Translations under genes and position numbers: made by a program
Shown here: one piece after another, positions 1-64,000 of the stretch
How positions within the stretch are numbered: position 1 is the first letter of the stretch
Layout: each line of letters begins with the position of its first letter
Assembly: GCF_965363235.1 (NCBI RefSeq)
Contig: NC_134847.1
Location: 64,044,144-64,108,143 of the forward strand
Source of the DNA: Mytilus galloprovincialis
Taxonomy: Eukaryota
Reading direction: 5' to 3'
Length of the DNA stretch: 64,000 nucleotides
Notes under the pieces: model-generated
Told to the model about the DNA's origin: nothing
Databases searched by the model: none
What the model saw: the letters and a program-made list of their open reading frames with translations, nothing else

Positions 1-479
1 AATGCACATGGAGTTACTGTGGATTCATTTATTTTCGTGGGTACCAATTTTGATGGATTGAGGAAAACTTTGCATTTTCGTGGATATTTATTTCATGGTT
101 TTCCAAAAGTGTGCATTTAATCATACAACAAATTTACAATTTGTTGAACATTTAAATTCATGGTTTTTCCTGTACCCACGAAAATTGGTCTCCAATGAAT
201 AATAATAATCTACAGTACCATTTTTGAATATTAACCTACATTTAAAGAGTTTAAAGCATGAAATGCACATGGAATTATCGCTTCTGCTAATGATCACTAT
301 TTACATTTTGAACTTTTCCTTCTTATTTTGTTACCCTCTGACTTTTACTTTGGTAATTTATTCAAACATCTTAACTGGGGAGAGAATATATATAGCAACA
401 AGCCATACCTCTTTTATATCAAATTTTCTATTTAAACAATCACATATATAACTTGTTTAAATTTTATCTGTGTCAATGA

Positions 480-745
480 ATAAATGACATGAAACAAGAG
501 TGTGTGCCCCATCCGCACTATCATTTTCTATGTTCAGTGGACCGTGAAAATGGGGGAAAATCTCTGATTTGGCATTAAAATTAAAAAGATCATATCATAA
601 AGAACATGTGTGCTAAGTTTCAAGTTGATTGGACTTCAAGTTCATCAGAAACTACCTGGACCAAAAACTTTAACCTGAAGCAGGTCAGACAGACAGACTG
701 ACGCACAGACCAGAAAACCGTGTGCCCATAAATGGAGCATAAAAA
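480..745 (-). mobile_element. MITE-like element (family with ends tttatgc.catttatgggca ... gatagtgcgagtggggcat), copy 1
   Basis: The reverse complement matches 30295-30660 and the split copy at 21640-21790 plus 22780-23000, sharing the core ggttaaagtttttggtcaaggtagtttttgatgaagttgaa.tccaatcaacttgaaacttag. It abuts the donor site of CDC5L exon 6. Confidence 0.65.
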
Positions 746-750
746 CTTAC

Positions 751-801
751 TCTATTCCTGCTGCTCGTAATTCTCTTCTCTTTTGTAATGCTGCTAACCT
801 C
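751..801 (-). CDS. CDC5L: CDC5L coding exon (R-RLAALQKRRELRAAGI-E)
   Basis: A tttttaccag acceptor and gtaagt donor bound a 51-nt exon matching human RRLAALQKRRELRAAGIE. The next exons are not found in 1-745 and presumably lie beyond the window edge. Confidence 0.75.
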
Positions 802-1352
802 CTGGTAAAAATAATCAATTTAAAGATTTTAAGCATTCAATAACAACATGGCTCTTCAAACAAATATGTACGCATAATCATGCTAATTATACTTGTAATT
901 CAAAGCATGAGAAAACAGTAAGAATGAGTCAATAAATCAGCAATTCATTCAACATATCAAAAAATTCAAAATATTGTGAAAAGAGAAGTTGGTAAACTTT
1001 AAAAAATCTTGAAACTTTTTTTTTATTATTACTTATTGAATATGAAGGCAAACTTGAAGCTGTAAGATAGGCAGCAAACATCAAATCTGACTCTGTAAAA
1101 CAATTTGCTGCTGATTTCTGCAGAATGAAGCTATGTTTTCTGATACGTCATTGGCAACCTTTCTGAGGGGCAGAAGTTAAAAGGCTCCATTCAATATTCA
1201 ATCATTACATTCTAGACATTATTTCCTGATTTATTTTTGAAACCAAATTATGGCATGTATTGCCTTTTTCCTGTTACACTTGTCTAACTTATGGATACTG
1301 TAACAACAATGGTTTTACATATCAAAGTTATTTTTCTAATATATATCTTTCA

Positions 1353-1496
<144 letters not shown>

Positions 1497-1939
1497 TCAT
1501 ATCAAAATCAATTTCAACACTGATTTAATAAAGAAGACTATATATATATATATTTATGTTATATATCTGCATGTTGAATCCGTATTTTCCGGAACTGTAT
1601 AGTCTTAATCATGAGTGTTGTGATTATTACATGTATCCGCCTCTTTTTGTGTTTTAATCCAAAGTAAAAGGGTGTAATTTGAGAGCTCTTCATTTATTTA
1701 TATTCCATACTTGTCTTTAGTCCCCCAAACATGAGTCAGGTATATTACCTGGTGGAGGACCCTGGCATCGATCCCGGTACCTCTCGCATATAAATACAAT
1801 ATCGAAATGAGAAGAATAAGTGCATCAAACAGATTTTACATAATAAAAATGTGTAAGGGTTCCGTGGAACCCAGTGTCTCGCCTACTTTTGCTGTAAATT
1901 GCAGGATCAACAAAAATGAGGGAAAAAATCAATAAAAAT

Positions 1940-2640
1940 ATTCCGTTTGATACCATGTTTGGATTGTAGGAAGCTTCTGTCCAAGTTTGGTAAAAATCCT
2001 GGATAGTTTATGAATCTAATAAATGTTTTAAAAACTTTAACTGCAGACTGGATGTAATGTTAACTGGAAGAAAAACTAAGTCCTTTTATAAGTAAAATAC
2101 AGATACACAGGTACAAAATATTAACAAAATTTCCTTCTAGATACTAGCTTTTGATCATAAACAAGCTTCTGTCTTAGTTTGGTACAAATAAAAAATAGTA
2201 TAAGAAAGTTATCAAAATTTTTTAAAATGTAACCACAGAGTGAATGTGTTGTTTCCTGGCAGAAAAAAAGTCCATTTAAAGTAAAATATGGAAAAATGGA
2301 TTTGTCAATTTACAAAATTTACTTCTGGATACTATCTTATGATCATAAACAAGCTTCTGTCCAAGTTTGGTACAAACCAAGGATAGTTTAAGAAAGTTAT
2401 TAAAATTTTAAAAACTACAACCACAGAGTGATGTAATGTTTTCCCGCAGAAAAACTAAGTGCATTTATAAGTAAAATACGGAAAAATGGAATTTTATTTT
2501 CACAAAATTTACTGCTGGATACCATCTTATGATCATAAATAAGCTTCTGTACAAGTTTGGTAGAAATCCAGGATAGTTTAAGAAAGTTATTTAAATTTTA
2601 AAAACTTTAACCACAGAGTGAATATTTGTGGACGCCGCCG
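1940..2640. repeat. Tandem repeat, ~190-bp unit x ~3.5, followed by a GC-rich (CGN)n tail 2630-2700
   Basis: The marker aagcttctgt recurs at 1971, 2163, 2351 and 2541. Units carry the core atcataaacaagcttctgtccaagtttggtacaaa...aaccacagagtg. The array lies in CDC5L intron 4. Confidence 0.8.
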
Positions 2641-2889
2641 CCGACACCGACGACGACGGAATGTAGGATCACTTAGTCTCGCTTTTTCGACTAAAGTCGA
2701 AGGCTCGACAATAATATATTGTATTGAATTGTACTTGTGATTTTTGGGGGAGAATTTTTAATCATTACACAATTTAATCACCACATAAAAGATTTATGCA
2801 TTTAAGAATCATGAATATAACAATCCATCGAAAAATATTAACATTAATATTGCATTATAAAATATTATCATAACAAATGATCTTTTTTA

Positions 2890-3048
<159 letters not shown>

Positions 3049-3642
3049 TTAAAATGAAATATTTTGTTAAGAATATAGGTAAAACTTTAACAAACTACCT
3101 CTCAATAAAATAAATTTTATATCCCTATCAGACACTTAACATTAGAGTATGTTTCCAAATAATAGACACAAATTTGGAACGTGACTGTTAAGGTTGATAA
3201 AATTTAATATCTACATTTTGTTGTAGAAACATGGTACCTGATGTAAGAAAAAAAAAATTAATATCGTTAAAATAAGAATACTTTATTCCTAATATACTTT
3301 TAATGCTTTCCTTTCCAGTGCAAATGAGTTTTTGGTTGGCTTTATGTTGCTCAATCTTTAGTTTTCTGTTAAACAAGATTTTACATAAACTTATGTTTCA
3401 GTTAAGCCTACTGTGGATTCTTTTATTTTCCTGGGTACCAATTTTGTGGATTAAGGAATATTTATTACATATTCGTGGATATTTAATTTCATGGTTTTGC
3501 AGATGTCTGCATACATGCCTACATAAAATTTGTCATTTTGTTAAACATTTAATTTTGTGGTTTGCCTGTACCAACAAAATCCACAAAAAATTAGTATCAC
3601 ACGAATGAAAATGAATCCCCAGTATATCAATCATGTGACTCA

Positions 3643-3837
<195 letters not shown>

Positions 3838-4407
3838 TTATCAAAACTTATTTCAAAGAATATTCTTTTTCTGTTGTTAATTTTTTGTTTGTTAATGATG
3901 ATATTCCATTTGACACTTCTTTTGAAGTGAACAGTTGGTTTGATATTGGCCTTGTTTGCAAAAATGTCTCAGATTTCTGCCTTTTTCATTTAAATCACTT
4001 CACATGTTAACATTATTCTGTTTATTTAGGAAGGATTATGACATTATTTGTGTACATCATACTTGATTTACAGGATAAAAAGCATTACATGTACATGTAA
4101 CATGAAAGTCAAAAGTCATCAACAAACAGAAATTCATTCAGAAAAGTGAACTTAAATTGAAATTTAGTATTTCCATTAAATTCAATATTTACATTCAACA
4201 CAGTGACAATATTCAATTAAAAAGTTTGGTAACAAGACATTCATGACCAACCCTCTCTCATTTTCAAATTTGTTCTTGAAAAGACATGTTTGTGTCTGAA
4301 AAGTTGAAAACAAAATATATTTTTGGCCTAAACTACTCAACTAATTCTACACATTTATATGTAGGACTACAACAAGAAATCAGTAAACCTCAACTGATTT
4401 TCTTTTA

Positions 4408-4520
4408 AATTACATACATTAAACTTTACCTTTAACCTATCATTAGTTGATTAACAAAAAGAAGCAGTTTAGCTTCTTTTTGTTAATCAACTAATGATAG
4501 GTTAAAGGTAAGTTTAATTA
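4408..4520. repeat. Long near-perfect hairpin (arms ~46 bp, 5-bp loop) in CDC5L intron 2
   Basis: ctttacctttaacctatcattagttgattaacaaaaagaagc agttt agcttctttttgttaatcaactaatgataggttaaaggtaag. The arms are perfect over 38 bp and extend to about 46 bp with one indel. Confidence 0.8.
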
Positions 4521-4653
4521 AACTCCATAGTAAAAGCAATGATAACTTCATTATTATAATTTTTGTTGAAGGGATTTTTAGCTTCTAGTTTAAGTTATTA
4601 CAGCTGGAGTTCTACACTGTAACAACTTTATTGTGTACATGTATCTCAACTTA

Positions 4654-4890
<237 letters not shown>

Positions 4891-5292
4891 TTATACAATT
4901 GCAGGGATCTCCATGACCTGTTTTACGATGGCGCCCCGCCATCGTTCCGTTACCTTGCGCCATCGTCAAATTGTCTCCTCCATGGTTAAATTTGTCTGCG
5001 CCATCGTTAAAATTATTGTCAATATTTATTTTTGTATCGTAGTCGTCGCCATTTTTGTTTGTCAAAATGCAAGCTTAATCATCTCCGATACTGGAGAGTA
5101 ATTTTACAGGTAAATATACAGTACGGTATAGACAAAAACCCTACGGCTGTACATAAATTTTACCAATCAAGTTAATAAAATTAGAAGGTATTATATATGT
5201 TTGAAGGTGAAATCGAATTTTATAGGTTTTGAAAAGTGTTCACAACGTAAATAAAATTGAAAATAATAAAAAGTGTTTTTATTCCGATAAAA

Positions 5293-6460
5293 ATGTCGAA
5301 ACGAGTACGTCATGCTTCTGAACCGTCTAGTGTTCAGTCAACTCTTGGAGCTTTTTTTGAATCTGGGGAAAATAGTAAAAAACGTAAAAGAAATGATGAC
5401 AGTGATCATGAGAGTGTTAAATCTGCTAGCCCAGTGAAATCTAAAAAGCATAGATCAACGTTTTACAAAGCTTGGGAATCAAAGTATCAGTGGTTAACTT
5501 ACGAAGAAGAAGAAGGTACTTTTATTTTTAATTAAAATTTCGTAGAATTATTAACCAAAAGTAAAAATCATTTGATTTTATTTCAATTGTAATTATTAAA
5601 AGTTAATTTTAAATAACTTTTCCGATGTTAATAACTTATTTAATTATTTTTTAACTTTGGACAAAAATTCCCGGTAAATAGCGCTAACACCTGACTAATG
5701 TTCGTTTTTAATTTAATTTGCACATTAAAACTTTGGGAATAAATCATTTTTACAGGAATGTTTTGTACATTGTGTATAAAATTCAAACAGCAAGCTAAAA
5801 ATACTGAAGTCTGGACAAAAGTGGGTTGTAAATCTTACAGAGAAGATGTGATTAGAAATCATGAACGTACAAGCTATCATCAAGTTTCTGTCAATATGGA
5901 AAGAGACTCCTTAATAAGTAAAACAACTGGAGGTATTGGTCAAGCATTAGACACTGTTGTAACCCTAGAAAGACGTGCGTTTATAGCTGCTCTTAGATGT
6001 ATGTACTTCTTGTTGAAAAAAGAAATACCACACACTTCGAATTTTGGAGACCTGCTGGACTTGGTCAAAGAAAATGGTTGCTCTTATTTGGATACACTTA
6101 ATGTGGAAGGAAGGGTGAAGTACCAGTCTCAACGAGCAATACAGGAGATGGTGTGGTGTTTAGGTAAATATTTCTTTATTTATTCTTTCTATAATAATTT
6201 ATACGCTTTATATTTTAAGAACGCATGAATCAGAAAATGATTTGTTTTACCTTTGTTTTATAGGTGAAACTATACGTGAAGATGTTGTTGCAAAAGTTGG
6301 ACAGTCAAGTTTTTATAGCATTCTGATTGACGAGACTACAGACATCAGCGTATTGAAACAACTAATAATTTATGTTAAATTTATGGTTGGAGAAGAGTGC
6401 CAAATCAAGTTTCAGCTTCTACAGCAGACAAGTGTCTTCTTTTCATCTTCAGTGGCATAA
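5293..6460 (+). pseudogene. hAT transposase remnant, N-terminal part (TTF-type zinc finger + start of DUF4371; ZMYM1/ZNF862/KIAA1586-like), 3 exons 5293-5515, 5756-6163, 6264-6460
   Basis: The peptide contains ...FYKAWESKYQWLTYEEEEG|MFCTLCIKF...NHERTSYHQVS...LIDETTDISVLKQLIIYVKF, typical of the zf-TTF/DUF4371 N-terminus of domesticated and active hAT transposases. Splice junctions are in phase (ggtact donor / acag acceptor; taggtaaat donor / ttttatag acceptor). Translation then terminates prematurely and the central roughly 500 aa of the transposase are missing. Confidence 0.6.
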
Positions 6461-6552
6461 ATATAGTTTAATAGCAATGCATCTAACTTTTTAAATCATA
6501 AACCTTTCTGTTAAACATGTCAGATACTTACCATTTTATCTCATTACTTTTC

Positions 6553-6757
6553 AGATTGTGAAAGAGGATTCAGTGTCCTCAACAGGGTGAAGACTAGGGC
6601 CAGAAACAGACTTTCACAGAAAGTCCTGAATAACCTTATGATGGTGTCCACTCAGGGTCCAGAGGGAAAGGACTTTAATTTCAACAGGGCTGCAGAGTTG
6701 TGGGCATCTTTGTCTCAAAGAAAACTTGACATTGGGATTATAAATGATGATGTTTGA
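6553..6757 (+). pseudogene. hAT transposase remnant, C-terminal dimerisation domain (DCERGFSVLNRVKTRARNRLSQKVLNNLMMV...)
   Basis: The CERGFSVLNRVKTRARNRL motif is the hallmark of the hAT family C-terminal dimerisation region. It is preceded by acceptor ttacttttcag and ends at stop TGA 6755-6757, about 110 bp inside the 3' TIR. Confidence 0.6.
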
Positions 6758-7129
6758 TTGATGTATAATAAAATGTGTATAATTGCTCAAATCACTCTTT
6801 CTTAACTTCTTTGATCGCAATCATGATTTTTTTTTCAAGTTGAGCTTTCCTCCATGGTTCAATTTTCATCCATGGAGATCCCTGCAATTGCATACTTTAT
6901 ATCATTGGTTTAACATAAGTTTTTCCCATTAAACTGACCTACTTTTAAGTACTAAAAGGCGTTTTATTAACTGAATTTTACTGTTGGTATTGCTGTGTGT
7001 TTCTTCACTTTTGCTTCCGTCCCAAGTCAGGAACCTCTGGCCTTTAATTTGGTTGTCTTGTATGTTTTTTATTTTTTGTTCATTTATATGTTTTGAAATT
7101 TTCACTGAACCAGAACACATTTTTATTTA

Positions 7130-7270
7130 GGGGTTAGCTTATGCCCACCTCAAGTGCAGGATTTTCTACCTGCGTTGAAAACCCGTTGGTGGCCTTCTGC
7201 TGTTATTTGCTCTGTCAGGTCGTGTAGTTGTCTCTTTGACATATTCCCCATTTCTTTATTCAATTTTACT
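7130..7270 (+). repeat. SINE-like interspersed repeat, family A (ends ...ttgttgtctctttgacatattccccatttccattctcaatt)
   Basis: Four further copies are present at 30160-30275 (+), 55375-55460 (+), 47583-47720 (-) and a truncated one at 51440-51500 (+). Copies share the head gggttagcttatgcccacctcaagtgcaggattttctacctgcgttgaaaacccgttggtggcc. Confidence 0.7.
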
Positions 7271-8013
7271 AATCAATTTACTGTTGACGATGCTGTAGAA
7301 ACAGCACAACTATTACTTAACTCTTACTCTTATATTAATCCACCATTTTTTACATACATGTAAGAATGGTTGGAATTTTTTTTATAACATTGTCGATATT
7401 TACCTGCCTGTACTTGACATTGAAAGAGATACAATGTATCTTTTGTATCAGAAGCCACAAAAAGGTGAATTTGAATTTTTCACAAATTCTGAGGTCCTGT
7501 GAGTGTTGCAGATTCCCACATAGTGATACAGTATATCAAAAGGTAGTCCCTACATAAATATCACTAGACATACAAGAGGGTAGTAATGCCCTTTACAAAA
7601 TGTACAGTCAGGCATCAAACGTCCATTTTCGGCTACCGACTAACCGTTAGCGTCAAATTGATTAAAATTTTACTGTTGTCAAAATATACTTATTGTGATG
7701 CATCAGAGGGCACAAATAATTAACGTTACCGCTATTTTTGGAAAAAAATTAACGTGATCAACAAAATCTTCGATTTTTTTTTATTGTCTAAAAGAAAGTG
7801 CATATTTTATCGTCATGCACCAAACATTTCCGTTTAATAACGTAATTTGGCAAGAATTTATACCGTTATTCGTCATGCCCATTACCACCCTTATACAGCA
7901 GTATCAATATTAGAATGTTTGATGTAAACGACAAAACAAAAACATGCACTGTTGTAAAACAAAAATGTAAGCGTGTGTGAACTGATAAACTTGCAATAAT
8001 GTATGACATTTAC

Positions 8014-8058
8014 CTCCGTGTTACGCCAAACACCTCCTTTTATCATAATTCTCGGCAT
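8014..8058 (-). CDS. CDC5L: CDC5L first coding exon (MPRIMIKGGVWRNTE), ATG at 8058-8056
   Basis: The reverse complement reads atgccgagaattatgataaaaggaggtgtttggcgtaacacggag followed by a gtaaat donor. The 15 residues match the human CDC5L N-terminus exactly. An acceptor-like ttttacag lies 20 nt upstream of the ATG, so this may be the coding part of exon 2 behind a 5'UTR intron. Confidence 0.75.
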
Positions 8059-8400
8059 CTTGGCCTTTCACTTCTTAGATCTCTGTAAAAGGTGTTTAAA
8101 ATGTAATTGTCTAAAAGTTTTTTTTCTCCAATAATTTCTCCAAAACAAAACGTTTTGGGTATAAATAAATTTAGCTAATAACCAAAATTAACAACGGACA
8201 CGAATATCTTTTAGATACACAACTCTATATATGATGATTGACTGCATTTCTGTACAGTCTTATTATTCTTCATATATTTTGTATAGTATTGATATTTAAT
8301 ATAACCAAAATCAATCTTTTAAGAACAAAATTTGATAAATACATTTTATTTTGGTAACATGGTAAAAATGAACACTTTATTCTACTGCAGCCTATTAGAA
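8059..8400 (-). promoter_or_regulatory. CDC5L: Putative CDC5L 5'UTR/promoter region
   Basis: Called only from its position immediately upstream of the CDC5L start codon. No recognisable TATA box or CpG island. The exact TSS is unknown and a 5'UTR intron is possible. Confidence 0.3.
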
Positions 8401-10304
8401 AGTCCAGAGAGAATCGAACGACATTTCCCCGCCTTTTCGAAAATAGCTGGATAAGCAGCTGGACTGTTTACAAATCGTTTCCCAATCCTTTCTCAGATAC
8501 AAATACAGTATAATAGAACACATTTTTTACAGGAAAAAACGTAGGTCAGGATGGTCACTTCATCTTCCTGTTAGAATCATTGCAGATGTGGTGGCCACAA
8601 TCATTTTGGACAGTTGAATGCATAGCAAATAAATTATTCTGAGCTCAAGGCACCATGTGAGCCATTACCATCACTGTGCCCCCTTTGATTACTTTGCATT
8701 TTCTTAATCAAAACATTTGAAAAATACCTGCATGATCATCATATGTGAATAAAACATCTTAATAATAGTCCATTTGCCGACTATCTATTTGATTCTGTTA
8801 TACAGAAATTACTTCTCTTTTTCAAATATCGACTGGTTCTATATCGTACAAATTTGGGTTCTGTCCTCAAAAGGCAAAATAAGTTGAATATGAAATATCA
8901 GCATTTGAATAATTCTGAAAGAAAAAAATGAAAAGTTGCCCGAGTTCCAACAGTTTACAGCTTATGTAAAGCAAAATTATATCCAGGTGAAATTTGATCC
9001 GGAGGAAAAAATGTCACAGTAGTTGTTGTTATTTTTTTATCCGGAGGAATATATTTCCCTGGGATATTTTTTCCTTTGCCGTGAAATTCTATCTGTGTAG
9101 TTTACTTATTGAATAGTTATTATAAAAACTTATCCTATAAAAATACTATGAAATAATAATAGTGTATTTGAAATAAAGCGAAATTGTTAAAAAAAAATGT
9201 ATTATAATGGGAAATAATTTCACAAATTATCCTTGAAAAAAATTCCTGAAGTATTCAAAGCAATATCATCCTTTTAAAAAGAAAATTATCATGAAACATA
9301 GAGAAGAAAACCAGAAGTAATTTCAAAGATCGTAATTGTGAAAATAATATCATGATTAAACAAGGTTAGTGAAATACATGTAAAAGTGAGTTGTTTTCAG
9401 ATCTCAGTACAAATATAAATTTAAAAGTAAGGTAGAAATATAGTTGCATAACTACTGTTAACAGTAATAGAAGAATTTGATTATGATGATATTTTTAACT
9501 ATATAAATAGTTTTGTCTGGGGACAGAGATGTAGTTGTTGATTATATGGAAATCAGATAAATCATATCATAACAATATATTGGAACAAAAGCATGTTTAA
9601 CAGCTGGATATTTTTTACCTGTGAAATGTTATCTGTCTTATTAAATCAAGTTGTAAGTCATCTTTTTATATAAATGAATATATAAAAAATAAGATTCAAG
9701 GAAAAATTTCACTCTAAAATAGATTCAGAAATATATTATATTAATACATTTGTATCTTTAAAATATAAATTGCTCATAATTACCTCCCTTTGATAAATTA
9801 TGCAAATTTGGTCTACCTTTGTGAAACTTTTTATAACTATAATCAGGTATATATTGATTGTGAGTAACTTACAAAGTAGTTAATGGGACTCTATTTCACA
9901 CGGTTCTGGGAAATATAGTACGGCAAATATATACCGGTACATACTATCCGCATAACACAGATAGATTTTCACTCCTCTGGAAAAAATCAACCTGAGAAAA
10001 ACCATGCCTGGAAAAAAATTACCGGGACAAATTATCCTCAGGATAAAATATCACAGAGGAAGAAATAAACCGTTACACTTACAGTAACAAAAAAATAAAT
10101 GTAATTAAAAGATTTAAGAAACTTAAAGCTTACACACATTTAATACTCACAGATAAGTTTGCTGTTTTTCTTAGCTCTTCATTGCCAATGAAAAATTTAT
10201 GACCCTTCAAAGTTAGACAACTAAAAAATGGATCTCTTAATGCAGGGTCAACTCAATTAAGGAAATTGGCAAATAGTGTGTATAGTTTATAAATTGATGT
10301 TTTG

Positions 10305-10775
10305 ATTGAATGTAGGACAGAAAGTCACAGGACAAATGGTCACGGACATAAAGTCACAGGACAAAAAGTCACAATTCAGTTTTGAGATTGTTTTTGAAAA
10401 TATTTTTTTTTTATTTTCTTGAAGTTATATATATGAAGCAACTTTGTAATTAAAATTTATTTACTAAATATCAATAATGATCAAGTAATTGTCATGATTG
10501 TTATGAAAACAAAATGTCAAAAGTGGCTTGGTACTTAAATGGCTTTATTTTGCCAATAAATATATCCTTTCCATGATTAAAATTGTACTAATTACATTTT
10601 CATTTATCAAGGTTAATGAGCAATTTCCCTAACTTAAAAATGAATATATGTTGTAAAAAGTAAATATATAAAAATATATTAAAACAATTGTCAAAAAATT
10701 ATTTGTGACTTTTTGTCCTATCAAATTTGTGACTTTATGTCCTGTGACTTTCTGTCTGTTTACCTTTTGATTTGG
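10305..10775. mobile_element. MITE (~470 bp) with ~60-70-bp TIRs made of aagtcacaggaca subrepeats
   Basis: The left end ggacagaaagtcacaggacaaatggtcacggacataaagtcacaggacaaaaagtcacaa matches the reverse complement of the right end ttgtgactttttgtcctatcaaatttgtgactttatgtcctgtgactttctgtctg. The interior is AT-rich and has no ORF. Confidence 0.65.
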
Positions 10776-11539
10776 GTAAGAGGTCTATCTCTTTTGTTGC
10801 TATGTTGTATTGTTTCACTGCATGTGGATGCTAGACCAGAAGAAAAAAAAATGTTTTCTCAACAATTTTTTTTTATCATTACATAATGCATCCCTTATGA
10901 TCAATTAAAAATCTTTTCTCCGACTAGCTTCCAATTTTGTTTTTTCAAAAGGATTAATCAACCAGTTGCACCTTCAACATTGCATCTAAGGGAAGTAACT
11001 TGCACTTACTATTGAAATACAATTATCTAAGATTTTAATCAATAACAAACAAAACAACTGTTTCTCAAAACAGAATTATGGGTTGTAATTTAAAAACTAA
11101 AGCAATAAGAGCGAAAATATCGGTCAAAATTATAACAAATTTTCCTGGTTAATTTTAAGCAGATATTGCTGCTGAAATTGTAGCAAATTAGAATAATACA
11201 TTTTTGTAATACAATGATAAAATAAAATTGTTGCTTATACGACAGTAGCAAATATTACATACTAATCATAATTTTATGAGTTATTGCCCATAAGGATAAT
11301 ATTTAAAAAAAATATTATCATGTTTTTGTGTACTAGCTTCCCCTATCCTGATAAAAAAAAAGTTATATGATGCAGCAAATAAACAAGATAACACTGTCCA
11401 TCTTTATTTTAAATGTACATTACACATGTCATATCTAATTAACCTCATATTTTATCTTTCATATTATATCTACAAGTGTTAATAATTTGATTAAAAGTTT
11501 TGATATATATATATGGTTTTTTAACTTCAGACATCAAAA

Positions 11540-13291
11540 ATGGCTTCTTCTAAGTCTTTACAAAGAGGACAAATTCCAGTAGGTTGTGAACTTTGTGATG
11601 GTGGGAATAAAATCAAATTTAAATGTTTGGACTGTCAACTTTTAATGTGCAGCCGATGCAAGGATAAAGTCCATGCTAGATTTAAAAATGCAACTGAACA
11701 TAGGATTAGAGACATTAAAGAGCTGGATCTGGAAGAAGAAGTGGATACATTTAACTTTAGAGATGTTAAATGTCTAGAACATCCAGACCAGGCTTGCTGT
11801 GTATACTGTCAAACTTGTAAGAAAGTCATCTGTTTAAAATGTGTAACCAAAGTCCACAATGGACACACCTTTATTGATGAAGAAGAGCTTAATGATAAAA
11901 AGACGATAACTAAAAGTGGACAGAAGAAAACTGATGAAAGTATACATAATTTGACCAGTACATTACACAAAGTTCAGGACATAAAAGATCAGGAAGATGC
12001 TAAATTTAGAAAAATCAAGCAAGATATCTTTAGTCACAGGGATGCTTTTAAGTGTGAAGTTGATAAGCATGCTGATAATCTTGTAAAAGATCTGGAGCAG
12101 ACATGGGAATTAAATAGCCAGGAAATCGGGGCAAAGCATAGCAAGATTAAGAAAACCTTAGAAAACTTACAGAGGAAGAGTAACACTGTAAAAAGTATTA
12201 CAACTTCAAAAGATTTTGTCAAATTCTTTGATGATTTTGATAAATTTGCTGTTTCTTTGTGTGGAGCTACACCACAAGAAAACCTTGAGTTTTCATTATT
12301 GAGGAGATTCTTGCCAGACAAAATTACAATGGTAAATTTTGGATCAAAGGAAAATAGAGGAAACTTGGAAATTCAACATCCTAAAATTGAGTTTAAAATT
12401 GCTAAACAATTCACCACACAATTAAGAAATGTTCATAATATTTGCAGATGTTCTGATGGTACTCTGTGGATTTATGATGGTATTCTTGAAAAGTTGCAAC
12501 ATATAAAATTTGATAATCAAAATATTACGATTATGTCAGAGTCAAACTGTTTTTCTATTTGTGACATGGCAGCAATGAATGCATGCACAAACCTGGTTGA
12601 AGCAGCCTTAGGTGAAACAAAACTGTTTATTATCATTGAAACAAAACTGTTTATTATCAATAGTAGCACTGTATGGCTCAAACATGATGAATCCAATTAT
12701 GATGTGAGACCATATACAAATTGTACATCACAAAGTCAACCAGTATGTGTCCATATAACCAAAGATAACAGAGTTATAGTAGGTGTAGGACGAAGAGGAA
12801 CGAAGGCTGCTGTGGTAGTGATGGGCCAGGATGGTGGATGCTTGGAAAAATATGAAGAAGACAGCAACAAAGAACCATTATTTACACAGCCTAGATTAAT
12901 TACAAGCACCAACAATGGCAATATCTGTGTTGTGGATGGGATAGATTCTGATTGTAGAGTCTTGGTATTAGGAAAAGTAGGAGATATCAAACAGGTGTAC
13001 ATTGGTCAACCAAAAATCAACACTGAAGAAAAAACATTTACGCCCTCTGACCTGCTTACAACTCCTGCAGATAATATTGTAGTTACAGATATATTCATTT
13101 CTACACTACACATATTGAACTCTGAGGGGAAATTTATTGGTCATTACAATCTGCATGACATTGGAATTATATATCCATGTAGACTCACTTTGTCTACAGA
13201 AGGACATATTTATGTAGGATGCTCAAATACAAGGGACAGCCCAGAAACTTTAAAAGCCAAAATTTATGAGTTGGAATATTCTGGATTCTAG
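11540..13291 (+). CDS. RING-less TRIM-like protein: B-box1, B-box2, coiled coil, C-terminal NHL-type beta-propeller (583 aa, single exon)
   Basis: An uninterrupted 1752-nt ORF. Two B-box zinc-finger spacings are present (CELCDGGNKIKFKCLDCQLLMCSRCKDKVHARFKNATEH and CLEHPDQACCVYCQTCKKVICLKCVTKVHNGH). A K/E/Q-rich heptad region follows (residues ~120-230). The C-terminal half carries NHL-like blades (NGNICVVDGIDSDCRVLVL, ADNIVVTDIF, EGHIYVGC). The ATG context is acatcaaaaATGG and AATAAA lies 35 bp after the stop. The architecture resembles the TRIM2/3/71-like family. Confidence 0.75.
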   Translation: MASSKSLQRGQIPVGCELCDGGNKIKFKCLDCQLLMCSRCKDKVHARFKNATEHRIRDIKELDLEEEVDTFNFRDVKCLEHPDQACCVYCQTCKKVICLKCVTKVHNGHTFIDEEELNDKKTITKSGQKKTDESIHNLTSTLHKVQDIKDQEDAKFRKIKQDIFSHRDAFKCEVDKHADNLVKDLEQTWELNSQEIGAKHSKIKKTLENLQRKSNTVKSITTSKDFVKFFDDFDKFAVSLCGATPQENLEFSLLRRFLPDKITMVNFGSKENRGNLEIQHPKIEFKIAKQFTTQLRNVHNICRCSDGTLWIYDGILEKLQHIKFDNQNITIMSESNCFSICDMAAMNACTNLVEAALGETKLFIIIETKLFIINSSTVWLKHDESNYDVRPYTNCTSQSQPVCVHITKDNRVIVGVGRRGTKAAVVVMGQDGGCLEKYEEDSNKEPLFTQPRLITSTNNGNICVVDGIDSDCRVLVLGKVGDIKQVYIGQPKINTEEKTFTPSDLLTTPADNIVVTDIFISTLHILNSEGKFIGHYNLHDIGIIYPCRLTLSTEGHIYVGCSNTRDSPETLKAKIYELEYSGF

Positions 13292-13325
13292 TGATCTAAA
13301 ACTGTGTAAAACTGAATTAATTTTG

Positions 13326-13331
13326 AATAAA
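13326..13331 (+). other. Polyadenylation signal AATAAA of the TRIM-like gene
   Basis: The hexamer sits 35 nt downstream of stop codon TAG (13289-13291) and is followed by T/GT-rich sequence. Confidence 0.5.
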
Positions 13332-13714
13332 TGATTTTTGATTTTGATAATATATCTGCTTTATATAATTATAGTGTGTGAAATGACAAAAAAATAATAC
13401 TTAAAAAAACATACATGTATATATATCAACATTAATTTGGAATTGATTTGGATGTTATTTTGACTCCTCAAGAACATTACTCATTAGTTTCCTATTCTGA
13501 AAAGGGTTGATCAAATATATATCAAGAAACATTTATTAAATTTTAAAGAAAAGTGTGGACACAGACTGGTGTTGTCTGAGGTGCAAATTTTTCATAATGA
13601 CTTGTGCCAGGATTGCTTTGGCAGATGTGGAAACCAAGAACAACTTTTAGAAGAAACACTTAAAAATTAACATGACTGCACCCGATATGTTGCTTATTTG
13701 ATTTTATCATGGTC

Positions 13715-14180
13715 CGAGACCACAATTGTCGTCCCTTGATTTTCGTTGTTCACGAATATAGTCCCTATAGTGTTGACAGTGGGTTACTTGCCAATATTTT
13801 TATACCCCTTCCAAATTTATTTCTCCATGTTTTATGCCTCAAATTGGAAGTAGGGGGGGGGGGGGGGTGAAATTACACTGTAAAAAAATTTGGGTCCAGA
13901 ATTTTAAAGGAAAGTATAGTGATTTGGTCCAGCTGAAAAAGGTTAAAAATTAGTATTTTGGGAGCTTTCAAAAGATTTCAAGGTGCCCTAAACATAAAAT
14001 TGTCCATATTTTGAGTTAGAGCTGATGAAGTTTTCTATAATTTTGATATAATTTGTCCCAAAAGTAGTACAACACACTGTAAAAATTTCATTGAGAAAGC
14101 GCAGGTGGGATTTTTTTAATTTTCATTTATGTTCTAAAAGAAATGCACTACAAATTAATTGTGGTCTCAGACCTAAGAGG
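13715..14180. mobile_element. MITE with TIR GGTCYGAGACCACAATTG (~470 bp)
   Basis: ggtccgagaccacaattg at 13715 and caattgtggtctcagacc at 14163. The interior contains a G16 run. A third partial end (ggtctgagaccacaactg) is at 20444. Confidence 0.6.
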
Positions 14181-14554
14181 TGAAATCTGTAAATATAGAA
14201 TCTGTACCTTAGCAACTTCCCTAAATTATTTGATGGTGATAATTTGTCAAATAGCATGAAACTAAAGGAGTTCTATTACTTATTTATGAACTCTGAATCT
14301 ACAGAAAAGAAGGTTATCTCAGACAATATGTGCAAAATGTGTTGTATAAATGACCCTTGTCTAACGCCTGTTTGGAAGAAGTCAAAAGTGGAGAGCTTGG
14401 TACTTAAAAGTTGAAGTCCATCAAATAAACCTCACTTAATTTGTATAAAAAGCACTTTACAATGTCTATTGTACCTGTTTCATTTCACATAATATCTTTA
14501 TTTTCTTCTGTAGAATAGTAAGTGGTTCAAATATAAGCCTGTTGAGACTAAAAT

Positions 14555-14622
14555 CATGGTGGGTATGGTTGTCCTGCGAGAGAACGTTCTGTGCTGGTGA
14601 TTCGGTCCTGACTGGTGCTGGT
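14555..14622 (+). repeat. Left TIR of the Transib-like element
   Basis: See the element entry. The three mismatches against the right TIR are all consistent with CpG deamination (CG to TG or the equivalent). Confidence 0.8.
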
Positions 14623-15469
14623 GGGTCCTGATTCTGTGCTGGTGGGTTTATTTACATTGTATCAGAACGACAATAAAACAACTGTTTTGTTGCTTAATTT
14701 TTCTCTGATACGTCATAAGTACCATGCAAAGTATATTACAACAATATTTTATTGCAAAAGTCGTGCAAGTTCGTTAAATGAAATTGTCCTGACGCTGTGC
14801 TGGTGATAAGAAAAACGGTCCTGGTTCTGTGCTCCTATGTCCTGGTTCTGTGCCTTTATATTTTAGTCAAAAGTGGCAATTATTCAAGATCGTTGTTGCT
14901 TAGCTGTAATTGACTAATTAGTTGTTATCTGTGTTCTTAAAATTGACATTATTGTGAATCTGTTTACTGCAATTATGAAAAAAGAACCCATAATTTTTGA
15001 ATTGACTGTTTTCTGTTTTTCTTATTTAAAATGATTTAAACAGATGTTATCGGTTATCAACATTTTAATGTAATGAAATTATAAACAAAACAGACATACA
15101 AGACTTACAAATCCAAGAGTCGCCTGACTTGGACCGGGCGCTAAAATTCTTGGGGATTTAACATGTTTTGTACGAATCAAAAATAAACAAAGTTGAGCAA
15201 TGCAAACAATCAGACTCAGGTGAGCCTGAACACTTCTTAGATGAGTTTGGATAATGAATTCAGTGTAATTTAAACATCCTGAATATTGTTTCTCTGACAA
15301 ATTTGTATGATACTGTAGATACTTTTCTTTTTATTCAACCAAATGAAACTCAGCCTTGTTTCTGTACGTTAGAATCGTGTGTCTTCAGCAGCTACAATCA
15401 GATTTCTTTGTAAACAAGTTAGTGCTGACTAAAGGATGACTAGTCTATTATAGTTTTTTTTTAATGTTT

Positions 15470-16000
15470 TTTAATGTTTTTTTTGGGGGGGGGGAGTAAG
15501 AGGGACGTCTGAATTTGTCAGAGAATGAAGACGATATAACCTAGATAACACTAACAGAAATAAGATTTTTTAAGTTTTGCATTTTATAATCCCAAAAGAA
15601 AGTCTGTTGTCAAAGATTTTTTATAATTTTAATTAAAATTGAGTGAAAAACGAGTGAACGGAAAAAAATACCAGTCTAGAAATAAATATTGGTAATATCG
15701 CGAGGCTTTTAAGTTTTGTGTTCCAAACACACCTTCTCTGTAGTAATGACTCGTTACTGAGGTATTTCACTTCACGCATTTGTTTCATTTTTTGATACAG
15801 TGAATTCTTAGTATTATAACATTAACATGTAACCTTTGTATATATTTTTTATAAATCGAAACTAAAGCCAGATATATTAAACATTTTTTATTTATGTGTT
15901 TTCAGGACAAAACAATCAGTTCAAACACGCCTTGGAAGTAGAATGCGATAAAATGATTGCCCATTTTTACTCCCCCCCCCCCCCCCCAAAAAAAAAAAAG
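15470..16000. repeat. Inverted pair of (T)n(G)n AGTAAG / CTTACT (C)n(A)n homopolymer junction motifs ~480 bp apart, inside the Transib-like element
   Basis: 15478-15505 ttttttttgggggggggggagtaagaggg is the reverse complement of 15955-15999 ttttactcccccccccccccccccaaaaaaaaaaaa. Similar C(n)A(n) junctions occur at 30826-30855, and a G16 run at 13851-13870. Confidence 0.5.
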
Positions 16001-18472
16001 AGCTTTTGCTGGATGGGGAAGAAGGATCAGATATGCAAATCAAAATCAATATTTCATCTTTTCGTGTAAGTTTTTTTTTCTCAGTTGAATTTATACTTGT
16101 TTGCACCTACAGAAATCGGTTTTGTTAAATGTGCTTTTAATTTCAAAAACACAGTGTGTTATAGTAGTCTCAGTGTTATAGTTGTCTGAGTTATAAGGTA
16201 GTGATATATGTCGTATGCTACGGTTTAATACGAAACTAGGTTAAAATAACGTAGCTAACTATAAGGAGACTCACATTATCCGATGAATTGATATCCGATA
16301 CTGTGTTATAGTAGTCTCAGTTTATATATGTATATGAATATAATTATGAAAGATAGCATGGTCACCAGTATGTGAAGTCCCTAGCTGTCATCTGAAGTTA
16401 ATACTAAGCATAGCTCTAGAAATCGACAGATAGTCATGACATTTAAAAAAAAATCTCTCTTGTTTTCGAAGTTTTTGTAGTTTTGTTTTACCTAAACAAA
16501 TTGACACACACATAAGTATAGTATTGTTTATTTTTTTAACTTAATATATACATGGGTAACACCGGTTACTGGGATAAAAAATCCTGTCACGTGGAAATAT
16601 TTATCAGAAAAAAGGATGGAAATATGAAAATTTACGTGCGATGGGTGCAACAGCATACCGACAATTAACATGGCTCACCAGGGTTGAATCTTAAAAGTAA
16701 ATCAAACTCCATAAACATTTTATTTACAGCCTAAAATACTATTCTTTTGAATAAAGATTTTTTGAAACCAAAAAAGATTATCTCCCCTTCCTACAAACAT
16801 ATTGCAATTTCACAAATATTTTACTGAATATGAAATGTTTTTATTCACATAATGTGTGATTCTTATGAATATAGAATACTTTTCGAAAGAAAAACTATAT
16901 AAAAGCTTAGTTTGGACATTTTTATAGCAATTAAAAATAAAACAGTTCACCTTTAGTATGGTAATGGCTATAATATAACTATACAGATTGATAGACTGAT
17001 TTAGTAATACCATCAATAAAGTGGAGTTAAAGTCTTATAGGATTGTAAGTATATTTTATTTTATCACCTTGCACTTTCACATTTTGACTGAACAATTTGT
17101 TCAATATTCTGACCAGTTGAACAATTTGATTTTATAAAACAAATTGCAATTTGGTCAAAATTTTGAATGAGTTGCAATTGGTGGATAGCAACACTAACAG
17201 TCAAGTCACTGTAAATATAAAAAAAAAGATGTGCTTACGATTGCCAATGAGATAACTGTCCGCCAAGTCTTTCGCCAGAACATACTATATTTTTTTTCTT
17301 ATCCTAGTTTAACTTCCATGCAATCTCTACCCCTTCATGATCATTAACTGTGAAATACTTCTCGGTATCTTCTCAATTAAGATGTCTGATTTATACATAG
17401 TTATGAAATAACTGTTGTGAGCACAAGATTCACTGCACACTTTCAAAGTTCTGCTTTATCAAACATTAAAACATGAACTTTTTGATCGGTACGAGTGAGA
17501 TTTTTATCTAAGATAACTTGGTTTATCTACCGGTGTTAGTTGAAAATGCGGCTTTGAAATAGCTTTGAAATTCACAGTAGCTGCGAGTATGCGTTGTTCA
17601 ATAATTTGTCCCTTAATGTTATTGTTTTATGTGATAAATTTTTGTGTTGTTACACCACTGAACCAATGAATGAGGAAAGGAGGAGGGGTTGGTTTGATGG
17701 AGTTGCATGAGGTGTGTGGAACGCATATTTAACTGAATAAACCAGTCAAACCTTAATGTCAATATAAGACCCCCTCTTATAAATGTCGCTTTACTTTAAG
17801 CACCTTTTAAAACCGTTTAAGTTAACATATTATGTAAAGAATCATCAATTGAAGGGCATTTAATATCTTGAATAAAACTATTCTAATTAGATATATTTTC
17901 ATCTGATATTGGACGGAAGATGTTGCTCATTTATGTAATATGAGTTACTATTATTTGAAAACGCTTATAAAACAGCCAAATGGATGCACTAAAGTGAAAA
18001 AAGGAGTCACAGATCCGATTGAATACAATTATCAGCCAAATTTTATTGATTTTGTAACATTTGTTTCAAATATGACAAACCTTTTACCCAAAATCACCAG
18101 CACCGTATCAGGACCCACCAGCACAATGACAGGACCCACCAGCACAGTATCAGGACATAAATAAACTGAGAAAGTGCAAAATTTTCTTAAATTGCACGGG
18201 TTTTTCACAAAATAATTTTGTCTTTTGGATTTGAGTATACAAAGCAGATTTCATGAGCATTTTTGTTTTATTTTTCCAGTTCTAGATTTTCTGAAAATGT
18301 GCCCTTTTGTGCTACGCTTACTGAAACAGTTTAGAGGGTTAATTTTTTAATGGTTTGCTTATAAACCCATAAAAAACAAAATTGAAAAATCTCAACTGTT
18401 TCCTTCCATTTTTTATGAGAGAAAACGTCAAAAATCATCATTTTCGTCTTTGTTTACATTTTTTCAATGATC

Positions 18473-18540
18473 ACCAGCACCCGTCAGGACCGAATCACCA
18501 GCACAGAACATTCTCTCGCAGGACAACCATACCCACCGTG
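18473..18540 (-). repeat. Right TIR of the Transib-like element
   Basis: Reverse complement of 14555-14622. Confidence 0.8.
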
Positions 18541-21479
18541 AAAATTGCATACAAGTTTTCACTAAAAAGGCAAAAAACTTTGTATCAGACCATACTGTCT
18601 GCAAGAAAAGTTAAATGCAAGAGTCTTTTTGTGCTCAGATTTGTTGTATCATGTCACATGAGTATAGAAATGATAAAAAAGACACAATTTTTTATTTCTT
18701 GCCCATACAGAAATTGCTAACAAAAGCACATAAGTTTCACATGTGAAGCACATGAGATGCAAGTAAGAATTGTATGCAAATCAGGTTGCTCATATGTGAA
18801 GTTTGGTAGTTCATATGTGCCCACAAAAATCTAACATAATGCTCACATGTGCAATTCAAACCTCAGGTGAGCTTTTATCATCCATGTTAGTTTTATGTTA
18901 GTTTTGTACTTTGAAAAGTTTTTCCATTCTTCTAACCATTCAAAACTAACCTACATCATTGCTCATATGAGCTTTTTCAAAATGACATGCCCAGTCATGT
19001 ACTTCCTGTAAATTCAAATTCATGAAAAGCATGCAATAAATGGAGGTAGATGGATATGGAAAATGTTAAGTCCTATATTGTGCTATTTGAAGAAAGGCAT
19101 TGTTGAAATCTGATAAAACCAGTGTGGCTGTGGTTAATTATTTGTAAGTTATCATTTCTATTTCATTATTTTCATTTTTTGTGTCAGATTTTGAAATATA
19201 TTACAATTTTAAGTCCTTTATTGGAATATATATATACAGGTTGGCTTCAAAATAAGTACTACATGTATAAAGATTTTTTCCTTTTAAACTTTTTGAAATA
19301 CAGTACTTATTAATCAAAGACATTCATTGTGTACTAAACTTGCAAGTCCCTCTTTTAGTTTTATAATGTAATGTTATGTTTTTATTCATGATCATGATTA
19401 TTGTTTAAATAAAAAAAATTAAAAAAAATGATATGAAAATCATAATTAACTGACAATAATTAAAGAATAACTCTTTTAACATGATGTATCAGTTATTTTA
19501 TTTTCAACTGAATTATTTAAGATTTTCAATTAAATTAGAAAAATATTCCTTTTTTAAAGCAGCCATTTTGTTTTGGTCAACTATAATATTCACGTGTGCA
19601 ACATGTTAGCAACTGCTCATATGAGCAATCTAATAAAATGCACATGTGAAACAAAAGCTCATATGAGCAGTTGCACATGAGGTTTTTAACATGCAAATTA
19701 GGTTAGTTTCATATGTGCAATTTTTTTGCTCACAAAATGCTCACCTAATTTGCATGTTAAAAAACTCGTGTGCAATCATGTTAGTTTCTAACGTGAGCAT
19801 CTTATGTGCAACTTATGTGCAACATGTAAGAACTTTTTGGTAAGGGTATAGCCTCAATATGCATTTTTTAATGTCAATATGTGGCACGGCCTAAATTGAC
19901 CCTAAATTATTTGTAGTCTTACTTGGCCTAAGACCATTTATACTAATATGATATGTTATTTGTAACTTTTCTTTCCATTTAAAGTACATTCAATACATAT
20001 GTAAGGATTATTTATAACCAAAAAGCTTCACAAATTTTAAATTGCTGGAAAATATTACATCTTCATGTAATGCCCCCCTTCATTAAAAAACCTCAATTTT
20101 TAGGCGCAGGCTCATATAAATTTGACTTTTGAATAATTATGCTAAGTCTGACAAATCAAATGAGTACTCTATTGCATTTAGTACATGATAATTGATATAT
20201 TTAAGCACTTAAAAAGTATATTTTTGCAATATTTTAATTTTTAATGCCCCAAGTGTTGATAGTTGAAATTTTTCAATTTTAACGTCAAAATTTAACACGC
20301 AAAGTTGAGTATAGAATTTAACATACTGTCTATAATATATCTCCTATTGTTATGATACATTGTAAGCAGTGTTATAATTTATAAAGCTTTAGTCATACCA
20401 AGTTTTATTAAGATTGGTCAACTTTTTCTATCCTATTAGGTCTGAGACCACAACTGGTCATGTCTCAAGATTTAAAGGAGTGAAAAAAACCTTAAAATTA
20501 TCAAATTTTTGAATTATGAATTAATTGCAAGAAAAAAGTGTCAATACTGCAGAATATAAGGGGAAATTTTGATATTGATATATTGATATTGCAATGAATA
20601 AATATAGCATATTTTATGTTTTAAGACATATACAAATAAGTCAGATGACCAAAACTGTTTATTGATTTCTTATAGGAGTTATATTGTTCATGAAACACAT
20701 TTTTAATTAATTTAAATTTTCAAAGTTTTTTGCAAAGAGTATGATAGAGAAAAACTTATAGTGGCACTACTATTCAACAAAGTAAAAGCTGAAAAATGGG
20801 CTATCATGACCAATCGTCAACTGATCCTTTATGAGCGTTATTGCCCTTGAACCAAAAATGTTAGATTTTGCAGAACTTATGTTAGGTACTCATAAATGTC
20901 AAATATGTAAACCAAAGTAACTAGACCTACAAATAAGTTAACATGACTGAAATTGACAATTTTTTGTAAGCTCTTATATGAGTTATTGCCCTTGAAAGAC
21001 AATTTTTGCCAATATTTTTTTTAATTTTTTGCAGAAAATATGATAAATGCCCTCAGAGAGAAACATTAACATGATTAAATGGCAAAAAGTTTATCAAATT
21101 GATATCTACAAATAAGTTGATATTAAATGACAAAAACAATGTTTTTGACTTATTAATGTCACTTAGTGTATTGGTCTATTTTACATACACGATCTACATT
21201 AATGGAAGTAAATAAGGTCTATAACAGATAAGAGTACAAGCAAACCAAATATCCAAATACTAGAATCATATTTTTACCAGTTGAGTAATACCAGATCATA
21301 GGATCCTCTAAATGTTTATTTTGAAATAACTGCTTGAAAAAAATACAGTTTTTTTGTAATGTGAATTTCTCATTTATGATTGATTAATAATATTGTTATT
21401 GTTTTAATGCCACTTTTAAGCCCCACATTAAGGATATTTCGTGATGGCCAGTTTGTATTGGTTGAGGAAGGTGGATCTC

Positions 21480-23390
21480 ACTTATAAGTAATATGATAAC
21501 TATATTTGGTATATGGATTCCTTGCAACATCTTCATGTCGATCTGTCAGGGTTAAGCTGACCTTGCCCTCATATTCATGGTTCATTGGTCAATGTAAAGT
21601 TATTTTGTTTTGGTTTGTTTTTTATGCCCCACCTACGATAGTAGAGGGGCATTATGTTTTCTGGTCTTCGCCTCCGTTCGTTCATCCGTCCGTCCTTGCG
21701 TTCCTCCGTTCGCCCCACTTCATGTTATTGTCGAGCCTGCAACTTTTGTTGCAGAAAGCTCGACATAGGGATAGTGATCCGGCAGCGGCGGCGTTAGCTA
21801 ACTTCTTAAAAGCTTTATATTTTAGAAGGTGGAAGACCTGGATGCTTCATACTTTGTATATAGATGCCTTATGTTACGAAGTTTCTGTCAGTCACATGTC
21901 CAATGTCCTTGACCTCATTTTCATGGTTCAGTATCCACTTGAAAAAAAAGTTCAGATTTTTTGTAATGTTGAATTCTCTCTTATTATAAGTAATAGGATA
22001 ACTATATTGGATAAGTGCGTACCTTGCAAGGTCCTCATGTCTGTCAGACAGTTTTCACTTGACCTCAACCTAATTTCATGGATCAGTGAACAAGGTTAAG
22101 TTTTAGTGGTCAAGTCCATATTTTAGATACTATAAGCAATAGGGCTAGTATATTCGGTGTATGGAAGGACTGTAAGGTGTACAAGTCCAACTGGCAGGTG
22201 TCATCTGACCTTGACCTCATTTTCATGGTTCAGTGGTTATAGTTAAATTTTTGTGTTTTGGTCTGTTTTTCTCATACAATGTGCAATAGGTCTACTATAT
22301 TTGTTGTATGGAATGATTGTAAGGTGTACATGTCTAGCGGGCAGATGTCATGTGACCTTGACCTCATTTTCATGGTTCAGTGGTCAAAGTTAAGTTTTTG
22401 AGTTTTGGTCCTTTTATCTAATTCTATATGCCATAGGTCAACTATATTTGGTGTATGGAAATAATTTATGATCTTTATGTCAGTCGTGCAGGTTTTTTTT
22501 TACCATGACCTCATTTTCACGGTTCATTGCACAGTGTTAAGTTTTTGTGTTTTGGTCTATTTTTCTTAAACTATAAGTAAAAGGTCAACTATATATGTTG
22601 TATAGAAGCATTGTTAGCTGTACATGTCTGCCTGGCATGGTTCATCTGACCTTGACCTCATTTTCAAGGTTCATTGGTCTTTGTTTAGTTATCTTGGTTA
22701 ATGTTCTGTTTATGTGATAGTTGTAATAAATTTTAGCTTTATACTTAGGACTATCAACATAATATCAATGATTAGTATAGAAGGCGAGACATTTCAGCAT
22801 GCCCACTCTTGTGTTAAAGTTTTTGGTCAAGGTAGTCTTTGATGAAGTTGAAATCCAATCAACTTGAAACTTAGTACAAATGTTCCCTATATGGTATAAT
22901 CTTTCTAATTTTAAGGCCAAATTATATTTTTTACCAAATTTCACAGTCCATTGAACATGAAAAATGATAGTGCGAGTGGGGCATCCATGTACTTAGGACG
23001 CATTCTTGTTTAAGTACTTTATTCAATAGGTCAACTATATGTTATGTTTTGAATGATAGCAAGAGGAACGTGTCTCTCTGCCAGATATCACATGACCTTT
23101 TCCTCATTTATTTGGCTCAATGGTCCAATATTAATAGCAATAGATCAGCTATGTTTGGTTTATGGTATACTTATGAGGCGTACATGTCTGTCTGGCAGGT
23201 ATCATGTGAACTTTAGCTCATTTTCAATTTTTTGTGTTTTAGTCTGCTCTTCAATTACTATAAGCATTATAATAGTTTAGTTATATTTGGTATATGAAAT
23301 AATTGTAAGGTATTCATGTCACATCTTCCTGTATCTGTTTGACAGAATTTATATGACCTTGACCTAATGGTCATGGATCTTTAAAAACAC
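21480..23390. repeat. Satellite-like tandem array, ~150-bp units with core gaccttgacctcattttcatggttcagtgg, ~12 units
   Basis: Units recur at roughly 21530, 21890, 22040, 22190, 22340, 22500, 22650, 23080, 23210 and 23340. The array is interrupted by the two halves of a MITE (5' half 21640-21790, 3' half 22780-23000). The 197-aa ORF at 21506-22099 is a translation artefact of the repeats. Confidence 0.75.
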
Positions 23391-23549
23391 CAGTGATATT
23401 TCAGCATTTACACTCTTGCTATTAGTAGAGAAAGCCTAAGTGTTGGAAGTAAGCTGCAAACCTTCAGCTAGGAAATGGGAATGGTAAATATATAGATATT
23501 TTAAGATGAGTCTTATGTTGTCAATTTAGATCCCTAATAATATATGTTT

Positions 23550-23705
23550 CAGTGGCGGATCCAGCCATTTTGAAAAGGGGGGGTTCCCAACCCAGGACAA
23601 AGGGGGGGGGGGGGTTCCAACTATATGTCCCCATTCAAATGCATTGATCGGCCAAAAAAAAGGGGAGGTTCCAACCCCTGGAACCCCCCCCTGGATCCGC
23701 CACTG
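23550..23705. mobile_element. 156-bp MITE with TIR CAGTGGCGGATCCAG and 5-bp TSD TGTTT (Transib-like MITE family, copy 1)
   Basis: 5' end cagtggcggatccagcc, 3' end ggctggatccgccactg. The perfect direct repeat tgttt lies at 23545-23549 and 23706-23710. The interior is G/C homopolymer-rich. Confidence 0.7.
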
Positions 23706-24432
23706 TGTTTAGGTATTTTTTGTTAGTTTGATAACTTATTCCTCCTGATGAGATATTGAATTTTATACATTGTATTGACATATGCATGACAGCTTTAGGA
23801 TAATTGATTGATATCCTGCCAATAGATACATTTATTTATTGAAGTAAAGTTGCAAACAACATACTTGGAAAATGACAACCCTCTTAGTTGGTACTTTTGG
23901 GATTACAAGGTCAAAATAGTTGCATTTTACAATTTCTCTTTGTATAGCCACCACCCTTTTATGATGCTGCATATATAGTAAATTCACATACTTTTCAGAC
24001 GACCAAATCCCAAAATTTTAGTGCTAGTTGGTACACCCCTTTTTTCAAAATCCTGAATCTGCTCCATGACTACAATAAGAGACTGCGTGTATTAGACTTT
24101 TAGTAAAGTTAAGTGCTCTTCATTTCACTTGCTATTGCTCCTTAATGCCATTGCTAAGCTAATTACCTGAAGGAATTACCAAATATAAAACCAAATACCT
24201 TAAAGTGGTATTTGCTGCTTCTATATATAAACTAAATATACAGTATAAGAGCAAAGACTGGTTGGATCAGAGTCAGAATAATATGTCTGCATAAGGTGAT
24301 AAGTCTACCTGCTGACTGTTATCTTGTAAACAAGCACTTTAAGATCTGCCTCAGCAGGTTGGTCTAGAACAGTGCAGGAAATCAAGTCACATTGTATAAA
24401 TGTGTCCTCGTCCTGTATAATATGCCTTTAAC

Positions 24433-24830
24433 TTGCTGCTGGACATTAAAACCATTACATTGTCTTCATGCCATCATATCCATATTGGAATTAAAGCTGA
24501 AGACAGAAAGTGTAAGCTATGTAAGAACGCAGTTGAAGACGAACTACATTTTCTTTTAAAATGTCCTGTTCTAAAAGATACTAGATCTCAACATCTATCT
24601 AATTTAAATTCAAAATTCAAAAATTTTTCAAGATTATCTGATGAAATGAAATTTGTTTGGATTCTTTCATCTGAAGATTTGTTTGTTACTTCAAACTTAT
24701 CTAATTTATTGCACTCCCTTTTTGAAGAACGAAAGAAAATTATAGAAAATATTGTTGTTTGAAAAAGAAAAAAAAAATAGAAGAAAAAATATTTATAGAT
24801 ATATATATATATATATATAGGAAATAAAAT
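24433..24830 (+). mobile_element. 5'-truncated non-LTR retrotransposon (LINE) 3' end: ORF2 C-terminal CCHC-like motif plus A-rich/(TA)n tail
   Basis: The ORF contains CKLCKNAVEDELHFLLKCPVLKDTR, the CxxC...HhhxxCP motif found at the C-terminus of LINE ORF2 proteins. It terminates at 24762 and is followed by aaaaagaaaaaaaaaatagaagaaaaaa and (TA)10 at 24800-24820. No RT domain is present upstream. Confidence 0.5.
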
Positions 24831-25701
24831 TGATCAGGAGTTGTCTCCCATAGACCTAGAACTATAAAGATTTATGTAATTTCTCCAGGTCACAGTGGCA
24901 CCCATAACTATGTTTGTCAATAACTTGATTTATATCAGGTTAATTAGTGTAAATGTGTATTCATGTGTTTTTTTTGTTTAAATGTACTTTAATCATTCTA
25001 ATCATTTTCTGTGCTTTATTTTGTAATTCATTTGATTGTATAGCTCAAATTTTGGGCACCATGATTGGTTAATAAAATTATCTTATCTTATCTTATCCTG
25101 GCCATTTTACCAATGTTCAAACCTAATAAATTAGTTAAAAGCAATTCTATTCACTATTTCAATCTTTCTTAACATATACATTTTAAATTTTTTTGCAATC
25201 CCTGTTTGTTTTTTTGTGTGTTTCATGTTGCTCTAGTTTGAATGTACCACAGTAGTGTTTTGTGGACTTGTTTGTCTTTTTCTATTTTTTTGTCATGTCA
25301 GTTTCTCTTCAGCATATTGAATTTTGTTGTGGTATCTTCTGTCGCTTTTTTTGTTTTTATTCTTTTCTTTAATAAGATTGATCAATGTGGGATTATGATT
25401 ATAGTAAAAGTTTTATACCCAAACAAACAGATCATAGACAAGATTTTGGTGGCACCATAAATGATATCTACCTCTTCTCTCGGTTGAGTTTTTGAAACCT
25501 TCCAATTTTTACAGTGTTTTCTTTCTGGTTAATTGACTTTTACCAATTATCTTGTGGCATTGTATATATGTTGATAACATGCTACTGATTTCTATTGATG
25601 TAATATTTGCAGAGTTCAAATGATGTGGATATGGCTGAGTACAAGTTTCCTGTCATCAACTAATTAAGAAATAATTCATGGAAGCCATAGATTTGTTGGA
25701 A

Positions 25702-26286
25702 AGGAGTAGGTTCAGTAAGACCCCTTTTTGGCCCCAAAATATACCAGTTTTACAAAATTGTTAAAATGTAAAACTTTAGTTATTTATTGGACAGTAGAAT
25801 GCTTCTGCTACATAAATATGGGCTGTTTTTTACAATACAATGCACATATATCCGGTACTAGCACCATTAAGTCATGCTAAATTACTGAAATCCTCATAAT
25901 TCTAGCATTTTAGTTAAATTTTAGACGGTTTTCGTGTAAAACGAAAGTGGCCGCATTCGTGTTCATCCTTAATATTGAAATGTAAGTTGTATTTTATGAT
26001 AATACATAACATATATAAAGGTTGAGGATGAACACGGATGCGGCCACTTTCATTTTTACCAAAAACCATCTGAAAAGTGACATTTTTCGGCATATTATGT
26101 AGATTTTTCATATTTGAGCTTGAATCGGATCGTTTTTAATGACTAAATCTGTTAAAATCTTTTACATAAACTAATTAATTCAAATAAAATAGACACTTAA
26201 GTGTTTAAAAAGTGGTCAAAATCTTTCGTCAGATGAACCTGAAATTTGAGGCCAAAATCGGTCCTTACCGGACCTACTCCTTTACA
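25702..26286 (+). mobile_element. ~585-bp non-autonomous TIR element (TIR aaaggagtaggttcagtaagacc) with an internal 26-bp-arm hairpin; copy 1, nested in a small palindromic MITE
   Basis: Ends aaaggagtaggttcagtaagaccc and ggtccttaccggacctactccttt. The internal inverted repeat gaaagtggccgcattcgtgttcatcc / ggatgaacacggatgcggccactttc lies at 25940-26065. It is flanked by an outer inverted repeat aattcatggaagccatagatttgttg (25674-25699 and 26379-26404) and a 31-bp-arm hairpin at 26281-26376, i.e. it is inserted into another small foldback element. Confidence 0.65.
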
Positions 26287-26376
26287 CATGGCCTGGGCCG
26301 TGATATTCGAATTTTATCCTGAGCGTTAGCGAGGGATAAAATTAACGAATATCACGGCCCAGGCCATGTGTAAATT
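26281..26376. repeat. Foldback: 31-bp perfect inverted arms ttacacatggcctgggccgtgatattcgaat with a partly palindromic 30-bp spacer
   Basis: tttacacatggcctgggccgtgatattcgaatt ... aacgaatatcacggcccaggccatgtgtaaattt. Confidence 0.8.
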
Positions 26377-26599
26377 TACAACAAATCTATGGCTTCCATG
26401 AATTATTTCGATTCTAATAGGACAAATACGACCATTAAAAAACTGAAACGATGATGGGTATACCTTGTGTGTGGCTGTTCTATTTTACCCACTGTTCGAT
26501 AAATGTAAAACAAATCTAATAAACCTGCATGAATGATTTCTTAACTAACCGCTAGAAAAAAAATGTGATTACTTTTTTTACTTCTCAGTAAACCCAACA

Positions 26600-27130
26600 T
26601 TTGCAATTTTAAATCTACATTTTTTATCGTAAGCTACCGTCAAATTCACTGTTGACATGTTGTAACCAAGGAGCCGCCATGTTGACTTTCTGAAATCAGT
26701 AAATGTGCGAATAATGCAATAGAACAGAAAACAAGCAACACCTACCTCAATACTTTATTTTAATGCAATTGTTTCCGAGTTTAGAAGGTAAACGCAGTAG
26801 AAAAACCTTCAGCTTTGACGTTTTCATTCGTATGACGTCATGTTTTTAAATGACGTTAATGCGCAAAAGTCATTACTGGAATTTCGCGGAATTTTAATTT
26901 ATTTTGTTTTTGTCCATTTTTCCGTTCTCTAATGTTTTAATTCTTTTTTGTTATGCATCAGAATCAGAATAAATGTTCTGTAGGGTTTTATTCAAGTGTA
27001 ATTGTTAACACTGCGAAATCCACAACCGTTTACACATAGGTTACGATACATGTGGATTTACGTGGGAGGCATATTTAAACAGCCATTTGTGTACATCTTG
27101 GAGTCTGCGCTAAGCATGGATATATCGAGA
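26600..27130. promoter_or_regulatory. Locally GC- and CpG-enriched island with a CRE palindrome TGACGTCA (26834-26841) and two TGACGTT half-sites; candidate promoter/enhancer of an unidentified gene
   Basis: gacgttttcattcgtatgacgtcatgtttttaaatgacgttaatgcgcaaaag. ccaaggagccgccatgttgac at 26659 is related to the satellite-unit core. No adjacent exon was identified. Confidence 0.25.
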
Positions 27131-30100
27131 ATTTTATCACGGTGTTTACAAAGCGAAAGAAGCACGTCATATTAGAATTTGCAACTACATGTGTTCTTAT
27201 CTTGATGAATATGCATGAAATATTTGCAACTGGACATGTAATCAACCAAATTTTAATAAATCAATCAAAGCCATGGTTATTCAATGAAGCAAAATAAAAG
27301 TAGGTTTTTTTAACATTTGATTCATGTTGTATTAAAAATAATATGAAAAGCAACAAATTTTCTAATAAAATTCACAAGATATGAAGTTATTAATCATATA
27401 TATAAGAACTTGCATAACATCATACTGCCATGAGGAGGAGTAGATTTTTTGTAGAGATTTAAATCACTTTATAAATCAGAAAAGCCATTAAACTTGTGAA
27501 AATAGCAAAATAAAATGAATACAGATTTGTTTTACAGTTTTGCACATGTGTATAGTGAAAGCTGGAATGAGTTTTAGTGAAGAGCATCTCAAATGATCTT
27601 TACTGTCAGTTGTTAAAGAGATGACTCATCTAAATCTGTACATTAGAAAAACGATGCCAGTGGTTTTTTGAATGGCAAGATCTGCTGCAGAATGGAATTT
27701 GAAATCCTGCAACTAATTAGCATAAGGTATGTGTGTATGAATTATTGAAAATGCATGTATTATAATAGATGTAGTGAATTAATTGGATTAATAGTTCTTG
27801 AATACTATATTGCAGCATAGCTATTAATGCTATTTACACATTCTGACAGTGCATGCATGGTGATTGTTATTGCATAAACAGGAAAGATTTTATTTTAAAA
27901 GTGACCTATATAGGGAATTTTGTTTACACAACAGTAAAGCATTAAATAGATTCAGAAACATTCTCATTGAAGCTTTAAGATTTATAATTTCCTGCCACAT
28001 TATTATTAGATATTTCCTTCTATTTCTTATAGAAGAACATAGTTATTTTTTTTTCTGGTTTTCTTACCAAGTTTGAAATAAATAAACTGTTCTAACATTA
28101 GAAGATCACTGTAAAATCTCTAGTGTAAAACATATAAACTGTTCATATTAGAAATTAGCTATTCTGTTCTGATATTAATGTACTGTAAAAATATAAGTGA
28201 ACCAACACCTGAAGTGGTGATTGTGCGGTAGGGTAAAAACGAGTGGATACCGCTAGGTATTCACAGTCATCTTGAAAAAAATGAAAATGTCGACAATAAA
28301 GATGATGCCTATCTTCTAGGCGAAACATGTAGACCCAATAAACAGATACTATGCGGTAAAAACATGAGTGTTGTTGTATTTATTGTCGACATTAATTACG
28401 TACTGTAGTAAAAGAGAAAAGATCACGCTCACCTGGATCAAGGTTATATGAGTAATTTGGGTTTTGTTACCTGTAACTTTTTTCAAATTTCTTTTTTAGC
28501 TCACTGGTCTAAAAGGCAATGTGAACTTTAGCAACCACTTGGCTTCTGATGCTGTTTTCCATCCATCGTTGTTAAGGTAAAGTACTGAAAGGCATTGTAG
28601 AATGTAAAAATAAATAAGTGAGGTATGATTGCCAATGAAACAAATTTCGACCATAAATGGCATGAATGTAAGCAGCTATAGGCTTTAAAGCCTGCAAATT
28701 GAGCATTACCTATGCTGTATAACTATAAGAACCTTGAACATGAAAGAATATGAAACAATTCAAATAAGAAAACTTATTCTGATTTACTGAAAAACAATAA
28801 AAGAAAATCAAGCAGACAGCAACCTGAATGACAACCATTGAATAACATGCTACTGACTTGGGACAGCTTCATGAAGAAATATTGGGTGTTAACACAGGTT
28901 TGTGAGGGTTCCAACTCCACAACCTTTTTAAGACTGCCTATTATTTTGCAGCTTTGATTTAATTGAGAAAAAAAACTGCAAATTAGTCAGTGTCCACAAT
29001 CAAAATCAAATGTTGAATCCCCTTAAATCCAATAAAGTAGGAATGAATTGTGAATCTGAAAAGTATTGGGTAAACCCTACATGTTTAGATTTAGATTTAT
29101 TTCAAAGATGACCTTCATCAGACATTGTACCGTGAAATTTATGACACTAGAGATATGCATTTTTATTCAATGACCATAAAAGTTGATAATTTTACTTTAA
29201 ACAAAATTCACTGAAGCTGAAACTAAACTATCTTCTTGTAATTTGATGAACAGTAAACATTTAAGGCATCAATACATTGTAAATTTATCGTAATATGACC
29301 CTGACTTTACTGAATAACTAAAATATTTGTCTTAGTATCATATTTCACATTGATAAACTACACGGATAACACTTTAGATGTCTCTTTATCAAATTTTGTG
29401 AACAATGTATATTTTTCGGCCCAATTAAATTTGAATATGATGATACTTGATAGTGTCTTTTGGTCGGCTGGGTAGATGGCTGATAAGGATTAAGAGTAGC
29501 TTCATTGAAAAGTATGCTCTCAAAAATATTGATAATTGTCTCAACGCATATGACATTTAACATTGTTGATATCCGGTTTTATATATCAATATCTTTAAGG
29601 TTACATTGTATTGTAATTACAAAGGTATGTAAGTTCTTTTGGAGTTTTACAGGAGTTGACATTTATAGAAGTAATAGGGATAGTCATAAATTCTAAAAAA
29701 AGTATGTCTATATATTTTTTTAATATGGTACAATAAATAAACGCCTTCCTACTTTGTTTAGCGTTGTTAAGACAGAGGGTCACAATGGTTATTATGTCTG
29801 TTCATTCATTTTGTCTTCCATCCAGGTTTTTTTTTATCCATAATTTGTCCTTAAATAGCTTATCTTTTCCTAGTCACAAATGTCTTCCATTATTAATTGG
29901 AATTAAACTTGTCTGATAAATTTGATAAAAATGTTCATTTAGCTATTGATTAATTAAAGTATAAAAAGATTTAGTAAATATCAACTATTAGCATAGACAA
30001 ACTTGTTGCCTTGTATGAATTTAAACCTTTTTTTGGTTACACAAATCCCAAACCCTGAATAAAAGTGAAACTACCTAATTAAGAGTCACTTATCCTATGT

Positions 30101-30289
30101 TTACCATAGGCCATTTTATTTGCTTTGTAGTTAAAAAAAGAACCACTGTATACATGTTTTCCAGGTGCGGGAATTTCTCGCTACATTGAAGACCTATTGG
30201 TGACATTTTGCTGTTGTTTTTTCTATGGTCGGGTTGTTGTCTCTTTGACACATTCCCCGTTTCCATTCTCAATTGTATTAATATGTTTA

Positions 30290-30660
30290 TATTATATTTA
30301 TGCCCATTTTTATGCCCAATTTATGGGCATTATGTTTTTCTGTCTATTGGTCTGTTTGTGCGCCCGTTCGTCCATATGTCTATTCTATCATCTGTCCGTC
30401 CGTTCGTACATTCATTTGTCCATCCATCTGTCCTGCTTCAGGTTAAAGTTATGGTTAAAGTTTTTGGTCAAGGTAGTTTTTGATGAAGTTAAAGTCCAAT
30501 CAACTTGAAACTTAGTTCACATGTTCTCTTTTATATGATCTTTCTAATTTTAATGTTAAATTAGAGTTTTGAATCGAATTTTACAGTCCACTGAAAACAG
30601 AAAATGATAGTGCGAGTGGGGCATCATTGTACTATGGACACATTCTTGTTTTTGCCTAAG
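30290..30660 (+). mobile_element. MITE-like element, same family as 480-745, intact copy
   Basis: It begins tttatgcccaatttatgggcattatg (a hairpin), has a cgtccgtccgttcgt-rich region and ends gatagtgcgagtggggcatc. Aligns to the other copies. Confidence 0.65.
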
Positions 30661-31099
30661 AAGGCGATCCATATTGCCTATGTATATGGTTGATATTGTG
30701 AAAAAATAATGACAAAAGTTTCAATGAGTATTTTAATGTTGATATTATTGAAATTATTGATATTAAAGATATACACAATAAAATAACAAAAGATTAATGC
30801 ATTAAGCATATTAAAAAAACACCCCCCCCCCCCCCCCCCAAAAAAAAAAAAACCTGTATAATATTACATGAAGAGGTGACGACCTTAAGAATATTCCTTT
30901 TAAGTTTTTACAACTTGAAAGAGATTTTAATAGATATACTCATGCATTAATTATTATAATTCATGGTTGAAAGATTTTTCCTACAGTATGATCTTTGATT
31001 TAAATGTCCTTGGTACATTTAAAAGTAAATATAAAATTGAATATTTAATGTTTACAGCTTTCTTTACACTTTTAGGGTAGGTCTTCTTCTATTGAATAT

Positions 31100-31750
31100 T
31101 ATATATAGAGTTAACGGCTTTGAAATGGATTCTACTATTTTCCAGCTTTCTTGATACTTTGATAGTAGCTGTAGAATTTCTTCTGTTAGATACAACTTGT
31201 TCTGTTTACAGCTTTGGTAGATTTTATCATGGTCAGCTTTCATTGAATTTTGTTAATCCCTCTTTTATTTATAGTCCTCACAAGACTGTGTTCTGTTTAC
31301 AGCTTTCACTGTATGTGTGAGTCTTCATCTGTTTGAAGATTTCACTGTATTGTGATATGTATTCTTTTATGTTTTAGCTGTACTTGGGTGTAGGTTCTCA
31401 TGTTTTCAGCATTTACTTTACTTTGGTAGGTCTTCTGGTTTTAGCTTTCACTTTACATGAGTAGTGGGTCCTCTGGCTTTCAGCTTTCACTTTACTTAAG
31501 AAGGTCCTGAGGTTTCTAGCTTTTACTATACTATGATAGATCTTCCAGTTTTAGCTTTCACTTTAGTGGGGTAAAGGTCCTTCTGTTTTCAGCTTTCACT
31601 TTACTGTGGTAAGGTCCTTCTGTTTTTAGCTTTCATTTTACTTGCATATAGGTCCTTCTGTTTTTAGCATTTAATTTTCTTTCTTTGGTACTGTTTTCAG
31701 CTTTTATGCCACTTTGGTAAATTCTTCTGTTGTATAGATTTATGTTACTT
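31100..31750. repeat. Degenerate minisatellite, ~38-bp unit (ggtccttctgttttcagctttcactttact), ~17 units
   Basis: agctttcac(t/a)tta recurs with a 36-40 bp period. Confidence 0.7.
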
Positions 31751-34139
31751 TGTTAAGTATTATATTGCTTTCACAGTATTTAGAAAGAGTTTCTTCTGTA
31801 CAAATTCTATGATATTTATTTTTAAGCTTTCACTAACTATTGAAGTAAAACTATGTATATGGTGAAAAAATGCATGTTCTTCTTTAGCAGCTCTTTATAG
31901 TGACCCAGTGACTTATTATAGGAACCTTTATTAAAAGGGAGATAACTCTTACTTAACTTGAGGTACAAAAATAGATAAATTGGAATAGGCATAAAATGAA
32001 AAGTTATGATGAAGTAAGATATGGATCTTTAAACATCTAAAAGACTTGATATTCCTCAAACTATAAAAACCTTAAAAGATTTTGAGCTAGAAATCCAAAG
32101 CTATATTCCACTACAATAATCAAGCAATCTACCAAAGGGAAATATTAAAATTATAGGTTTATTTATGGAAGCTAGTCACCAGAACCTGTTTCAATATAGC
32201 AATATTATTTTTACACTTACAATATATTAATTAGCTCTTGATAAATAATGATTGTGGTTAACACAATAAATTAATTATGCACATATATATTTTGCAGTTT
32301 GTTTTCATCAGCAGTAGATGGAACAGAATTGGCAGGATCATGGTAACTATGGCAGAAACGTGTTACAAAAAATGTCTAAAATTAAGTAATGTTCTCTACA
32401 TAGCGAGGAAAATAGGTTTATCGACAATTATCTTTAAACTGATGATTTGTTATGCAAAGGATACAGGTATATTAGTCTTCTGTGCGAGTGCAAAGCAGAG
32501 CAATAAATTGTAAAAGCAATGTCTTATATAATCTTATTACTAATTGCAGAAGATGTATTGGCATGATCATGCATTCATATATATCGGTTAGGAGAACAAT
32601 ATATCAATTCATGATCTAATTTCATTTTAACAAGTAAATATGAGTGATGTATTAAAATGAAGTATTAGTTTTAATATTGTATTACAATCAGATATTTATA
32701 TTTCTGTTGTTTACTATATGATAAATGTTAACGACTAGTCACTGATAATTTAGATTTTACTGTAGATTTATATACTACAGGCTATTCGTAAATAATAGCT
32801 TCTTTAACTTGTGAGTCTATAATACTGTTACATTTACTTACTACAGGTAAACCACATTTTATGAATGAAACTGTAGCACCTGTCGAAAACTTATGTAATT
32901 AATGAAATCAACGACTCTTGATGTTCATTTGAATTTAATGGGATAATTTGTGGACTGGGGATTATACCATTGAGATATCTATATATTATCAGTCATCTGA
33001 GGTTGTTAAGATAGAATCTCTTAAAGGTAAGTGAAGTAATGGGGTGATTAAAATTTATTCTACATTTTCCCTGCATTCCTCTCCAGATCAAAATATATAT
33101 TGTTGATATTGAAGATTAAGTAGTCGGAGATTCTTCTTATGAATGAAACATTTTAAGTAATTTGAGATAAATAAAAGGATACAGACTTTTGAAGGAAAAA
33201 TGCATTAACAAATATTTTGTGATGGATGTACCCGGTAATGTTTAAATTTTTGCATGTGTATGTTTAATGTGATTTAGGTACAAAAAAGAAAGGGAATGAA
33301 TGGGTTGGATCTATTTCTTTACTGAAAGACATGTTTAAAATATCTTTGAATTTTGAAGAATTTTTGTTGTCTTTGAGGTAAGATTTGCAGGGAACACATT
33401 GTTTTATTTTGGGATTTCTTGTTAGATAGGTAAGATTACAAGATGTGCCTTTTCAGTGGAAAACTTACCACAACTTATTTTTATCTGGTAAAAAGAGAGA
33501 TTAGAAGGTTCCATAATCATAGGACACTATTCATTAACAAAATGTGTAATATTATTGAAATAATCAGACTATGATTTTCCTATGCTGTTATTGAGCAGTC
33601 AAACGGCAAGGGTGAAAGACATTATAAGATTAGCATTCATTTTATAGAAGATTAGATTAATAAATTAATAAAAGAATTAATAAATTCTTGCTACTAAACT
33701 ATAAAATCAAACATGATCTTTATTACGGCTGCCACAATCAACTTTTTTCTGCAACTGTTGACCATTTTTTTTTTTAATTCACTTGAAACTGGTCAGTCAA
33801 GATTGCTATCATAACTATTAGTGGAAAATACTTGAAAATATACATTTTGCATCTCATTATTTTTATTTTGATCTTTCTGATTTTATTAATTAGTAAATGT
33901 GGTTTATATGACTTAAGAAGCAACATGAACAAATTAGGTTCTTTAGTGCCCCTAATTTAATTAGTACTATAGAGCACTGATTCTAGAAAGAATTACAAAA
34001 TGTTTTGCAAGAATGCCTTTTAGAAATTTGTGCATATCATTACAAGTAAATGTAAATACACAACAATGGGTCATTTCATAATTTTTTATGATAGCTTTTG
34101 CACATAATGTACACCTTAAAAAATAAGGTGTTTCCGTTT

Positions 34140-36545
34140 ACAGCTGGTAAATACTACTCAGTCATTCCCAAAAAATGGGTACAATTCGAATGTAGACACT
34201 GTTAAAAAATAAATTTCAACTGAGCAGAGAGAGAGTGCTGTTTTCTTCTGTGTCTATATCTAGTCTGTCATTTTTTAAGTTTTTACTTACACCATTTTTG
34301 TTGTTTTCAAGTTTTAGCATTTTTTGTAAGACAAGGTAAGTATGAACGTATCGGAGGTTAGTGTTGTATAAAGTCATCTTAAAAATTGCATTAGAGAAAA
34401 ACACAAGATTTAAATCCAGGCTCATGTGAAATGGGTTACATTAACCACCATATCAAACTGATGTATACGTATTATTCTGTATATATTGAAAGCAAATACC
34501 AATTTTAAGGTCTGAATCAATATAGCGTTTAAAAAATAATTCAAATTAGTAGTTTTCACAACTTATTTAGTAATGAATTTGAACTAATGAAATGTTATGC
34601 TGTACAATATTTTAGTTTCATAATACAGCTTTCCATGAAAAACCCTATTATATATGTTTTGAATCACTTGTATGTATTTTTTATGCTTGTACTAATCCGC
34701 ACCCCCATCTTTGTTACGGAGGTTAATATCAAACCAGTATCTAAATGCTGATACAAAGTAACACTTAACTCTTTAATGCTAGCTTTTCTAAACAATTTAT
34801 TGACATTACAAACTAAAAAACTGTTTTCTATCAAGTTATATGTTTCTTTTAGTCAAATGGACTTGTTCTTGTCAAAATCTCCGTAACGATTCATGAACTT
34901 TCACTCAAAAATATGTTTTACCTAAACCGAATACTGTTCAACTTAATTTTATTAGCTCTATACATATAATGTCATCTTCCTTCACACTATAATGTATATA
35001 TTATACTCAACTATGAAGTTTTGGGGTCAAAATAATTTCATTTCGAAAATTTCTATCCTCCGTAACGACATTTAAAACCTCCATAACGGACAATTCCAGT
35101 TCTTACCAACAGCAAACATATAAATGAATGTAAATATTGGAAATAAATGACAAACAAGACAACAGAATTAAAAAAAATTCTTAGTAAATCCTTATCGAAA
35201 AAGAGTAAAGTCCTGTTAGAGAAAAAAACTTTTTTTTCCTTAAATTTCTATCCTCCGTAACGTAAATCAATGATATCGGTTATGATTTACATCACCTTTT
35301 GATATTTATTAGTGATAATTGATGGACTGATTTGGTATCTATAACAATGTACAAGAATTTCAATTGGTATGATCGTGTTTACATGCATGTTTAGATTTTT
35401 TTTAATTTGTATAACCTCCGTTACATTGATGAGTCCTAAATGATCTTGAAAATGTTTGCCATTAACCGCTGTTAAAGTTATGATTGTCGTCGTAATTACA
35501 CAAGTTGTGTTGTAGACTATTTTACATCTGAGAAAATGGCTGATATAACGTTTATTAAACGTTATAATGTTGCTCACTTAAAAGGAAAAAACAAGTTAAC
35601 CTACCTTTCTCAAAACAACATTTTTTTTTCTCAAAATCTGTATTTTGTTTGTCTGTTTCCTTTATAATAAATGCTGTCTGCTACAAAAATGACTTTCGGC
35701 AGTGTCAGCAGCCGCTGATACTGATAAAAAAGTCTGACAACTTAACTGTAAATAACTGCGTCACGGAGGTTATTCAAACGGAGGTTAGATTTATTTACAT
35801 TATACATGGAAATATGTAACAATATTGTTGAGTTGCTTTCTCAAAACTGATTATTGAGAAGCTTTATGGGTGATTTCAATGAAATAATCATCAAATTGAT
35901 TTGTTCTTGGTTAGTACGTTCCAAAATACGCGTTACGTAGGTTGGATTCTTATATGCGACAATCGAAAAAAAGAGAAAAAGAAGATTTTTTTTAATTTTT
36001 CGTTTCATTGCAATAAAAGTTAAAGGCAGGATTTTAAAATTTGATGTATCAACTTTGCTTAAAGTCACTTTGGGCATGATTTCCAATCATATAAATATGT
36101 TTTGACTGTACCTAAAGATACGTTACGGTAGGTTATACGTTTATCGGCGACATTGGTTTAATGGGTAAATCTAAGTGTATATTATAACTTTTGATTCTAA
36201 AATATTTTTGTGGATAAAAATCAATATAGTGTCAAATAAAAAAAGCAAATCTAATCATGATTTAGATGAAATAAAGTATTTTAATTCACACCGATATTTG
36301 GAGTTTTTCTTGGCGACATTCGGAATTCGTGTGATACCCGTATATTAAATAGAAAATCACACAAATATATTTAAGATATACATCACAAAAGAATATAATT
36401 TTATTTTAGTATACATATTAATCACTTAGAACACGAAAAAGATTATCTGTGACATATGTTAAGCTTGCATTTTGTGGTTATTTGCCGGCGACACTGTAAT
36501 TTTGTAATTGTACCCATTTTTTGGGAATGACTGTACTGTGCTATT
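34140..36545. mobile_element. ~2.4-kb non-autonomous TIR element with ~30-bp TIR cagtcattcccaaaaaatgggtacaatt and numerous internal tccgtaacg / cgttacgga subrepeats
   Basis: 34158-34185 tcagtcattcccaaaaaatgggtacaattcg matches the reverse complement of 36506-36535 gtacccattttttgggaatgactgtac. TACT flanks both ends (possible TSD). The ccgtaacg motif occurs more than 12 times in both orientations between 34130 and 36320. Internal ORFs are at most 96 aa with no recognisable domains. Confidence 0.6.
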
Positions 36546-39500
36546 AAACCTCATTTGAATTATTTGACAATCAAAATGTAATAAAATTTTATGTTGCTGT
36601 GTATTTGAGTAAAGGTTAGATCACATCGCTGTAGCATTTTGTTAACATTGAGAATCTGTTGTCATATCTCCTTTTCATTTTGGGTATGTTTAACGTTGTA
36701 CCAGGGTAACACATGAACAAGTAAAACTCATTAAATATGATCCATTTCATAATTTGACATCTACGTTGATCTTCATACTTAAAATTGCAAGGAAAATCCA
36801 CTTGGAGTTCTCTTTACGATAGTTTATCAGGGATTTTAAGATGAAAAAATTGTCCATCGTTGGAATGTGGGTATGATCGTTTATCGTAAATTTTGATCGT
36901 AGTTTATAATCATACTTTCAAATTGTTTGTTCATGTCTTCGTAACTGGGTAATAATTTTCTTTAGGTAAATAAATAGGGTAAAGTTAATATGTTTTAAAA
37001 AGATCAGGTATCCTGAGTATGGCTCAATTATTGTGCTCAAAGCAAATATTTTTTGTGAAGTGTTTGCCAGGGTGAAAAGTTTTAATAATGTGTGTTATGT
37101 CATCATTTTGAGGTTTGTCAATAAGATACGTTGTTTAGGTATAGTGCCTGCTCAGGAGAATTCATCTCTGTATAATAGTGATAATTTTGTCGTGTCATTT
37201 ACGTGAATTTGTTAAATACTGAATATGCAACCTGATAAAGGTGTTTTTATCAATTGAAGTGCAGATATTCAATGATATTTATGCATAAGGAGGTATAAAG
37301 AATTTCATATAACATCATACAAGAGCTTGTAAGTAATTCTTATATTTTATATTAAAAATCTTCTGTTTGTTGGTAATATTACATTAATCTTAGAATTTTT
37401 ATTAATCTTAGAAAAGGCATGATATCAAAAATGTTACTGTTTGCTGTAAATATTATTTGGATTTACGGCTTGGCTTTATACCTCTGTAGTTTTCTTGATT
37501 TTATTCATATAACACAAGATCAAGAATGATTAATTTTTAAGTTTTTATTTTTTTAAACCAATAAGTGGCACAGCTGGTACTGTACAGAGTGTCATGCCAG
37601 TGCATAGTCACTTATCACACCTTAGACATGTAAACACATCTATTGTTTTTCTGCACTATATATTTTTAGGTTGATACGTACATTCTGGTGAGAAAAAAAT
37701 TAATAAATGACTGGGGATTCATTACTTTTGACTACTGCTTCACATAAGTTGTAATAAAGAAGATGTCTGGCATAATTTATCTTTGTAATGTCACTACAAC
37801 TTCATGCTTAACCTGTGTGAAAAATGGGGCTTTCATGCTTGCATTAATAGAATTTTGTATGGAGATAATTTGTAAAAAAAATGAAGATATATAGCTGAAC
37901 CAAAACATGTACTATCTTTCTGAAATTGATGGTATTTAAAATACCAGTACTCTATCTAGAAAAAAAGTTGATTTATGTTTTCAAATATTTTATGGATACA
38001 TAGCCTACTCATATAATGTATAATGATATGGGATTAGCTCCTGGTTTTATTGTTGAAGGCTGACAATACACTAACCTAAACTTTTATATTGGTTATTCTA
38101 GGTTTATAAAATTCATTTATTAATTGCACCAATTTATCTAAAATGTGTTTAAAAAAGCCCACACTTTTATCTGCATGTGTCTGTTCCAAGAACAACTTAA
38201 CACAAATTTTCATTTTCTTTTTTAAAATAATTTTCTCTAAATTTTTATTGGGTATTTGGTTACTTTAATTTGACACTAATGACCATACCTTTGGTCATAC
38301 AATCAACTGTCAGTATAAAGGTGTACACCCCTTTGGTCAGATCTGTTAAACCGATGATGTATATTTCTTGTGCATGTTTGAAAGCAATAAGGCTGGTCAT
38401 TAGTTTACAAATGTTAATTTCACTGATGATTTACATGATTGTATTACATACATTGTAAGCTGTGTGTATAGTAATTTATGATGAGGTATGCTTAGCAGAC
38501 TGGTAGGTCATTCTGATATGTTGTGGTCTCTAAACATAAGCTAAGGATCAAATTTACATCTTTAAAGGTCTACTAAGGAGGTTTTCAAAGTGTAAGTGGT
38601 ACTGATAATTAATTTTGAATACAAATATTACAAAATTGTCAGTACATTTGAAGACACAAAAGGAAGTTTTAAACTGTTGTTGTTTACTATTAATTGGGTT
38701 TCTGTCCCCTATGATATTATGTAAGTCAGGCTGTTATTTTCTATGTTGAATTGTTTCACATTTTTTCATTATTGAGCATTTTATGGTTGCCATACAATGG
38801 GGTTTGCTCATTGTTGAGGATGGTAAACTCCAAGCATAACCTGTAATACTTCACGTCTTTGTCCTTTAGCCTTAACTTGTTATTTGTCTCATTGGCAATC
38901 ATATCGCATCTTTTTTTAAATTTAGGTGTATCTGTTTCTGATATAATTGTAATGCAGTGTAAAATATAAAAAAAAAAAAATTGAAAGAAGGGGCTGGTAG
39001 TCTCTGAGGTTGAGTTAGATGGACTATACATTTTTCACTCAATATCTTGATCTTAATAATTTTAAAACCCATTCAGTCAAGAAAACAAGGAAAACAAAAT
39101 TATAAGTGTATTGTTTTGCTGGATTTAAAGTTCTATTGATGTTATATTGAAGGTTACTTAGTAATGTGATTAATCAGGGGGAAGTTGAAATTTTATGCAA
39201 AAAATTATCTTATGGCTAAAAAATGTGTATGTTAACAAGGTAATTTATCAAACCATTAACCTCTGATGTGGTTCAAATACAAGATATTGATAGACAATTG
39301 ACCTTTGATGATGTTTAAATAAAGCATAAATCTCAGGTCAAAAGTTTGACTCCCTATGCTTTTGGCAATATAGCTATCCAAACTTGCATGTCCATTTATC
39401 AATTTAAGTTACCGATGGAAACTTTGTGTATGAAGCACTAGCAAAAATCCAATTGAATTTCAGATCAAGTAAAATATTCTTTTGGTTGTTTTTATTTGTT

Positions 39501-39659
39501 GGTTTATTTTTAAGGAGGAGGTATAGGAGTGGGATCAAATTTTCAGAAGATACAACTTAATCATAATTCTTAAATTTTGGTAAATTGCTGTCCTCAATAA
39601 GTCAATTAATGGACATGGGGCCAAGTCTGTAAAATTCTAATTAAACCCTACTTGATTCA

Positions 39660-39821
39660 CAGTGGCGGATCCAGAACTTTTCCTAAGGGGGGGGGGCCCG
39701 CTGACTGACCTAAGGGGGGCCCGCTCCAGTCATGCTTCAATGATTCCCTATATAATCAACCAAATTTTTCCCACGAATGGGGGGGGCCCAGGCCCCCCTG
39801 CCCCCCCTGGTTCCGCCTATG
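39660..39821. mobile_element. 162-bp MITE, same family (CAGTGGCGGATCCAG...), with 5-bp TSD ATTCA (copy 2)
   Basis: 5' end cagtggcggatccagaac. The 3' end ctggttccgcctatg is degenerate. The perfect direct repeat attca lies at 39655-39659 and 39822-39826. The 75-aa ORF at 39662-39889 is spurious. Confidence 0.65.
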
Positions 39822-40867
39822 ATTCAGTGATGACTTGGCAACATAACTCAAGTATAACTTCTAAGATCTTTCAGAATGACTTGTATTGAAAAAAAATTAT
39901 GTCCATCAATGTGCAGTGAAATTTGTAAAGATTATTTGATGCATCTTGATGTTTTATTTATGTTACTTAGAATGAATTAGATTATATAACATTGTGCACA
40001 CCACTAGCAGTGCACCAAGGATTATTTGTGAATTAAGTAGACATTCATTGAATTTCCTTAATCCTCAATACACTCTTTACTTTAGTAGTGGTAAAGTTTT
40101 CTGTTTTCTATAAGATTTGTTCTAGATGCCTGTGAAATTTAATCTCAACGGAAAAATTGTGCAATGTAGCACATTTAACCATTAAGAAACTTATATAACA
40201 GAGATTTGTGAAACTTGATTTGTTTTATAAGAGCCATTAAAGATGTATTTGTTGACATGAAGGTTTTAGGTTCCATAATTTAATTTGTAGGTCAAAAGTT
40301 GTCAATGGAAAATAGAACAGAAGATTAAAAGCCAAGTGCTTTCAATTACCATAGGATAAATATGGTTCAGAATAGTACATGTATATTCAAACTTTGAAGT
40401 ATATCCAAGCAATAATCATAATGGTTTTGATACAGAAGTACATGTATTATTATGTATAAGGTTGAATAATAATTAAGACTGTGTTTGCATTCTGATCTTC
40501 TGAGTATTTTGTAAAAGATATATTGGTTTGCTGCTTACTTCCGTTTTCATTGGTTCATGGAACACAAGTAAGATTATTGCATGCATGGTTCTTGTATTCA
40601 TAATTTCATTACAATTTGGAAAAACTTAAGTACATCATTTGGGTTCCTTCATTTTTTTCCCCCAACCTTCAACCTTTCATGTAAGTAGGTGTTGTAGTAA
40701 AAAACAACATAACATGTTATTTAAGGGAGTAAAAGATAAGAATCGGTCAAACAATTCAAAAGTTGTAATCAATAGCACTTTAATCTAAAGTTGACATCAC
40801 TTCTGCAGATGGTACATGTCTTAAAATATCTATGTACAAATACCAAAATAAAGTATACAAAGTTTCT

Positions 40868-41350
40868 TGTAAAGAGAATAGATACATGAGTGTTTTGGTG
40901 GGTGTAGGTACGATGTAGCAGTGATTCTCTAAGCTTGTTGTAAAGAGAATAGATACATGAGTGTTTTGGTGGGTGTAGGTACGATGTAGCAGTGATTCTC
41001 TAAGCTTGTTGTAAAGAGAATAGATACATGAGTGTTTTGGTGGGTGTAGGTACGATGTAGCAGTGATTCTCTAAGCTTGTTGTAAAGAGAATAGATACAA
41101 GAGTGTTTTGGTGGGTGTAGGTACGATGTAGCAGTGATTCTCTAAGCTTGTTGTAAAGAGAATAGATACAAGAGTGTTTTGGTGGGTGTAGGTACGATGT
41201 AGCAGTGATTCTCTAAGCTTGTTGTAAAGAGAATAGATACATGAGTGTTTTGGTGGGTGTAGGTACGATGTAGCAGTGATTCTCTAAGCTTGTTGTAAAG
41301 AGAATAGATACATGAGTGTTTTGGTGGGTGTAGATACGATGTAGCAGTGA
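40868..41350. repeat. Minisatellite, 71-bp unit x ~6.8, >97% identical copies
   Basis: The unit tgtaaagagaatagatacatgagtgttttggtgggtgtaggtacgatgtagcagtgattctctaagcttgt starts at 40868, 40939, 41010, 41081, 41152, 41223 and 41294. The only variation is catgag versus caagag. Confidence 0.9.
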
Positions 41351-43504
41351 TTCTTCATTAATCTTATGACATCATTACTACCTGTAGGGATGATACAGCA
41401 GACTATATGTCATTATTTATTTACGCTAATTGATAATATACCTGTCTTGTTTTGTCACCTGGAGCAATCGGATAACAATAGGTCACATGTTGTTCTATGA
41501 TCATGTCTTATTAAATGACCCGACCAAAAAAATGTTTGTACGTTATATTGAAGTTGTAAATACTGTAAAACTGAATCCAAAAGACAATTGGTGACAGGCT
41601 TTTTTTTCAAAGTGTGAAGCTATACTGGATAGTTTTAAAGATGTTATCAATAATACACAATTTAATTGATGAATTAAGAACAGTCTAGTGAGTAGACATC
41701 CACTTACAGCAAAGCTGGGTAGTTAGTATCTTTGAGAACAGCAATTAAAAAGTGTCCTTTTAAGGTCTTTTTTTCTGAAATCATGAAGCATATAATAGGG
41801 GTTGGGTAATTTAATTGGAAAAATCAGACACATAAGATATGAAGAATTAGAGGAAATCCTTGGGAGGAAATCAGTACAGTGATAATGCATATTAAAAATG
41901 AGTATAACAAGATATCATAGAATTACTTGTTTTTGGTTCAAATATTTTATTTTTTAACATAATAATGACACTATAAGATTCAACTTTACTGTGTATGTTT
42001 AAAACAGAATGAGAGTGCTTTTCAGATACATCAAATATAAGCACCCTAGCAAGGATGTGTATTAGTTATAAATCCTTGACCCCTAGTACTTGTTATACAT
42101 ATAGTCCACATCTCCACATGACAGAGATAAGATACAGACAAAAAGATTTCCTATCTAATTGAATCTTATGCTTGATTATGTTTAACAAATTAGTTATCCA
42201 TAAAGTATTTATAGTTACAATGATTGTTGGTAATTAATAATTGATAATTATTGTATAGTTATTTCATTATAGTATGTAGTTTTAATTGTGGATTACACAT
42301 TATTGTCAAGTCATGATAATTAATTTACAGTGAAATCATATTATGTGAATCTATCAAAAATGTGGTCAAGTTTGGACAGCGATTTGGTTTAAAGAAGTAA
42401 AATTTTATACAGATGTGCCTTCTTTATGCATTTTAATTCAAGAACTGGTTTGTTTCTTTCTAGCGTAAATAAAAATGTAAGTGAAAAAAAATCAGTACTG
42501 AGAGGTTTCACTGTAAATATTGCCCAGATGGATAAATAAATGACCTTAGTTTAGAAAACATGTGGAGTAAGAGATCCTTATAAATGAAACTTTGGATTGT
42601 AGCTTTCCTTTGGGTTGTAGGTATGTTCTATTCACTATTTTGGGCATTGTAAATTTGTGGCTTTTTTTCTTTTTTGCTTTTAGAAATTGGGACATATATT
42701 GTTTTACAATTTGATGCATATGTATTACATGGTAAAGATTATGAACAGATTTATTTGAAATCCAGTTAACCGAAAGTGACAGGAGTTTAATAGTATCTTC
42801 CATATCTATTTACTTTTTTATGAAGATTTGTATAATATTACAACTCTCAGTTTTAATGTTGGGAGTATCATTATTGTCATTGAAAACATTACACTTTGCA
42901 TGAGTAATGATAAAGATAATGCTTACAAATAGCTGGAATGAACTTTGACATATTATCATGATTATCAAATAAGCAGAACTAGAGTTGGCTATATACCAGA
43001 TTGGTATAAATACAAACAAGATACCAGATTGGTATAAATACAAACAAGAGTCATATAGTGGAGTATACATCAATGTTCCTTAACCATAAAACACAATAAA
43101 ACGAGAAAGGCATAAAAAGGTCAGTTTCAGGTCTTCAATAAAAGATATATGGCTTCACAAAAACAAAAGTTTAAAATTTAAATAATGAATGAAATTAAAC
43201 CATCTGCCATCAAGAAAGGGCAACAAATGTTATGAATTACTTCATTTCGGAAATTTCCCCATGGTGGGATATTATTTTTGGTACAGAAAATACAAACTGA
43301 GTAACAAAGGTAGTAACAAATTTGTCAAATATTTTACAATCTATTAATTTTGGTATTTTTGAATCTTAAAAAAAAATCTGAGTTATCCCCCCTTGGCTGC
43401 TTTTTAGATTTACAAATTTTTATGAATGAATTTTTCTTTTTTAGATATATAATTAAATGGATTTAAATAATGTGGATTAATTCTGTGGAATAACTTCATG
43501 ATAA

Positions 43505-43598
43505 ATGGCTGCTAAATACAGTGAAGATGTTGAAATGGAGGTGGAGGTGGACGAAGAAGAGGAGGACACGGTCAAACAAAGAATGTTAGAAAATAAAG
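43505..43598 (+). CDS. Candidate first coding exon of an unidentified gene (MAAKYSEDVEMEVEVDEEEEDTVKQRMLENK-)
   Basis: ATG in Kozak context (gataaATGG), a 31-codon acidic N-terminus, then a GTAAAG donor. No downstream exon has been identified. The antisense 63-aa ORF at 43477-43668 (Ser-rich) is its mirror artefact. Confidence 0.3.
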
Positions 43599-45496
43599 GT
43601 AAAGCTGAGGAAAAACTCAGAGAGAGTTGACTAAACATCAAATCCTTGAACTTCCTAATCATTACCAATCATTCCATGTGTTTCATGCTTCTGCAAGTTC
43701 TGAAGGGTCTTGTACTTATTGCTTGCCTCATCTCCACCACTGAGGTCTTAAAACACCAATCAGTTAGAGAAACCCACCATCATGAATTGTGCATTGGAAG
43801 TACATGACATCAAAATTCTAAACCTATCTTCTTTGCTTACACATGTTAACCTCGTACAATAATGCTGGGACAGAAAAGGAATATTGAGATAGTACAATTA
43901 CAATAAAATATGTTAAAAATGAAATCTTCCCTCACATACCTAACAAAAGAAATATTGGGTACATTGTTATATGGCAACTGACTGAATTTTCATGAAACAA
44001 AGACTTTTTTCCTACAGGTTGATTGTTAATTTGTCCCTTTTATAATATTTGTTTAGTTTAATTATCAAAGATGCAAAAAAAAAAGTTTAAATACGACCCT
44101 CTGCAGATTTTCTAAGTTGACTTTTTTTTAAATATTGATTTTCCTAGCTAAACATCTATCTTAACATGCTGTTTGACAAATGGTTTAATTAAGTGATCGT
44201 TCAATGTAGACTGAAAGTGTTCACCTATTGTATTTAATGTGTACAGTATAGGATCAAAACGGTTGGTTGTTTGCTGACCAAATAAAAGTACAAAGCACCG
44301 ACTGTGGACTTAATCTTGAGGTCATTTTTCACATTATTATGATAAATGTGTCTGTCTAAACACCTGTCGCCTTATTATGTCTGAAAGTAGGATTATTTTC
44401 ACTAAAACAAGAATCAGGCTGTTTGTTTTGCATATAAAATCTAAATAAAAGGAAGAAAGGGAGGGAACTCTGCATTCTAAATTTTGGATTAGATTCATGC
44501 CAATCTTTGTTTACCAATTATGTTAAGCAAATTCAAAATTTCCAACTTAATGACAGTACCTTGTCCAATTAATACCACAATAGGGTAATTTCATGTAAGG
44601 AAAAGTCCCTGTCTTGTATTTTGTGATTTAGGAAGATAAATGTCATGCATGACACAATTTACAAATTATTATATCGTAAACAGATTTAATCAGACCACTT
44701 GGATACTTACAGGAAAATTGGATAAAAACTAAAATTGAAACGCCCATTTCTCCCCACTTTGTCATTGAACAAGTTTCTTGGCATTTCCAGTAGATGCCAG
44801 GGATCATTATAAACGATGGGTCAATTATCTTTCTAAACTACAGGTTTTACTGTAGGTAGTATTCTAATCATATGAGGAACAGTAGCATTGGTGGAATTAT
44901 GTGGTTAATTAAACCTGGATTAGGTGTAAACTGTCAGATTAAATTTACCATAAAACACATGAATAGGTGTTAAAATACTGGGCTACTGGAGTACTGGTAT
45001 TGTTATTCAAGATGTATACCTAAAGTTTTCTTGTTTTTAAATGAATTTCAATAAATTTTTAAAGAAAAATTTAGAACTGTCAGTTAACTGAAATCGGGAG
45101 TCACATTTTTATCTATATAATGTAAGGGGCAAGCTTTGGTTATCTGTAACATGTTTGAATATAAAATTATCACATTTACATTTTATCTGTGTTCCCCATG
45201 GCTAATTCAAGGAAAGGGGGGTGGGACTCCGGGTGAGGGTGTTAAACTGCTTTATAATTTTTGGCAGATCTGTACCTTCTTCTGTAGTTAACAGTTGTAT
45301 GTTACAAATCACAAGCTCATGGAATCTGTCACCAACTTTTGGCCTTTATTAAGTAAGGGGACCCAACCCATATAGAGCTATTCCTTATTTCTCTAACCAT
45401 TAACCTGACATTAACCCTACTTAGCCTGAACCCTAAAACACCTACCTAGAATTAACCCTAATCTAACATCCCGATAGTAAAAAAAGGCCCAAAGGA

Positions 45497-46062
45497 GAAG
45501 GTCAGGTAAGGGCCAATTTTGGCCTCAAATTTCTGATTCGTCTAACGAAATATTTTGGACACTTTTTAAACACTTTAGGGTCTATTTCAATTAGTTTATG
45601 TCAATGATTTTAACTGATAAAGTCATTACAAACGCTCCGATTCAATCTAATATATGAAAAATCTATCAAATATGCAAAAAATCGTCACTTTTCAGATGGT
45701 TTTTGTCAAAAATGAAAGTGGCTGCATCTGTGTTCATCCTCCACCTTTATATATGTTATGTATTATCATCAAATACAACTTACATTTCAATATTATGAAT
45801 GAACACGAATGCGGCCACTTTTGTTTAAGACAGAAACCGTCTAAAATTTAACAAAAAATCTAAAATTGTGAAGATTTTAGTAATTGAGCATGACTTAATG
45901 ATGTTGATATATGTGCATTGTATTGTCAAAAACAGCCCATATTTGTGTAGCAGAAGCATTCTTCTTTCCAATAAATAGCTAAAAGATTACATTTTCACAA
46001 TTTTGTAAAACTGCTATATTTTGGGGCCAAAAAGAGGTCTTACTGAACCTACTCCTTTGCAT
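45497..46062 (-). mobile_element. Second copy of the ~585-bp TIR element, opposite orientation
   Basis: The reverse complement aligns along the whole length with 25702-26286 at roughly 85-90% identity, including the internal hairpin (45720-45830). The paired ORFs at 25914-26111 (-) and 45654-45851 (+) are homologous translations of the hairpin region and are not genes. Confidence 0.65.
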
Positions 46063-47582
46063 AAGTCTGCTGTCTGCAGATCCGGGGAGGTTTTGGGGCT
46101 GGAACAGCACCCAACCCCCTTCCCCCTTCTTTTTGACTTATTTTATATATGTGAACGCTTTAACTCCTTTTCCAATGTGACTGGATCAGCCACTGACATA
46201 AAATATTTTTACATCCTTGTATCTAATTTTTGTTTGGTTAATAATGTTATTGCACTTCTTCAATCAAATGTATATAGGTATGCAGGTTATTCATTTGTAA
46301 GCAGCTGAATAAGCCTTTTGATGTGATACATGCCACGATTTGTTTGTTTTTTTCAGATTTGTTTGTTTTTTTCGTATACTGGAATGGATTAGGTTTAAAA
46401 ATTTTAAATGTTATAGCGATGAAAATTTAACCCAATCAAATGTACTTTATTATAGTATTTGACTTAATTTTCATTCTTTTGTTAAAAACCATGTGAAATC
46501 TGTAAGTTTACGACAAAATTGATTTGATTTATATGACCTCATTACACATCTTTATGTTTTGTTGACATTTTATTTTGAAATTTTATGGATTTATTATTTC
46601 GAAATTTCCAGTCGAAAAAGCAGACTTTAATTTGAAAATAATTTTAATTTTATTTGTATTTTTTTAAGCTATATTAGTTAGATTGACTATTTAATTGAGT
46701 GATTCTCAAAATGTAAAAAAATAACAGTGGGACTTGAGAATATAAACTAAAGTGGATAGAAAATATTAAAGAATTACTCTAGGACCCTTCTTACATAGAA
46801 TTTGAAACTTTGAGAAAATACAGCCATAGGAAATGAGTTATAAAAGAAATTGCTTTCTTTTTTGTCCTTGTGTTGGCTATATTAGTCTTAATTTGTTGTG
46901 TCCAAATACTTTTGTGGAACCTTATACAAATTTACAAAGAAAAACGTATTGAGACCTTTTCTATTTGCTACAAATTTGTCTTCATTGTGTTTTTTTGGCA
47001 TGTTTGTTTTGGACATTTTTTCAGAAATCATACAGTTAATAATTGAATTTGTCTCCATTTACTCTTGGGAGCATGTAAAGATTTGTCAACAGAACCCAAT
47101 TAGCCTCTCTTTGAACTCTTAATATTGATTCTTCTGGTATTAAAGATAACATCCGTAAAAGGTTTTATTTAAACGATCAGTCTTTTTATAATTCCTTTAG
47201 AATAATTAACAACAATCTTTTAATTTTGCATCAGATTATGCTTAAGTTGGAATTTACATTGTGTTTTCAATTTTGTTGTCTGTTTTAGTGTTGTTTCATG
47301 GAAACTGTTACAGTTGCTCTGGGAAATGTACAAAACTAAAAAATAGCATTGTAAATATTAATGGTGATGAAATTGTCAGAATAGTTTTTAAGTCCACAGG
47401 AACACATTGAAATATTTTGTTGCCAGAGATAGCACAAAACACATAAACCAGAGCATAAATATTCATGCACAAAAATATTCATTTTCTATAGAAGATAGTT
47501 TATTCCCTTCACATAGTTTATTCCCTTCACATGTCTGTTTGTCACGATAATTTATGAACATAAGGTCTCTATATCCTACTTT

Positions 47583-47720
47583 CTATAATAAAATCGAGAA
47601 TGGAAATGGGGAATGTGTCAAAGAGACAACAACCTGAACAAAGAGCAGAAAACAATGAAGGCCACTAATGGGTCTTCAACACAGTGAGAAAATCCCTCAC
47701 CCAGGGGTATGCTACAGCTG
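47583..47720 (-). repeat. SINE-like repeat family A, minus-strand copy
   Basis: The reverse complement reads gggccagctgtagcatacccctgggtgagggattttctcactgtgttgaagacccattagtggcc...ttgttgtctctttgacacattccccatttccattctc. Confidence 0.7.
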
Positions 47721-49143
47721 GCCCCTATACAAAAATGTGTACTAGTTTAGTAATTATTATAATGGAGGCCATACTGAACTAGGTTTCGGGGTTCAAATAC
47801 TAAAAATGGAATAGGAATATTAAACATGTTAAAGTTGTAATTAAGGTTGAAGCTTGACTCTTTGAGCTAGTGAATCATAATCCAAAGTCTGCCCCCTCAG
47901 AAACATTCTGCATAATGCCTATGATATCCTCATCATATATCTTGTACCAAACCTAATTTTTAATGATTATAAATGTTTACCAGTGTATAAACAAAAAAGC
48001 TAAAGTTAATGCAACAAAAGCAATGAAATATGCAGTTGTAACAGATTTCAGGAGATGAAAATCCAATTTTTCACAACTTGATAAGTAAATAGAAAACCAG
48101 GAATTACTAGTTATGAATAAAAAAATTGGGGAAAAACCTTAAAGAATATTTAGTGTAACTTTTCAAGATAAAAATTTTACTGCTTAAGATGCACATATTG
48201 ATGATGAATGTTGAAGTGTATCAACAAAATAAAAAAATGGGCGCCCTGATCGATTTTAACATCTAAAACAATACAAACTATGGGTTCTATTCACTTTAAT
48301 CATATACATTTACGAGAATAAGGGCTAGCTAAAATTCATGTATATATGAATGTTGTTGTCTGGTGTAAAACAAGTCTCCTATCTAAACTCGTAAACAGTT
48401 GAGTGTTTGTGTATGTGTCCATATAAAACTGGTTATAGGTATGATGGCCAATATGTAAACTGGTTTGTTTGACCTTTCCAAACTAGGTTATATCATTTCT
48501 CTTAAGTTATAATCTGAGATAGTGTCATGTCATATTTGTCATATACCATACTTGTCTCAGATTTTTAGATAAAGGAGATTTTATACAGATACCCTGATTT
48601 GTTATCTTAGATGTGAAAATGACAGAATGTTGTCCTGAATGTGAAATTATGATATATAAATTTAGAAGAACACTCAATATGTGTCAATCATAAGAATACT
48701 TTTTTAGTTTTCATTGAAAGAAATATTTTTTTGAGAATTAAAGACAGATTCTGATAATTTTACCAAAGATTTGTTTATTATATTACAGGTCGGAAAAGGA
48801 TTTTAAGAAGCCATCTAACATTCCATCAATTAATCAGTCAATAAATATTAAAGGTGCCTGTAAAGTAACGTAAAAAATTGTTATGCAGATTTTGTGAATA
48901 AAATATCCAAATTAAAGTGCTTCTTTTCAAACCTAAATTTTATTTCATAATCCTTCCTATGCATTTTGGTGCACCTCCATATCAATTACCATTTACACCA
49001 GTTTTCACCCTTGTGCAGGAGTTATCTCCCATTCTTACATAATTATAACAGTAACCTGTAAAAGATAAGTAATATTGAATTATCTCCAATTTTTGTGCTG
49101 TAATTTTTTTTGTATGCTTTTTATGTAATTTTTTTTTGTTTTT

Positions 49144-51166
49144 CGTTCATTTTTAGCTCACCTGGCCCGAAGGGCCAAGTGAGCTTTTCTCACCACTTGG
49201 CGTCCGTCGTCCGTCGTCGTCGTTAACAATTTACATTTTGAACTTCTTCTAGAGAACCACTGAATGGAATGGAACCAAACATGGCATGAATGTTCCTTAT
49301 GAGGTGCTGACCAAGAGTTGTTACTTTGTAGCCGATCCATCATCCAAGATGGCCGCCAGCGGCGGACTTAGTTTAACATAGGACCCTATGGGAAATGCAT
49401 ACAAATGACTTCTTTTAGAGAACCACTGAATGGAATGAAACCAAACATGGCATGAATGTTCCTTATGAGGTACTGACCAAGTGTTGTTACTTTGTTGCCG
49501 ATCCATCATCCAAGATGGCTGCTAGCCGGGGACTTAGTTTAACATAGGACCCTATGGGAAATGCATACAAATGACTTCTTTTAGAGAACCACTGAATGGA
49601 ATAAAACCAAACATAGCATGAATGTTCCTTATGGGGTGCTGACCAAGTGTTGTTACTTTGTAGCCGATCCATCATCCAAGATGGCCGCCAGCAGGGGACT
49701 TAGTTTAACATAGGACCCTATGGGAAATGCATACAAATGACTTCTTTTAGAGAACCACTGAATTGAATGAAAATAAACATGGCATGAATGTTCCTTATGA
49801 GGTGCTGACCAAGTGTTGTTACTTTGTTGCCGATCCATCATCCAAGATGGCCGCCAGCGGGGGACTTAGTTTAACATAGGACCCTATGGGAAATGCATAC
49901 AAATGACTTCCTCTAGAGAACCACTGAATGGAATGAAACCAAACATGGCATGAATGTTCCTTATGAGGTGCTGACCAAGTGTTGTTACTTTGTTGCCGAT
50001 CCATCATCCAAGATGGCCGCCAGCCGGGAACTTAGTTTAACATAGGACCCTATGGGAAATGCATACAAATGACTTCTTTTAGAGAACCACTGAATGGAAT
50101 AAAACCAAACATAGCATGAATGTTCCTTATGGGGTGCTGACCAAGTGTTGTTACTTTGTAGCCGATCCATCATCCAAGATGGCCGCCAGCGGGGGACTTA
50201 GTTTAACATAGGACCCTATGGGAAATGCATACAAATGACTTCTTCTAGAGAACCACTAAATGGAATGAAACCAAACATAGCATGAATGTTCCTTATGGAG
50301 TGCTGACCAAGTGTTGTTACTTTGTAGCCGATCCATCATCCAAGATGGCCGCCAGCGGGGGACTTAGTTTAACATAGGACCCTATGGGAAATGCATACAA
50401 ATGACTTCTTCTAGAGAACCACTAAATGGAATGAAACCAAACATTGCATGAATGTTCCTTATGCCGTGCTGACCATGTGTTGTTTCTTTGTAGCCCATCC
50501 ATCATCCAAGATGGCTGCCAGCATGGGACTTAGTTTAACATAGGACCCTATGGGAAATGCATACAAATGACTTCTTTTAGAGAACCACTGAATGGAATGA
50601 AATCAAACATGGCATGAATGTTCCTAATGTGGTGCTGACCAAGTGTTGTTACTTTGTAGCCGATCCATTATCCAAGATGGCCGCCAGCATGGACTTAGTT
50701 TAACATAGGACCCTATTGGAAATGCATACAAATGACTTCTTTTAGAGAACCACTGAATGGAATAAAACTAAACATTGCATGAATGTTCCTTATGAGGTGC
50801 TGACCAAGTGTTGTTACTTTGTAGCAGATCCATCATCCAAGATGGCCGCCAGCGGGGGACTTAGTTTAACATAGGACCCTATGGGAAATGCATACAAATG
50901 ACTTCTTTTAGAGAACCACTGAATGGAATAAAACCAAACATGGCATGAATGTTCCTTATGAGGTGCTGACCAAGTGTTGTTACTTTGTAGCCGATCCGCC
51001 ATCCAAGATGGCCGCCAGTGGGGGACTTTTGAATGAAATTAAACATGTTCCTTTCCTTATCAATGAGGTTGTGTTGTCACTTTTAGCCAAATTTTATATT
51101 TTTCATATGATTTCAAAAACCCAAGTAGAATCAGGTGAGCGATACAGGCTCTTGAGAGCCTCTAGT
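49144..51166 (+). mobile_element. Composite non-autonomous element: conserved hairpin head (ttcatttttagctcacctggcccgaagggccaagtgagc...cgtcgtcgttaac), internal 166-bp satellite array, conserved tail (caggtgagcgatacaggctcttgagagcctctagt)
   Basis: The head at 49144-49232 and tail at 51131-51166 are shared with the element at 62894-63700. The termini are imperfectly inverted (agctcacctg / caggtgagcg). The interior is a tandem array. Confidence 0.65.
49230..51020 (+). repeat. Satellite-like array, 166-bp unit x ~11, each unit with the GC-rich core catcatccaagatggccgccagcgggggac
   Basis: Exact 166-bp periodicity; for example the repeated minus-strand ORFs start at 49321, 49487, 49653, 49819 and 49985. 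Units are about 90-97% identical. The 62-aa MMDRQQSNNTWS... ORFs are artefacts of the periodicity. Confidence 0.9.
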
Positions 51167-54100
51167 TTTACATAAATAAGGCCGTTAGTTTTCTCGTTTG
51201 AATTGTTTTACGTTGTCTTATCGGGCCTATTATAGCTGACTATGCGGTATGGGCTTTGCTCATTGTTGAAGGCCGTACGGTGACCTATAGTTGTTAATGT
51301 CTGTGTCATTTTGGTCTTTTGTAAATAGTTGTCTCATTAGCAATTATACCTCATCTTCTTTTTTATATTTATTAATAGTTTTTTTATTCTTAAATATTCA
51401 TTACATCTACTCACATAATAAATTTAACAAATACATCAATGCTCTTTGGTTGGGTTGTTGTCTTTTTGACATATTCCCCATTTCCATTCTCAATTTTATT
51501 TCATTTTTTTTTGTTTAAAACTGCAATATCATAATGATGCATTGAATCAAAGAGATTAGGTTTTAATTGCTTTAAATTGACACCAATATAACTGAAATCT
51601 TTTGTTACAATTTTTACATCTAAATTTCTGATAAAAATCTCAATTGTACAAAAGTACTTTTAACAGGCTTTCATTTTCTTAACACAATTACTTTAAACAT
51701 GCATTTTTCAAATTAGAGTCTTTTGTGTCAACTTTTTTCCAGGTGAAAAATCCACTTTAGGGAACAAGTTAACTTTTGATTGATAGTATATTTGTTCAAA
51801 AGCCACAAATATTATATAACTGGGTATTAAAATCCCACCAGAGTTGATCTCATTATTTACACTGGGTATCTTATTGTTAGAAAATTATTTTATCAGCCTT
51901 TTCATGTTTAATTCTAAATATTTAGAGATAACACTTATACAGGGTCTAAAATCAATAAAAATCTAATGGTTATTAATTAAGTTGAAGGGAGCATAAAGTC
52001 AGATTGTCAATATTTTGGTCTCTTTTTTCATTTTGAGATTGTCCCCAAACAAAAGATAGCGGGAGTATGAATGGCTTGTATTCAACAACAAAGCAAGACT
52101 AGGACACATGTCATGTGTGTGAATCAATAGCCTCTACCATACTTCATCAAAATCTTGGATGTAGTAAACGATACATTGTAACATTGGATAACATTGGCAA
52201 ATTTTATGGGATGTTGTAAATTTTTAAATTGTTTGAACGTCAGCGGTTATTCGGTGACGGGAACCAATTGAAAGTTCACTGCTACGTAAATTTACTTAAG
52301 CAAATGTCAATAGAGTTTATGAATTTAAACGTTTAATTTAATGCAAAGGAAATGTAAACAGAGAACTCATGTGATATTAAAGACAAGACCCTTTGAAACA
52401 TGTTGAGTGGGTTCAAATTGCTCAGTGACACCCATGGTACGCAAGAGCTATTTGTAGCATTGTTCATTTTTGCCAGTTTATTATAAAGTCACATATAATC
52501 GATCCGTGTTTTGACCAGAAGGAAGCCTATAATAACATTTCTAGAAGTGATTGTTGCACTATTAATACTGTTGGATGTTTATTAATGCTATTTTCTGTGT
52601 CATATTATATGGATTTTATATTGTGGATTATTGTAACATGAGCAAATAAAGATGGCAAGGAATGATATAACTTCTAAATATCTTAAATTTAAAGGTAAGG
52701 TTCTACTTTTTTTTTTTAATAAAAATGGAATATGAATAAAAGAAAGAACACAAACAGGTATTGCAAGCTGAATTGGGTGTGAAAGCTTTATTTAAAAAGA
52801 TATTTTTTTTTACCATTTTAGTTTTTAATTGCTATAATGTTAAATTTCAAGCAAAATTCATTAAACCAAAATCTTGAATGACTTGATGATAATCAGATAG
52901 AACCCCATACATGTAAATTGAAATATGTGTACTAACCCCGCTTAGGTTGGATGAGAACCGAAATGTTGAGATATATACATGTTGAAATTACAATTTTTTA
53001 ATTGCCACGTTATGTTTCTCACCAGTTTGGTCCATATCATACCTTGACAGAGTTAGAACAAAAATTACAATTTCAACAAATATACCCTATTAGGATAGTA
53101 AATTATTTCAGTTTGTATGTATCAGTATGCCTTTCTTTTGACTAATGGGTGTTTTGTTAAAATTAAACATTTATTACAGGACTTTGTAATATTTATTTTG
53201 TGAGACCTATATTCAAACTTCTTTTTTTATTAGTTTATTTTTATGCATGTGATATATATTTAAATATTTTTTCATCCTTATATGTATAGTATCATAAATG
53301 CAGATTACTGAAATTGGATTTATGCAATATTTCCTTTTAATTATCAAAACATTTTTTTATGACTGTAAAAAGTGACTAAATCTTTTGTAACTCTATACAC
53401 CTGGCTTGTACTACAGACAAAGTTATTGGCTGACATATATATTTATTATTGTAAAGTTATCAAAAAAATGACTTAAATTGGATATTCAATGTCATAACAT
53501 CTGCTACGGTGTCTAACAGATTTAAGTAAGAATAGGAAATTATCTTATTAGAAAATGCGGACACCATATGTTGAATGATAAACACTCAGGAACTTAACAA
53601 ATTAAAGCTGACATTTCTGTCTCCTGAATCCTGATTATTACACATCAGACTGACATCAGTACTGTAATAATAATAGAAACAGTTATTGACTAAATCTGAA
53701 ATTATAGTAATTGATCAGAAATAGTAGTGGATGGTGTTCATGTCATTCTATGGGTTGTAAGATTTTAGCTTATGAGAATTGGACACATTTCCTCTCTAAA
53801 AATGGTATTTTGCCATGAAAATAAAGTCTTTTGTGATAGTATTCACAGAAAAAAAAACTAAATGAATGCAACACAATCTTGCTACACATGCATGACATGA
53901 ATTTATTAATTGTTTTGTTTATTATTATTTCTGTTGTAAATTCCCACTTCTATTGCTTGCATTACTCTTAAGGTCCACAGTGAGAAATATTTTATGGAAT
54001 TATAAGGGAAACATTATTAGAAATCAACCTCCTGGGAAAGCACTTTCCTACAAACCTAAAGTTGAGTTATCCTGCTAACTTTTACTATTCTGTAATGTCA

Positions 54101-57100
54101 GTGTATATTATTAGGAACCAACCTCCCCTAATAGCTTACTTATTGTCGTTGAAATATTCTTTACAGTCTTTGTATTTTAACTGGTAATAATAAATCAAAA
54201 GGTTTCAGTCCAGGTTTTAGGCAGATTGTATTGTGTTTTCATTGTTGAAGTTGCCAACTCAGCTCATGCCATTTACTTAACATATTATAGATTGTGTGGA
54301 TGTTGTTTATTTCTATTAAAATTAACCACTTCATTGAGAATTTGTTTCAAAGTTAGTTATCAGGTCTAAAATTTCACCATTATTTGATAATCAATTTCTA
54401 AATTAGCATATTAACATCAAAGGTGACTTTATCAGGTATCAAGTTCCTTATCTGAAGGAATTGCATGGGATTTTAGATTAGGAAATCTCTTGATTTACAT
54501 TTTAATTACAAATATGAATCTAGTGCTTACAAAAATCCTTTTTATAAACAAAAAATGTTACCAGTTGAACACATTTTGCTTATAAAGATAGAAATTGTAG
54601 TTTTACCATTTCAATTTCCCTTAGTGAGCCCCATTTGTATCGGTAAATCAAGGTCCTCTTCTCACCTGTTGTGAACAGGTCGGTTTGTAATTACTCGGTT
54701 AGATCCATCCAAACAATACTATCGCTAACACATTACTTGCACATGGATTAACCAGAATTATACCGCTGTCGTTAAACGTTACCGATAATCAAGACTACAT
54801 GCCCCTTATTATTATCAGACTAACAGTTTACTTTGGTCTTTAATCTATTGGATTTTACTCAGTTTGGAAACAAAGTTACAAAGGAGGAGAATATAATAGT
54901 AGAATTTTATGAATGATGTAACAATGTAAAGTGAATACCTTTTGACTACTTCCTTTCCTTTCAGGTCTTTCTAAACATTTTGTTTTGTGATAATTCTGAG
55001 TAATACATTCTTTCTTCAAGGATGAAATAAACTGACATGGACTTTTTTTTTTTTGGCCTGCTAGCTTTCTTGGACACTCCTTTGATACAACTTCTTATCA
55101 AAATATACATTAAGATGATAACAAGTCCTTATTAAATTCAGAAGTTTTGGATGCATTAAATTTTGCAATTGTTGATCGATGGGCACAGATGCTCGATTAA
55201 TGCTTGATAAATGCTCGATTAATCATTGCAATTTCTGAATATGCTGCAAACAAATAATGATACATCGCTTCAAAAATGTCTCAATTTTCAACCTATCATG
55301 TCTCAATTTTCGCAATAATCAATACATTCCAAAAAAATTTGAACTTTTAATACATGTAGTACATTCTGTATTACTAGACTCGGTTCTGAAGACCTGTTGG
55401 TGGCCTTGAGCTTTATCTTCTTTTTGGTCAGTTCTCTAAGACACATTCCCTATTTCCATTCTGTATACTACTATGTAACATCTTTTTGTACATTACTAAT
55501 GTTAACTGCAAAAAAAAAAGTTTGCCTTGGGTAAAACTATCTAATCATAAGGATTAGTTTATTGGGTTTCTATGTGCCTATTGCGTTTGGAACCTTACTC
55601 AATTATCAACTACAATGTATCTATGGTCTATTTTTTGGCCAATGGAAAATCTTACATTTTAATGGTTTTTACTTAAAGGTTGCTTTATTTGTGTAAAAAT
55701 GTTGCTTGTAGAAAAAAATCTTATTTCCAAGCCTTGATTGACACTAAGACTTAATATATGCCATCCACAAATAAAACTTTTAACTGAATTAAGAATGCGG
55801 TATAATGAAGTTGGAAGCTGTTTGATGTCTAAATAAGGTTACAGAATTTATTAAACTAGCTAGTAGCTTTTTGATATCTAGATAACACCAAAGTACTTAC
55901 TACTAAGTGGTTTTTGAGGACTTCAATTTGTTCAAATTAAAAATTTAAAAGAATATCGACCTTCCAGTAAATTGATTTGTGTGTTGTTATTTGGTTTGTT
56001 TATCAGTATATGGATATTTTGTCAGATTTCAACCTTTGGATTTAAAAAAAAAAATGGTTAATTGTCAATTGTTCCATCTATGAAAAGCTGTTCCATCTAT
56101 GAAAAGCTTTTACAGAAATAATTAAATGGACGCAGTTTACTTTTATACAATATTATATCAATGAATAACTTTCGTAAAATAACGGTATGCTTGGAAACTT
56201 GTTACTGACAAAGCTCAGGATATGTAACTTCAACTTATTATGTAAGAAAGTGTGTTACTAGAGCAAAATACATACCTTATGCTTTCATCGGTATAAGGTG
56301 GACTGAACTTTTTAAACATTTGCATAGTTCTTTTTTTTTTAATTTGCAAACAATAGCAAAAGCAAATATTTATGCTTAAAAGATATGTCAGAGGTCACAA
56401 GCCATCACAGGAAACCTTTATTATGCTTCCGTAAATTTTTGCAGTCTGTCCGTCTGAAACAAATGATTCCCATTTTGCCTATTAATCAAGCACAAAATTT
56501 GATAAATTGAATTTATTTAGGATTCATAGGATTTGTCTGCTGGAAATGTTTCAAAGGAAATTAATTTTACGATATTAATTGAGTAATAGTTTGTCAAATA
56601 GTCTACCTCCATAAACACTTATCAGCATACCTTATTAAGTACCAGTAGTTACTGGTATTGATCTGTTCATATAACTAGTCATATTAACTTTATATTTATC
56701 AAAGTAAATCAATATTTATAGAACTTACAAAACTTGTAGAACTATTATATACAAACACTGTGTTTATTCAGATTAAGGCATTAAAGACTCTTTGACAAGT
56801 AATAGAAAATCATTGATACATATGTGCGTCAGTCACAAATTAAAGACTTGATGTCAGGACAGTTCAGAACATAGTGAATTCATTTATTTTTTGGGGGAAC
56901 CAATTTTTTGGGATTGAGGCCAAATTGGTTATTGTCGGAATTATTGACTTTATGGTTTTACTAAAGTCTATATGCCAACTTTTAGAAATTTATACTTTGT
57001 TGAATATTAATTTTATGGTATTTGTATACCTATGAAATCTATAAAAGTTTATAAGTCACAAATAATTATGAATCTAGAGTAGAAAAATGTATGAGCAGAG

Positions 57101-58954
57101 GGAATATGCCAATAATTGTCCAAATTAAGTTACAGATGTTCAAATGTTTCAGATAGCTCTTCAAGATCTGTGATTTAGAAACACTTACTTCCAATACTTT
57201 AAAATGCAAATGGGTGCTTGCTTATTATAGCAATGCGTGCATTTTTTATGGAACAACCCAACTACAACACCAAAACCAGAACAACTTTTACTTAGGTCAA
57301 TGAGACCAGAAACCAGCAACTCACAAAAAAGATACATCAGGTTGGTCAATGAGACAGCAGCCCAACAACGCCTAAAACAATCCCAATGACATCTTGTAAG
57401 GTAAAAGACATGGCAATCCAATAACACAAAGAAGCCTGACTAGACATCTAACAATATAGAAATAAGAAGAAGTGATATGTGTGCACTTCCAATGAGACAA
57501 CTCTCCATCCAAGTTACAATGTGTAAAAAGTGAACACTTAAAAAAATGAGATATGTTGAATGTATGAAAGAGGCAGCATCACAACAACCGTAAAAAAACC
57601 AATGACATCTAGAGGTAGCCATTTGGTCCTCTACAATAAACTTGGGCCTTTCCAAAGGTCAAATCTCTAAAAGGCCTTTTAACAGTTGTTGCATAGTTAG
57701 TAACAGTAATAAAGAATTTTGCCTAACAGCATGGTGCTACATATAGTATTGTGATGCTTAGTTGTGCATTGTATTTATGATATGACAATATAATAATACT
57801 TTTATAATTATGTCTGCAACTCACATCTACTTGAGTTATAAGTAGTCAGCTATGTTGAAATTCTACATACATCTCACTGGAGAAGAAATCTAAGGTTTAA
57901 ATTGCATTATTTTAATCTTAAAGTTGTCACAGAACATATTTTTCATGACACTTTTATTCATTTTTGTGACACCATTATTCAAGCAAACTTTTATGTACAA
58001 TTAAGCATTAAGATCTTGCAATTTAATATGTTTATTTTCTTATTAAACATTGTTAAAAATGTAAAATTATGCAGTTTGATTAAAAAAACGTCTACCTATA
58101 TGTGAATTTCTGCACCTTGAAGAAACTAAGTAACACATTATTCAAGCAACATTATTGAAACCTGAAATTTTATCACTTAAAAAGTCATCAAAGGCTAGCC
58201 TGAACTGTCTGTATGTTTATAGTGTACAGGTTGAGTTGGTATAACCCTTAGGCAGTTCACATATTTTTTTCATCTGATTTATAAAAAAATAGTGTCTTAT
58301 ATTGAAAAAGATTGCTCATCCATAAAGCTGTATTTATTTATTTTCACAGGATGAATTATCTGTTTTAAATTAGGTCTCCTTCCTGGGGAGAGTGTCAAAG
58401 GTCCTTTGCCAAAAAAAGTATAAACAAACATCAAGAAAATATATTATAGCCTCAAGTTTGTTCATAGAAACATTTCTGTAATTTACATTGCATTTTCCTC
58501 ATGAATTACTTACAATTTGGAAATTATGCAAAAGAAGCATTACATACATATATAGATGTGTCTAGCTACTTGTTGAAGCAACAGGGTTGATTAATTGATT
58601 GATTGTTGGTTGCATTTTATCCAGTGGCAAATATTTCATAAATGTTCAGAATGAGCAAATCAGCAATAAATACTATAGGCAGGACCTGTTAGGGGGGCGT
58701 TCTGGGATGTAGATTTGGGAAAATTGGACTGCCACTGGAAAATGAAGGTATATTAGATAGATAAATGTGAAAAATGCCATGGAAAAAGGGAATTATAAAA
58801 GTATTTTTGGATTAATGTAAAACAAATGACTGCAAATCATTATTTAATCTATCTGCTTTTAAAAGTATTGATGACTAATCTTGTTGTTTGTGAGAATGCA
58901 GCTCTTCAACATGTGAAAACATACATGTTTTTGGTTTTAATGGTTTTGTACTAG

Positions 58955-59090
58955 TCACTTTTTGGGCCCTTTATAGCTTGCTGTTTGGTGTGAGCCAAGG
59001 CTCCTTGTTGAAGACTGTTCTTTGACCTATATTGGTTTACTTTTACAAATTGTGACTTGAATAGAGAGTTGTCTCATTAGCACATCTATT
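58955..59090 (-). repeat. SINE-like repeat family B (caatgagacaactctccatccaagtcacaatttgtaaaagtaaacc...ggctcacaccaaacagcaagctat.aagggccc)
   Basis: It matches, as a reverse complement, the other copies at 61665-61795 (+) and 57485-57545 (+, partial). Related sequence lies at 51215-51345 directly 3' of the first composite element. Confidence 0.65.
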
Positions 59091-60147
59091 GACATAAATT
59101 CAGGCTCAAAAGGAATTCATTTAGTTTGACTCATGAATCACCAATCATATTCTGTCCATAGAATTGTTACTGCTGAGCTAATTGATAGCCAACAGAAATT
59201 ATAAGTATACCCAAAAGAGAAAACTATAAAAAATAACCTTGAACTGTTGGACAAGGGAATTGTAAATATATCATGAGAAAAACCATAAATACTTTTAAAC
59301 TTTAATGTGATATTAATTCCTATAAATCATACATTCTAAAAGAGGGTTTTTAAGTCATAATTTATGAAAGAATTAAAGCAATGAAAGTTACAATTCTATA
59401 ATTTAAAATGATTACTTTGCTTTTTGTTAAATGTGAATATTTTTAAATCATGCTATAAGTAAAAGTTAAGGTACATTACCTTTATGAAAGAATCATGACT
59501 TTAATGGGAAAGTTTGATTTTGGGAAACACTAACAGAAAATGAGGGAGAGTTTCGTTTCTACGACCTTGACTACCCATGAGAGTCTTGCACAGTCCGTAT
59601 TTAAACAGAAAACAAGGAAAGACTGCAACAACCTTTATATAAAGATTGTGTCTGAAGGGTTCAATTTAAAAGATGTATATATGATCTTTTTTTTAATTAC
59701 TTGAAAAAATATTATGTAACTTTCAAAGAAACCTCTATGCCAGTTTTATTCTGACCATGTTAACTGAAAATAGATATGGCAAAAAAAAAAGATGCTGAAC
59801 TATCTCTTTTTTTTGGACAAGTTAATATTGTAAAATACAAAAAAAATGAATCCAGAAATTATATTGATATTAATAATTTAACAGACAACAAATTATCTTA
59901 GTCATCTCAGAATTTCTAGCTGCCATCCTTGTCAAAAGTTACAGATGGGAGTTCAATACTGATAAATCTTGAAAAGTCCTACAGGGACAGCGTCGATATG
60001 TTTTGCAGCGATGTGTTGCAGCGTAGAGTCAAAACGTGGGATTTTAGACATAATATTGGTCTCACTACTTCCCCAATCCATTTCCCTTATCTTATTATCA
60101 CTTTCAAATCATCGTATAATTCATTTAGAATCTCTTGTGTGTTTCAG

Positions 60148-60209
60148 ATGAACGGGAAGATGTCCAGAAGAAGACATTTACCAAATGGATCAATTCACAG
60201 TTGTCAAAG
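60148..60209 (+). CDS. Calponin-homology (CH1) actin-binding-domain exon: (D)EREDVQKKTFTKWINSQLSK
   Basis: Acceptor tgtgtttcag and donor GTACAT bound the exon, which has incoming phase 1. The peptide matches the start of CH1 in beta-spectrin, plakins and dystrophin (EREAVQKKTFTKWVNSHL / DERDRVQKKTFTKWVNKHL). The ATG at 60148 is in a different frame and is not the start codon. Confidence 0.65.
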
Positions 60210-61478
60210 GTACATTTAAGAAATATAAGTCATCCTTCTGAAAATTTTCGCTGTAAGTGGAAATCGGTGAAACATGACATATTACAGAAGTACTAATGTG
60301 GCAGTCAAAATAATGATGTAACGTAACACTTACTTTGTGTGGTCTAAGTGAGTCTAAATACAAAGAGATTTATCATAAATGTTTTTTACGAAGAATAAAC
60401 AAGGTCACTATTAAGCATGTATAGAAAAAGTTTTTCATAATATTATTTTAGTTATTACACAGTTTACACTAAAGAATTGGTTTCAATTATCCCCATTTGT
60501 TTTTTCTGAGGTTCATGAATGAATGATTTCTGAGTTATTAAAATTCATTGCATTATCCATTGACAATTATAGTAAAAAAAAATTACCTACATTTGCCTAT
60601 AAAAAATTTGGTCATACCATATGACAAAATGATGGGTACTTTATTCATATGATTTGTACCACGTGACTTTGCCCTTTTGGTTAAATTACTTCCCTTAGTC
60701 TAAGATTGAAATATAAATTATATCAAATTTGCTGATAATTCAGCCCTTTACCGTCATGGATTGAAGACTTCCTTCGGCGGATATTTACAAAAAAGTTGTG
60801 TAATTCTAAGGGAAAATGCTGAAAATTTACTTTTTACGAAATGGGTAGGTTGAAATCATCATGTTTTTAAAAGAATTTGGCCGAAAACTTATGAAAGCAG
60901 GTATAAGTTAAAAGTTATTTACCTTTAAAATTCAACCTATAAGGTATTTTTCTATATGCGGACAAATCATGAACAATATCTTCTTGTATCTTGATTTCTG
61001 TTTTGAATTTTGGTTTTATACGAATTTTATGATTTTTCGCTATTTTATATAACAATCATACTACGGTTACGCTTCTGGTTTTCAAACTTAAAAGGATGAA
61101 TTAAAGTTTTCAAAGTAGACAATACTCATTTCTACATGAAAAGAACCCTAAAAACATGTACAATTCACCTATATGCGGACAAATTATTAATACAGCATAG
61201 GATTGGCATATTGAAATTTTTATTTAAGGGCCATATATAATCCTATTGTAATAAGACAAAATGGCTGCTATGCAAATTGGCAAAGTACCCCATATTTTCC
61301 CATATGCTATTTTTTGGAGACAGCACATTTCATCTATTTATACAATTCCAAGTTCAAATGATCATATCATAGCCAAATTAATTTTAAAAAATTATATTTA
61401 TGTTATACATGTAGATATAAGAGAAAAAGATATTTTTTTTAGCAGCAAGTTAAAGGTAAATGCATTTTCTTTTTGCAG

Positions 61479-61571
61479 GCCAGCAGACCAACCTTAAACA
61501 ACTTGTTCACAGATCTCAAAGATGGCACCCACCTACTGTCATTACTGGAGGTCCTCAGTGGATTGTCATTG
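61479..61571 (+). CDS. CH1 domain exon 2: [31 protein letters not shown]
   Basis: Acceptor ttttgcag and donor GTTAGT bound the exon, phase 0/0, in frame with the previous exon. It matches the beta-spectrin/plakin CH1 consensus ([26 protein letters not shown] / [26 protein letters not shown]). Further exons would lie beyond the right edge. Confidence 0.65.
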
Positions 61572-61664
61572 GTTAGTTCATACATGTTGTCCGTTACAAT
61601 ACATTGTATAAAGAAAATGGCTAATGCTCTTTTGACAAATAGATATAAGAAGACGTTTTATGAG

Positions 61665-61795
61665 TCCCAATGAGACAACTCTCCATCCAAGTCATAATTT
61701 GTAAAAGTAAACCATTTATAGGTCTTAGCTCACACCAAACAGCAAGCTATGAAGGGCCCCAAAAATGACGTGTGAAATCCATTTAAATGGGAAAA
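61665..61795 (+). repeat. SINE-like repeat family B copy, inside the intron following the CH-domain exon
   Basis: See 58955-59090. The overlapping 66-aa ORF at 61473-61673 is an exon read through into the intron and repeat. Confidence 0.65.
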
Positions 61796-62893
61796 CCAAT
61801 GGTCTAACCTTTATATAAACGAGAAAGGGAAACATTTATGAACCATTTCAACAAACCACAACCACTGAACATTAGGTCTCTGACAGGCGCAAACAAATGC
61901 AGCGGGTTTAAAAGTTTTAATAGGTACCAACCTTCACCCTTACCTGGAACAATAGTGTAAATACCCCATTTAAGCTTTATATGTTCTAGTGTGCTTGAAT
62001 CAAATAACTGCACACTTTTCAAAGTTGTTGGGATTGGTAAATGCTAATCTGTATTGTCTCAACTTTTCTGCACCAATCAATGGAAAGCAGCATCAGTTTT
62101 GTTGTCGAGTTTTGAGTGTACTATAAGTTTTACATTTTCAATCCAAAGTTTAAATCCCAGTACAGATGATACCATATCCTTTCCTTTCCTTTGATTATAA
62201 TCTATGGAGGTGTGAAGTGGAAGATAAATGTGATTTATCATATGCAAATTAATATTGCAACATAAAATATAGAATTCAGACAATTTCTGTTTGTTTTGGG
62301 ATATTTTATGTTTATCCCATACTTAAATAGAATTAACATTTGTGGATTTTTTAGCAAATTTATTTGAATCCAAGCATTCAAATTTCAACACTAAATATAA
62401 ATTATGTACTTTGAAATATATCTTTAAGCTCCTTCACATGAAGTGTGGGAGGTATGTAGGATTCACTTTGTTGATCTGTCTCTCTGTTCATCTGTCTATT
62501 TCTACCCCTAAATCTCTCTGTATAAGGTTATAGAGCATGTCCTTTCTTATACTAAATATAGATATATACAATATTAAGAAGATTTGCAGGCATTAAAAAA
62601 AAAATGAAATTACAAAAATTCTGAACTTTAAGGAAAATACATCATGGAAAGTCCCTGATCAAACCGCAAAATCAAAATCTCACACCTATCAAATGATTGA
62701 ACAACACCTGTCATATTCCTGTCTTGGTACAGGCATTTTCTTTTGAAATGTTGGATTAAACATGGGTTTTTGCTAGCTAAACCTCTCACTTGTAAATTGG
62801 ATTATCATTGTTATTTTCAAAATTCAGAATTTCAACTAACTAAGTTCAGTCAGTAATAACCAATGTTGAAATAATTACCGTAAGTGAACTGTT

Positions 62894-63700
62894 TTCATTT
62901 TTAGCTCACCTGGCCCGAAGGGCCAAGTGAACTTTTCTCATCACTTGGCGTCCGGCGTTCGGCGTCTGTCGTCCGTCGTCCGGCGTCGTTAACTTTTACA
63001 AAAATCTTCTCCTCTGAAACTACTGGGCCAAATTTAACCAAACTTGACCACAATCATCATTAGGGTATCTAGTTTAAAAAATGTGTTCGGTGACCCGGCC
63101 AACCAACCAAGATGGCCGCCATGGCTAAAAATAGAACATAGGGGTAAAATGAAGATTTTGGCTTATAACTCTGAAACCAAAGCATTTAGAGCAAATCTGT
63201 CGGGGTAATATTGTTCATCAGGTCAGGATCTATCTGCCCTGAAATTTTCAGATGAATCGGACATTTCGTTGTTGGGTTGCTGCCCCTGAAATGGTAATTT
63301 TAAGGAAATTTTGCTGTTTTTGGTTATTATCTTGAATATTATTATAGATAAAGATAAACTGTAAACAGCAATAATGTTCAGCAAAGTAAGATCTACAAAT
63401 AAGTCAACATGACCAAAATGGTCAGTTGACCACTTTAGGAGTTATTGCCCTTTATAGTCAATTTTTAACCATTTTTCGTAAATCTTAGTAATCTTTTACA
63501 AAAATCTTCTCCTCTGAAACTACTGGGCCAAGTTCATTATAGATAAAGATAATTGTAAGCAGCAAGAATGTTCAGTAAAGTAAGATTTACAAACACATCA
63601 CCATCACCAAAACACAATTTTGTCATGAATCCATCTGCGTCCTTTGTTTAATATTCACATAGACCAAGGTGAGCGACACAGGCTCTTTAGAGCCTCTAGT
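62894..63700 (+). mobile_element. Second composite element with the same head and tail but a different internal tandem repeat (~500-bp unit x 1.3)
   Basis: The head at 62894-62990 has the same 5' 40 bp plus (CGN)n. The tail at 63668-63700 is caaggtgagcgacacaggctctttagagcctctagt. Internal units start aatcttttacaaaaatcttctcctctgaaactactgggccaa at 62993 and 63490. It contains ccaaccaagatggccgccatgg, which is related to the 166-bp unit core. Confidence 0.65.
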
Positions 63701-64000
63701 TGGCAGTTATAAAAAAAAAAATACAAATTCTAATGTTATTTACAATCAGAACATTTCATGCATTTCTATTTGAAATTCTTGGGTGGTTTTTGGAATAATA
63801 ATATTTCATTAGATTGTTGTGATGCGTTGTTGTGTGGATATGTTGTTGGTCATAATTATAGTCCTACTAAACACATATTTACATGGAGGGATGGCAATAG
63901 TTGGCATTAATTAGATAAGATGGTTGGAAGGACATGTGGAAACCATTTGCTTTCAAAAGCTTTTTCAGATTGTCCAAACTTATAAATGAAAGTAAATGAA

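Follow-up and report, generated by a model that had tools for sequence, protein, structure and literature searches.

A non-autonomous DNA transposon of probable Transib type, with 69-bp terminal inverted repeats, in the mussel Mytilus galloprovincialis

The described transposons that most resemble the element reported here include: (i) Transib elements (e.g., Transib-N, Drosophila Hopper and Kodama, and HzTransib), which are recognised by published convention from CAC termini and a 5-bp target-site duplication (TSD) (PMC1131882, PMC7165386), (ii) EnSpm/CACTA and Chapaev elements, with a published EnSpm signature of CAC...GTG termini and 3-bp TSDs (PMC12730594), (iii) hAT elements, a subset of which are the only transposons besides Transib to make 5-bp TSDs (PMC1131882, PMC7165386), and (iv) RAG-like (RAGL) transposons of the RAG1L-RAG2L, ProtoRAG type, known from Pinctada and deuterostomes. 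The CACTA, Mirage, Chapaev and Transib (CMCT) clade shares CA..TG termini and has TSDs of 2-5 bp (PMC12730594). The RSS-like terminal inverted repeat (TIR) of Transib is composed of a heptamer, a 12- or 23-bp spacer and an A-rich nonamer, with a 38-bp consensus of CACAATG-N23-AAAAAAATC. The nonamer is not universal, as the TIRs of HzTransib resemble the RSS heptamer and not the nonamer, while its TSDs have a constant length of 5 bp (PMC4840297). Transib targets are reported to be GC-rich (PMC4840297; bioRxiv 10.64898/2026.08.26.747230). A mollusc-wide, ORF-based survey recorded a single Transib ORF, whereas every genome analysed contained CMC elements (PMC10294476). By the Repbase rule, a non-autonomous element is assigned to a classified family when it has the same TSD length and its terminal positions 1-11 align with at most one mismatch (PMC4455052).

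The element of this study resides in the repeat-rich genome of the Mediterranean mussel, Mytilus galloprovincialis, at positions 14555-18540 of the window (the whole 64-kb stretch of DNA that was analysed). It is 3986 bp long and its ends are the TIRs. The left TIR (14555-14623, + strand) is 69 bp and begins with CATGGTG (ancestrally CACGGTG), while the right TIR (18472-18540, - strand) is also 69 bp and ends with CACCGTG, which reads CACGGTG as the reverse complement; the terminus sequence of the element is CACGGTGGGTATGG. Repeat finding returned arms at 14554-14623 and 18472-18541 (70 nt, 96% complementary), and base-by-base comparison gave 66 of 69 identical positions, beyond which similarity collapses. 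An earlier note on this DNA had put the TIRs at 68 bp with 65 identities, a trivial difference, and had read the two termini just as they are found here. A 28-nt TIR probe matches two sites in the 64 kb, one in each TIR, with none expected in shuffled sequence. The locus is almost certainly a TIR-type DNA transposon.

The mismatches between the TIRs are at TIR positions 3, 31 and 59, all of which fall in CpGs, of which the TIR has five. The earlier note had described all three as CpG-to-TpG changes; this is correct for positions 3 and 31, which are C/T differences, and not for position 59, where a transversion has replaced G by T (ACGGG to ACTGG). An allelic copy of the same insertion in a second M. 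galloprovincialis assembly (L001) and a second complete copy on a metagenome contig (L012) both read CACGGTG at the left end; thus, the T residues at positions 3 and 59 are private to the window haplotype. Both ends of L001 and L012 have the CACGGTG terminus, as do the right ends of the window copy and of three further copies (L025, L026 and L031).

The boundary of the element is exactly CAC...GTG. Similarity stops immediately after CACCGTG in five independent right-end junctions (window/L001, L012, L025, L026 and L031), and two left-end junctions likewise stop exactly at CAC, with flanks that are unrelated between copies. The extra T/A pairing beyond the TIRs of the window copy is, thus, a chance match. 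A boundary of TCAC...GTGA with a 3-bp AAA duplication was considered and rejected, since the base past the right terminus varies among the junctions (A, T, G, A and A).

With the boundary fixed by these junctions, 5 bp is the only length at which the flanks of the window copy form a perfect duplication: AAAAT at 14550-14554 is identical to AAAAT at 18541-18545 (neither assigned a strand), while lengths of 2, 3 and 4 bp give mismatches (AT/AA, AAT/AAA and AAAT/AAAA). The same AAAAT flanks border the allelic copy. The duplication is as the earlier note had described it, and a chance match, which that note had named as a possible refutation, is improbable (about 0.002): a perfect 5-bp flank match is found for 0.18-0.21% of random position pairs in the window, and any perfect match of at least 4 bp, with a 1-base boundary shift allowed, for 1.8%. 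The 5-bp length is observed at this one site (n = 1), in two alleles of a single insertion.

Further copies, full or partial, are present on eight metagenome contigs: L012 is complete, and partial copies are on seven ENA metagenome contigs. The family is, thus, multi-copy in Mytilus. Among these further copies, L012 alone retains both flanks, and it does not repeat the 5-bp duplication for which the earlier note proposed to check other copies. Its flanks, GGTTT and TTTAT, instead share a 3-bp TTT match with a chance probability of 2-6%. These flanks are short (31 and 91 bp) and belong to an apparent short-read metagenome contig, which makes a chimera possible; furthermore, the repeat in which the left flank terminates is not continued on the right side (shuffle p 0.35-0.96). 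The L012 contig is probably chimeric, and for these reasons (very short flanks and an interrupted repeat) it was set aside as a decisive test of TSD length.

The subterminal regions include a 20-bp motif, GTCCTGNNNCTGTGCTGGTG, in an asymmetric arrangement. The left subterminal region (14625-14858, + strand) has four direct copies that start at 14625, 14786, 14818 and 14839, and the right subterminal cluster (18095-18156, - strand) has three tandem inverted copies (18095-18114, 18116-18135 and 18137-18156). Two variant copies reside inside the left TIR, at 14571 and 14605. Eleven motif copies are counted in the element overall, those on the left in direct and those on the right in inverted orientation, and all seven motif hits in the 64-kb window are inside the element. 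The positions are conserved among copies: the left motifs are offset by 71, 232, 264 and 285 from the left end in both the window copy and L012, with the same four-copy pattern in L001, and the right motifs keep distances of 385, 406 and 427 bp to the right end in each of the three copies. Over the first ~310 bp, the window copy and L012 are about 96% identical, while the interior (14859-18094, unstranded) is non-coding, differs between copies and has only patchy similarity of 71-85% to L012. A conserved terminal ~310 bp with a divergent or replaced interior is the usual pattern of elements mobilised in trans. The GTCCTGNNNCTGTGCTGGTG array, conserved and asymmetric, is a probable binding site for a transposase. 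Subterminal repeat arrays are a classic hallmark of CACTA/EnSpm elements but are not exclusive to them, and hAT elements often have subterminal repeats.

The element encodes nothing and is non-autonomous. The longest ORF entirely within it is 74 aa, in agreement with the earlier note (none above 75 aa), and an ORF of 112 aa that starts with TTG crosses the right TIR into the flank. Six-frame translation of the element gave no Pfam match at E<=1, and neither an Rfam nor a tRNA scan of the window gave a hit. Long ORFs are likewise absent from the ORF lists of copies L012, L028 and L027, and coding capacity was not found in any copy by the Pfam scan and ORFs of the window copy or the ORF lists of L012 and L028. 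The Pfam scan, the ORFs of the copies and ORF-based protein searches revealed no autonomous copy and no Transib or RAG1-like transposase linked to the ends of the element. A composite of five element ORFs, used as one query in a word-indexed protein search, had no matches. An exhaustive search of representative proteins with one element ORF returned three clusters, to which a profile search added nothing; these ORF-based matches are short spurious ORFs from non-autonomous copies. A 19-mer of the TIR had chance matches to bacterial and phage DNA when searched against prokaryotic genomes and viral contigs, with no extension past the 19-mer, and two more scans of viral contigs with other TIR and motif patterns yielded nothing. 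A partner transposase somewhere in the genome, which the earlier note took an intact copy to imply, is presumed here and not observed.

The insertion is recent and belongs to the M. galloprovincialis lineage. Its youth is apparent from the low divergence of the TIRs and from a CpG observed/expected ratio of 0.66 in the element vs 0.42 in the window. The allelic copy carries the insertion with TIRs that match at 68 of 69 positions, and differs from the window copy by a 485-bp indel (16727-17211). M. edulis (L002) and M. trossulus (L003) are without the whole 6.7-kb segment (window 13723-20468) in which the insertion resides and, thus, do not offer a clean empty site; the ancestral empty site predicted by transposon insertion is GAGACTAAAATTGCATAC. 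The locus is, thus, a minor instance of the presence/absence variation already described for M. galloprovincialis. In sum, the element is a real, fairly young, ~4-kb piece of non-autonomous mobile DNA.

A mechanism can be proposed in which a DDE transposase of the CMCT clade, supplied in trans, would bind the GTCCTGNNNCTGTGCTGGTG subterminal repeats, pair the ends and cut at the CAC termini. Both 3' ends would then be joined to the target at positions staggered by 5 bp, and repair of this stagger would generate the AAAAT duplication. The cis-acting parts are the 69-bp TIRs with CAC...GTG and the asymmetric 20-bp subterminal repeats, the latter as likely transposase sites. What we infer from this architecture is the family of the transposase, the chemistry and the role of the repeats in binding.

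The CAC...GTG termini place the element in the CMCT clade with high likelihood. Within the clade, the combination of a CAC terminus and a 5-bp stagger points to a Transib-type (RAG1-related) transposase as the most likely partner, and the probability that the element is specifically of Transib type is estimated at roughly 0.55. The invariant first three bases of Transib, CAC, are found at the ends of the element, with the CATGGTG of the window left end being a private C-to-T change. The heptamer CACGGTG agrees with the Transib CACAATG at five of seven positions and with the RSS heptamer CACAGTG at six of seven. Like described Transib elements, this one combines CAC...GTG with a 5-bp TSD, is geneless and depends on functions in trans. 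It differs in that its 69-bp TIRs are internally repetitive and are accompanied by arrays of an additional subterminal motif, it has no 12/23-like asymmetry, and it resides in a bivalve, a group with hardly any Transib ORFs on record. Nothing resembling an A-rich nonamer is found after a spacer of 12 or 23 bp (positions 20-28 are CTGCGAGAG and positions 31-39 are CGTTCTGTG), an absence of a clear nonamer that is shared with HzTransib (PMC4840297). The AT-only target counts against Transib, as AAAAT is not of the GC-rich type. The Transib assignment made in the earlier note is, thus, upheld in its CAC...GTG boundary and 5-bp duplication, and weakened by a TSD from one insertion, the absence of a linked transposase and the lack of a nonamer. 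In a literature search, no paper had CACGGTG and Transib together, nor CMC-Transib and Mytilus. That a genuine Transib-type (RAG1-related) lineage was recently active in Mytilus, where ORF-based surveys found essentially no Transib, is a tentative proposal with the odds somewhat against it.

The alternative that survives best, though less likely than Transib, is a non-autonomous EnSpm/CACTA or Chapaev element whose subterminal repeats would be bound by a CMC transposase that makes a TSD of 2-4 bp (typically 3 bp), in which case the 5-mer of the window would be a mutated 3-bp TSD in an A-rich context. Both CAC...GTG termini and subterminal repeats are just as characteristic of EnSpm/CACTA (PMC12730594), and the multiple direct and inverted subterminal repeats, the several-kb size and the TTT on either side of L012 fit such an origin. 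CMC elements are also common to all analysed mollusc genomes, from which Transib is nearly absent (PMC10294476). Against these similarities, the element begins with CACGG and not CACTA (positions 4-5 are GG, not TA), and the insertion that is documented best shows a perfect duplication of 5 bp, beyond the 2-4 bp range reported for CMC. With the boundary fixed, the flanks of the window copy mismatch at 3 bp (AAT vs AAA) and match perfectly at no length but 5 bp, with identical AAAAT flanks in the second assembly. As the TIRs of this insertion diverge by about 1/69, mutation of a shorter TSD into a perfect 5-mer is improbable (estimated below 1%). The 3-bp match of L012, in turn, has the chance probability given above, and its flanks seem non-contiguous, as expected if the contig is chimeric.

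An origin from another or undescribed superfamily, e.g., a 5-bp-TSD subgroup of hAT with a coincidental CAC, is improbable, and a TIR of 69 bp is long for hAT. The subterminal repeats, frequent in hAT elements, are consistent with such an origin, as are degenerate hAT-like coding remnants 8 kb upstream (5251-6754); these remnants, however, are not bounded by the TIRs of the element. The TSD length also fits, with hAT TSDs reported as 5, 6 or 8 bp (PMC7165386) and hAT elements abundant in bivalves (PMC10294476). By contrast, hAT elements are reported to have an invariant G as their third terminal nucleotide (PMC1131882), and this position is C in all intact ends of the element.

Less probable still is a non-autonomous derivative of a RAG-like transposon such as that of the pearl oyster. 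The 5-bp TSD and the CAC terminus are shared with RAGL elements, which include non-autonomous forms in Pinctada imbricata, also a bivalve (PMC7204232). In protostomes, the consensus of RAGL TIRs is CACTWMCAAACKTYKBB, with a conserved AAA at positions 8-10 (PMC7204232), whereas the CACGGTGGGTATGGTTG of the element agrees with it only at CAC and has no A-rich block at positions 8-10; RAG1L/RAG2L remnants are, moreover, found in no copy by the Pfam scan and ORF lists. That the locus is not a mobile element, its inverted repeat and flank match having arisen by chance or local rearrangement, has nothing beyond AT-rich flanks in its favour and is already refuted by independent copies with the same ends in unrelated flanks, as well as by a 96% identical 69-bp repeat unique in the window and an internal motif architecture kept between copies.

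As it stands, the element is a matter of routine annotation, i.e., another non-autonomous DNA transposon family in mussel; as its Transib label derives from a single insertion and a matching transposase was not found, it counts as an ordinary repeat and not a discovery. If the Transib-type reading is true, mussels would harbour an unrecognised, possibly still active, Transib transposase, and the ends would be recognised through long TIRs with repeated 20-bp motifs and not through an RSS-like heptamer-nonamer. Confirmation would be of modest importance: it would show that Transib was recently active in bivalves, provide the 69-bp TIR and 20-bp motif as bait for the transposase, and add mussels to the taxa that are useful for understanding end recognition by RAG1-related transposases.

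The element at 14555-18540 (3986 bp) carries terminal inverted repeats (TIRs) of 69 bp that are 66/69 identical in a base-by-base comparison, with the likeness breaking down beyond position 69; the inverted repeat of the earlier note is thus upheld and its figures of 68 bp and 65/68 are revised. A repeat search places the arms at 14554-14623 and 18472-18541 (70 nt, 96% complementarity), and a 28-nt terminus probe matches only the two TIR sites of the 64-kb window, where shuffles expect no match. The termini read CATGGTG on the left and CACGGTG on the right (reverse complement), and are adjoined by perfect AAAAT flanks (14550-14554 and 18541-18545), as had been described. The TIR has five CpGs, and all three mismatch sites fall in CpGs. 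Two of these mismatches are C-to-T transitions, as proposed for all three, and the third is a G-to-T transversion; given the CpG location and the two transitions, the suggestion that the copy was methylated after insertion is reasonable.

The element has no coding capacity. The longest ORF lying inside it is 74 aa, in agreement with the claimed ceiling of 75 aa, and an ORF of 112 aa that begins with TTG extends across the right TIR and out into the flanking DNA. No Pfam match is detected in the six-frame translation of the element, even at E<=1, and ORF inspection of the other family copies reveals no coding capacity. Neither an autonomous copy nor a transposase tied to these ends was found among the copies recovered or by protein-library and Pfam searches.

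Three orthologous loci are available for comparison, from another M. galloprovincialis assembly, M. edulis and M. trossulus. In the second M. galloprovincialis allele the insertion occupies the same site, between identical AAAAT flanks; the TIRs of this allele are 68/69 identical, with position 31 as the sole difference. As this allele has CACGGTG at the left terminus and G at TIR position 59, two of the three mismatches in the window copy are recent mutations private to its haplotype, and the ancestral termini were CACGGTG at both ends. The CpG observed/expected ratio of the element (0.66, versus 0.42 for the window) fits a young insertion. The M. edulis and M. trossulus loci lack the whole segment 13723-20468, including the element, and thus provide no clean empty site. 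This 6.7-kb segment is bounded by a direct repeat of ~17 bp (GTCCGAGACCACAATTG ... GTCTGAGACCACAACTG), and the empty site of the two species holds a related motif (TCCCAAGATCAAACTG) and a repeated TCATG; candidate origins of the segment are an insertion with a long target-site duplication (TSD), a recombinase-type insertion and a loss from the other lineages. Two further length differences separate the M. galloprovincialis alleles: 1146 bp to the right of the element (18701-19846), replaced by only 'CA' in the second assembly with no clean TSD and possibly either an indel polymorphism or a further mobile element, and a 485-bp indel within the element (16727-17211), present in the window and absent from the other allele. 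Upstream lies an intronless TRIM-like (B-box/NHL) ORF of a large paralogous family (11540-13291, plus strand, 583 aa). Its identity is 98% with an M. galloprovincialis protein, 90% with M. edulis and 81% with M. trossulus, and its exact product has no record in the gene index.

Further copies of the family reside on metagenome contigs. A contig scan with a 19-nt TIR core returned 11 chance matches and one true copy, L012 (JACSEI010000620.1), a 3102-bp element with TIRs 68/69 identical. Over aligned blocks of ~450 bp (left) and ~650 bp (right), its ends share 88-92% identity with the window copy, and its interior shows a patchy likeness of 71-85%. The protein library was also searched exhaustively with an open frame of 85 codons close to the right end (17907-18161), which recovered three clusters of short ORFs from additional copies on ENA metagenome contigs. 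Fragments of the family occur in seven or more distinct ENA metagenome assemblies (L025, L026, L028-L032), one record being labelled aquatic, which suggests a high copy number if the contig DNA is mussel DNA in the samples. Three of these contigs (L025, L026 and L031) span the right terminus and continue into 64-77 bp of unrelated DNA. The likeness ends exactly after ...CCCACCGTG in the window and its allele, L012, L025, L026 and L031, where the first flank bases are AAAAT, TTTAT, GACCC, ACACA and ATTGT, respectively, with no strong target motif among the five junctions. This common end point places the element boundary at CAC...GTG, as judged from the aligned junctions, such that the additional complementary T/A pair of the window copy is due to chance; the unrelated flanks likewise indicate a multi-copy family.

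With the boundary so fixed, the flanks of the window insertion match perfectly at k=5 only, as opposed to AT/AA (2), AAT/AAA (3), AAAT/AAAA (4) and TAAAAT/AAAATT (6). A perfect 5-bp match occurs at ~0.2% of random position pairs in this window of 31% G+C, and a perfect match of >=4 bp with a one-base boundary shift allowed at 1.8%. L012, the sole other copy with two flanks, reads ...GGTTT|element|TTTAT..., where the flanks match over 3 bp (TTT) instead of 5 bp. This contig appears to be a short-read metagenome assembly of a repeated element, and since such contigs can mix copies, its two ends may derive from different ones. Its flanks are 91 and 31 bp. The left flank is a short interspersed Mytilus repeat (...GGGCCCTTTATAGCTTGCTG...GAGAGTTGTCTCATT...) whose four window paralogues (58925-59120, 61620-61810 on the minus strand, 51170-51370, and 57440-57600 on the minus strand) all run well past the junction position, and the right flank bears no significant likeness to the repeat continuation (shuffle p 0.35-0.96). 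Owing to these short flanks, the apparently discontinuous left repeat and a 2-6% chance probability of TTT/TTT, L012 is not a counter-example of equal weight. One insertion thus supports a TSD of 5 bp, and one doubtful contig weakly contradicts it.

The ends of the element have a repeated architecture. A motif, GTCCTG-(N)-CTGTGCTGGTG, occurs within the TIR as two variant copies, and its canonical 20-bp form lies in direct orientation at left-end offsets of 71, 232, 264 and 285 bp and inverted at right-end offsets of 385, 406 and 427 bp; all seven canonical matches in the 64-kb window are within the element. The offsets are identical in L012, and the same pattern is seen in the second allele. 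Over its outermost ~310 bp, the left end of the window copy is ~96% identical to that of L012, with identity decaying beyond. Trans-mobilised DNA transposons usually combine conserved, repeat-bearing ends with a variable interior that is non-coding, as is the case here, and we infer that the motif is a putative transposase binding site. The interior also contains an imperfect inverted repeat of 32 nt, made up of the homopolymer blocks T8G10 and C15A12 (15463-15494 and 15973-16006) with 480 bp between them. BLAST blocks that cover its left arm and flank its right one are common to L012 (71-85% identity); thus, the structure probably did not arrive as a later nested insertion.

Arrays of subterminal repeats are a CACTA hallmark, and those found here speak for an EnSpm/Chapaev-type element. 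CMC elements are, moreover, reported from all genomes analysed in a mollusc-wide ORF survey that recorded Transib once (n=1; PMC10294476). CAC..GTG termini with a 3-bp TSD are read as EnSpm (PMC12730594), but the 5-bp duplication exceeds the 2-4 bp of EnSpm, with 5-bp TSDs credited among superfamilies only to Transib and some hAT (PMC7165386); an EnSpm/Chapaev assignment is a tentative second choice. The CMCT clade (CACTA/Mirage/Chapaev/Transib, including EnSpm and relatives) is typified by CA..TG termini and 2-5 bp TSDs (PMC12730594), a published signature with which the CAC...GTG ends and TSD agree, so the element can be placed in this clade with good confidence from its termini. Within the clade, the 5-bp TSD favours Transib, whose defining features are CAC termini, a heptamer resembling CACAATG and TSDs of 5 bp (PMC1131882), and a Transib-type element is the preferred reading (probability of roughly 0.55). 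The Transib assignment of the earlier note is thus supported in part, by the CAC termini and by the 5-bp TSD at one insertion, and the partner Transib or RAG1-like transposase in this genome is a prediction. The TIR has no A-rich nonamer behind either a 12- or a 23-bp spacer. HzTransib likewise has no A-rich nonamer (PMC4840297). Transib targets are typically GC-rich, whereas the target here is AT-only. A recent preprint shows variation in both TSD length and termini inside Transib itself, and argues that transposase homology ought to take precedence over them (bioRxiv 10.64898/2026.08.26.747230). Another or an undescribed superfamily is improbable, and hAT in particular has G at terminal position 3 (PMC1131882), where the element has C. 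A RAG-like derivative is the least probable, as the TIR agrees with the protostome RAG-like consensus CACTWMCAAACKTYKBB (PMC7204232) at CAC and departs from it thereafter.

In the proposed mechanism, a CMCT-clade DDE transposase supplied in trans would bind the repeated motifs, synapse the element ends and cut at the CAC termini, a step that in Transib and RAG runs through a nick and then a hairpin on the flanking DNA. The 3' ends would be joined to the target with a 5-bp spacing, and repair of the gaps would leave AAAAT on either side.

Elsewhere in the window, open frames resembling hAT/ZBED-type transposase remnants by eye (5251-6754, plus strand), including a C-terminal hAT-dimerisation-like stretch (SDCERGFSVLNRVKTRARNRL), lie within or beside a minus-strand Myb/CDC5L-like gene. 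Tandem arrays are present at 49242-51028 (166 bp x 10.8 copies, 94% matches), 40860-41354 (71 bp x 7, 98%), 1971-2621 (190 bp x 3.4) and 22060-22679 (147 bp x 4.2).

The feature at 14555-18540 is real and has well-defined limits. It is an ordinary non-autonomous DNA transposon, one of a Mytilus family with multiple copies. Confirmation of the Transib reading by genomic copies and an autonomous element would indicate recent Transib activity in mussels, and the family would then be of somewhat higher interest.

Follow-up and report, generated by a model that had tools for sequence, protein, structure and literature searches.

The interrupted repeat at 21300-23419 of the window (the whole stretch of 64,000 nucleotides of Mytilus galloprovincialis DNA that was analysed) is very probably a nest of three non-autonomous, non-coding transposons, in which a compact element of family 1 (MITE A) lies within an old element (O) and is itself occupied by an array-carrying element of family 2 (X). 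On the forward strand, the left part of O (21300..21623), made up of decayed 147-bp monomers from the array of an older X-type element, is followed by the left flank of MITE A (21624..21722), the 1090-bp element X (21723..22812, with boundaries accurate to within a few bases), the core and right flank of MITE A (22813..23011) and the right part of O (23012..23419). The satellite-like array of 147-bp monomers carried by X was delimited at 21904..22699, also on the forward strand, by TRF, nhmmer and a monomer identity matrix. The window is AT-rich (31% GC), and an intronless B-box/TRIM-like ORF at 11540-13291 shared 98% identity with a protein of M. galloprovincialis, 90% with one of M. edulis and 81% with one of M. 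trossulus; an exact-sequence look-up gave no record of the protein itself. A preliminary description of the locus had placed an array of about 150 bp periodicity between the two halves of a MITE, and further satellite beyond both halves. Both observations were confirmed, and the halves were found as well, with corrected limits: the left one, given as 21640-21790, was located at 21624-21722, and the right one, given as 22780-23000, at 22813-23008. Bases 21723-21790 belong to X and not to the MITE.

MITE A is one discrete insertion into O and its halves are not two independent insertions, because its subterminal repeats match perfectly over 9 nt, its excision rebuilds a 147-bp monomer and the orthologous site of M. 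edulis is empty. The preliminary description had called for a check of whether each half was a separate insertion with its own complete ends, and this check came out in favour of a single element. The left flank contains the 5' subterminal inverted repeat ATGCCCCAC at 21624-21632, a complementary internal repeat GGGGCAT at 21646-21652 and a (GTCC/CCGT)n-like microsatellite at about 21670-21712, and it was predicted to fold into a hairpin of -9.9 kcal/mol (z -6.2), with none of 200 shuffles folding as well. Downstream of X, the core of about 165 bp leads to the 3' subterminal inverted repeat GTGGGGCAT at 22976-22984, which is 9/9 complementary to ATGCCCCAC and lies 24 nt from the terminus ...CATTCTTG (23008), or 27 nt when the 3' T-run (TTT) that follows is included. 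The left and right flanks were then joined at all nearby junctions and each product was scored with the monomer profile. Deletion of 1388 bp gave an exact 147-bp monomer of O scoring 71.6 bits across the junction, compared with 37.4 and 26.8 bits for the two unjoined pieces; the last left monomer of O was cut at about unit position 66, and the right part resumed at about unit position 67. In the M. edulis orthologue (L007, OY782957.1), the sequence ran straight from the equivalent of window position 21623 to about 23009. Window 20469-21623 aligned with 12128-13263 of this locus at 93.8% identity, and window 23003-23059 was found directly next to it at 13258-13314. M. edulis carries 9 T's at the site against 6 before and 3 after the insert in the window, so no target-site duplication accompanied the insertion of A. 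T-runs were present at both ends of all family-1 copies.

The two halves of A matched compact copies in which no array intervenes. The 3' half (22813-23011) was 84% identical to 30454-30651 (E 1e-56) and 84-85% identical to a minus-strand copy at 675-505, and the 5' half (21618-21719) matched the 5' ends of compact copies, at other Mytilus loci, with 82-84% identity (E 1e-20 to 1e-23). Two compact copies in the window had been correctly recognised in the preliminary description, with a length of about 370 bp that was not retained. Copy B, on the forward strand, extends over 30312..30648 (about 340 bp), its left flank is joined directly to the core and right flank, and a 12-bp partial duplication of its 5' end precedes it at 30300-30311. 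Copy C, on the reverse strand, extends over 495..740 (about 250 bp); its microsatellite is (GTCT)n, and 15 nt are deleted close to its 3' end. Four more compact copies were located at other loci, namely L008:19284-19604, L009:14378-14665, L010:5513-5818 and L014:14579-14876. Family 1 was encountered seven times in about 200 kb of Mytilus DNA, comprising the window and the loci obtained via neighbouring paralogous genes, and X was present in A only, the other six copies (B, C and those at the four loci) being compact. Locus L011, which repeats the match pattern of L009, and locus L013, which has a similar pattern and is likely the M. edulis orthologue, were not counted separately. When X was removed, A was collinear with all six compact copies in the alignment. 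The insertion of X mapped to the family-1 consensus site ...GCTTCA|GGTTAAAG..., and the sequences across the two MITE/X junctions are CCCCACTTCATGTTATTGTCGAGCC and CACTCTTGTGTTAAAGTTTTTGG. Independent insertions of X-type and family-1 elements are present at other places too, M. edulis and M. trossulus included; at L010, an X-type array is broken by a 2.3-kb insertion in which the compact copy lies.

X, which is unrelated to the MITE, is a mobile unit in its own right, with conserved termini of its own and the array as cargo; its independence follows from the recurrence of the same ends at other loci, where the flanks are unrelated and the MITE is missing. Its modules are ordered as a 5' end, a (GGC)n microsatellite at about 21781-21793, a spacer, the 147-bp array, a second spacer and a 3' end. 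The 5' end, TGTTAT-TGTCGAGCCT (repeat at 21729-21738), includes a nested hairpin and the internal repeat GCTCGAC, and the left-flank hairpin GTCGAGC...GCTCGAC reached -15.5 kcal/mol (z -7.4). The 3' end contains AGGCGAGACA (22782-22791) and terminates in ...CACTCTTGT. Of the ten bases of TGTCGAGCCT, eight are complementary to AGGCGAGACA, both in X and in the related element D, and these two mismatches recur unchanged in the five independent copies in which both ends or the 3' end are present. Within the window, the exact 10-mers TTGTCGAGCC and AGGCGAGACA occur only twice each, and both pairs flank a tandem array. Metagenome contigs were scanned with the conserved satellite box of the array, which yielded Mytilus-like contigs. 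Among them, L004 contained a copy 95.8% identical to window 21720-22816 between unrelated flanks, the MITE being absent (L005, which has the flank of L004, was counted with it as one locus), and L003 contained the 3' 650 bp of X at 89.8% identity with a different flank and the same 3' end. Contig L001 from the same scan was rejected as an element copy, its match being a chance 20-mer in DNA of 48% GC. A further copy with the same two ends and other flanks was found at L010 of M. galloprovincialis. The flanks of X within the MITE are not clearly of the T|T type, and its 5' boundary could lie a few bases away, since L004 also shares the tca immediately before it.

The second pair of 10-mers, in the correct order and orientation, surrounds the array of element D, a second member of family 2 on the reverse strand at 1850..2716 with a 190-bp array of 3.4 copies. 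D has the same 5' module as X (TTGTCGAGCC, hairpin and GGC/GTC microsatellite), and its 3' module combines AGGCGAGACA with the palindrome GGGTTCCACGGAACCC (GGGTTCC..GGAACCC). In a profile search, the 190-bp array showed no homology to the MITE core or to the 147-bp monomer. Same-strand homology between the MITE core and the 147-bp monomer was also rejected (z 0.8, not significant). The inverted alignment of the two was marginal (z 3.0, a score that 15 of 1000 shuffles also reached), a motif of the MITE core resembling the inverted complement of the conserved satellite box at 77% over 26 nt.

The 147-bp array was reported by TRF at 22060-22679 with 4.2 copies, 75% matches and a score of 620, and the nhmmer monomer profile widened these limits to 21904-22699, which gives about 5.4 units, all of them position-specific variants. 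Monomers at the same position in different X copies were 92-99% identical overall in the identity matrix, with 96-99% at each of five positions between the window and L004, 89-93% between the window and L003, and 96-98% between the sole full-length monomer of L010 and its positional counterparts. Neighbouring monomers within one array, by contrast, were only 61-81% identical. This combination of high same-position and low neighbour identity indicates that the array was inherited as an ordered block; in the L010 array the copy number differs and the position identity is retained. The comparison of monomers across the array, proposed in the preliminary description as a way to reconstruct an order of expansion, thus returned variants shared position by position between X copies and no local expansion. 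Judged from these monomers, the array is an old ordered block that was copied with its element, and the repeat was neither born nor locally expanded nor homogenised at this locus.

Decayed monomer-like sequence outside the MITE halves was detected by nhmmer at 21483-21623 (matches at 21483-21553 and 21558-21640) and 23013-23380, and constitutes O. The rebuilt monomer of O was 61-76% identical to the monomers of X, and the variant that forms the first monomer of X matched 21333-21380 at 80% identity. The right part of O ends in the X-type 3' end ttcagcatttacactcttg (23400-23418), in which 16 of 19 bases are as in X, so that O is, by its 3' module, an older X-type element. Upstream of 21300, no 5' end of O was found. 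The left part of O is common to M. edulis. O is older than the split between M. edulis and M. galloprovincialis, and the M. edulis reference has neither A nor X here. In M. trossulus, the orthologous locus is occupied by unrelated sequence instead of O and gives no clear date for it.

Based on this arrangement, a succession of three layers can be proposed. O, an old array-carrying copy of family 2, would have been present at the site first. The compact family-1 element A would then have entered a T-run within one 147-bp monomer of O without target-site duplication, and a younger 1090-bp family-2 element, X, would have entered A between the core and the left flank with its microsatellite, bringing along an array of about 5.4 monomers of 147 bp that was already complete and ordered. 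Ordinary nested insertion accounts for the structure, in which abundant elements came together by chance. X-type arrays account for about 3% of the sampled Mytilus DNA, and it is therefore unremarkable that one of the seven MITE copies lies inside such an array.

With respect to element class, both families are by their structure probably of the non-autonomous Helentron build (HINE/pearl/DTC84/DINE-1-like). Elements of the HINE type have on their 5' side a subterminal inverted repeat, a repeat complementary to it within about 1-22 bp and a GTCY-type microsatellite, in their centre a variable spacer and central tandem repeats in fixed orientation, and on their 3' side a right flank with a 3' subterminal repeat and a short palindrome; they insert at TT or into T-runs without duplication (PMC7492417, PMC4067079). 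The 5' subterminal repeat and the complementary internal repeat were present in both A and X. Microsatellites were of the (GTCC/GTTC)n type in A, B and the family-1 copies at the other loci, (GTCT)n in C and (GGC/GTC)n in X and D. The putative 3' palindromes of A and X folded no better than shuffles (z +0.06 and +0.25, respectively), and that of the family-1 copies is only an imperfect TGTAC-NNN-GGACA. Family 1 shows all HINE features except that its 3' palindrome is not convincing and that it has no array itself, and X and D show all save perfect subterminal complementarity (8/10), the palindrome of X being unconvincing as well. A third, textbook HINE-type element was recognised at 49150-51169, with a 166-bp array of 10.8 copies, the repeats AGCTCACCTG / CAGGTGAGC, a 5' hairpin (z -5.4), a GTCC microsatellite and the palindrome AGGCTC..GAGCCT.

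No long ORF of the Helentron type (Rep, helicase or endonuclease) was found within the window, and the family-1 right flank had zero matches in prokaryotic genome contigs and viral contigs. A Rfam scan of 21000-24000 gave no match with E up to 1 and no tRNA was found in 20000-32000; a SINE or structured RNA element was ruled out, there being no Rfam or tRNA feature. At the loci examined, classical satellite DNA was ruled out too, since every array there had at most 6 units with neighbours 61-81% identical. If the elements are of the Helentron type, a Helentron Rep/helicase(-endonuclease) acting in trans would move them by rolling-circle transposition, and this protein would recognise the terminal repeats and hairpins. 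The tandem array would travel as passive cargo, so that the same satellite would become scattered as short arrays across the genome.

The order in which the MITE came first and X struck it afterwards is preferred, and is probably correct. A possible, clearly less favoured alternative is composite transposition, in which X joined a family-1 MITE elsewhere and the resulting 1385-bp chimera moved into O by means of the MITE ends. The M. edulis site, which lacks both MITE and X, would agree with this alternative, as would the fact that no intermediate with the MITE and without X was seen; moreover, A has kept intact MITE ends whose 9-nt repeats match perfectly, and HINEs with two arrays or mixed modules are known in oysters (PMC7492417). 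Against it, no second MITE+X was present in the about 200 kb of Mytilus DNA or among the metagenome matches, a small sample in which X was always alone and six MITEs were compact. It is rather improbable that the chimera is a newly formed mobilisable composite, which gained its array by the strike of X and moved via its own ends; if true, it would represent a concrete route for reshuffling flanks and arrays among HINE families. In a weaker variant of the composite idea, family 1 and the 147-bp array may target each other preferentially. The arrangement itself is most unlikely to have arisen by assembly. Mussel genomes are repeat-rich, highly heterozygous and prone to mis-assembly, and a mis-join between repeats might have produced an apparently split element. 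However, a second, independently made assembly of M. galloprovincialis (L006) has the same composite, with 97.65% identity along 3.8 kb of collinear sequence. An artefact was excluded on the recurrence of the filled structure in that assembly, and all junctions are precise and biologically coherent.

Two further explanations were considered. The preliminary description had suggested that the satellite was born or expanded inside the MITE, or that a pre-existing array grew and parted its halves, a reading to which the position of the array between the halves, the similar monomers outside them and the inverted satellite-box motif in the MITE core lend some colour. This reading was contradicted by the termini of X, the order of monomers in L004 and the M. 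edulis site, and is very improbable: the array is enclosed by the 5' and 3' modules of X, which recur at other loci and around the unrelated array of D; copy number and variant order of the monomers agree with those of L004 at each position; the monomers are old relative to one another; and the outside monomers rejoin as one exact unit and exist in M. edulis without the insert. Of the broader claim that repeat birth and amplification were tied to a mobile element here, the coupling of satellite and mobile DNA stands, and birth or amplification at this locus does not. A descent of the elements from DDE transposons as classical cut-and-paste MITEs would fit their small size, lack of coding capacity, abundance and near-terminal inverted repeats, and such elements have long been termed MITEs (PMC3879986). 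This origin is very unlikely, as the comparison of filled and empty orthologous sites revealed no target-site duplication, and the repeats are subterminal, the ends asymmetric and accompanied by a 5' hairpin and a microsatellite, a combination that has been reassigned to Helentrons (PMC4067079).

With its empty M. edulis site and independent copies, the locus offers a clean, well-dated case of short arrays dispersed as cargo of putative non-autonomous Helentron-type elements in bivalves, and the appearance of a split MITE with satellite both inside and outside is fully explained by nesting. For the annotation of Mytilus repeats, the ends of two element families were defined and a third was indicated in the same window. 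Beyond annotation the significance is small, and the locus has no bearing on the birth of satellites.

Satellite-like arrays carried by elements of the HINE/pearl type are well documented in bivalves (PMC7492417, PMC3879986). A close parallel in build is Cg_HINE of oysters (PMC7492417), which likewise has a 5' repeat, a complementary repeat, a GTCY-type microsatellite, a variable spacer, an array of 100-200-bp monomers in fixed orientation and a right flank that carries the 3' repeat, and whose arrays are also short and dispersed. Its 'group 2' elements combine related flanks with unrelated arrays, as X and D do. Unlike Cg_HINE, A and X have a weak 3' palindrome, and family 1 lacks its own array. 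The term 'nested' does not occur in that report (PMC7492417), and the three-layer nest described here is a local accident. The elements pearl of Crassostrea virginica (Gaffney et al. 2003) and DTC84 of Donax trunculus (PMC3879986), read on the opposite strand, have a comparable succession of L flank, core repeats (1-5), (ACGG)n and R flank with an AA/TT insertion site, a similarity in build. In DTC84, ordered position-specific monomer variants are fixed while the copy number varies, as in X, and the monomers of pearl and DTC84 also carry a conserved box; their flank and monomer sequences differ from those found here, and X has a GGC-type microsatellite instead of ACGG. DINE-1/HINE elements of Drosophila and mites (PMC4067079) belong to hosts of another phylum and share the subterminal repeats, the internal repeat beside the 5' one, the microsatellite, the optional central repeats and the insertion into T-runs without duplication. 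MgE, with its associated satellites, comes from the same host species (Kourtidis et al. 2006, cited in PMC3879986 and PMC7492417) and, by the description available from these citations, is pearl-like with internal repeats; by the same description it was reported without a microsatellite, whereas both families studied here have one. Compared with these known elements by description, families 1 and 2 are possibly two undescribed families of Mytilus.

The terminal modules of X, the array-carrying element of family 2 at 21723-22812 (+), were also found in the second member of this family, D (1850-2716, minus strand), of which the cargo was an unrelated 190-bp array of 3.4 copies. Unrelated cargo is carried between related flanks in D and X. 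The D-type right flank was detected in M. trossulus as well, with 88% identity at positions 8509-8592 of locus L014.

On another M. galloprovincialis contig, L010, an X-type element (3410-6325) was observed whose array is interrupted at position 46 of a monomer; the interrupting insertion measures 2.3 kb (3752-6047) and itself contained a compact family-1 copy (5513-5818). L010 3410-6325 is a second multi-layer nest of family 1 and the X-type family. A motif of the family-1 core, CACAGTCCATTGAACATGAAAAATGA (22942-22967), located shortly upstream of the 3' repeat, showed 73-77% complementarity to the box that is conserved among the 147-bp monomers (22217-22236, 22364-22383, 22511-22536 and 22658-22683). 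The complementarity was barely above chance, since 15 of 1000 shuffles reached an equal score, and the likeness could be either a coincidence or a protein-binding motif in common.

Comparison between assemblies revealed that about 6.7 kb (13711-20468) was present in both M. galloprovincialis assemblies and missing at the orthologous loci of M. edulis and M. trossulus. The segment contained two 21-bp tandem repeats, at 14604-14647 and 18095-18156, which were reverse complementary to each other. This absence, together with the reverse-complementary repeats, suggested that the segment is a large transposon with long and structured terminal inverted repeats. Within it, 16727-17211 and 18701-19846 were not found in the other M. 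galloprovincialis assembly (L006), and these are probably haplotype insertion/deletion polymorphisms. Around compact family-1 copy C, the identity of 251-849 to L006 2300-2918 was only 86%, compared with about 97-99% for the rest of the locus; either the haplotypes are unusually divergent here, or the copies in this alignment are not alleles in the strict sense.

An intronless B-box/TRIM-like ORF of 583 aa was located at 11540-13291 (+), and its orthologous loci showed a Myb-domain gene upstream and a histone-fold gene downstream. Its paralogues were numerous in Mytilus, and the ORF belongs to a lineage-expanded family. Two further tandem repeats were identified, a very homogeneous 71-bp array of seven copies (40860-41354, 98% identity) and a degenerate 38/75/110-bp repeat, TTTTAGCTTTCACTTTAC... 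(31392-31668), about 740 bp downstream of compact family-1 copy B.

A complete HINE-type element, HINE being a non-autonomous Helentron (pearl/DTC84/DINE-1-like), was located at 49150-51169 (+). The tail of an interspersed repeat, ggttgggttgttgtct(c/t)tttgaca(c/t)attcccc(g/a)tttccattctcaatt, was common to 51440-51497, about 270 bp downstream of this element, and 30226-30278, directly upstream of copy B; it probably represents the 3' terminus of a further repeat that is abundant in Mytilus. The 166-bp array of the HINE-type element (49242-51028, 10.8 copies) showed a high monomer identity of 94%, which suggested that it is much younger than the 147-bp array, or else homogenised. The element displayed the textbook set of modules: a T-run, the hairpin-forming 5' repeat AGCTCACCTG (49155-49164), a (GTCC/GTC)n microsatellite and the array itself. 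These were followed by the 3' repeat CAGGTGAGC (51132-51140) and then the palindrome AGGCTC..GAGCCT (51146-51161), and another T-run closed the element.

Follow-up and report, generated by a model that had tools for sequence, protein, structure and literature searches.

Target-site duplications of 8 bp are the hallmark of the hAT superfamily, in which the hAT5 transposase clade lies near the Blackjack-type animal hATs. hAT5 itself is an established hAT group with 5-bp duplications, found in invertebrates and fish, according to the passages of PMC12730594 and PMC9004415 that cite Kapitonov & Jurka 2007 in Repbase Reports; because these passages give a 5-bp definition, we rejected the reading of "hAT5" as the mere name of a type element. 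The third nucleotide of hAT ends is critical and always G (PMC1131882), and YARNG is the terminal motif typical of the superfamily (PMC3014272). A 5-bp duplication is also the hallmark of Transib. Transib ends span 38 bp, in which a spacer of 12 or 23 bp separates a heptamer from an A-rich nonamer; every Transib family has a perfectly conserved CAC at positions 1-3, and GC-rich target sites are preferred even in AT-rich genomes (Kapitonov & Jurka 2005, PMC1131882). Since hAT5 is an established 5-bp hAT group, a 5-bp duplication is not diagnostic of Transib. A third point of comparison is provided by the silkworm elements BmMITE-13, -14, and -16, described as "Pegasus-like" (hAT) MITEs, which have the termini CAAGGGCGGATCCAG and CAGTGGCGGATT(A/T) and 8-bp duplications (PMC2997013).

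We analyzed a 64,000-nucleotide stretch of the Mytilus galloprovincialis genome (contig NC_134847.1), referred to below as the window, together with ∼108 kb of other Mytilus loci, so that Mytilus DNA amounts to ∼170 kb in all. The MITEs found there combine hAT-type termini with 5-bp duplications, as does hAT5; that group is defined on autonomous elements and their transposase clade, whereas the Mytilus family is known here from non-autonomous copies alone. The likeness to the Pegasus-like MITEs lies in the termini, which match CA(A/G)(G/T)GGCGGAT... and agree with CAAGGGCGGATCCAG at 13 of 15 positions and with CAGTGGCGGATT(A/T), which stands for two of the silkworm elements, over the first 11 bases, and in the fact that both sets are small, AT-rich, and non-coding. 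The silkworm elements differ in being larger (263-431 bp), in coming from a different phylum, and in their duplications, which are 8 bp rather than 5 bp. With Transib, the Mytilus MITEs have the 5-bp duplication in common, but the CAC start, the heptamer-spacer-nonamer arrangement, and the GC-rich targets are missing here.

MITE copies in Mytilus

The copies identified in the window and on a second M. galloprovincialis contig (L175), which carries two paralogues of copy 1, are collected in Table 1.

Table 1. Coordinates of the MITEs and their flanking duplications (window positions unless a locus is named)
Feature	Position	Strand	Remarks
Left target-site duplication of copy 1	23545-23549		TGTTT; same letters as 23706-23710
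MITE copy 1, subfamily A	23550-23705	+	156 bp, non-coding
Right target-site duplication of copy 1	23706-23710		TGTTT
Left target-site duplication of copy 2	39655-39659		ATTCA
MITE copy 2, subfamily B	39660-39821	+	162 bp; left terminus perfect
Right target-site duplication of copy 2	39822-39826		ATTCA
Degenerate third relative	46070-46195	-	∼126 bp; good terminus CAGTGGCTGATCCAG at 46195-46181 (minus), 1 mismatch
Subfamily A paralogue	L175 2447-2604		82% to copy 1; flanks GGTAT/GGTCT (4/5)
Subfamily A paralogue	L175 15667-15830		77% to copy 1; flanks GTGTT/GTGTT (exact)

The termini of copy 1, CAGTGGCGGATCCAG (23550-23564) and CTGGATCCGCCACTG (23691-23705), form a perfect inverted repeat (15/15); the 'ATTTTGAAAAG' arm is the left one and the poly-G arm (C8 on the plus strand) the right one. 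The identity of the flanks stops at TGTTT, so that neither a 6-bp nor an 8-bp repeat can be read. The predicted fold of this copy as single-stranded DNA is a long hairpin of -40.4 kcal/mol (z = -4.0), as is typical of MITEs. A second, independent assembly of M. galloprovincialis (GCA_900618805.1) contains the corresponding allele at L001 20248-20407, which is 94% identical, retains the TGTTT flanks, and differs mostly in the length of its G-runs; the site is thus filled in this second assembly. M. edulis and M. trossulus lack any counterpart of the segment around copy 1 (window ∼23060-23970), so that neither species offers a readable empty site.

Copy 2 has the layout ATTCA, CAGTGGCGGATCCAG ... 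CTGGTTCCGCCTATG, ATTCA, with a degenerate right terminus that reads CATAGGCGGAACCAG on the minus strand and carries 3 mismatches. Because only ∼34 terminal bases of copies 1 and 2 can be aligned (82%), the two represent different subfamilies rather than close copies. Their common architecture runs from the terminus through ∼12 nt ending in TTTT(G/C)nnAAG to a G-run, a variable core, a C-run, and the opposite terminus. The other end of the third relative has decayed to CTGTCTGCAGATCCGG, from 46070, a boundary that was read from the sequence by eye; inspection of its flanks revealed no recognizable duplication, and it may adjoin another repeat. With up to 3 mismatches allowed, the 15-mer terminus has 5 matches in the window against 0.24 expected, a count reached in none of 100 shuffles; the fifth of these is the good end of the third relative.

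The initial annotation had described exact 5-bp flanks of different sequence around the two window copies and had taken them as evidence of genuine transposition with a 5-bp staggered cut. Direct reading confirms the flanks (TGTTT and ATTCA), and the two L175 paralogues likewise have 5-bp duplications, one exact and the other with a match at four of five positions. At all four independent Mytilus insertions the repeat directly adjoins both termini and is exactly 5 bp long, and 8-bp windows mismatch. An exact 5-bp flank match is expected by chance at ∼0.002 per element, as calculated from the ∼31% GC of the window; against this expectation, three exact duplications (TGTTT, ATTCA, GTGTT) and one of 4/5 establish that the elements transposed with a 5-bp stagger. 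They measure 156-164 bp, have 15-bp termini and no coding capacity, and are represented by four Mytilus insertions, one allele, and one degenerate relative; they are genuine MITEs of the Mytilus genome. The family is old rather than young, because its copies diverge by ∼20% and fall into several diverged subfamilies. A precise empty site was not recovered for any family member in the comparison with M. galloprovincialis L001, M. edulis, and M. trossulus.

The same annotation had drawn attention to poly-G/poly-C tracts of G8-G14 and to their potential to form G-quadruplexes or i-motifs. The tracts are real, although some are slightly shorter than this range: we count G7, G13, and C8 in copy 1 and G10, G6, G8, C6, and C7 in copy 2. 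Because the terminus is directly followed by the G-run in every relative seen, and because G-run and C-run are paired in the predicted hairpin, the runs would more simply be part of an extended inverted repeat, which makes a quadruplex role unnecessary.

Termini and their relatives in other animals

The family termini have the form CAG[G/T]GGCGGATCCAG. Their first five bases are CAGTG or CAGGG, in agreement with YARNG and its third-position G, and the termini extend into a poly-G run on one arm and into nnATTTTGAAAAG on the other. Among the twelve elements with 5-bp duplications from Mytilus and other hosts, all arms start with CAG except the right arm of copy 2, where a mutated CAT is found. 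The twelve duplications have an overall GC content of 37%, with TGTTT, ATTCA, GTGTT, and GGTAT as the Mytilus set. An A-rich block is absent from the poly-G arm, and the other arm offers no more than TTTGAAAAG (positions 20-28).

The 20-mer terminus CAGTGGCGGATCCAGGGGGG matches at least 120 metagenome contigs, and those that we sampled are animal DNA, as seen from LDL-receptor class A (LDLa) repeats and a rhodopsin-type GPCR. Among the matches listed, paired elements have 8-bp duplications in 12 cases (11 exact and one 7/8), including two elements of ∼3.2 kb (L102 and L119), and 5-bp duplications in 8 cases (six exact and two 4/5). When the elements are clustered, families are uniform in duplication length with one exception (L131/L139); four families are 8-bp only, and a ∼410-bp family from sample Ga0126335 has 5-bp duplications in five of its six members. 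The poly-G arm is common to both classes. The second arm has the consensus CAGGGGCGGATCCAGnAATTTTGnAAAG in the 5-bp families of other hosts (Ga0126335, L060, and L170), and the Mytilus second arms, CCATTTTGAAAAG, AACTTTTCCTAAG, CCATTTTAAAAGA, and TTATTTAAAAAAG, match it. The Mytilus MITEs are thus part of a multi-host 5-bp lineage that is nested among 8-bp elements with homologous ends, the arrangement that a hAT5-like branch within hAT would be expected to show. We note that one arm begins with CAC in some of the 8-bp-duplicating relatives, so the rule that the third base is G is not absolute in this lineage.

The exceptional family consists of 265-bp MITEs with ∼85% identity from a single sample, in which the member at L131 7569-7833 has a 5-bp duplication (ATTTA) and the member at L139 2523-2786 has an 8-bp one (CCATGAAG). 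Either one junction has lost 3 bp by deletion, or the same ends have been integrated with staggers of two lengths. More broadly, one lineage of ends, conserved over ∼28 nt on both arms in distant hosts, may hold 8-bp and 5-bp sister families, with at least the L131/L139 family inserted both ways through cross-mobilization of the same ends by two transposases of different stagger or a recent switch from 8 to 5 bp within one transposase lineage. We regard this idea as unlikely; if it were true, it would offer a natural system for studying the determinants of hAT duplication length. The conservation of the extended termini across hosts and the 5-bp/8-bp split among homologous ends are of modest interest for transposon specialists, without raising a new biological question.

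Viral contigs contain no match to the 20-mer CAGTGGCGGATCCAGGGGGG, and the 47 viral matches to the 15-mer, all single and on separate contigs, were judged to be chance. Three terminus matches were obtained in a collection of prokaryotic genomes (L170, L171, and L172), of which L172 also looks like chance. L170 (OZ220035.1, "MAG: Stappiaceae bacterium, chromosome 84") contains a 341-bp family MITE with a 5-bp duplication and, by eye, a reverse-transcriptase-like ORF fragment, and L171 (CALNYB010000057.1, "Cyanobacteriota MAG") contains an animal-type LINE ORF with RVT_1 and endonuclease domains (Pfam); both look like mis-binned eukaryotic host DNA. The full 15-mer termini are absent from searchable papers, in which string matches to the terminus were limited to cloning primers and the silkworm MITE table.

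Candidate transposases

We consider it likely that the MITEs depend for mobilization in trans on a 5-bp-cutting, hAT5-like transposase of the hAT superfamily, because the termini fit YARNG, relatives with 8-bp duplications have the same terminus, ORFs with the dimerization domain PF05699 lie beside the terminus at two loci (L117 and L100), the ends resemble those of the Pegasus-like MITEs, and hAT5 offers a precedent. The 8-bp duplication that usually marks the superfamily is not seen in the Mytilus copies, all of which have 5 bp. Such a hAT DDE transposase would bind the extended termini, excise the MITE, and reinsert it where the target is AT-rich, cutting with a 5-bp stagger, and repair of the resulting gaps would yield the target-site duplication. 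From their ends and duplications, we infer that the Mytilus MITEs may belong to hAT5 itself.

The link to hAT coding sequence comes from other hosts. At L117, downstream of a terminus at 9643(+) and on the same strand, lies the frame-shifted C-terminal half of a hAT transposase (11216-12634), the remains of which include an RW.S motif and the dimerization domain PF05699 (30.5 bits, cutoff 21.4). At L100, the terminus has the extended form CAGTGGCGGATCCAGGGGGGGTTCG, which closely resembles the right arm of copy 1, and a 121-aa ORF with PF05699 (25.5 bits) lies ∼100 nt downstream on the same strand; this locus looks like an internally deleted element. Both are decayed copies whose opposite ends are lost, and neither is a clean autonomous copy. 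A set of terminus-bounded elements of ∼2-3.4 kb (L102, L119, L120, L113, L088, L077, L160, and L091) has no transposase ORF, and these elements are therefore non-autonomous. A protein search with the L117 hAT fragment returned eight metagenomic proteins, and the corresponding loci, L176-L180, carry related termini, including CAGTGGCGCAGCCAGG with an exact 8-bp duplication at L176. No clean autonomous element is present at these five loci; the hAT ORF of L176 lies among several related termini and not cleanly inside a pair. An autonomous element bounded by family termini was likewise not found in the ∼170 kb of Mytilus DNA, and the Mytilus DNA other than the 22-kb M. trossulus locus L181 encodes no protein related to the hAT transposase of L117. 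No terminus copy is present in L181.

The failure to find a partner transposase would also be compatible with another or undescribed family of 5-bp-cutting transposases, in which case the hAT likeness of the termini would be convergence. Motifs as short as CAG.G can indeed recur across superfamilies, but what the MITEs have in common with 8-bp-duplicating elements is 15-28 nt on both arms, not merely five bases, and in two cases a hAT dimerization domain adjoins the terminus. We regard this explanation as unlikely.

The initial annotation had suggested instead that the family is possibly mobilized by Transib, whose elements are related to the immune recombinase RAG; on this reading, a RAG1-like Transib transposase would recognize the termini and cut with a 5-bp stagger. 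The duplication length agrees with this proposal, the arms are asymmetric in a way that loosely recalls the 12/23 asymmetry, an A-run lies ∼12 nt past the first seven bases of one arm (TTTGAAAAG), and a probable Transib-like element is present in the window (14554-18541), so such transposases may exist in the genome. Other observations speak against it: positions 1-3 of the MITE are CAG in place of the perfectly conserved CAC, the nonamer-like block is missing from the other arm, the targets are AT-rich and not GC-rich, identical termini are borne by 8-bp-duplicating elements, and the ORFs that adjoin the terminus at L117 and L100 have a hAT domain. Among the ORFs of 220 aa or more at 123 loci, only a few of which were checked against Pfam, none that looks RAG1-like was noticed. 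Comparison of the termini with those of Transib, which the annotation had suggested, leads to the hAT motif YARNG, the motif of another superfamily, and the likeness that it saw to the large element at 14554 (CAYGGTGGGTATGG) amounts to 5 matches in 14 ungapped positions, too few to be meaningful. Mobilization by Transib is thus unsupported, and we find it highly improbable. We give almost no credence to the remaining reading, canonical 8-bp hAT MITEs with misread or eroded duplications, for although most terminus-bearing relatives in other hosts have 8-bp duplications and one family has a member of each kind (L131, 5 bp; L139, 8 bp), termini-abutting 5-bp repeats with mismatching 8-bp windows are found in all four Mytilus copies, and five of six members of the Ga0126335 family are likewise 5 bp.

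The Mytilus MITE is real but ordinary. Its main value is for annotation: because hAT-type MITEs with 5-bp duplications are present in molluscs and are superficially similar, a 5-bp duplication alone should not imply Transib or RAG-like activity in these animals.

Other insertions in the window

The window (∼31% GC) is crowded with transposable-element insertions, many of which are polymorphic between assemblies. Its only long ORF encodes a B-box/NHL TRIM-like protein (11540-13291), with identities of 98% in M. galloprovincialis, 90% in M. edulis, 81% in M. trossulus, and 66% in M. californianus, which marks the sequence as nuclear DNA of a mussel. A tandem array of ∼147-bp repeats, recognized from self-matches, occupies 21400-23300, directly upstream of MITE copy 1, and its length varies among the window, L001, M. 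edulis, and M. trossulus.

An internally deleted hAT element of 1982 bp lies at 4903-6884, with the termini CAGGGATCTCCATGG and CCATGGAGATCCCTG and the 6-bp duplication CAATTG. The product of its spliced exons combines a C17orf113-type zinc finger (PF25431) with a C-terminal hAT motif and is annotated as ZNF862-like in Mytilus; a protein search with this hAT fragment returned its own ZNF862-like family only. Exact empty sites exist in GCA_900618805.1 (L001 ∼5765-5785) and in M. trossulus (L181 ∼4426), and the element is therefore a recent, polymorphic, hAT6-like (6-bp) insertion. Because this 6-bp hAT is polymorphic and its empty site has been verified, short-duplication hATs are active in the Mytilus genome, and we counted it in favor of a hAT origin of the MITEs.

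The large element at 14554-18541 comprises 3988 bp of non-coding DNA with 70-nt inverted termini (96%) and a 5-bp duplication, AAAAT. Its ends, CATGGTGGGTATGG and CCATACCCACCGTG, have the terminal form CAYGGTG, of which the CAT version is probably CAC mutated at CpG, and GTCCTGAnnCTGTGCTGGTG repeats are found in subterminal positions. With a CACGGTG end and a 5-bp duplication, the element fits Transib much better than the MITE does and is probably Transib-like, although neither an A-rich nonamer nor a transposase was seen in it. A perfect 18-nt inverted pair, T8G10/C10A8, is located inside this element at 15477-15494 and 15978-15995, 483 nt apart, and may be another insertion with poly-G/poly-C ends. 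The whole element is contained in a block of ∼6.75 kb (∼13723-20474) that is missing from M. edulis (L002) and M. trossulus (L181), with a duplicated TCATG and the similar direct terminal sequences GTCCGAGACCACAATTG and GTCTGAGACCACAACTG at its junctions. These features point to a large insertion, possibly of LTR type or composite, that is peculiar to the M. galloprovincialis lineage. Four segments of the window (16726-17212, 18700-19847, 20379-20673, and 24481-25090) are missing from the L001 assembly and are probably further polymorphic insertions. Finally, TTACCTTTAACCTATCATTAGTTGATTAACAAAAAGAAGC and its complement form a perfect 40-nt palindrome around a 6-nt spacer at 4426-4511.

Follow-up and report, generated by a model that had tools for sequence, protein, structure and literature searches.

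A probable non-autonomous Helentron carrying a 166-bp tandem array, and its sister element, in the mussel Mytilus galloprovincialis

In a 64,000-nucleotide stretch of the Mytilus galloprovincialis genome (here called the window) we identified two elements, E1 and E2, which very probably belong to two subfamilies of one non-autonomous Helentron family (HINE; the DINE-1/pearl/Cg_HINE kind), mobilised as proposed below. E1 occupies window positions 49150-51169 (2.0 kb) and combines the traits by which HINEs are recognised, that is, subterminal inverted repeats (subTIRs), a nearby complementary inverted repeat (IR), a 3' palindrome, a microsatellite with repeats in fixed orientation, and no coding capacity. 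The initial annotation had read the cassette as a non-autonomous Helitron- or Helentron-like element of the bivalve pearl type that carries and disperses a satellite array, and our analysis supports this reading: the HINE features are present, and array and ends occur together. Any implication that the element is unusual falls away, as the same system has already been published genome-wide in Crassostrea gigas (Vojvoda Zeljko et al. 2020, PMC7492417). It is an ordinary, already well-described kind of bivalve mobile DNA.

Anatomy of E1 and E2

HINEs as described in the literature have subTIRs of ~11-15 nt, of which the 5' one lies within a few nt of the terminus, with an IR 1-22 nt downstream, followed by a (GTCY)-type microsatellite, optional central repeats in fixed orientation, and a 3' subTIR and then a palindrome. 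They insert at TT or T-rich sites, with T strings at both ends and no target-site duplication (TSD), and are without coding capacity (PMC4067079, PMC7492417). From 5' to 3', the modules of E1 are a T-run, the 5' subTIR hairpin, (CGTC)n, 10.8 copies of a 166-bp unit, the 3' subTIR, the palindrome and CTAGTTT. The features identified in E1, its flanks, E2 and a decayed relative are as follows, with further copies designated by L numbers.

49105..49149, + strand: host repeat, left part (older, dispersed; start approximate), from alignment of the joined E1 flanks to paralogues
49150..49154, + strand: E1 5' terminal T-run (TTTTT); 12 independent 5' junctions split just upstream of TTTTT(AGCTCACC)
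49154..49164, + strand: E1 5' subTIR TAGCTCACCTG; the reverse complement of the 3' subTIR is TCGCTCACCTG
49155..49185, + strand: E1 head hairpin, 5' subTIR paired with the downstream IR (CCAAGTGAGCT), loop GAA, from the DNA fold
49200..49223, + strand: E1 microsatellite (CGTC/CGTCC/GTC)n, CpG-rich, read directly
49224..49241, + strand: E1 spacer TAACAATTTACATTTTGA between microsatellite and first monomer; same junction in L004, L012, L013, L015 and L010
49242..51028, + strand: E1 central tandem array, from TRF and the monomer table
51029..51131, + strand: E1 unique 3' module before the subTIR, including GATTTCAAAAACCCAAGTAGAATC, from 3' junction alignment with L005, L012, L013 and L015
51132..51142, + strand: E1 3' subTIR CAGGTGAGCGA, which pairs with TAGCTCACCTG
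51146..51161, + strand: E1 3' palindrome AGGCTC-TTGA-GAGCCT, from the fold; 8 nt from the element end
51162..51169, + strand: E1 3' terminus, CTAG and T-run; eight 3' junctions end CTCTAGT(T)1-3, after which the flanks diverge
51170..51378, + strand: host repeat, right part, from the same paralogue alignments
62898..63701, + strand: sister element E2, 804 bp, with the same ends as E1
62903-62933, + strand: E2 head hairpin
~62947-62987, + strand: E2 microsatellite
63107-63120, + strand: core of the diverged monomer homologue in E2
63666-63676, + strand: E2 3' subTIR
63680-63695, + strand: E2 palindrome, followed by the end CTAGTT
28488..28575, + strand: old, CpG-decayed, 3'-truncated head and microsatellite remnant, from BLAST; CpG o/e 0.30

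The extent first given for E1, 49144-51166, agrees with ours at the 3' end (51166-51169) and is moved at the 5' end to 49150, the 12 independent 5' junctions placing 'gttca', which both window copies have, in the flank. The 5' subTIR TAGCTCACCTG sits at +5 and is invariant across 12 heads; it is complementary to the 3' subTIR over 9 nt perfectly, or over 11 nt with 1 mismatch. The head had been described as a hairpin in itself, and as single-stranded DNA it folds at -13.3 kcal/mol (z = -5.66), with 0/200 shuffles as stable. In an alignment of 13 heads 93.8% of the cells are paired and two pairs have changed on both sides, a modest compensatory support that 11/500 shuffles equal. Downstream of the head, the repeat initially noted as (CGN)n is in fact (CGTC/CGTCC/GTC)n, and its length differs from copy to copy. 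Head and microsatellite together have a CpG o/e of 1.30 in E1 (window, 0.42). At the other end, the palindrome fold (-4.7 kcal/mol, z = -1.0) is not significant by energy alone; its position is constant in nine tails, in which one pair runs through the series T-A (E1), T.G (L013, L005) and C-G (L006). The segment GATTTCAAAAACCCAAGTAGAATC in the 3' module is common to E1-type copies, and a monomer-like remnant in the same module is weak and only suggestive (score 26 against 17.4 +/- 2.5 in shuffles, maximum 29). Neither E1 nor E2 encodes anything; the longest ORF is 76 aa, and none of the six database relatives of the monomer ORF has a Pfam domain.

Head and tail had been reported as common to two elements, and each does match at exactly two sites in the window: the 32-nt head at 49153-49184 (0 mismatches) and 62901-62932 (1 mismatch), with no occurrence expected by chance, and the 33-nt tail at 51134-51166 and 63668-63700. 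In a BLAST comparison of E1 and E2 the likeness of the heads covers 79 bp at 92% identity and that of the tails 35 bp at 94%. The two 5' subTIRs are identical and the common ends amount to only about 80 + 35 bp. A Helentron family is defined by an identical subTIR of at least 11 nt (Thomas et al. 2014, PMC4067079). By this definition E1 and E2 are one family. They share 73% over the last 60 bp, and E1, L012 and L015a 84-93%; the first figure places E1 and E2 in different subfamilies, and by the second E1, L012 and L015a form one subfamily.

Two statements of the initial annotation about the interior of E2 have to be revised. A true tandem array is absent from it, the repetition being limited to a ~500-bp unit that is partly duplicated, and it is not unrelated to that of E1: its first ~135 nt past the microsatellite are 63% identical to the first monomer region of E1. 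With the core motif excluded, this alignment scores 10 against -16.7 +/- 5.2 in shuffles, and 0/500 reach it. The core recurs in E2 as had been claimed, at a nearly equal offset in the two elements (117 versus 116). The further core copy assigned to position 26669 does not exist; the sequence there reads ccaaggagccgcca, no match when up to 1 mismatch is allowed. A complete E2-type copy of 1.19 kb is present in M. edulis (L008, 7937-9125), 0.9 kb upstream of a B-box gene. The degenerate, CpG-depleted head placed at 28485-28545 is real and lies at ~28488-28546 (76.7% identity across 60 bp, E = 7.6e-6).

Copies, insertion site and alternative classifications

Thirteen further copies were collected from M. 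galloprovincialis, M. edulis and mussel-containing metagenome contigs. Their flanks are all different and unrelated on both sides, save those of L010 and L015, and twelve 5' and eight 3' junctions break exactly at T-runs. Eight E1-type copies have the array in one and the same orientation, joined to the left end by an identical junction. The 166-bp arrays adjoin head or tail wherever the contig extends there, with one 3'-truncated exception. The four copies L012-L015, an independent set retrieved by the monomer ORF alone, have the head in 4/4 cases and the tail in 3/3 where the contig covers the 3' side, so arrays of this unit are found flanked by the ends. Nor are head and tail parts of the monomer itself: against a monomer dimer their local scores are 15 and 12, compared with 14.7 +/- 2.2 and 13.6 +/- 2.1 for shuffled sequences. 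L010, with about 3 monomers, and L015, with about 4.5, have a flank in common; they are one insertion in two genomes. Scanning a viral collection and bacterial and archaeal genomes with head and tail returned nothing, as expected of an animal repeat. The ORF across the 3' end of E1 gave no record when looked up for the same locus in other individuals, and P0005 likewise gave none.

E1 is inserted into the T-run of an older dispersed repeat. Once joined, its flanks are spanned by seven uninterrupted paralogues of 75-85% identity, which serve as empty sites, and the break lies inside a run of six to eight Ts (T6-8). There are 5 + 4 Ts at the filled site as opposed to 6-8 at the empty ones, and within a T-run a TT duplication is indistinguishable from Ts borne by the element. 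A second insertion case, L004 compared with window ~1905-1975, is one-sided. A search for an orthologous empty site at M. edulis L008 found none that was clean; the region is rearranged and has no counterpart in the window.

The layout of the ends bears on whether E1 might instead be a classical MITE, moved by cut-and-paste by a DDE transposase, with the inverted repeats bound by the transposase and TT (AA in the opposite strand) forming a 2-bp TSD. Pearl and DTC84 were first read in this way, AA being taken as a TSD (PMC3879986), and an inverted repeat of 9-11 nt at both ends, together with 9 Ts in the filled site against 6-8 in the empty paralogues, would be compatible with it and with a TT duplication. 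On the right, however, the inverted repeat has a subterminal place, with about 27 nt, a conserved palindrome among them, between it and the terminus; its left counterpart pairs with an adjoining IR; and the number of terminal Ts is inconstant among copies (2-4 at the 3' end). Such an asymmetric layout is diagnostic of Helentrons, and pearl has therefore been re-classified (PMC7492417, PMC4067079). We regard a MITE as improbable. Somewhat more improbable still is a non-autonomous Helitron of the canonical Helitron1 type, with 5' TC, a 3' hairpin and CTRR, and insertion between A and T. A palindrome-CTAG followed by T does fit CTRR|T, but the 5' end is TTTTTAGC rather than TC, the preceding base in the 12 junctions (a, a, c, t, a, g, g, c, t, c, g, t) is not consistently A, and E1 has subterminal inverted repeats, which canonical Helitrons do not.

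Two further explanations can be given next to no credence. One is a tRNA-derived SINE or other retroposon, suggested by an A-box-like TAGCTCAnnTGG beside a B-box-like GGCCCGAAGGGCC in the head; TAGCTCACCTGG, which we take to be superficially like a pol III A box, counts in its favour. Against it, the two 'boxes' adjoin instead of being spaced 30-60 nt apart, the element yields no tRNA by ARAGORN and no Rfam family at E <= 1, the 3' end is a palindrome and CTAGTTT without an A-rich or simple-repeat tail, and the junctions have no target duplication of variable length. The other is a non-mobile resident satellite locus whose borders look conserved through segmental duplication. The upstream flank common to L010 and L015 would fit, but the remaining copies have unrelated flanks on both sides, E1 and E2 have only about 80 + 35 bp of ends in common, and the dispersed repeat hit by E1 is broken at one point only.

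The 166-bp array and its core motif

TRF delimits the array at 49242-51028 with a period of 166 bp, 10.8 copies, 94% matches and a score of 3175, in agreement with the 11 copies counted initially. It is composed of 10 full units, one of 165 bp and the rest of 166 bp, and one unit of 128 nt, and the monomers differ pairwise at 1-15 sites. In the other copies the number of monomers is 2-4.5. The E1 array is the longest and the most homogeneous in the sample, with a within-array distance of 0.055 compared with 0.110-0.152 in the remaining arrays. First monomers from different copies are nearest neighbours (p-distance 0.012-0.066), and interior E1 monomers are closest to one another, m3 and m6 differing at 1 site. 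The first monomers are thus orthologous between copies and the interior monomers of E1 have expanded locally. A higher-order repeat was ruled out, as m3 and m6 alone are nearly identical and m4/m7 and m5/m8 are not. Inspection of a separate 71-bp array, at 40860-41354, showed no HINE ends.

A GC-rich core had been noted in every unit. The core, CCAAGATGGCCGCC, is exact in 9/11 units of E1, and the other two have CpG-to-TpG changes. We rejected the core as the most constrained part of the monomer, since the 3' 45 nt are more uniform and the core has decayed at CpG in two units. These 45 nt are invariant in 9/10 full E1 units yet variable in older copies, and because of this variation their uniformity is better explained by homogenisation than by constraint.

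The motif CAAGATGGCCG in the 166-bp units is the same as the site for YY1 in the promoter of human LINE-1 and as the consensus probe used in YY1 EMSA (PMC10619931, PMC4763200). The core thereby holds a candidate YY1 site that matches the vertebrate one exactly. All of its exact occurrences in 206 kb of Mytilus DNA (11/11) fall within the E1/E2 HINE family, and the diverged E2 subfamily keeps it at an unchanged offset. One might speculate from the motif that the unit is more than passive cargo, and that Helentrons disperse a cluster of about 10 phased candidate YY1/Pho-type sites at nucleosome-length spacing. We hold this to be a long shot. If true, an array of YY1 sites close to mussel genes could organise chromatin or serve as a mobile promoter or a Polycomb-response element.

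Known relatives and proposed mobilisation

The closest described system is Cg_HINE of the oyster, with an IR 1-12 nt from the 5' subTIR, a GTCY/GTCC/GTCK-type microsatellite, a variable spacer, and satDNA-like repeats of 140-180 bp in fixed orientation, mostly in up to 5 copies (PMC7492417). Its module order is identical to that of E1, and like E1 it enters TT or T-rich targets and other repeats. It is described as lacking a TSD, and at the junctions of E1 no target duplication is recognisable. The host is an oyster rather than a mytilid, and the likeness is one of architecture. Cg_HINE 'group 2', in which related flanks enclose different repeats, corresponds to the situation of E1 and E2, except that here the 'different' repeats turn out to be diverged homologues.

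Similar elements have already been described in Donax and in Mytilus itself. The pearl elements CvA, CvE and CvG of Crassostrea virginica and DTC84 of Donax trunculus (PMC3879986) have, like E1, core repeats, of ~160 bp in 1-6 copies. Their microsatellite, ACGG, corresponds to the CCGT/CGTC motif of E1 read on the opposite strand, and they have AA/TT ends and an 11-nt inverted repeat, terminal at one end and subterminal at the other. They differ in having been described as MITEs and in the opposite orientation, and are likened to E1 by description; DTC84 monomers end in a 12-nt palindrome, and the 166-bp unit is without one. MgE (Kourtidis et al. 2006, as cited in PMC3879986 and PMC7492417) comes from the same species and, according to these citing papers, is pearl-like and has central repeats. 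It is reportedly without a microsatellite segment (PMC3879986), and by this description would differ from E1 and E2, which have a clear one. Our literature search found no description of the Mytilus satellitome or of Mytilus HINEs, and a full-text search with the head sequence gave chance matches only. The DINE-1 elements and HINEs of Drosophila, mites and mosquitoes (Thomas et al. 2014, PMC4067079) have 13-bp subTIRs with an IR 3-22 bp off the 5' one, a microsatellite, a 3' stem-loop and, optionally, central repeats; they target TT and end in a varying number of Ts. For DINE-1 an autonomous partner with matching ends is known (98% identity; Culex HINEs >95%, PMC4067079), whereas a search of 226 kb of Mytilus DNA gave none for E1 and E2.

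We propose that an autonomous Helentron supplies the Rep/helicase(-endonuclease) that would mobilise E1 and E2 in trans, by way of a single-stranded intermediate of the rolling-circle type, as in the family at large. The hairpin of 5' subTIR and IR, and the 3' subTIR with its palindrome, may serve as the signals for recognition and termination. A six-frame regular-expression search for the HUH, Y and Walker A motifs in 226 kb of Mytilus DNA gave no match, and because no autonomous partner lies in this sample the rolling-circle step rests on the established biology of the Helentron family. Integration is into T-runs, with no recognisable target duplication, as seen at the junctions. The satellite travels as cargo: the master copies had 2-4 monomers, first monomers are orthologous from copy to copy and left end and array meet at an identical junction. 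The 166-bp unit itself derives from an internal segment in common with the E2 and L006 subfamilies. The pattern of relatedness among interior monomers shows local growth of this copy to 10.8 units, for which unequal exchange or replication slippage would be the process.

E1 and E2 leave current understanding unchanged. They add a Mytilus case to the picture from oyster, clam and fly, in which short euchromatic satellite-like arrays are mostly the cargo of non-autonomous Helentrons. Both steps of the proposed passage from transposon to satellite are displayed in our small sample: a cassette of 2-4 monomers has been dispersed, its monomers orthologous by position between copies, and at one locus the array has grown locally into about 11 homogeneous units. 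For annotation, such arrays should be masked and classed as HINE cargo and not as independent satellites.

Anatomy and boundaries of E1

E1, the element with the 166-bp array, consists of the parts listed below. Counted by hand, its array has ten full units and one of 128 nt.

Parts of E1 (window positions)
49150-49154: T5 run, the first part upstream of the array
49155-49185: head hairpin, TAGCTCACCTG and its complement beyond the loop, 13 pairs
between hairpin and microsatellite: short conserved stretch
49200-49223: microsatellite (CGTC/CGTCC/GTC)n
between microsatellite and array: 18-nt spacer
49242-51028: 166-bp tandem array, 10.8 copies, 94% matches (TRF)
directly 3' of the array: unique sequence, ~100 nt
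51132-51142: 3' motif CAGGTGAGCGA, an inverted copy of the 5' motif
51146-51161: palindrome AGGCTC-TTGA-GAGCCT
up to 51169: terminus CTAGTTTT

The 5' and 3' inverted motifs match perfectly over 9 nt, or over 11 nt with one mismatch, and the head hairpin, folded as DNA, reaches -13.3 kcal/mol (z = -5.7). Exactly two copies of the 32-nt head are present in the window, and likewise of the 33-nt tail; the second copies lie at 62901-62932 (head) and 63668-63700 (tail). By chance none would be expected, and neither sequence resembles the monomer. The array between a head and a tail reported in the initial annotation, together with a sister copy (E2) with the same ends, is therefore real. The window is mussel DNA, since its single-exon B-box/NHL gene (11540-13291, + strand) has protein matches at 98% identity in Mytilus galloprovincialis and at 90% in M. 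edulis. This TRIM-like gene is intact (583 aa), and its family has many paralogues in Mytilus; upstream of the M. edulis orthologue the sequence is completely different from that in the window.

Divergence begins directly before TTTTTAGCTCACC at 12 5' junctions and after CTCTAGT(T)1-3 at eight 3' junctions; the 'gttca' common to E1 and E2 in the window is flank. When joined, the flanks of E1 form a single continuous stretch of an abundant dispersed repeat (...GTTTTTCGTTCATTTTTT^TACATAAATAAGGCCGTTAG...), and seven uninterrupted paralogues of this repeat span the junction at 75-85% identity, indicating that E1 sits in a T6-8 run. In a second, one-sided case, an E1-type copy in L004 (L002-L015 are further pieces from Mytilus assemblies or mussel-containing metagenomes) breaks a T5 run that is intact at window ~1905-1975 (minus strand). 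The target repeat of E1 (49105-49149 and 51170-51378; ...GTTTGTTTATGTGTTACATATTTGTTTTTCGTTCATTTTTTTACATAAATAAGGCCGTTAGTTTTCTCGTTTGAATTG...) is dispersed, abundant and at least ~250 bp long, its internal T-run being the target, and has many paralogues (for example L010 436-657, L007 15033-15241 and L008 6927-7136).

Ends and arrays in further copies

Metagenome contigs scanned once with 26 nt of the head gave five contigs (L002-L006). BLAST of 130 kb of M. galloprovincialis, M. edulis and M. coruscus DNA, taken from loci that surround B-box protein paralogues in Mytilus, gave three more finds: at L010 14611-15161 an E1-type copy that is old, at L008 7937-9125 (M. edulis) an E2-type copy that is complete and 1.19 kb long, and in L009 a fragment. 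An independent query, the 62-aa ORF present in each monomer, which holds no head or tail sequence, found six proteins. Four of these lie on L012-L015, contigs that all come from a single ENA metagenome assembly. The head adjoins the array in 4/4 of these contigs and the tail is present in the three of three that reach the 3' side. Since the ends are also unlike the monomer, both outcomes that the initial annotation had set against its own reading, namely ends that belong to the monomer and arrays without flanking ends, are excluded within this small sample. Array orientation and left-module junction are identical in all eight copies tabulated.

Monomers per copy
E1 (window): 10.8
L015: 4.5
L014: at least 3.5
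L010: ~3
L004: at least 2.7
L012: 2.6
L013: 2.2
L005: at least 1

In the 13 heads compared, 93.8% of the cells of the hairpin are paired. At two pairs both partners have changed (G-C to A-T in M. edulis, for instance), which 11/500 shuffles equal; these changes lend modest support to the head hairpin. The 3' palindrome is energetically weak (z about -1); its position is kept in nine tails, with the pair series T-A (E1), T.G (L013, L005) and C-G (L006).

Class of the element

The anatomy of the E1 family equals, item by item, that defined for non-autonomous Helentrons (HINEs) from DINE-1 and from mite and mosquito elements (PMC4067079), and that of the eleven Cg_HINE elements, which hold most of the satellite-like arrays in Crassostrea gigas (PMC7492417). 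With pearl and DTC84 the family has in common the microsatellite motif (reverse complement of ACGG) and the layout of subterminal/terminal inverted repeats (PMC3879986). On this anatomy and layout, E1 is taken to be an element whose rolling-circle transposition would depend on a Helentron Rep/helicase acting in trans; no Rep/Hel signatures were found in the 226 kb of Mytilus DNA examined. The element ends contradict an origin as a canonical Helitron, a non-mobile satellite or a tRNA-SINE, and for the last there is also no tRNA or Rfam match. There is a small possibility that E1 is instead a DDE-type MITE with a TT duplication, with which the 5 + 4 Ts of the filled site are compatible; the same site makes duplication of anything but Ts impossible. 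As a HINE, E1 is correctly identified as belonging to a common, known class. We found no paper describing this particular Mytilus family, and MgE is reported to have no microsatellite (PMC3879986), unlike the E1 family. The family is therefore rated new within a known class.

In the window, two more arrays (147 bp x 4.2 at 22060-22679 and 190 bp x 3.4 at 1971-2621) are flanked by heads with a hairpin and by CpG-rich microsatellites that belong to other HINE-like families. Over all the Mytilus DNA examined, TRF finds ~17 arrays of 136-190 bp with 2-4.5 copies.

Other HINE-like elements
window 21618-~23010 (+), window ~30290-30651, L010 5513-5818, L007 14378-14665: second family
window 1858-2730 (-): third element, with the 190-bp x 3.4 array
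~2625-2655: its (CGTC/GGCG)n microsatellite
2660-2715: its hairpin-rich head sequence
~1866-1881: its 3' palindrome GGGTTCC-AC-GGAACCC

The second family combines a T-run, a hairpin ATGCCCCACCTACGATAGTAGAGGGGCAT and a (CGTC)n that has undergone CpG decay; its tail includes GGGGCAT. The 147-bp array is in the window copy; the L010 and L007 copies (~300 bp) have none, so that the array was apparently gained later. No inverted repeats were identified with confidence in the third element; its 3' part provides the paralogous empty site of the E1-type insertion in L004. A 71-bp x 7.0 minisatellite (40860-41354) is very homogeneous (98% matches) and has no HINE-like ends; a satellite of ~70 bp, Mg3, has been described from M. 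galloprovincialis.

Origin and history of the array

The 5' subterminal inverted repeats (subTIRs) of E1 and E2 are identical and their final 60 bp are 73% identical; by the sequence criteria that Thomas et al. 2014 (PMC4067079) set for Helentron families and subfamilies, the two belong to one family and to different subfamilies. The interior of E2 had been called unrelated, which does not hold: the 135 nt after the microsatellite are 63% identical, the interior alignment without the core, the GC-rich motif of the monomer, scores 10 vs -16.7 +/- 5.2 in shuffles (0/500), and the distance between the microsatellite and CCAAGATGGCCGCC is 117 nt in E1 and 116 nt in E2. L006, which shares the head of E1 and E2 and forms a third subfamily, bridges the two interiors (BLAST). 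The alignable interiors, the matching core offset and this bridge show that the 166-bp unit is an ancestral interior segment of the family in amplified form. The supposed tandem array inside E2 is only a partly duplicated ~500-bp unit.

In L004 (- strand, ~78-1) the 3' subTIR (AAGGTGAGCGACAC) is directly joined to an E2-type interior (CTACTGGGCCAAATTAAACC...) without the palindrome, a chimeric junction of one element's end with another's interior, for which recombination or mis-termination of rolling-circle copying are candidate origins. In the metagenome contig L006 (~715-1850) the third-subfamily HINE is split by a ~1.1-kb insertion with inverted ...CCAGGCATGAGAA... ends, inside which lie a stretch that resembles an ORF and a further YY1-like motif (GCAAGATGGCGTCC).

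The core is exact in 9/11 units of E1, with CpG-to-TpG decay in two; within E1 it is the last 45 nt at the 3' side of the unit, rather than the core, that vary least. The copy of the core proposed at 26669 proved to be no copy. The core contains CAAGATGGCCG, found in each monomer (49345-51014) and in E2 (63108-63118), and 11/11 exact matches in 206 kb of Mytilus DNA lie inside the E1/E2 element family. CAAGATGGCCG equals the YY1 site that has been published for human LINE-1 and also occurs in a YY1 consensus EMSA probe (PMC10619931, PMC4763200); it may be treated, as a lead only, as a candidate YY1 site.

First monomers of different copies are mutual nearest neighbours (p-distance 0.012-0.066), which shows that a cassette of few monomers predates transposition. 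L010 and L015, with a common upstream flank (86-88% identity) and ~3 and 4.5 units, are one insertion seen in two genomes. Mean monomer distance is 0.055 inside the E1 array, 0.110-0.152 inside other arrays and 0.082-0.111 between E1 and other arrays, and the interior units of E1 are nearest to one another (monomers m3 and m6 differ at one site). The low distance within E1 and the mutual nearness of its interior units indicate that the array expanded locally, in the E1 copy or its immediate master lineage.
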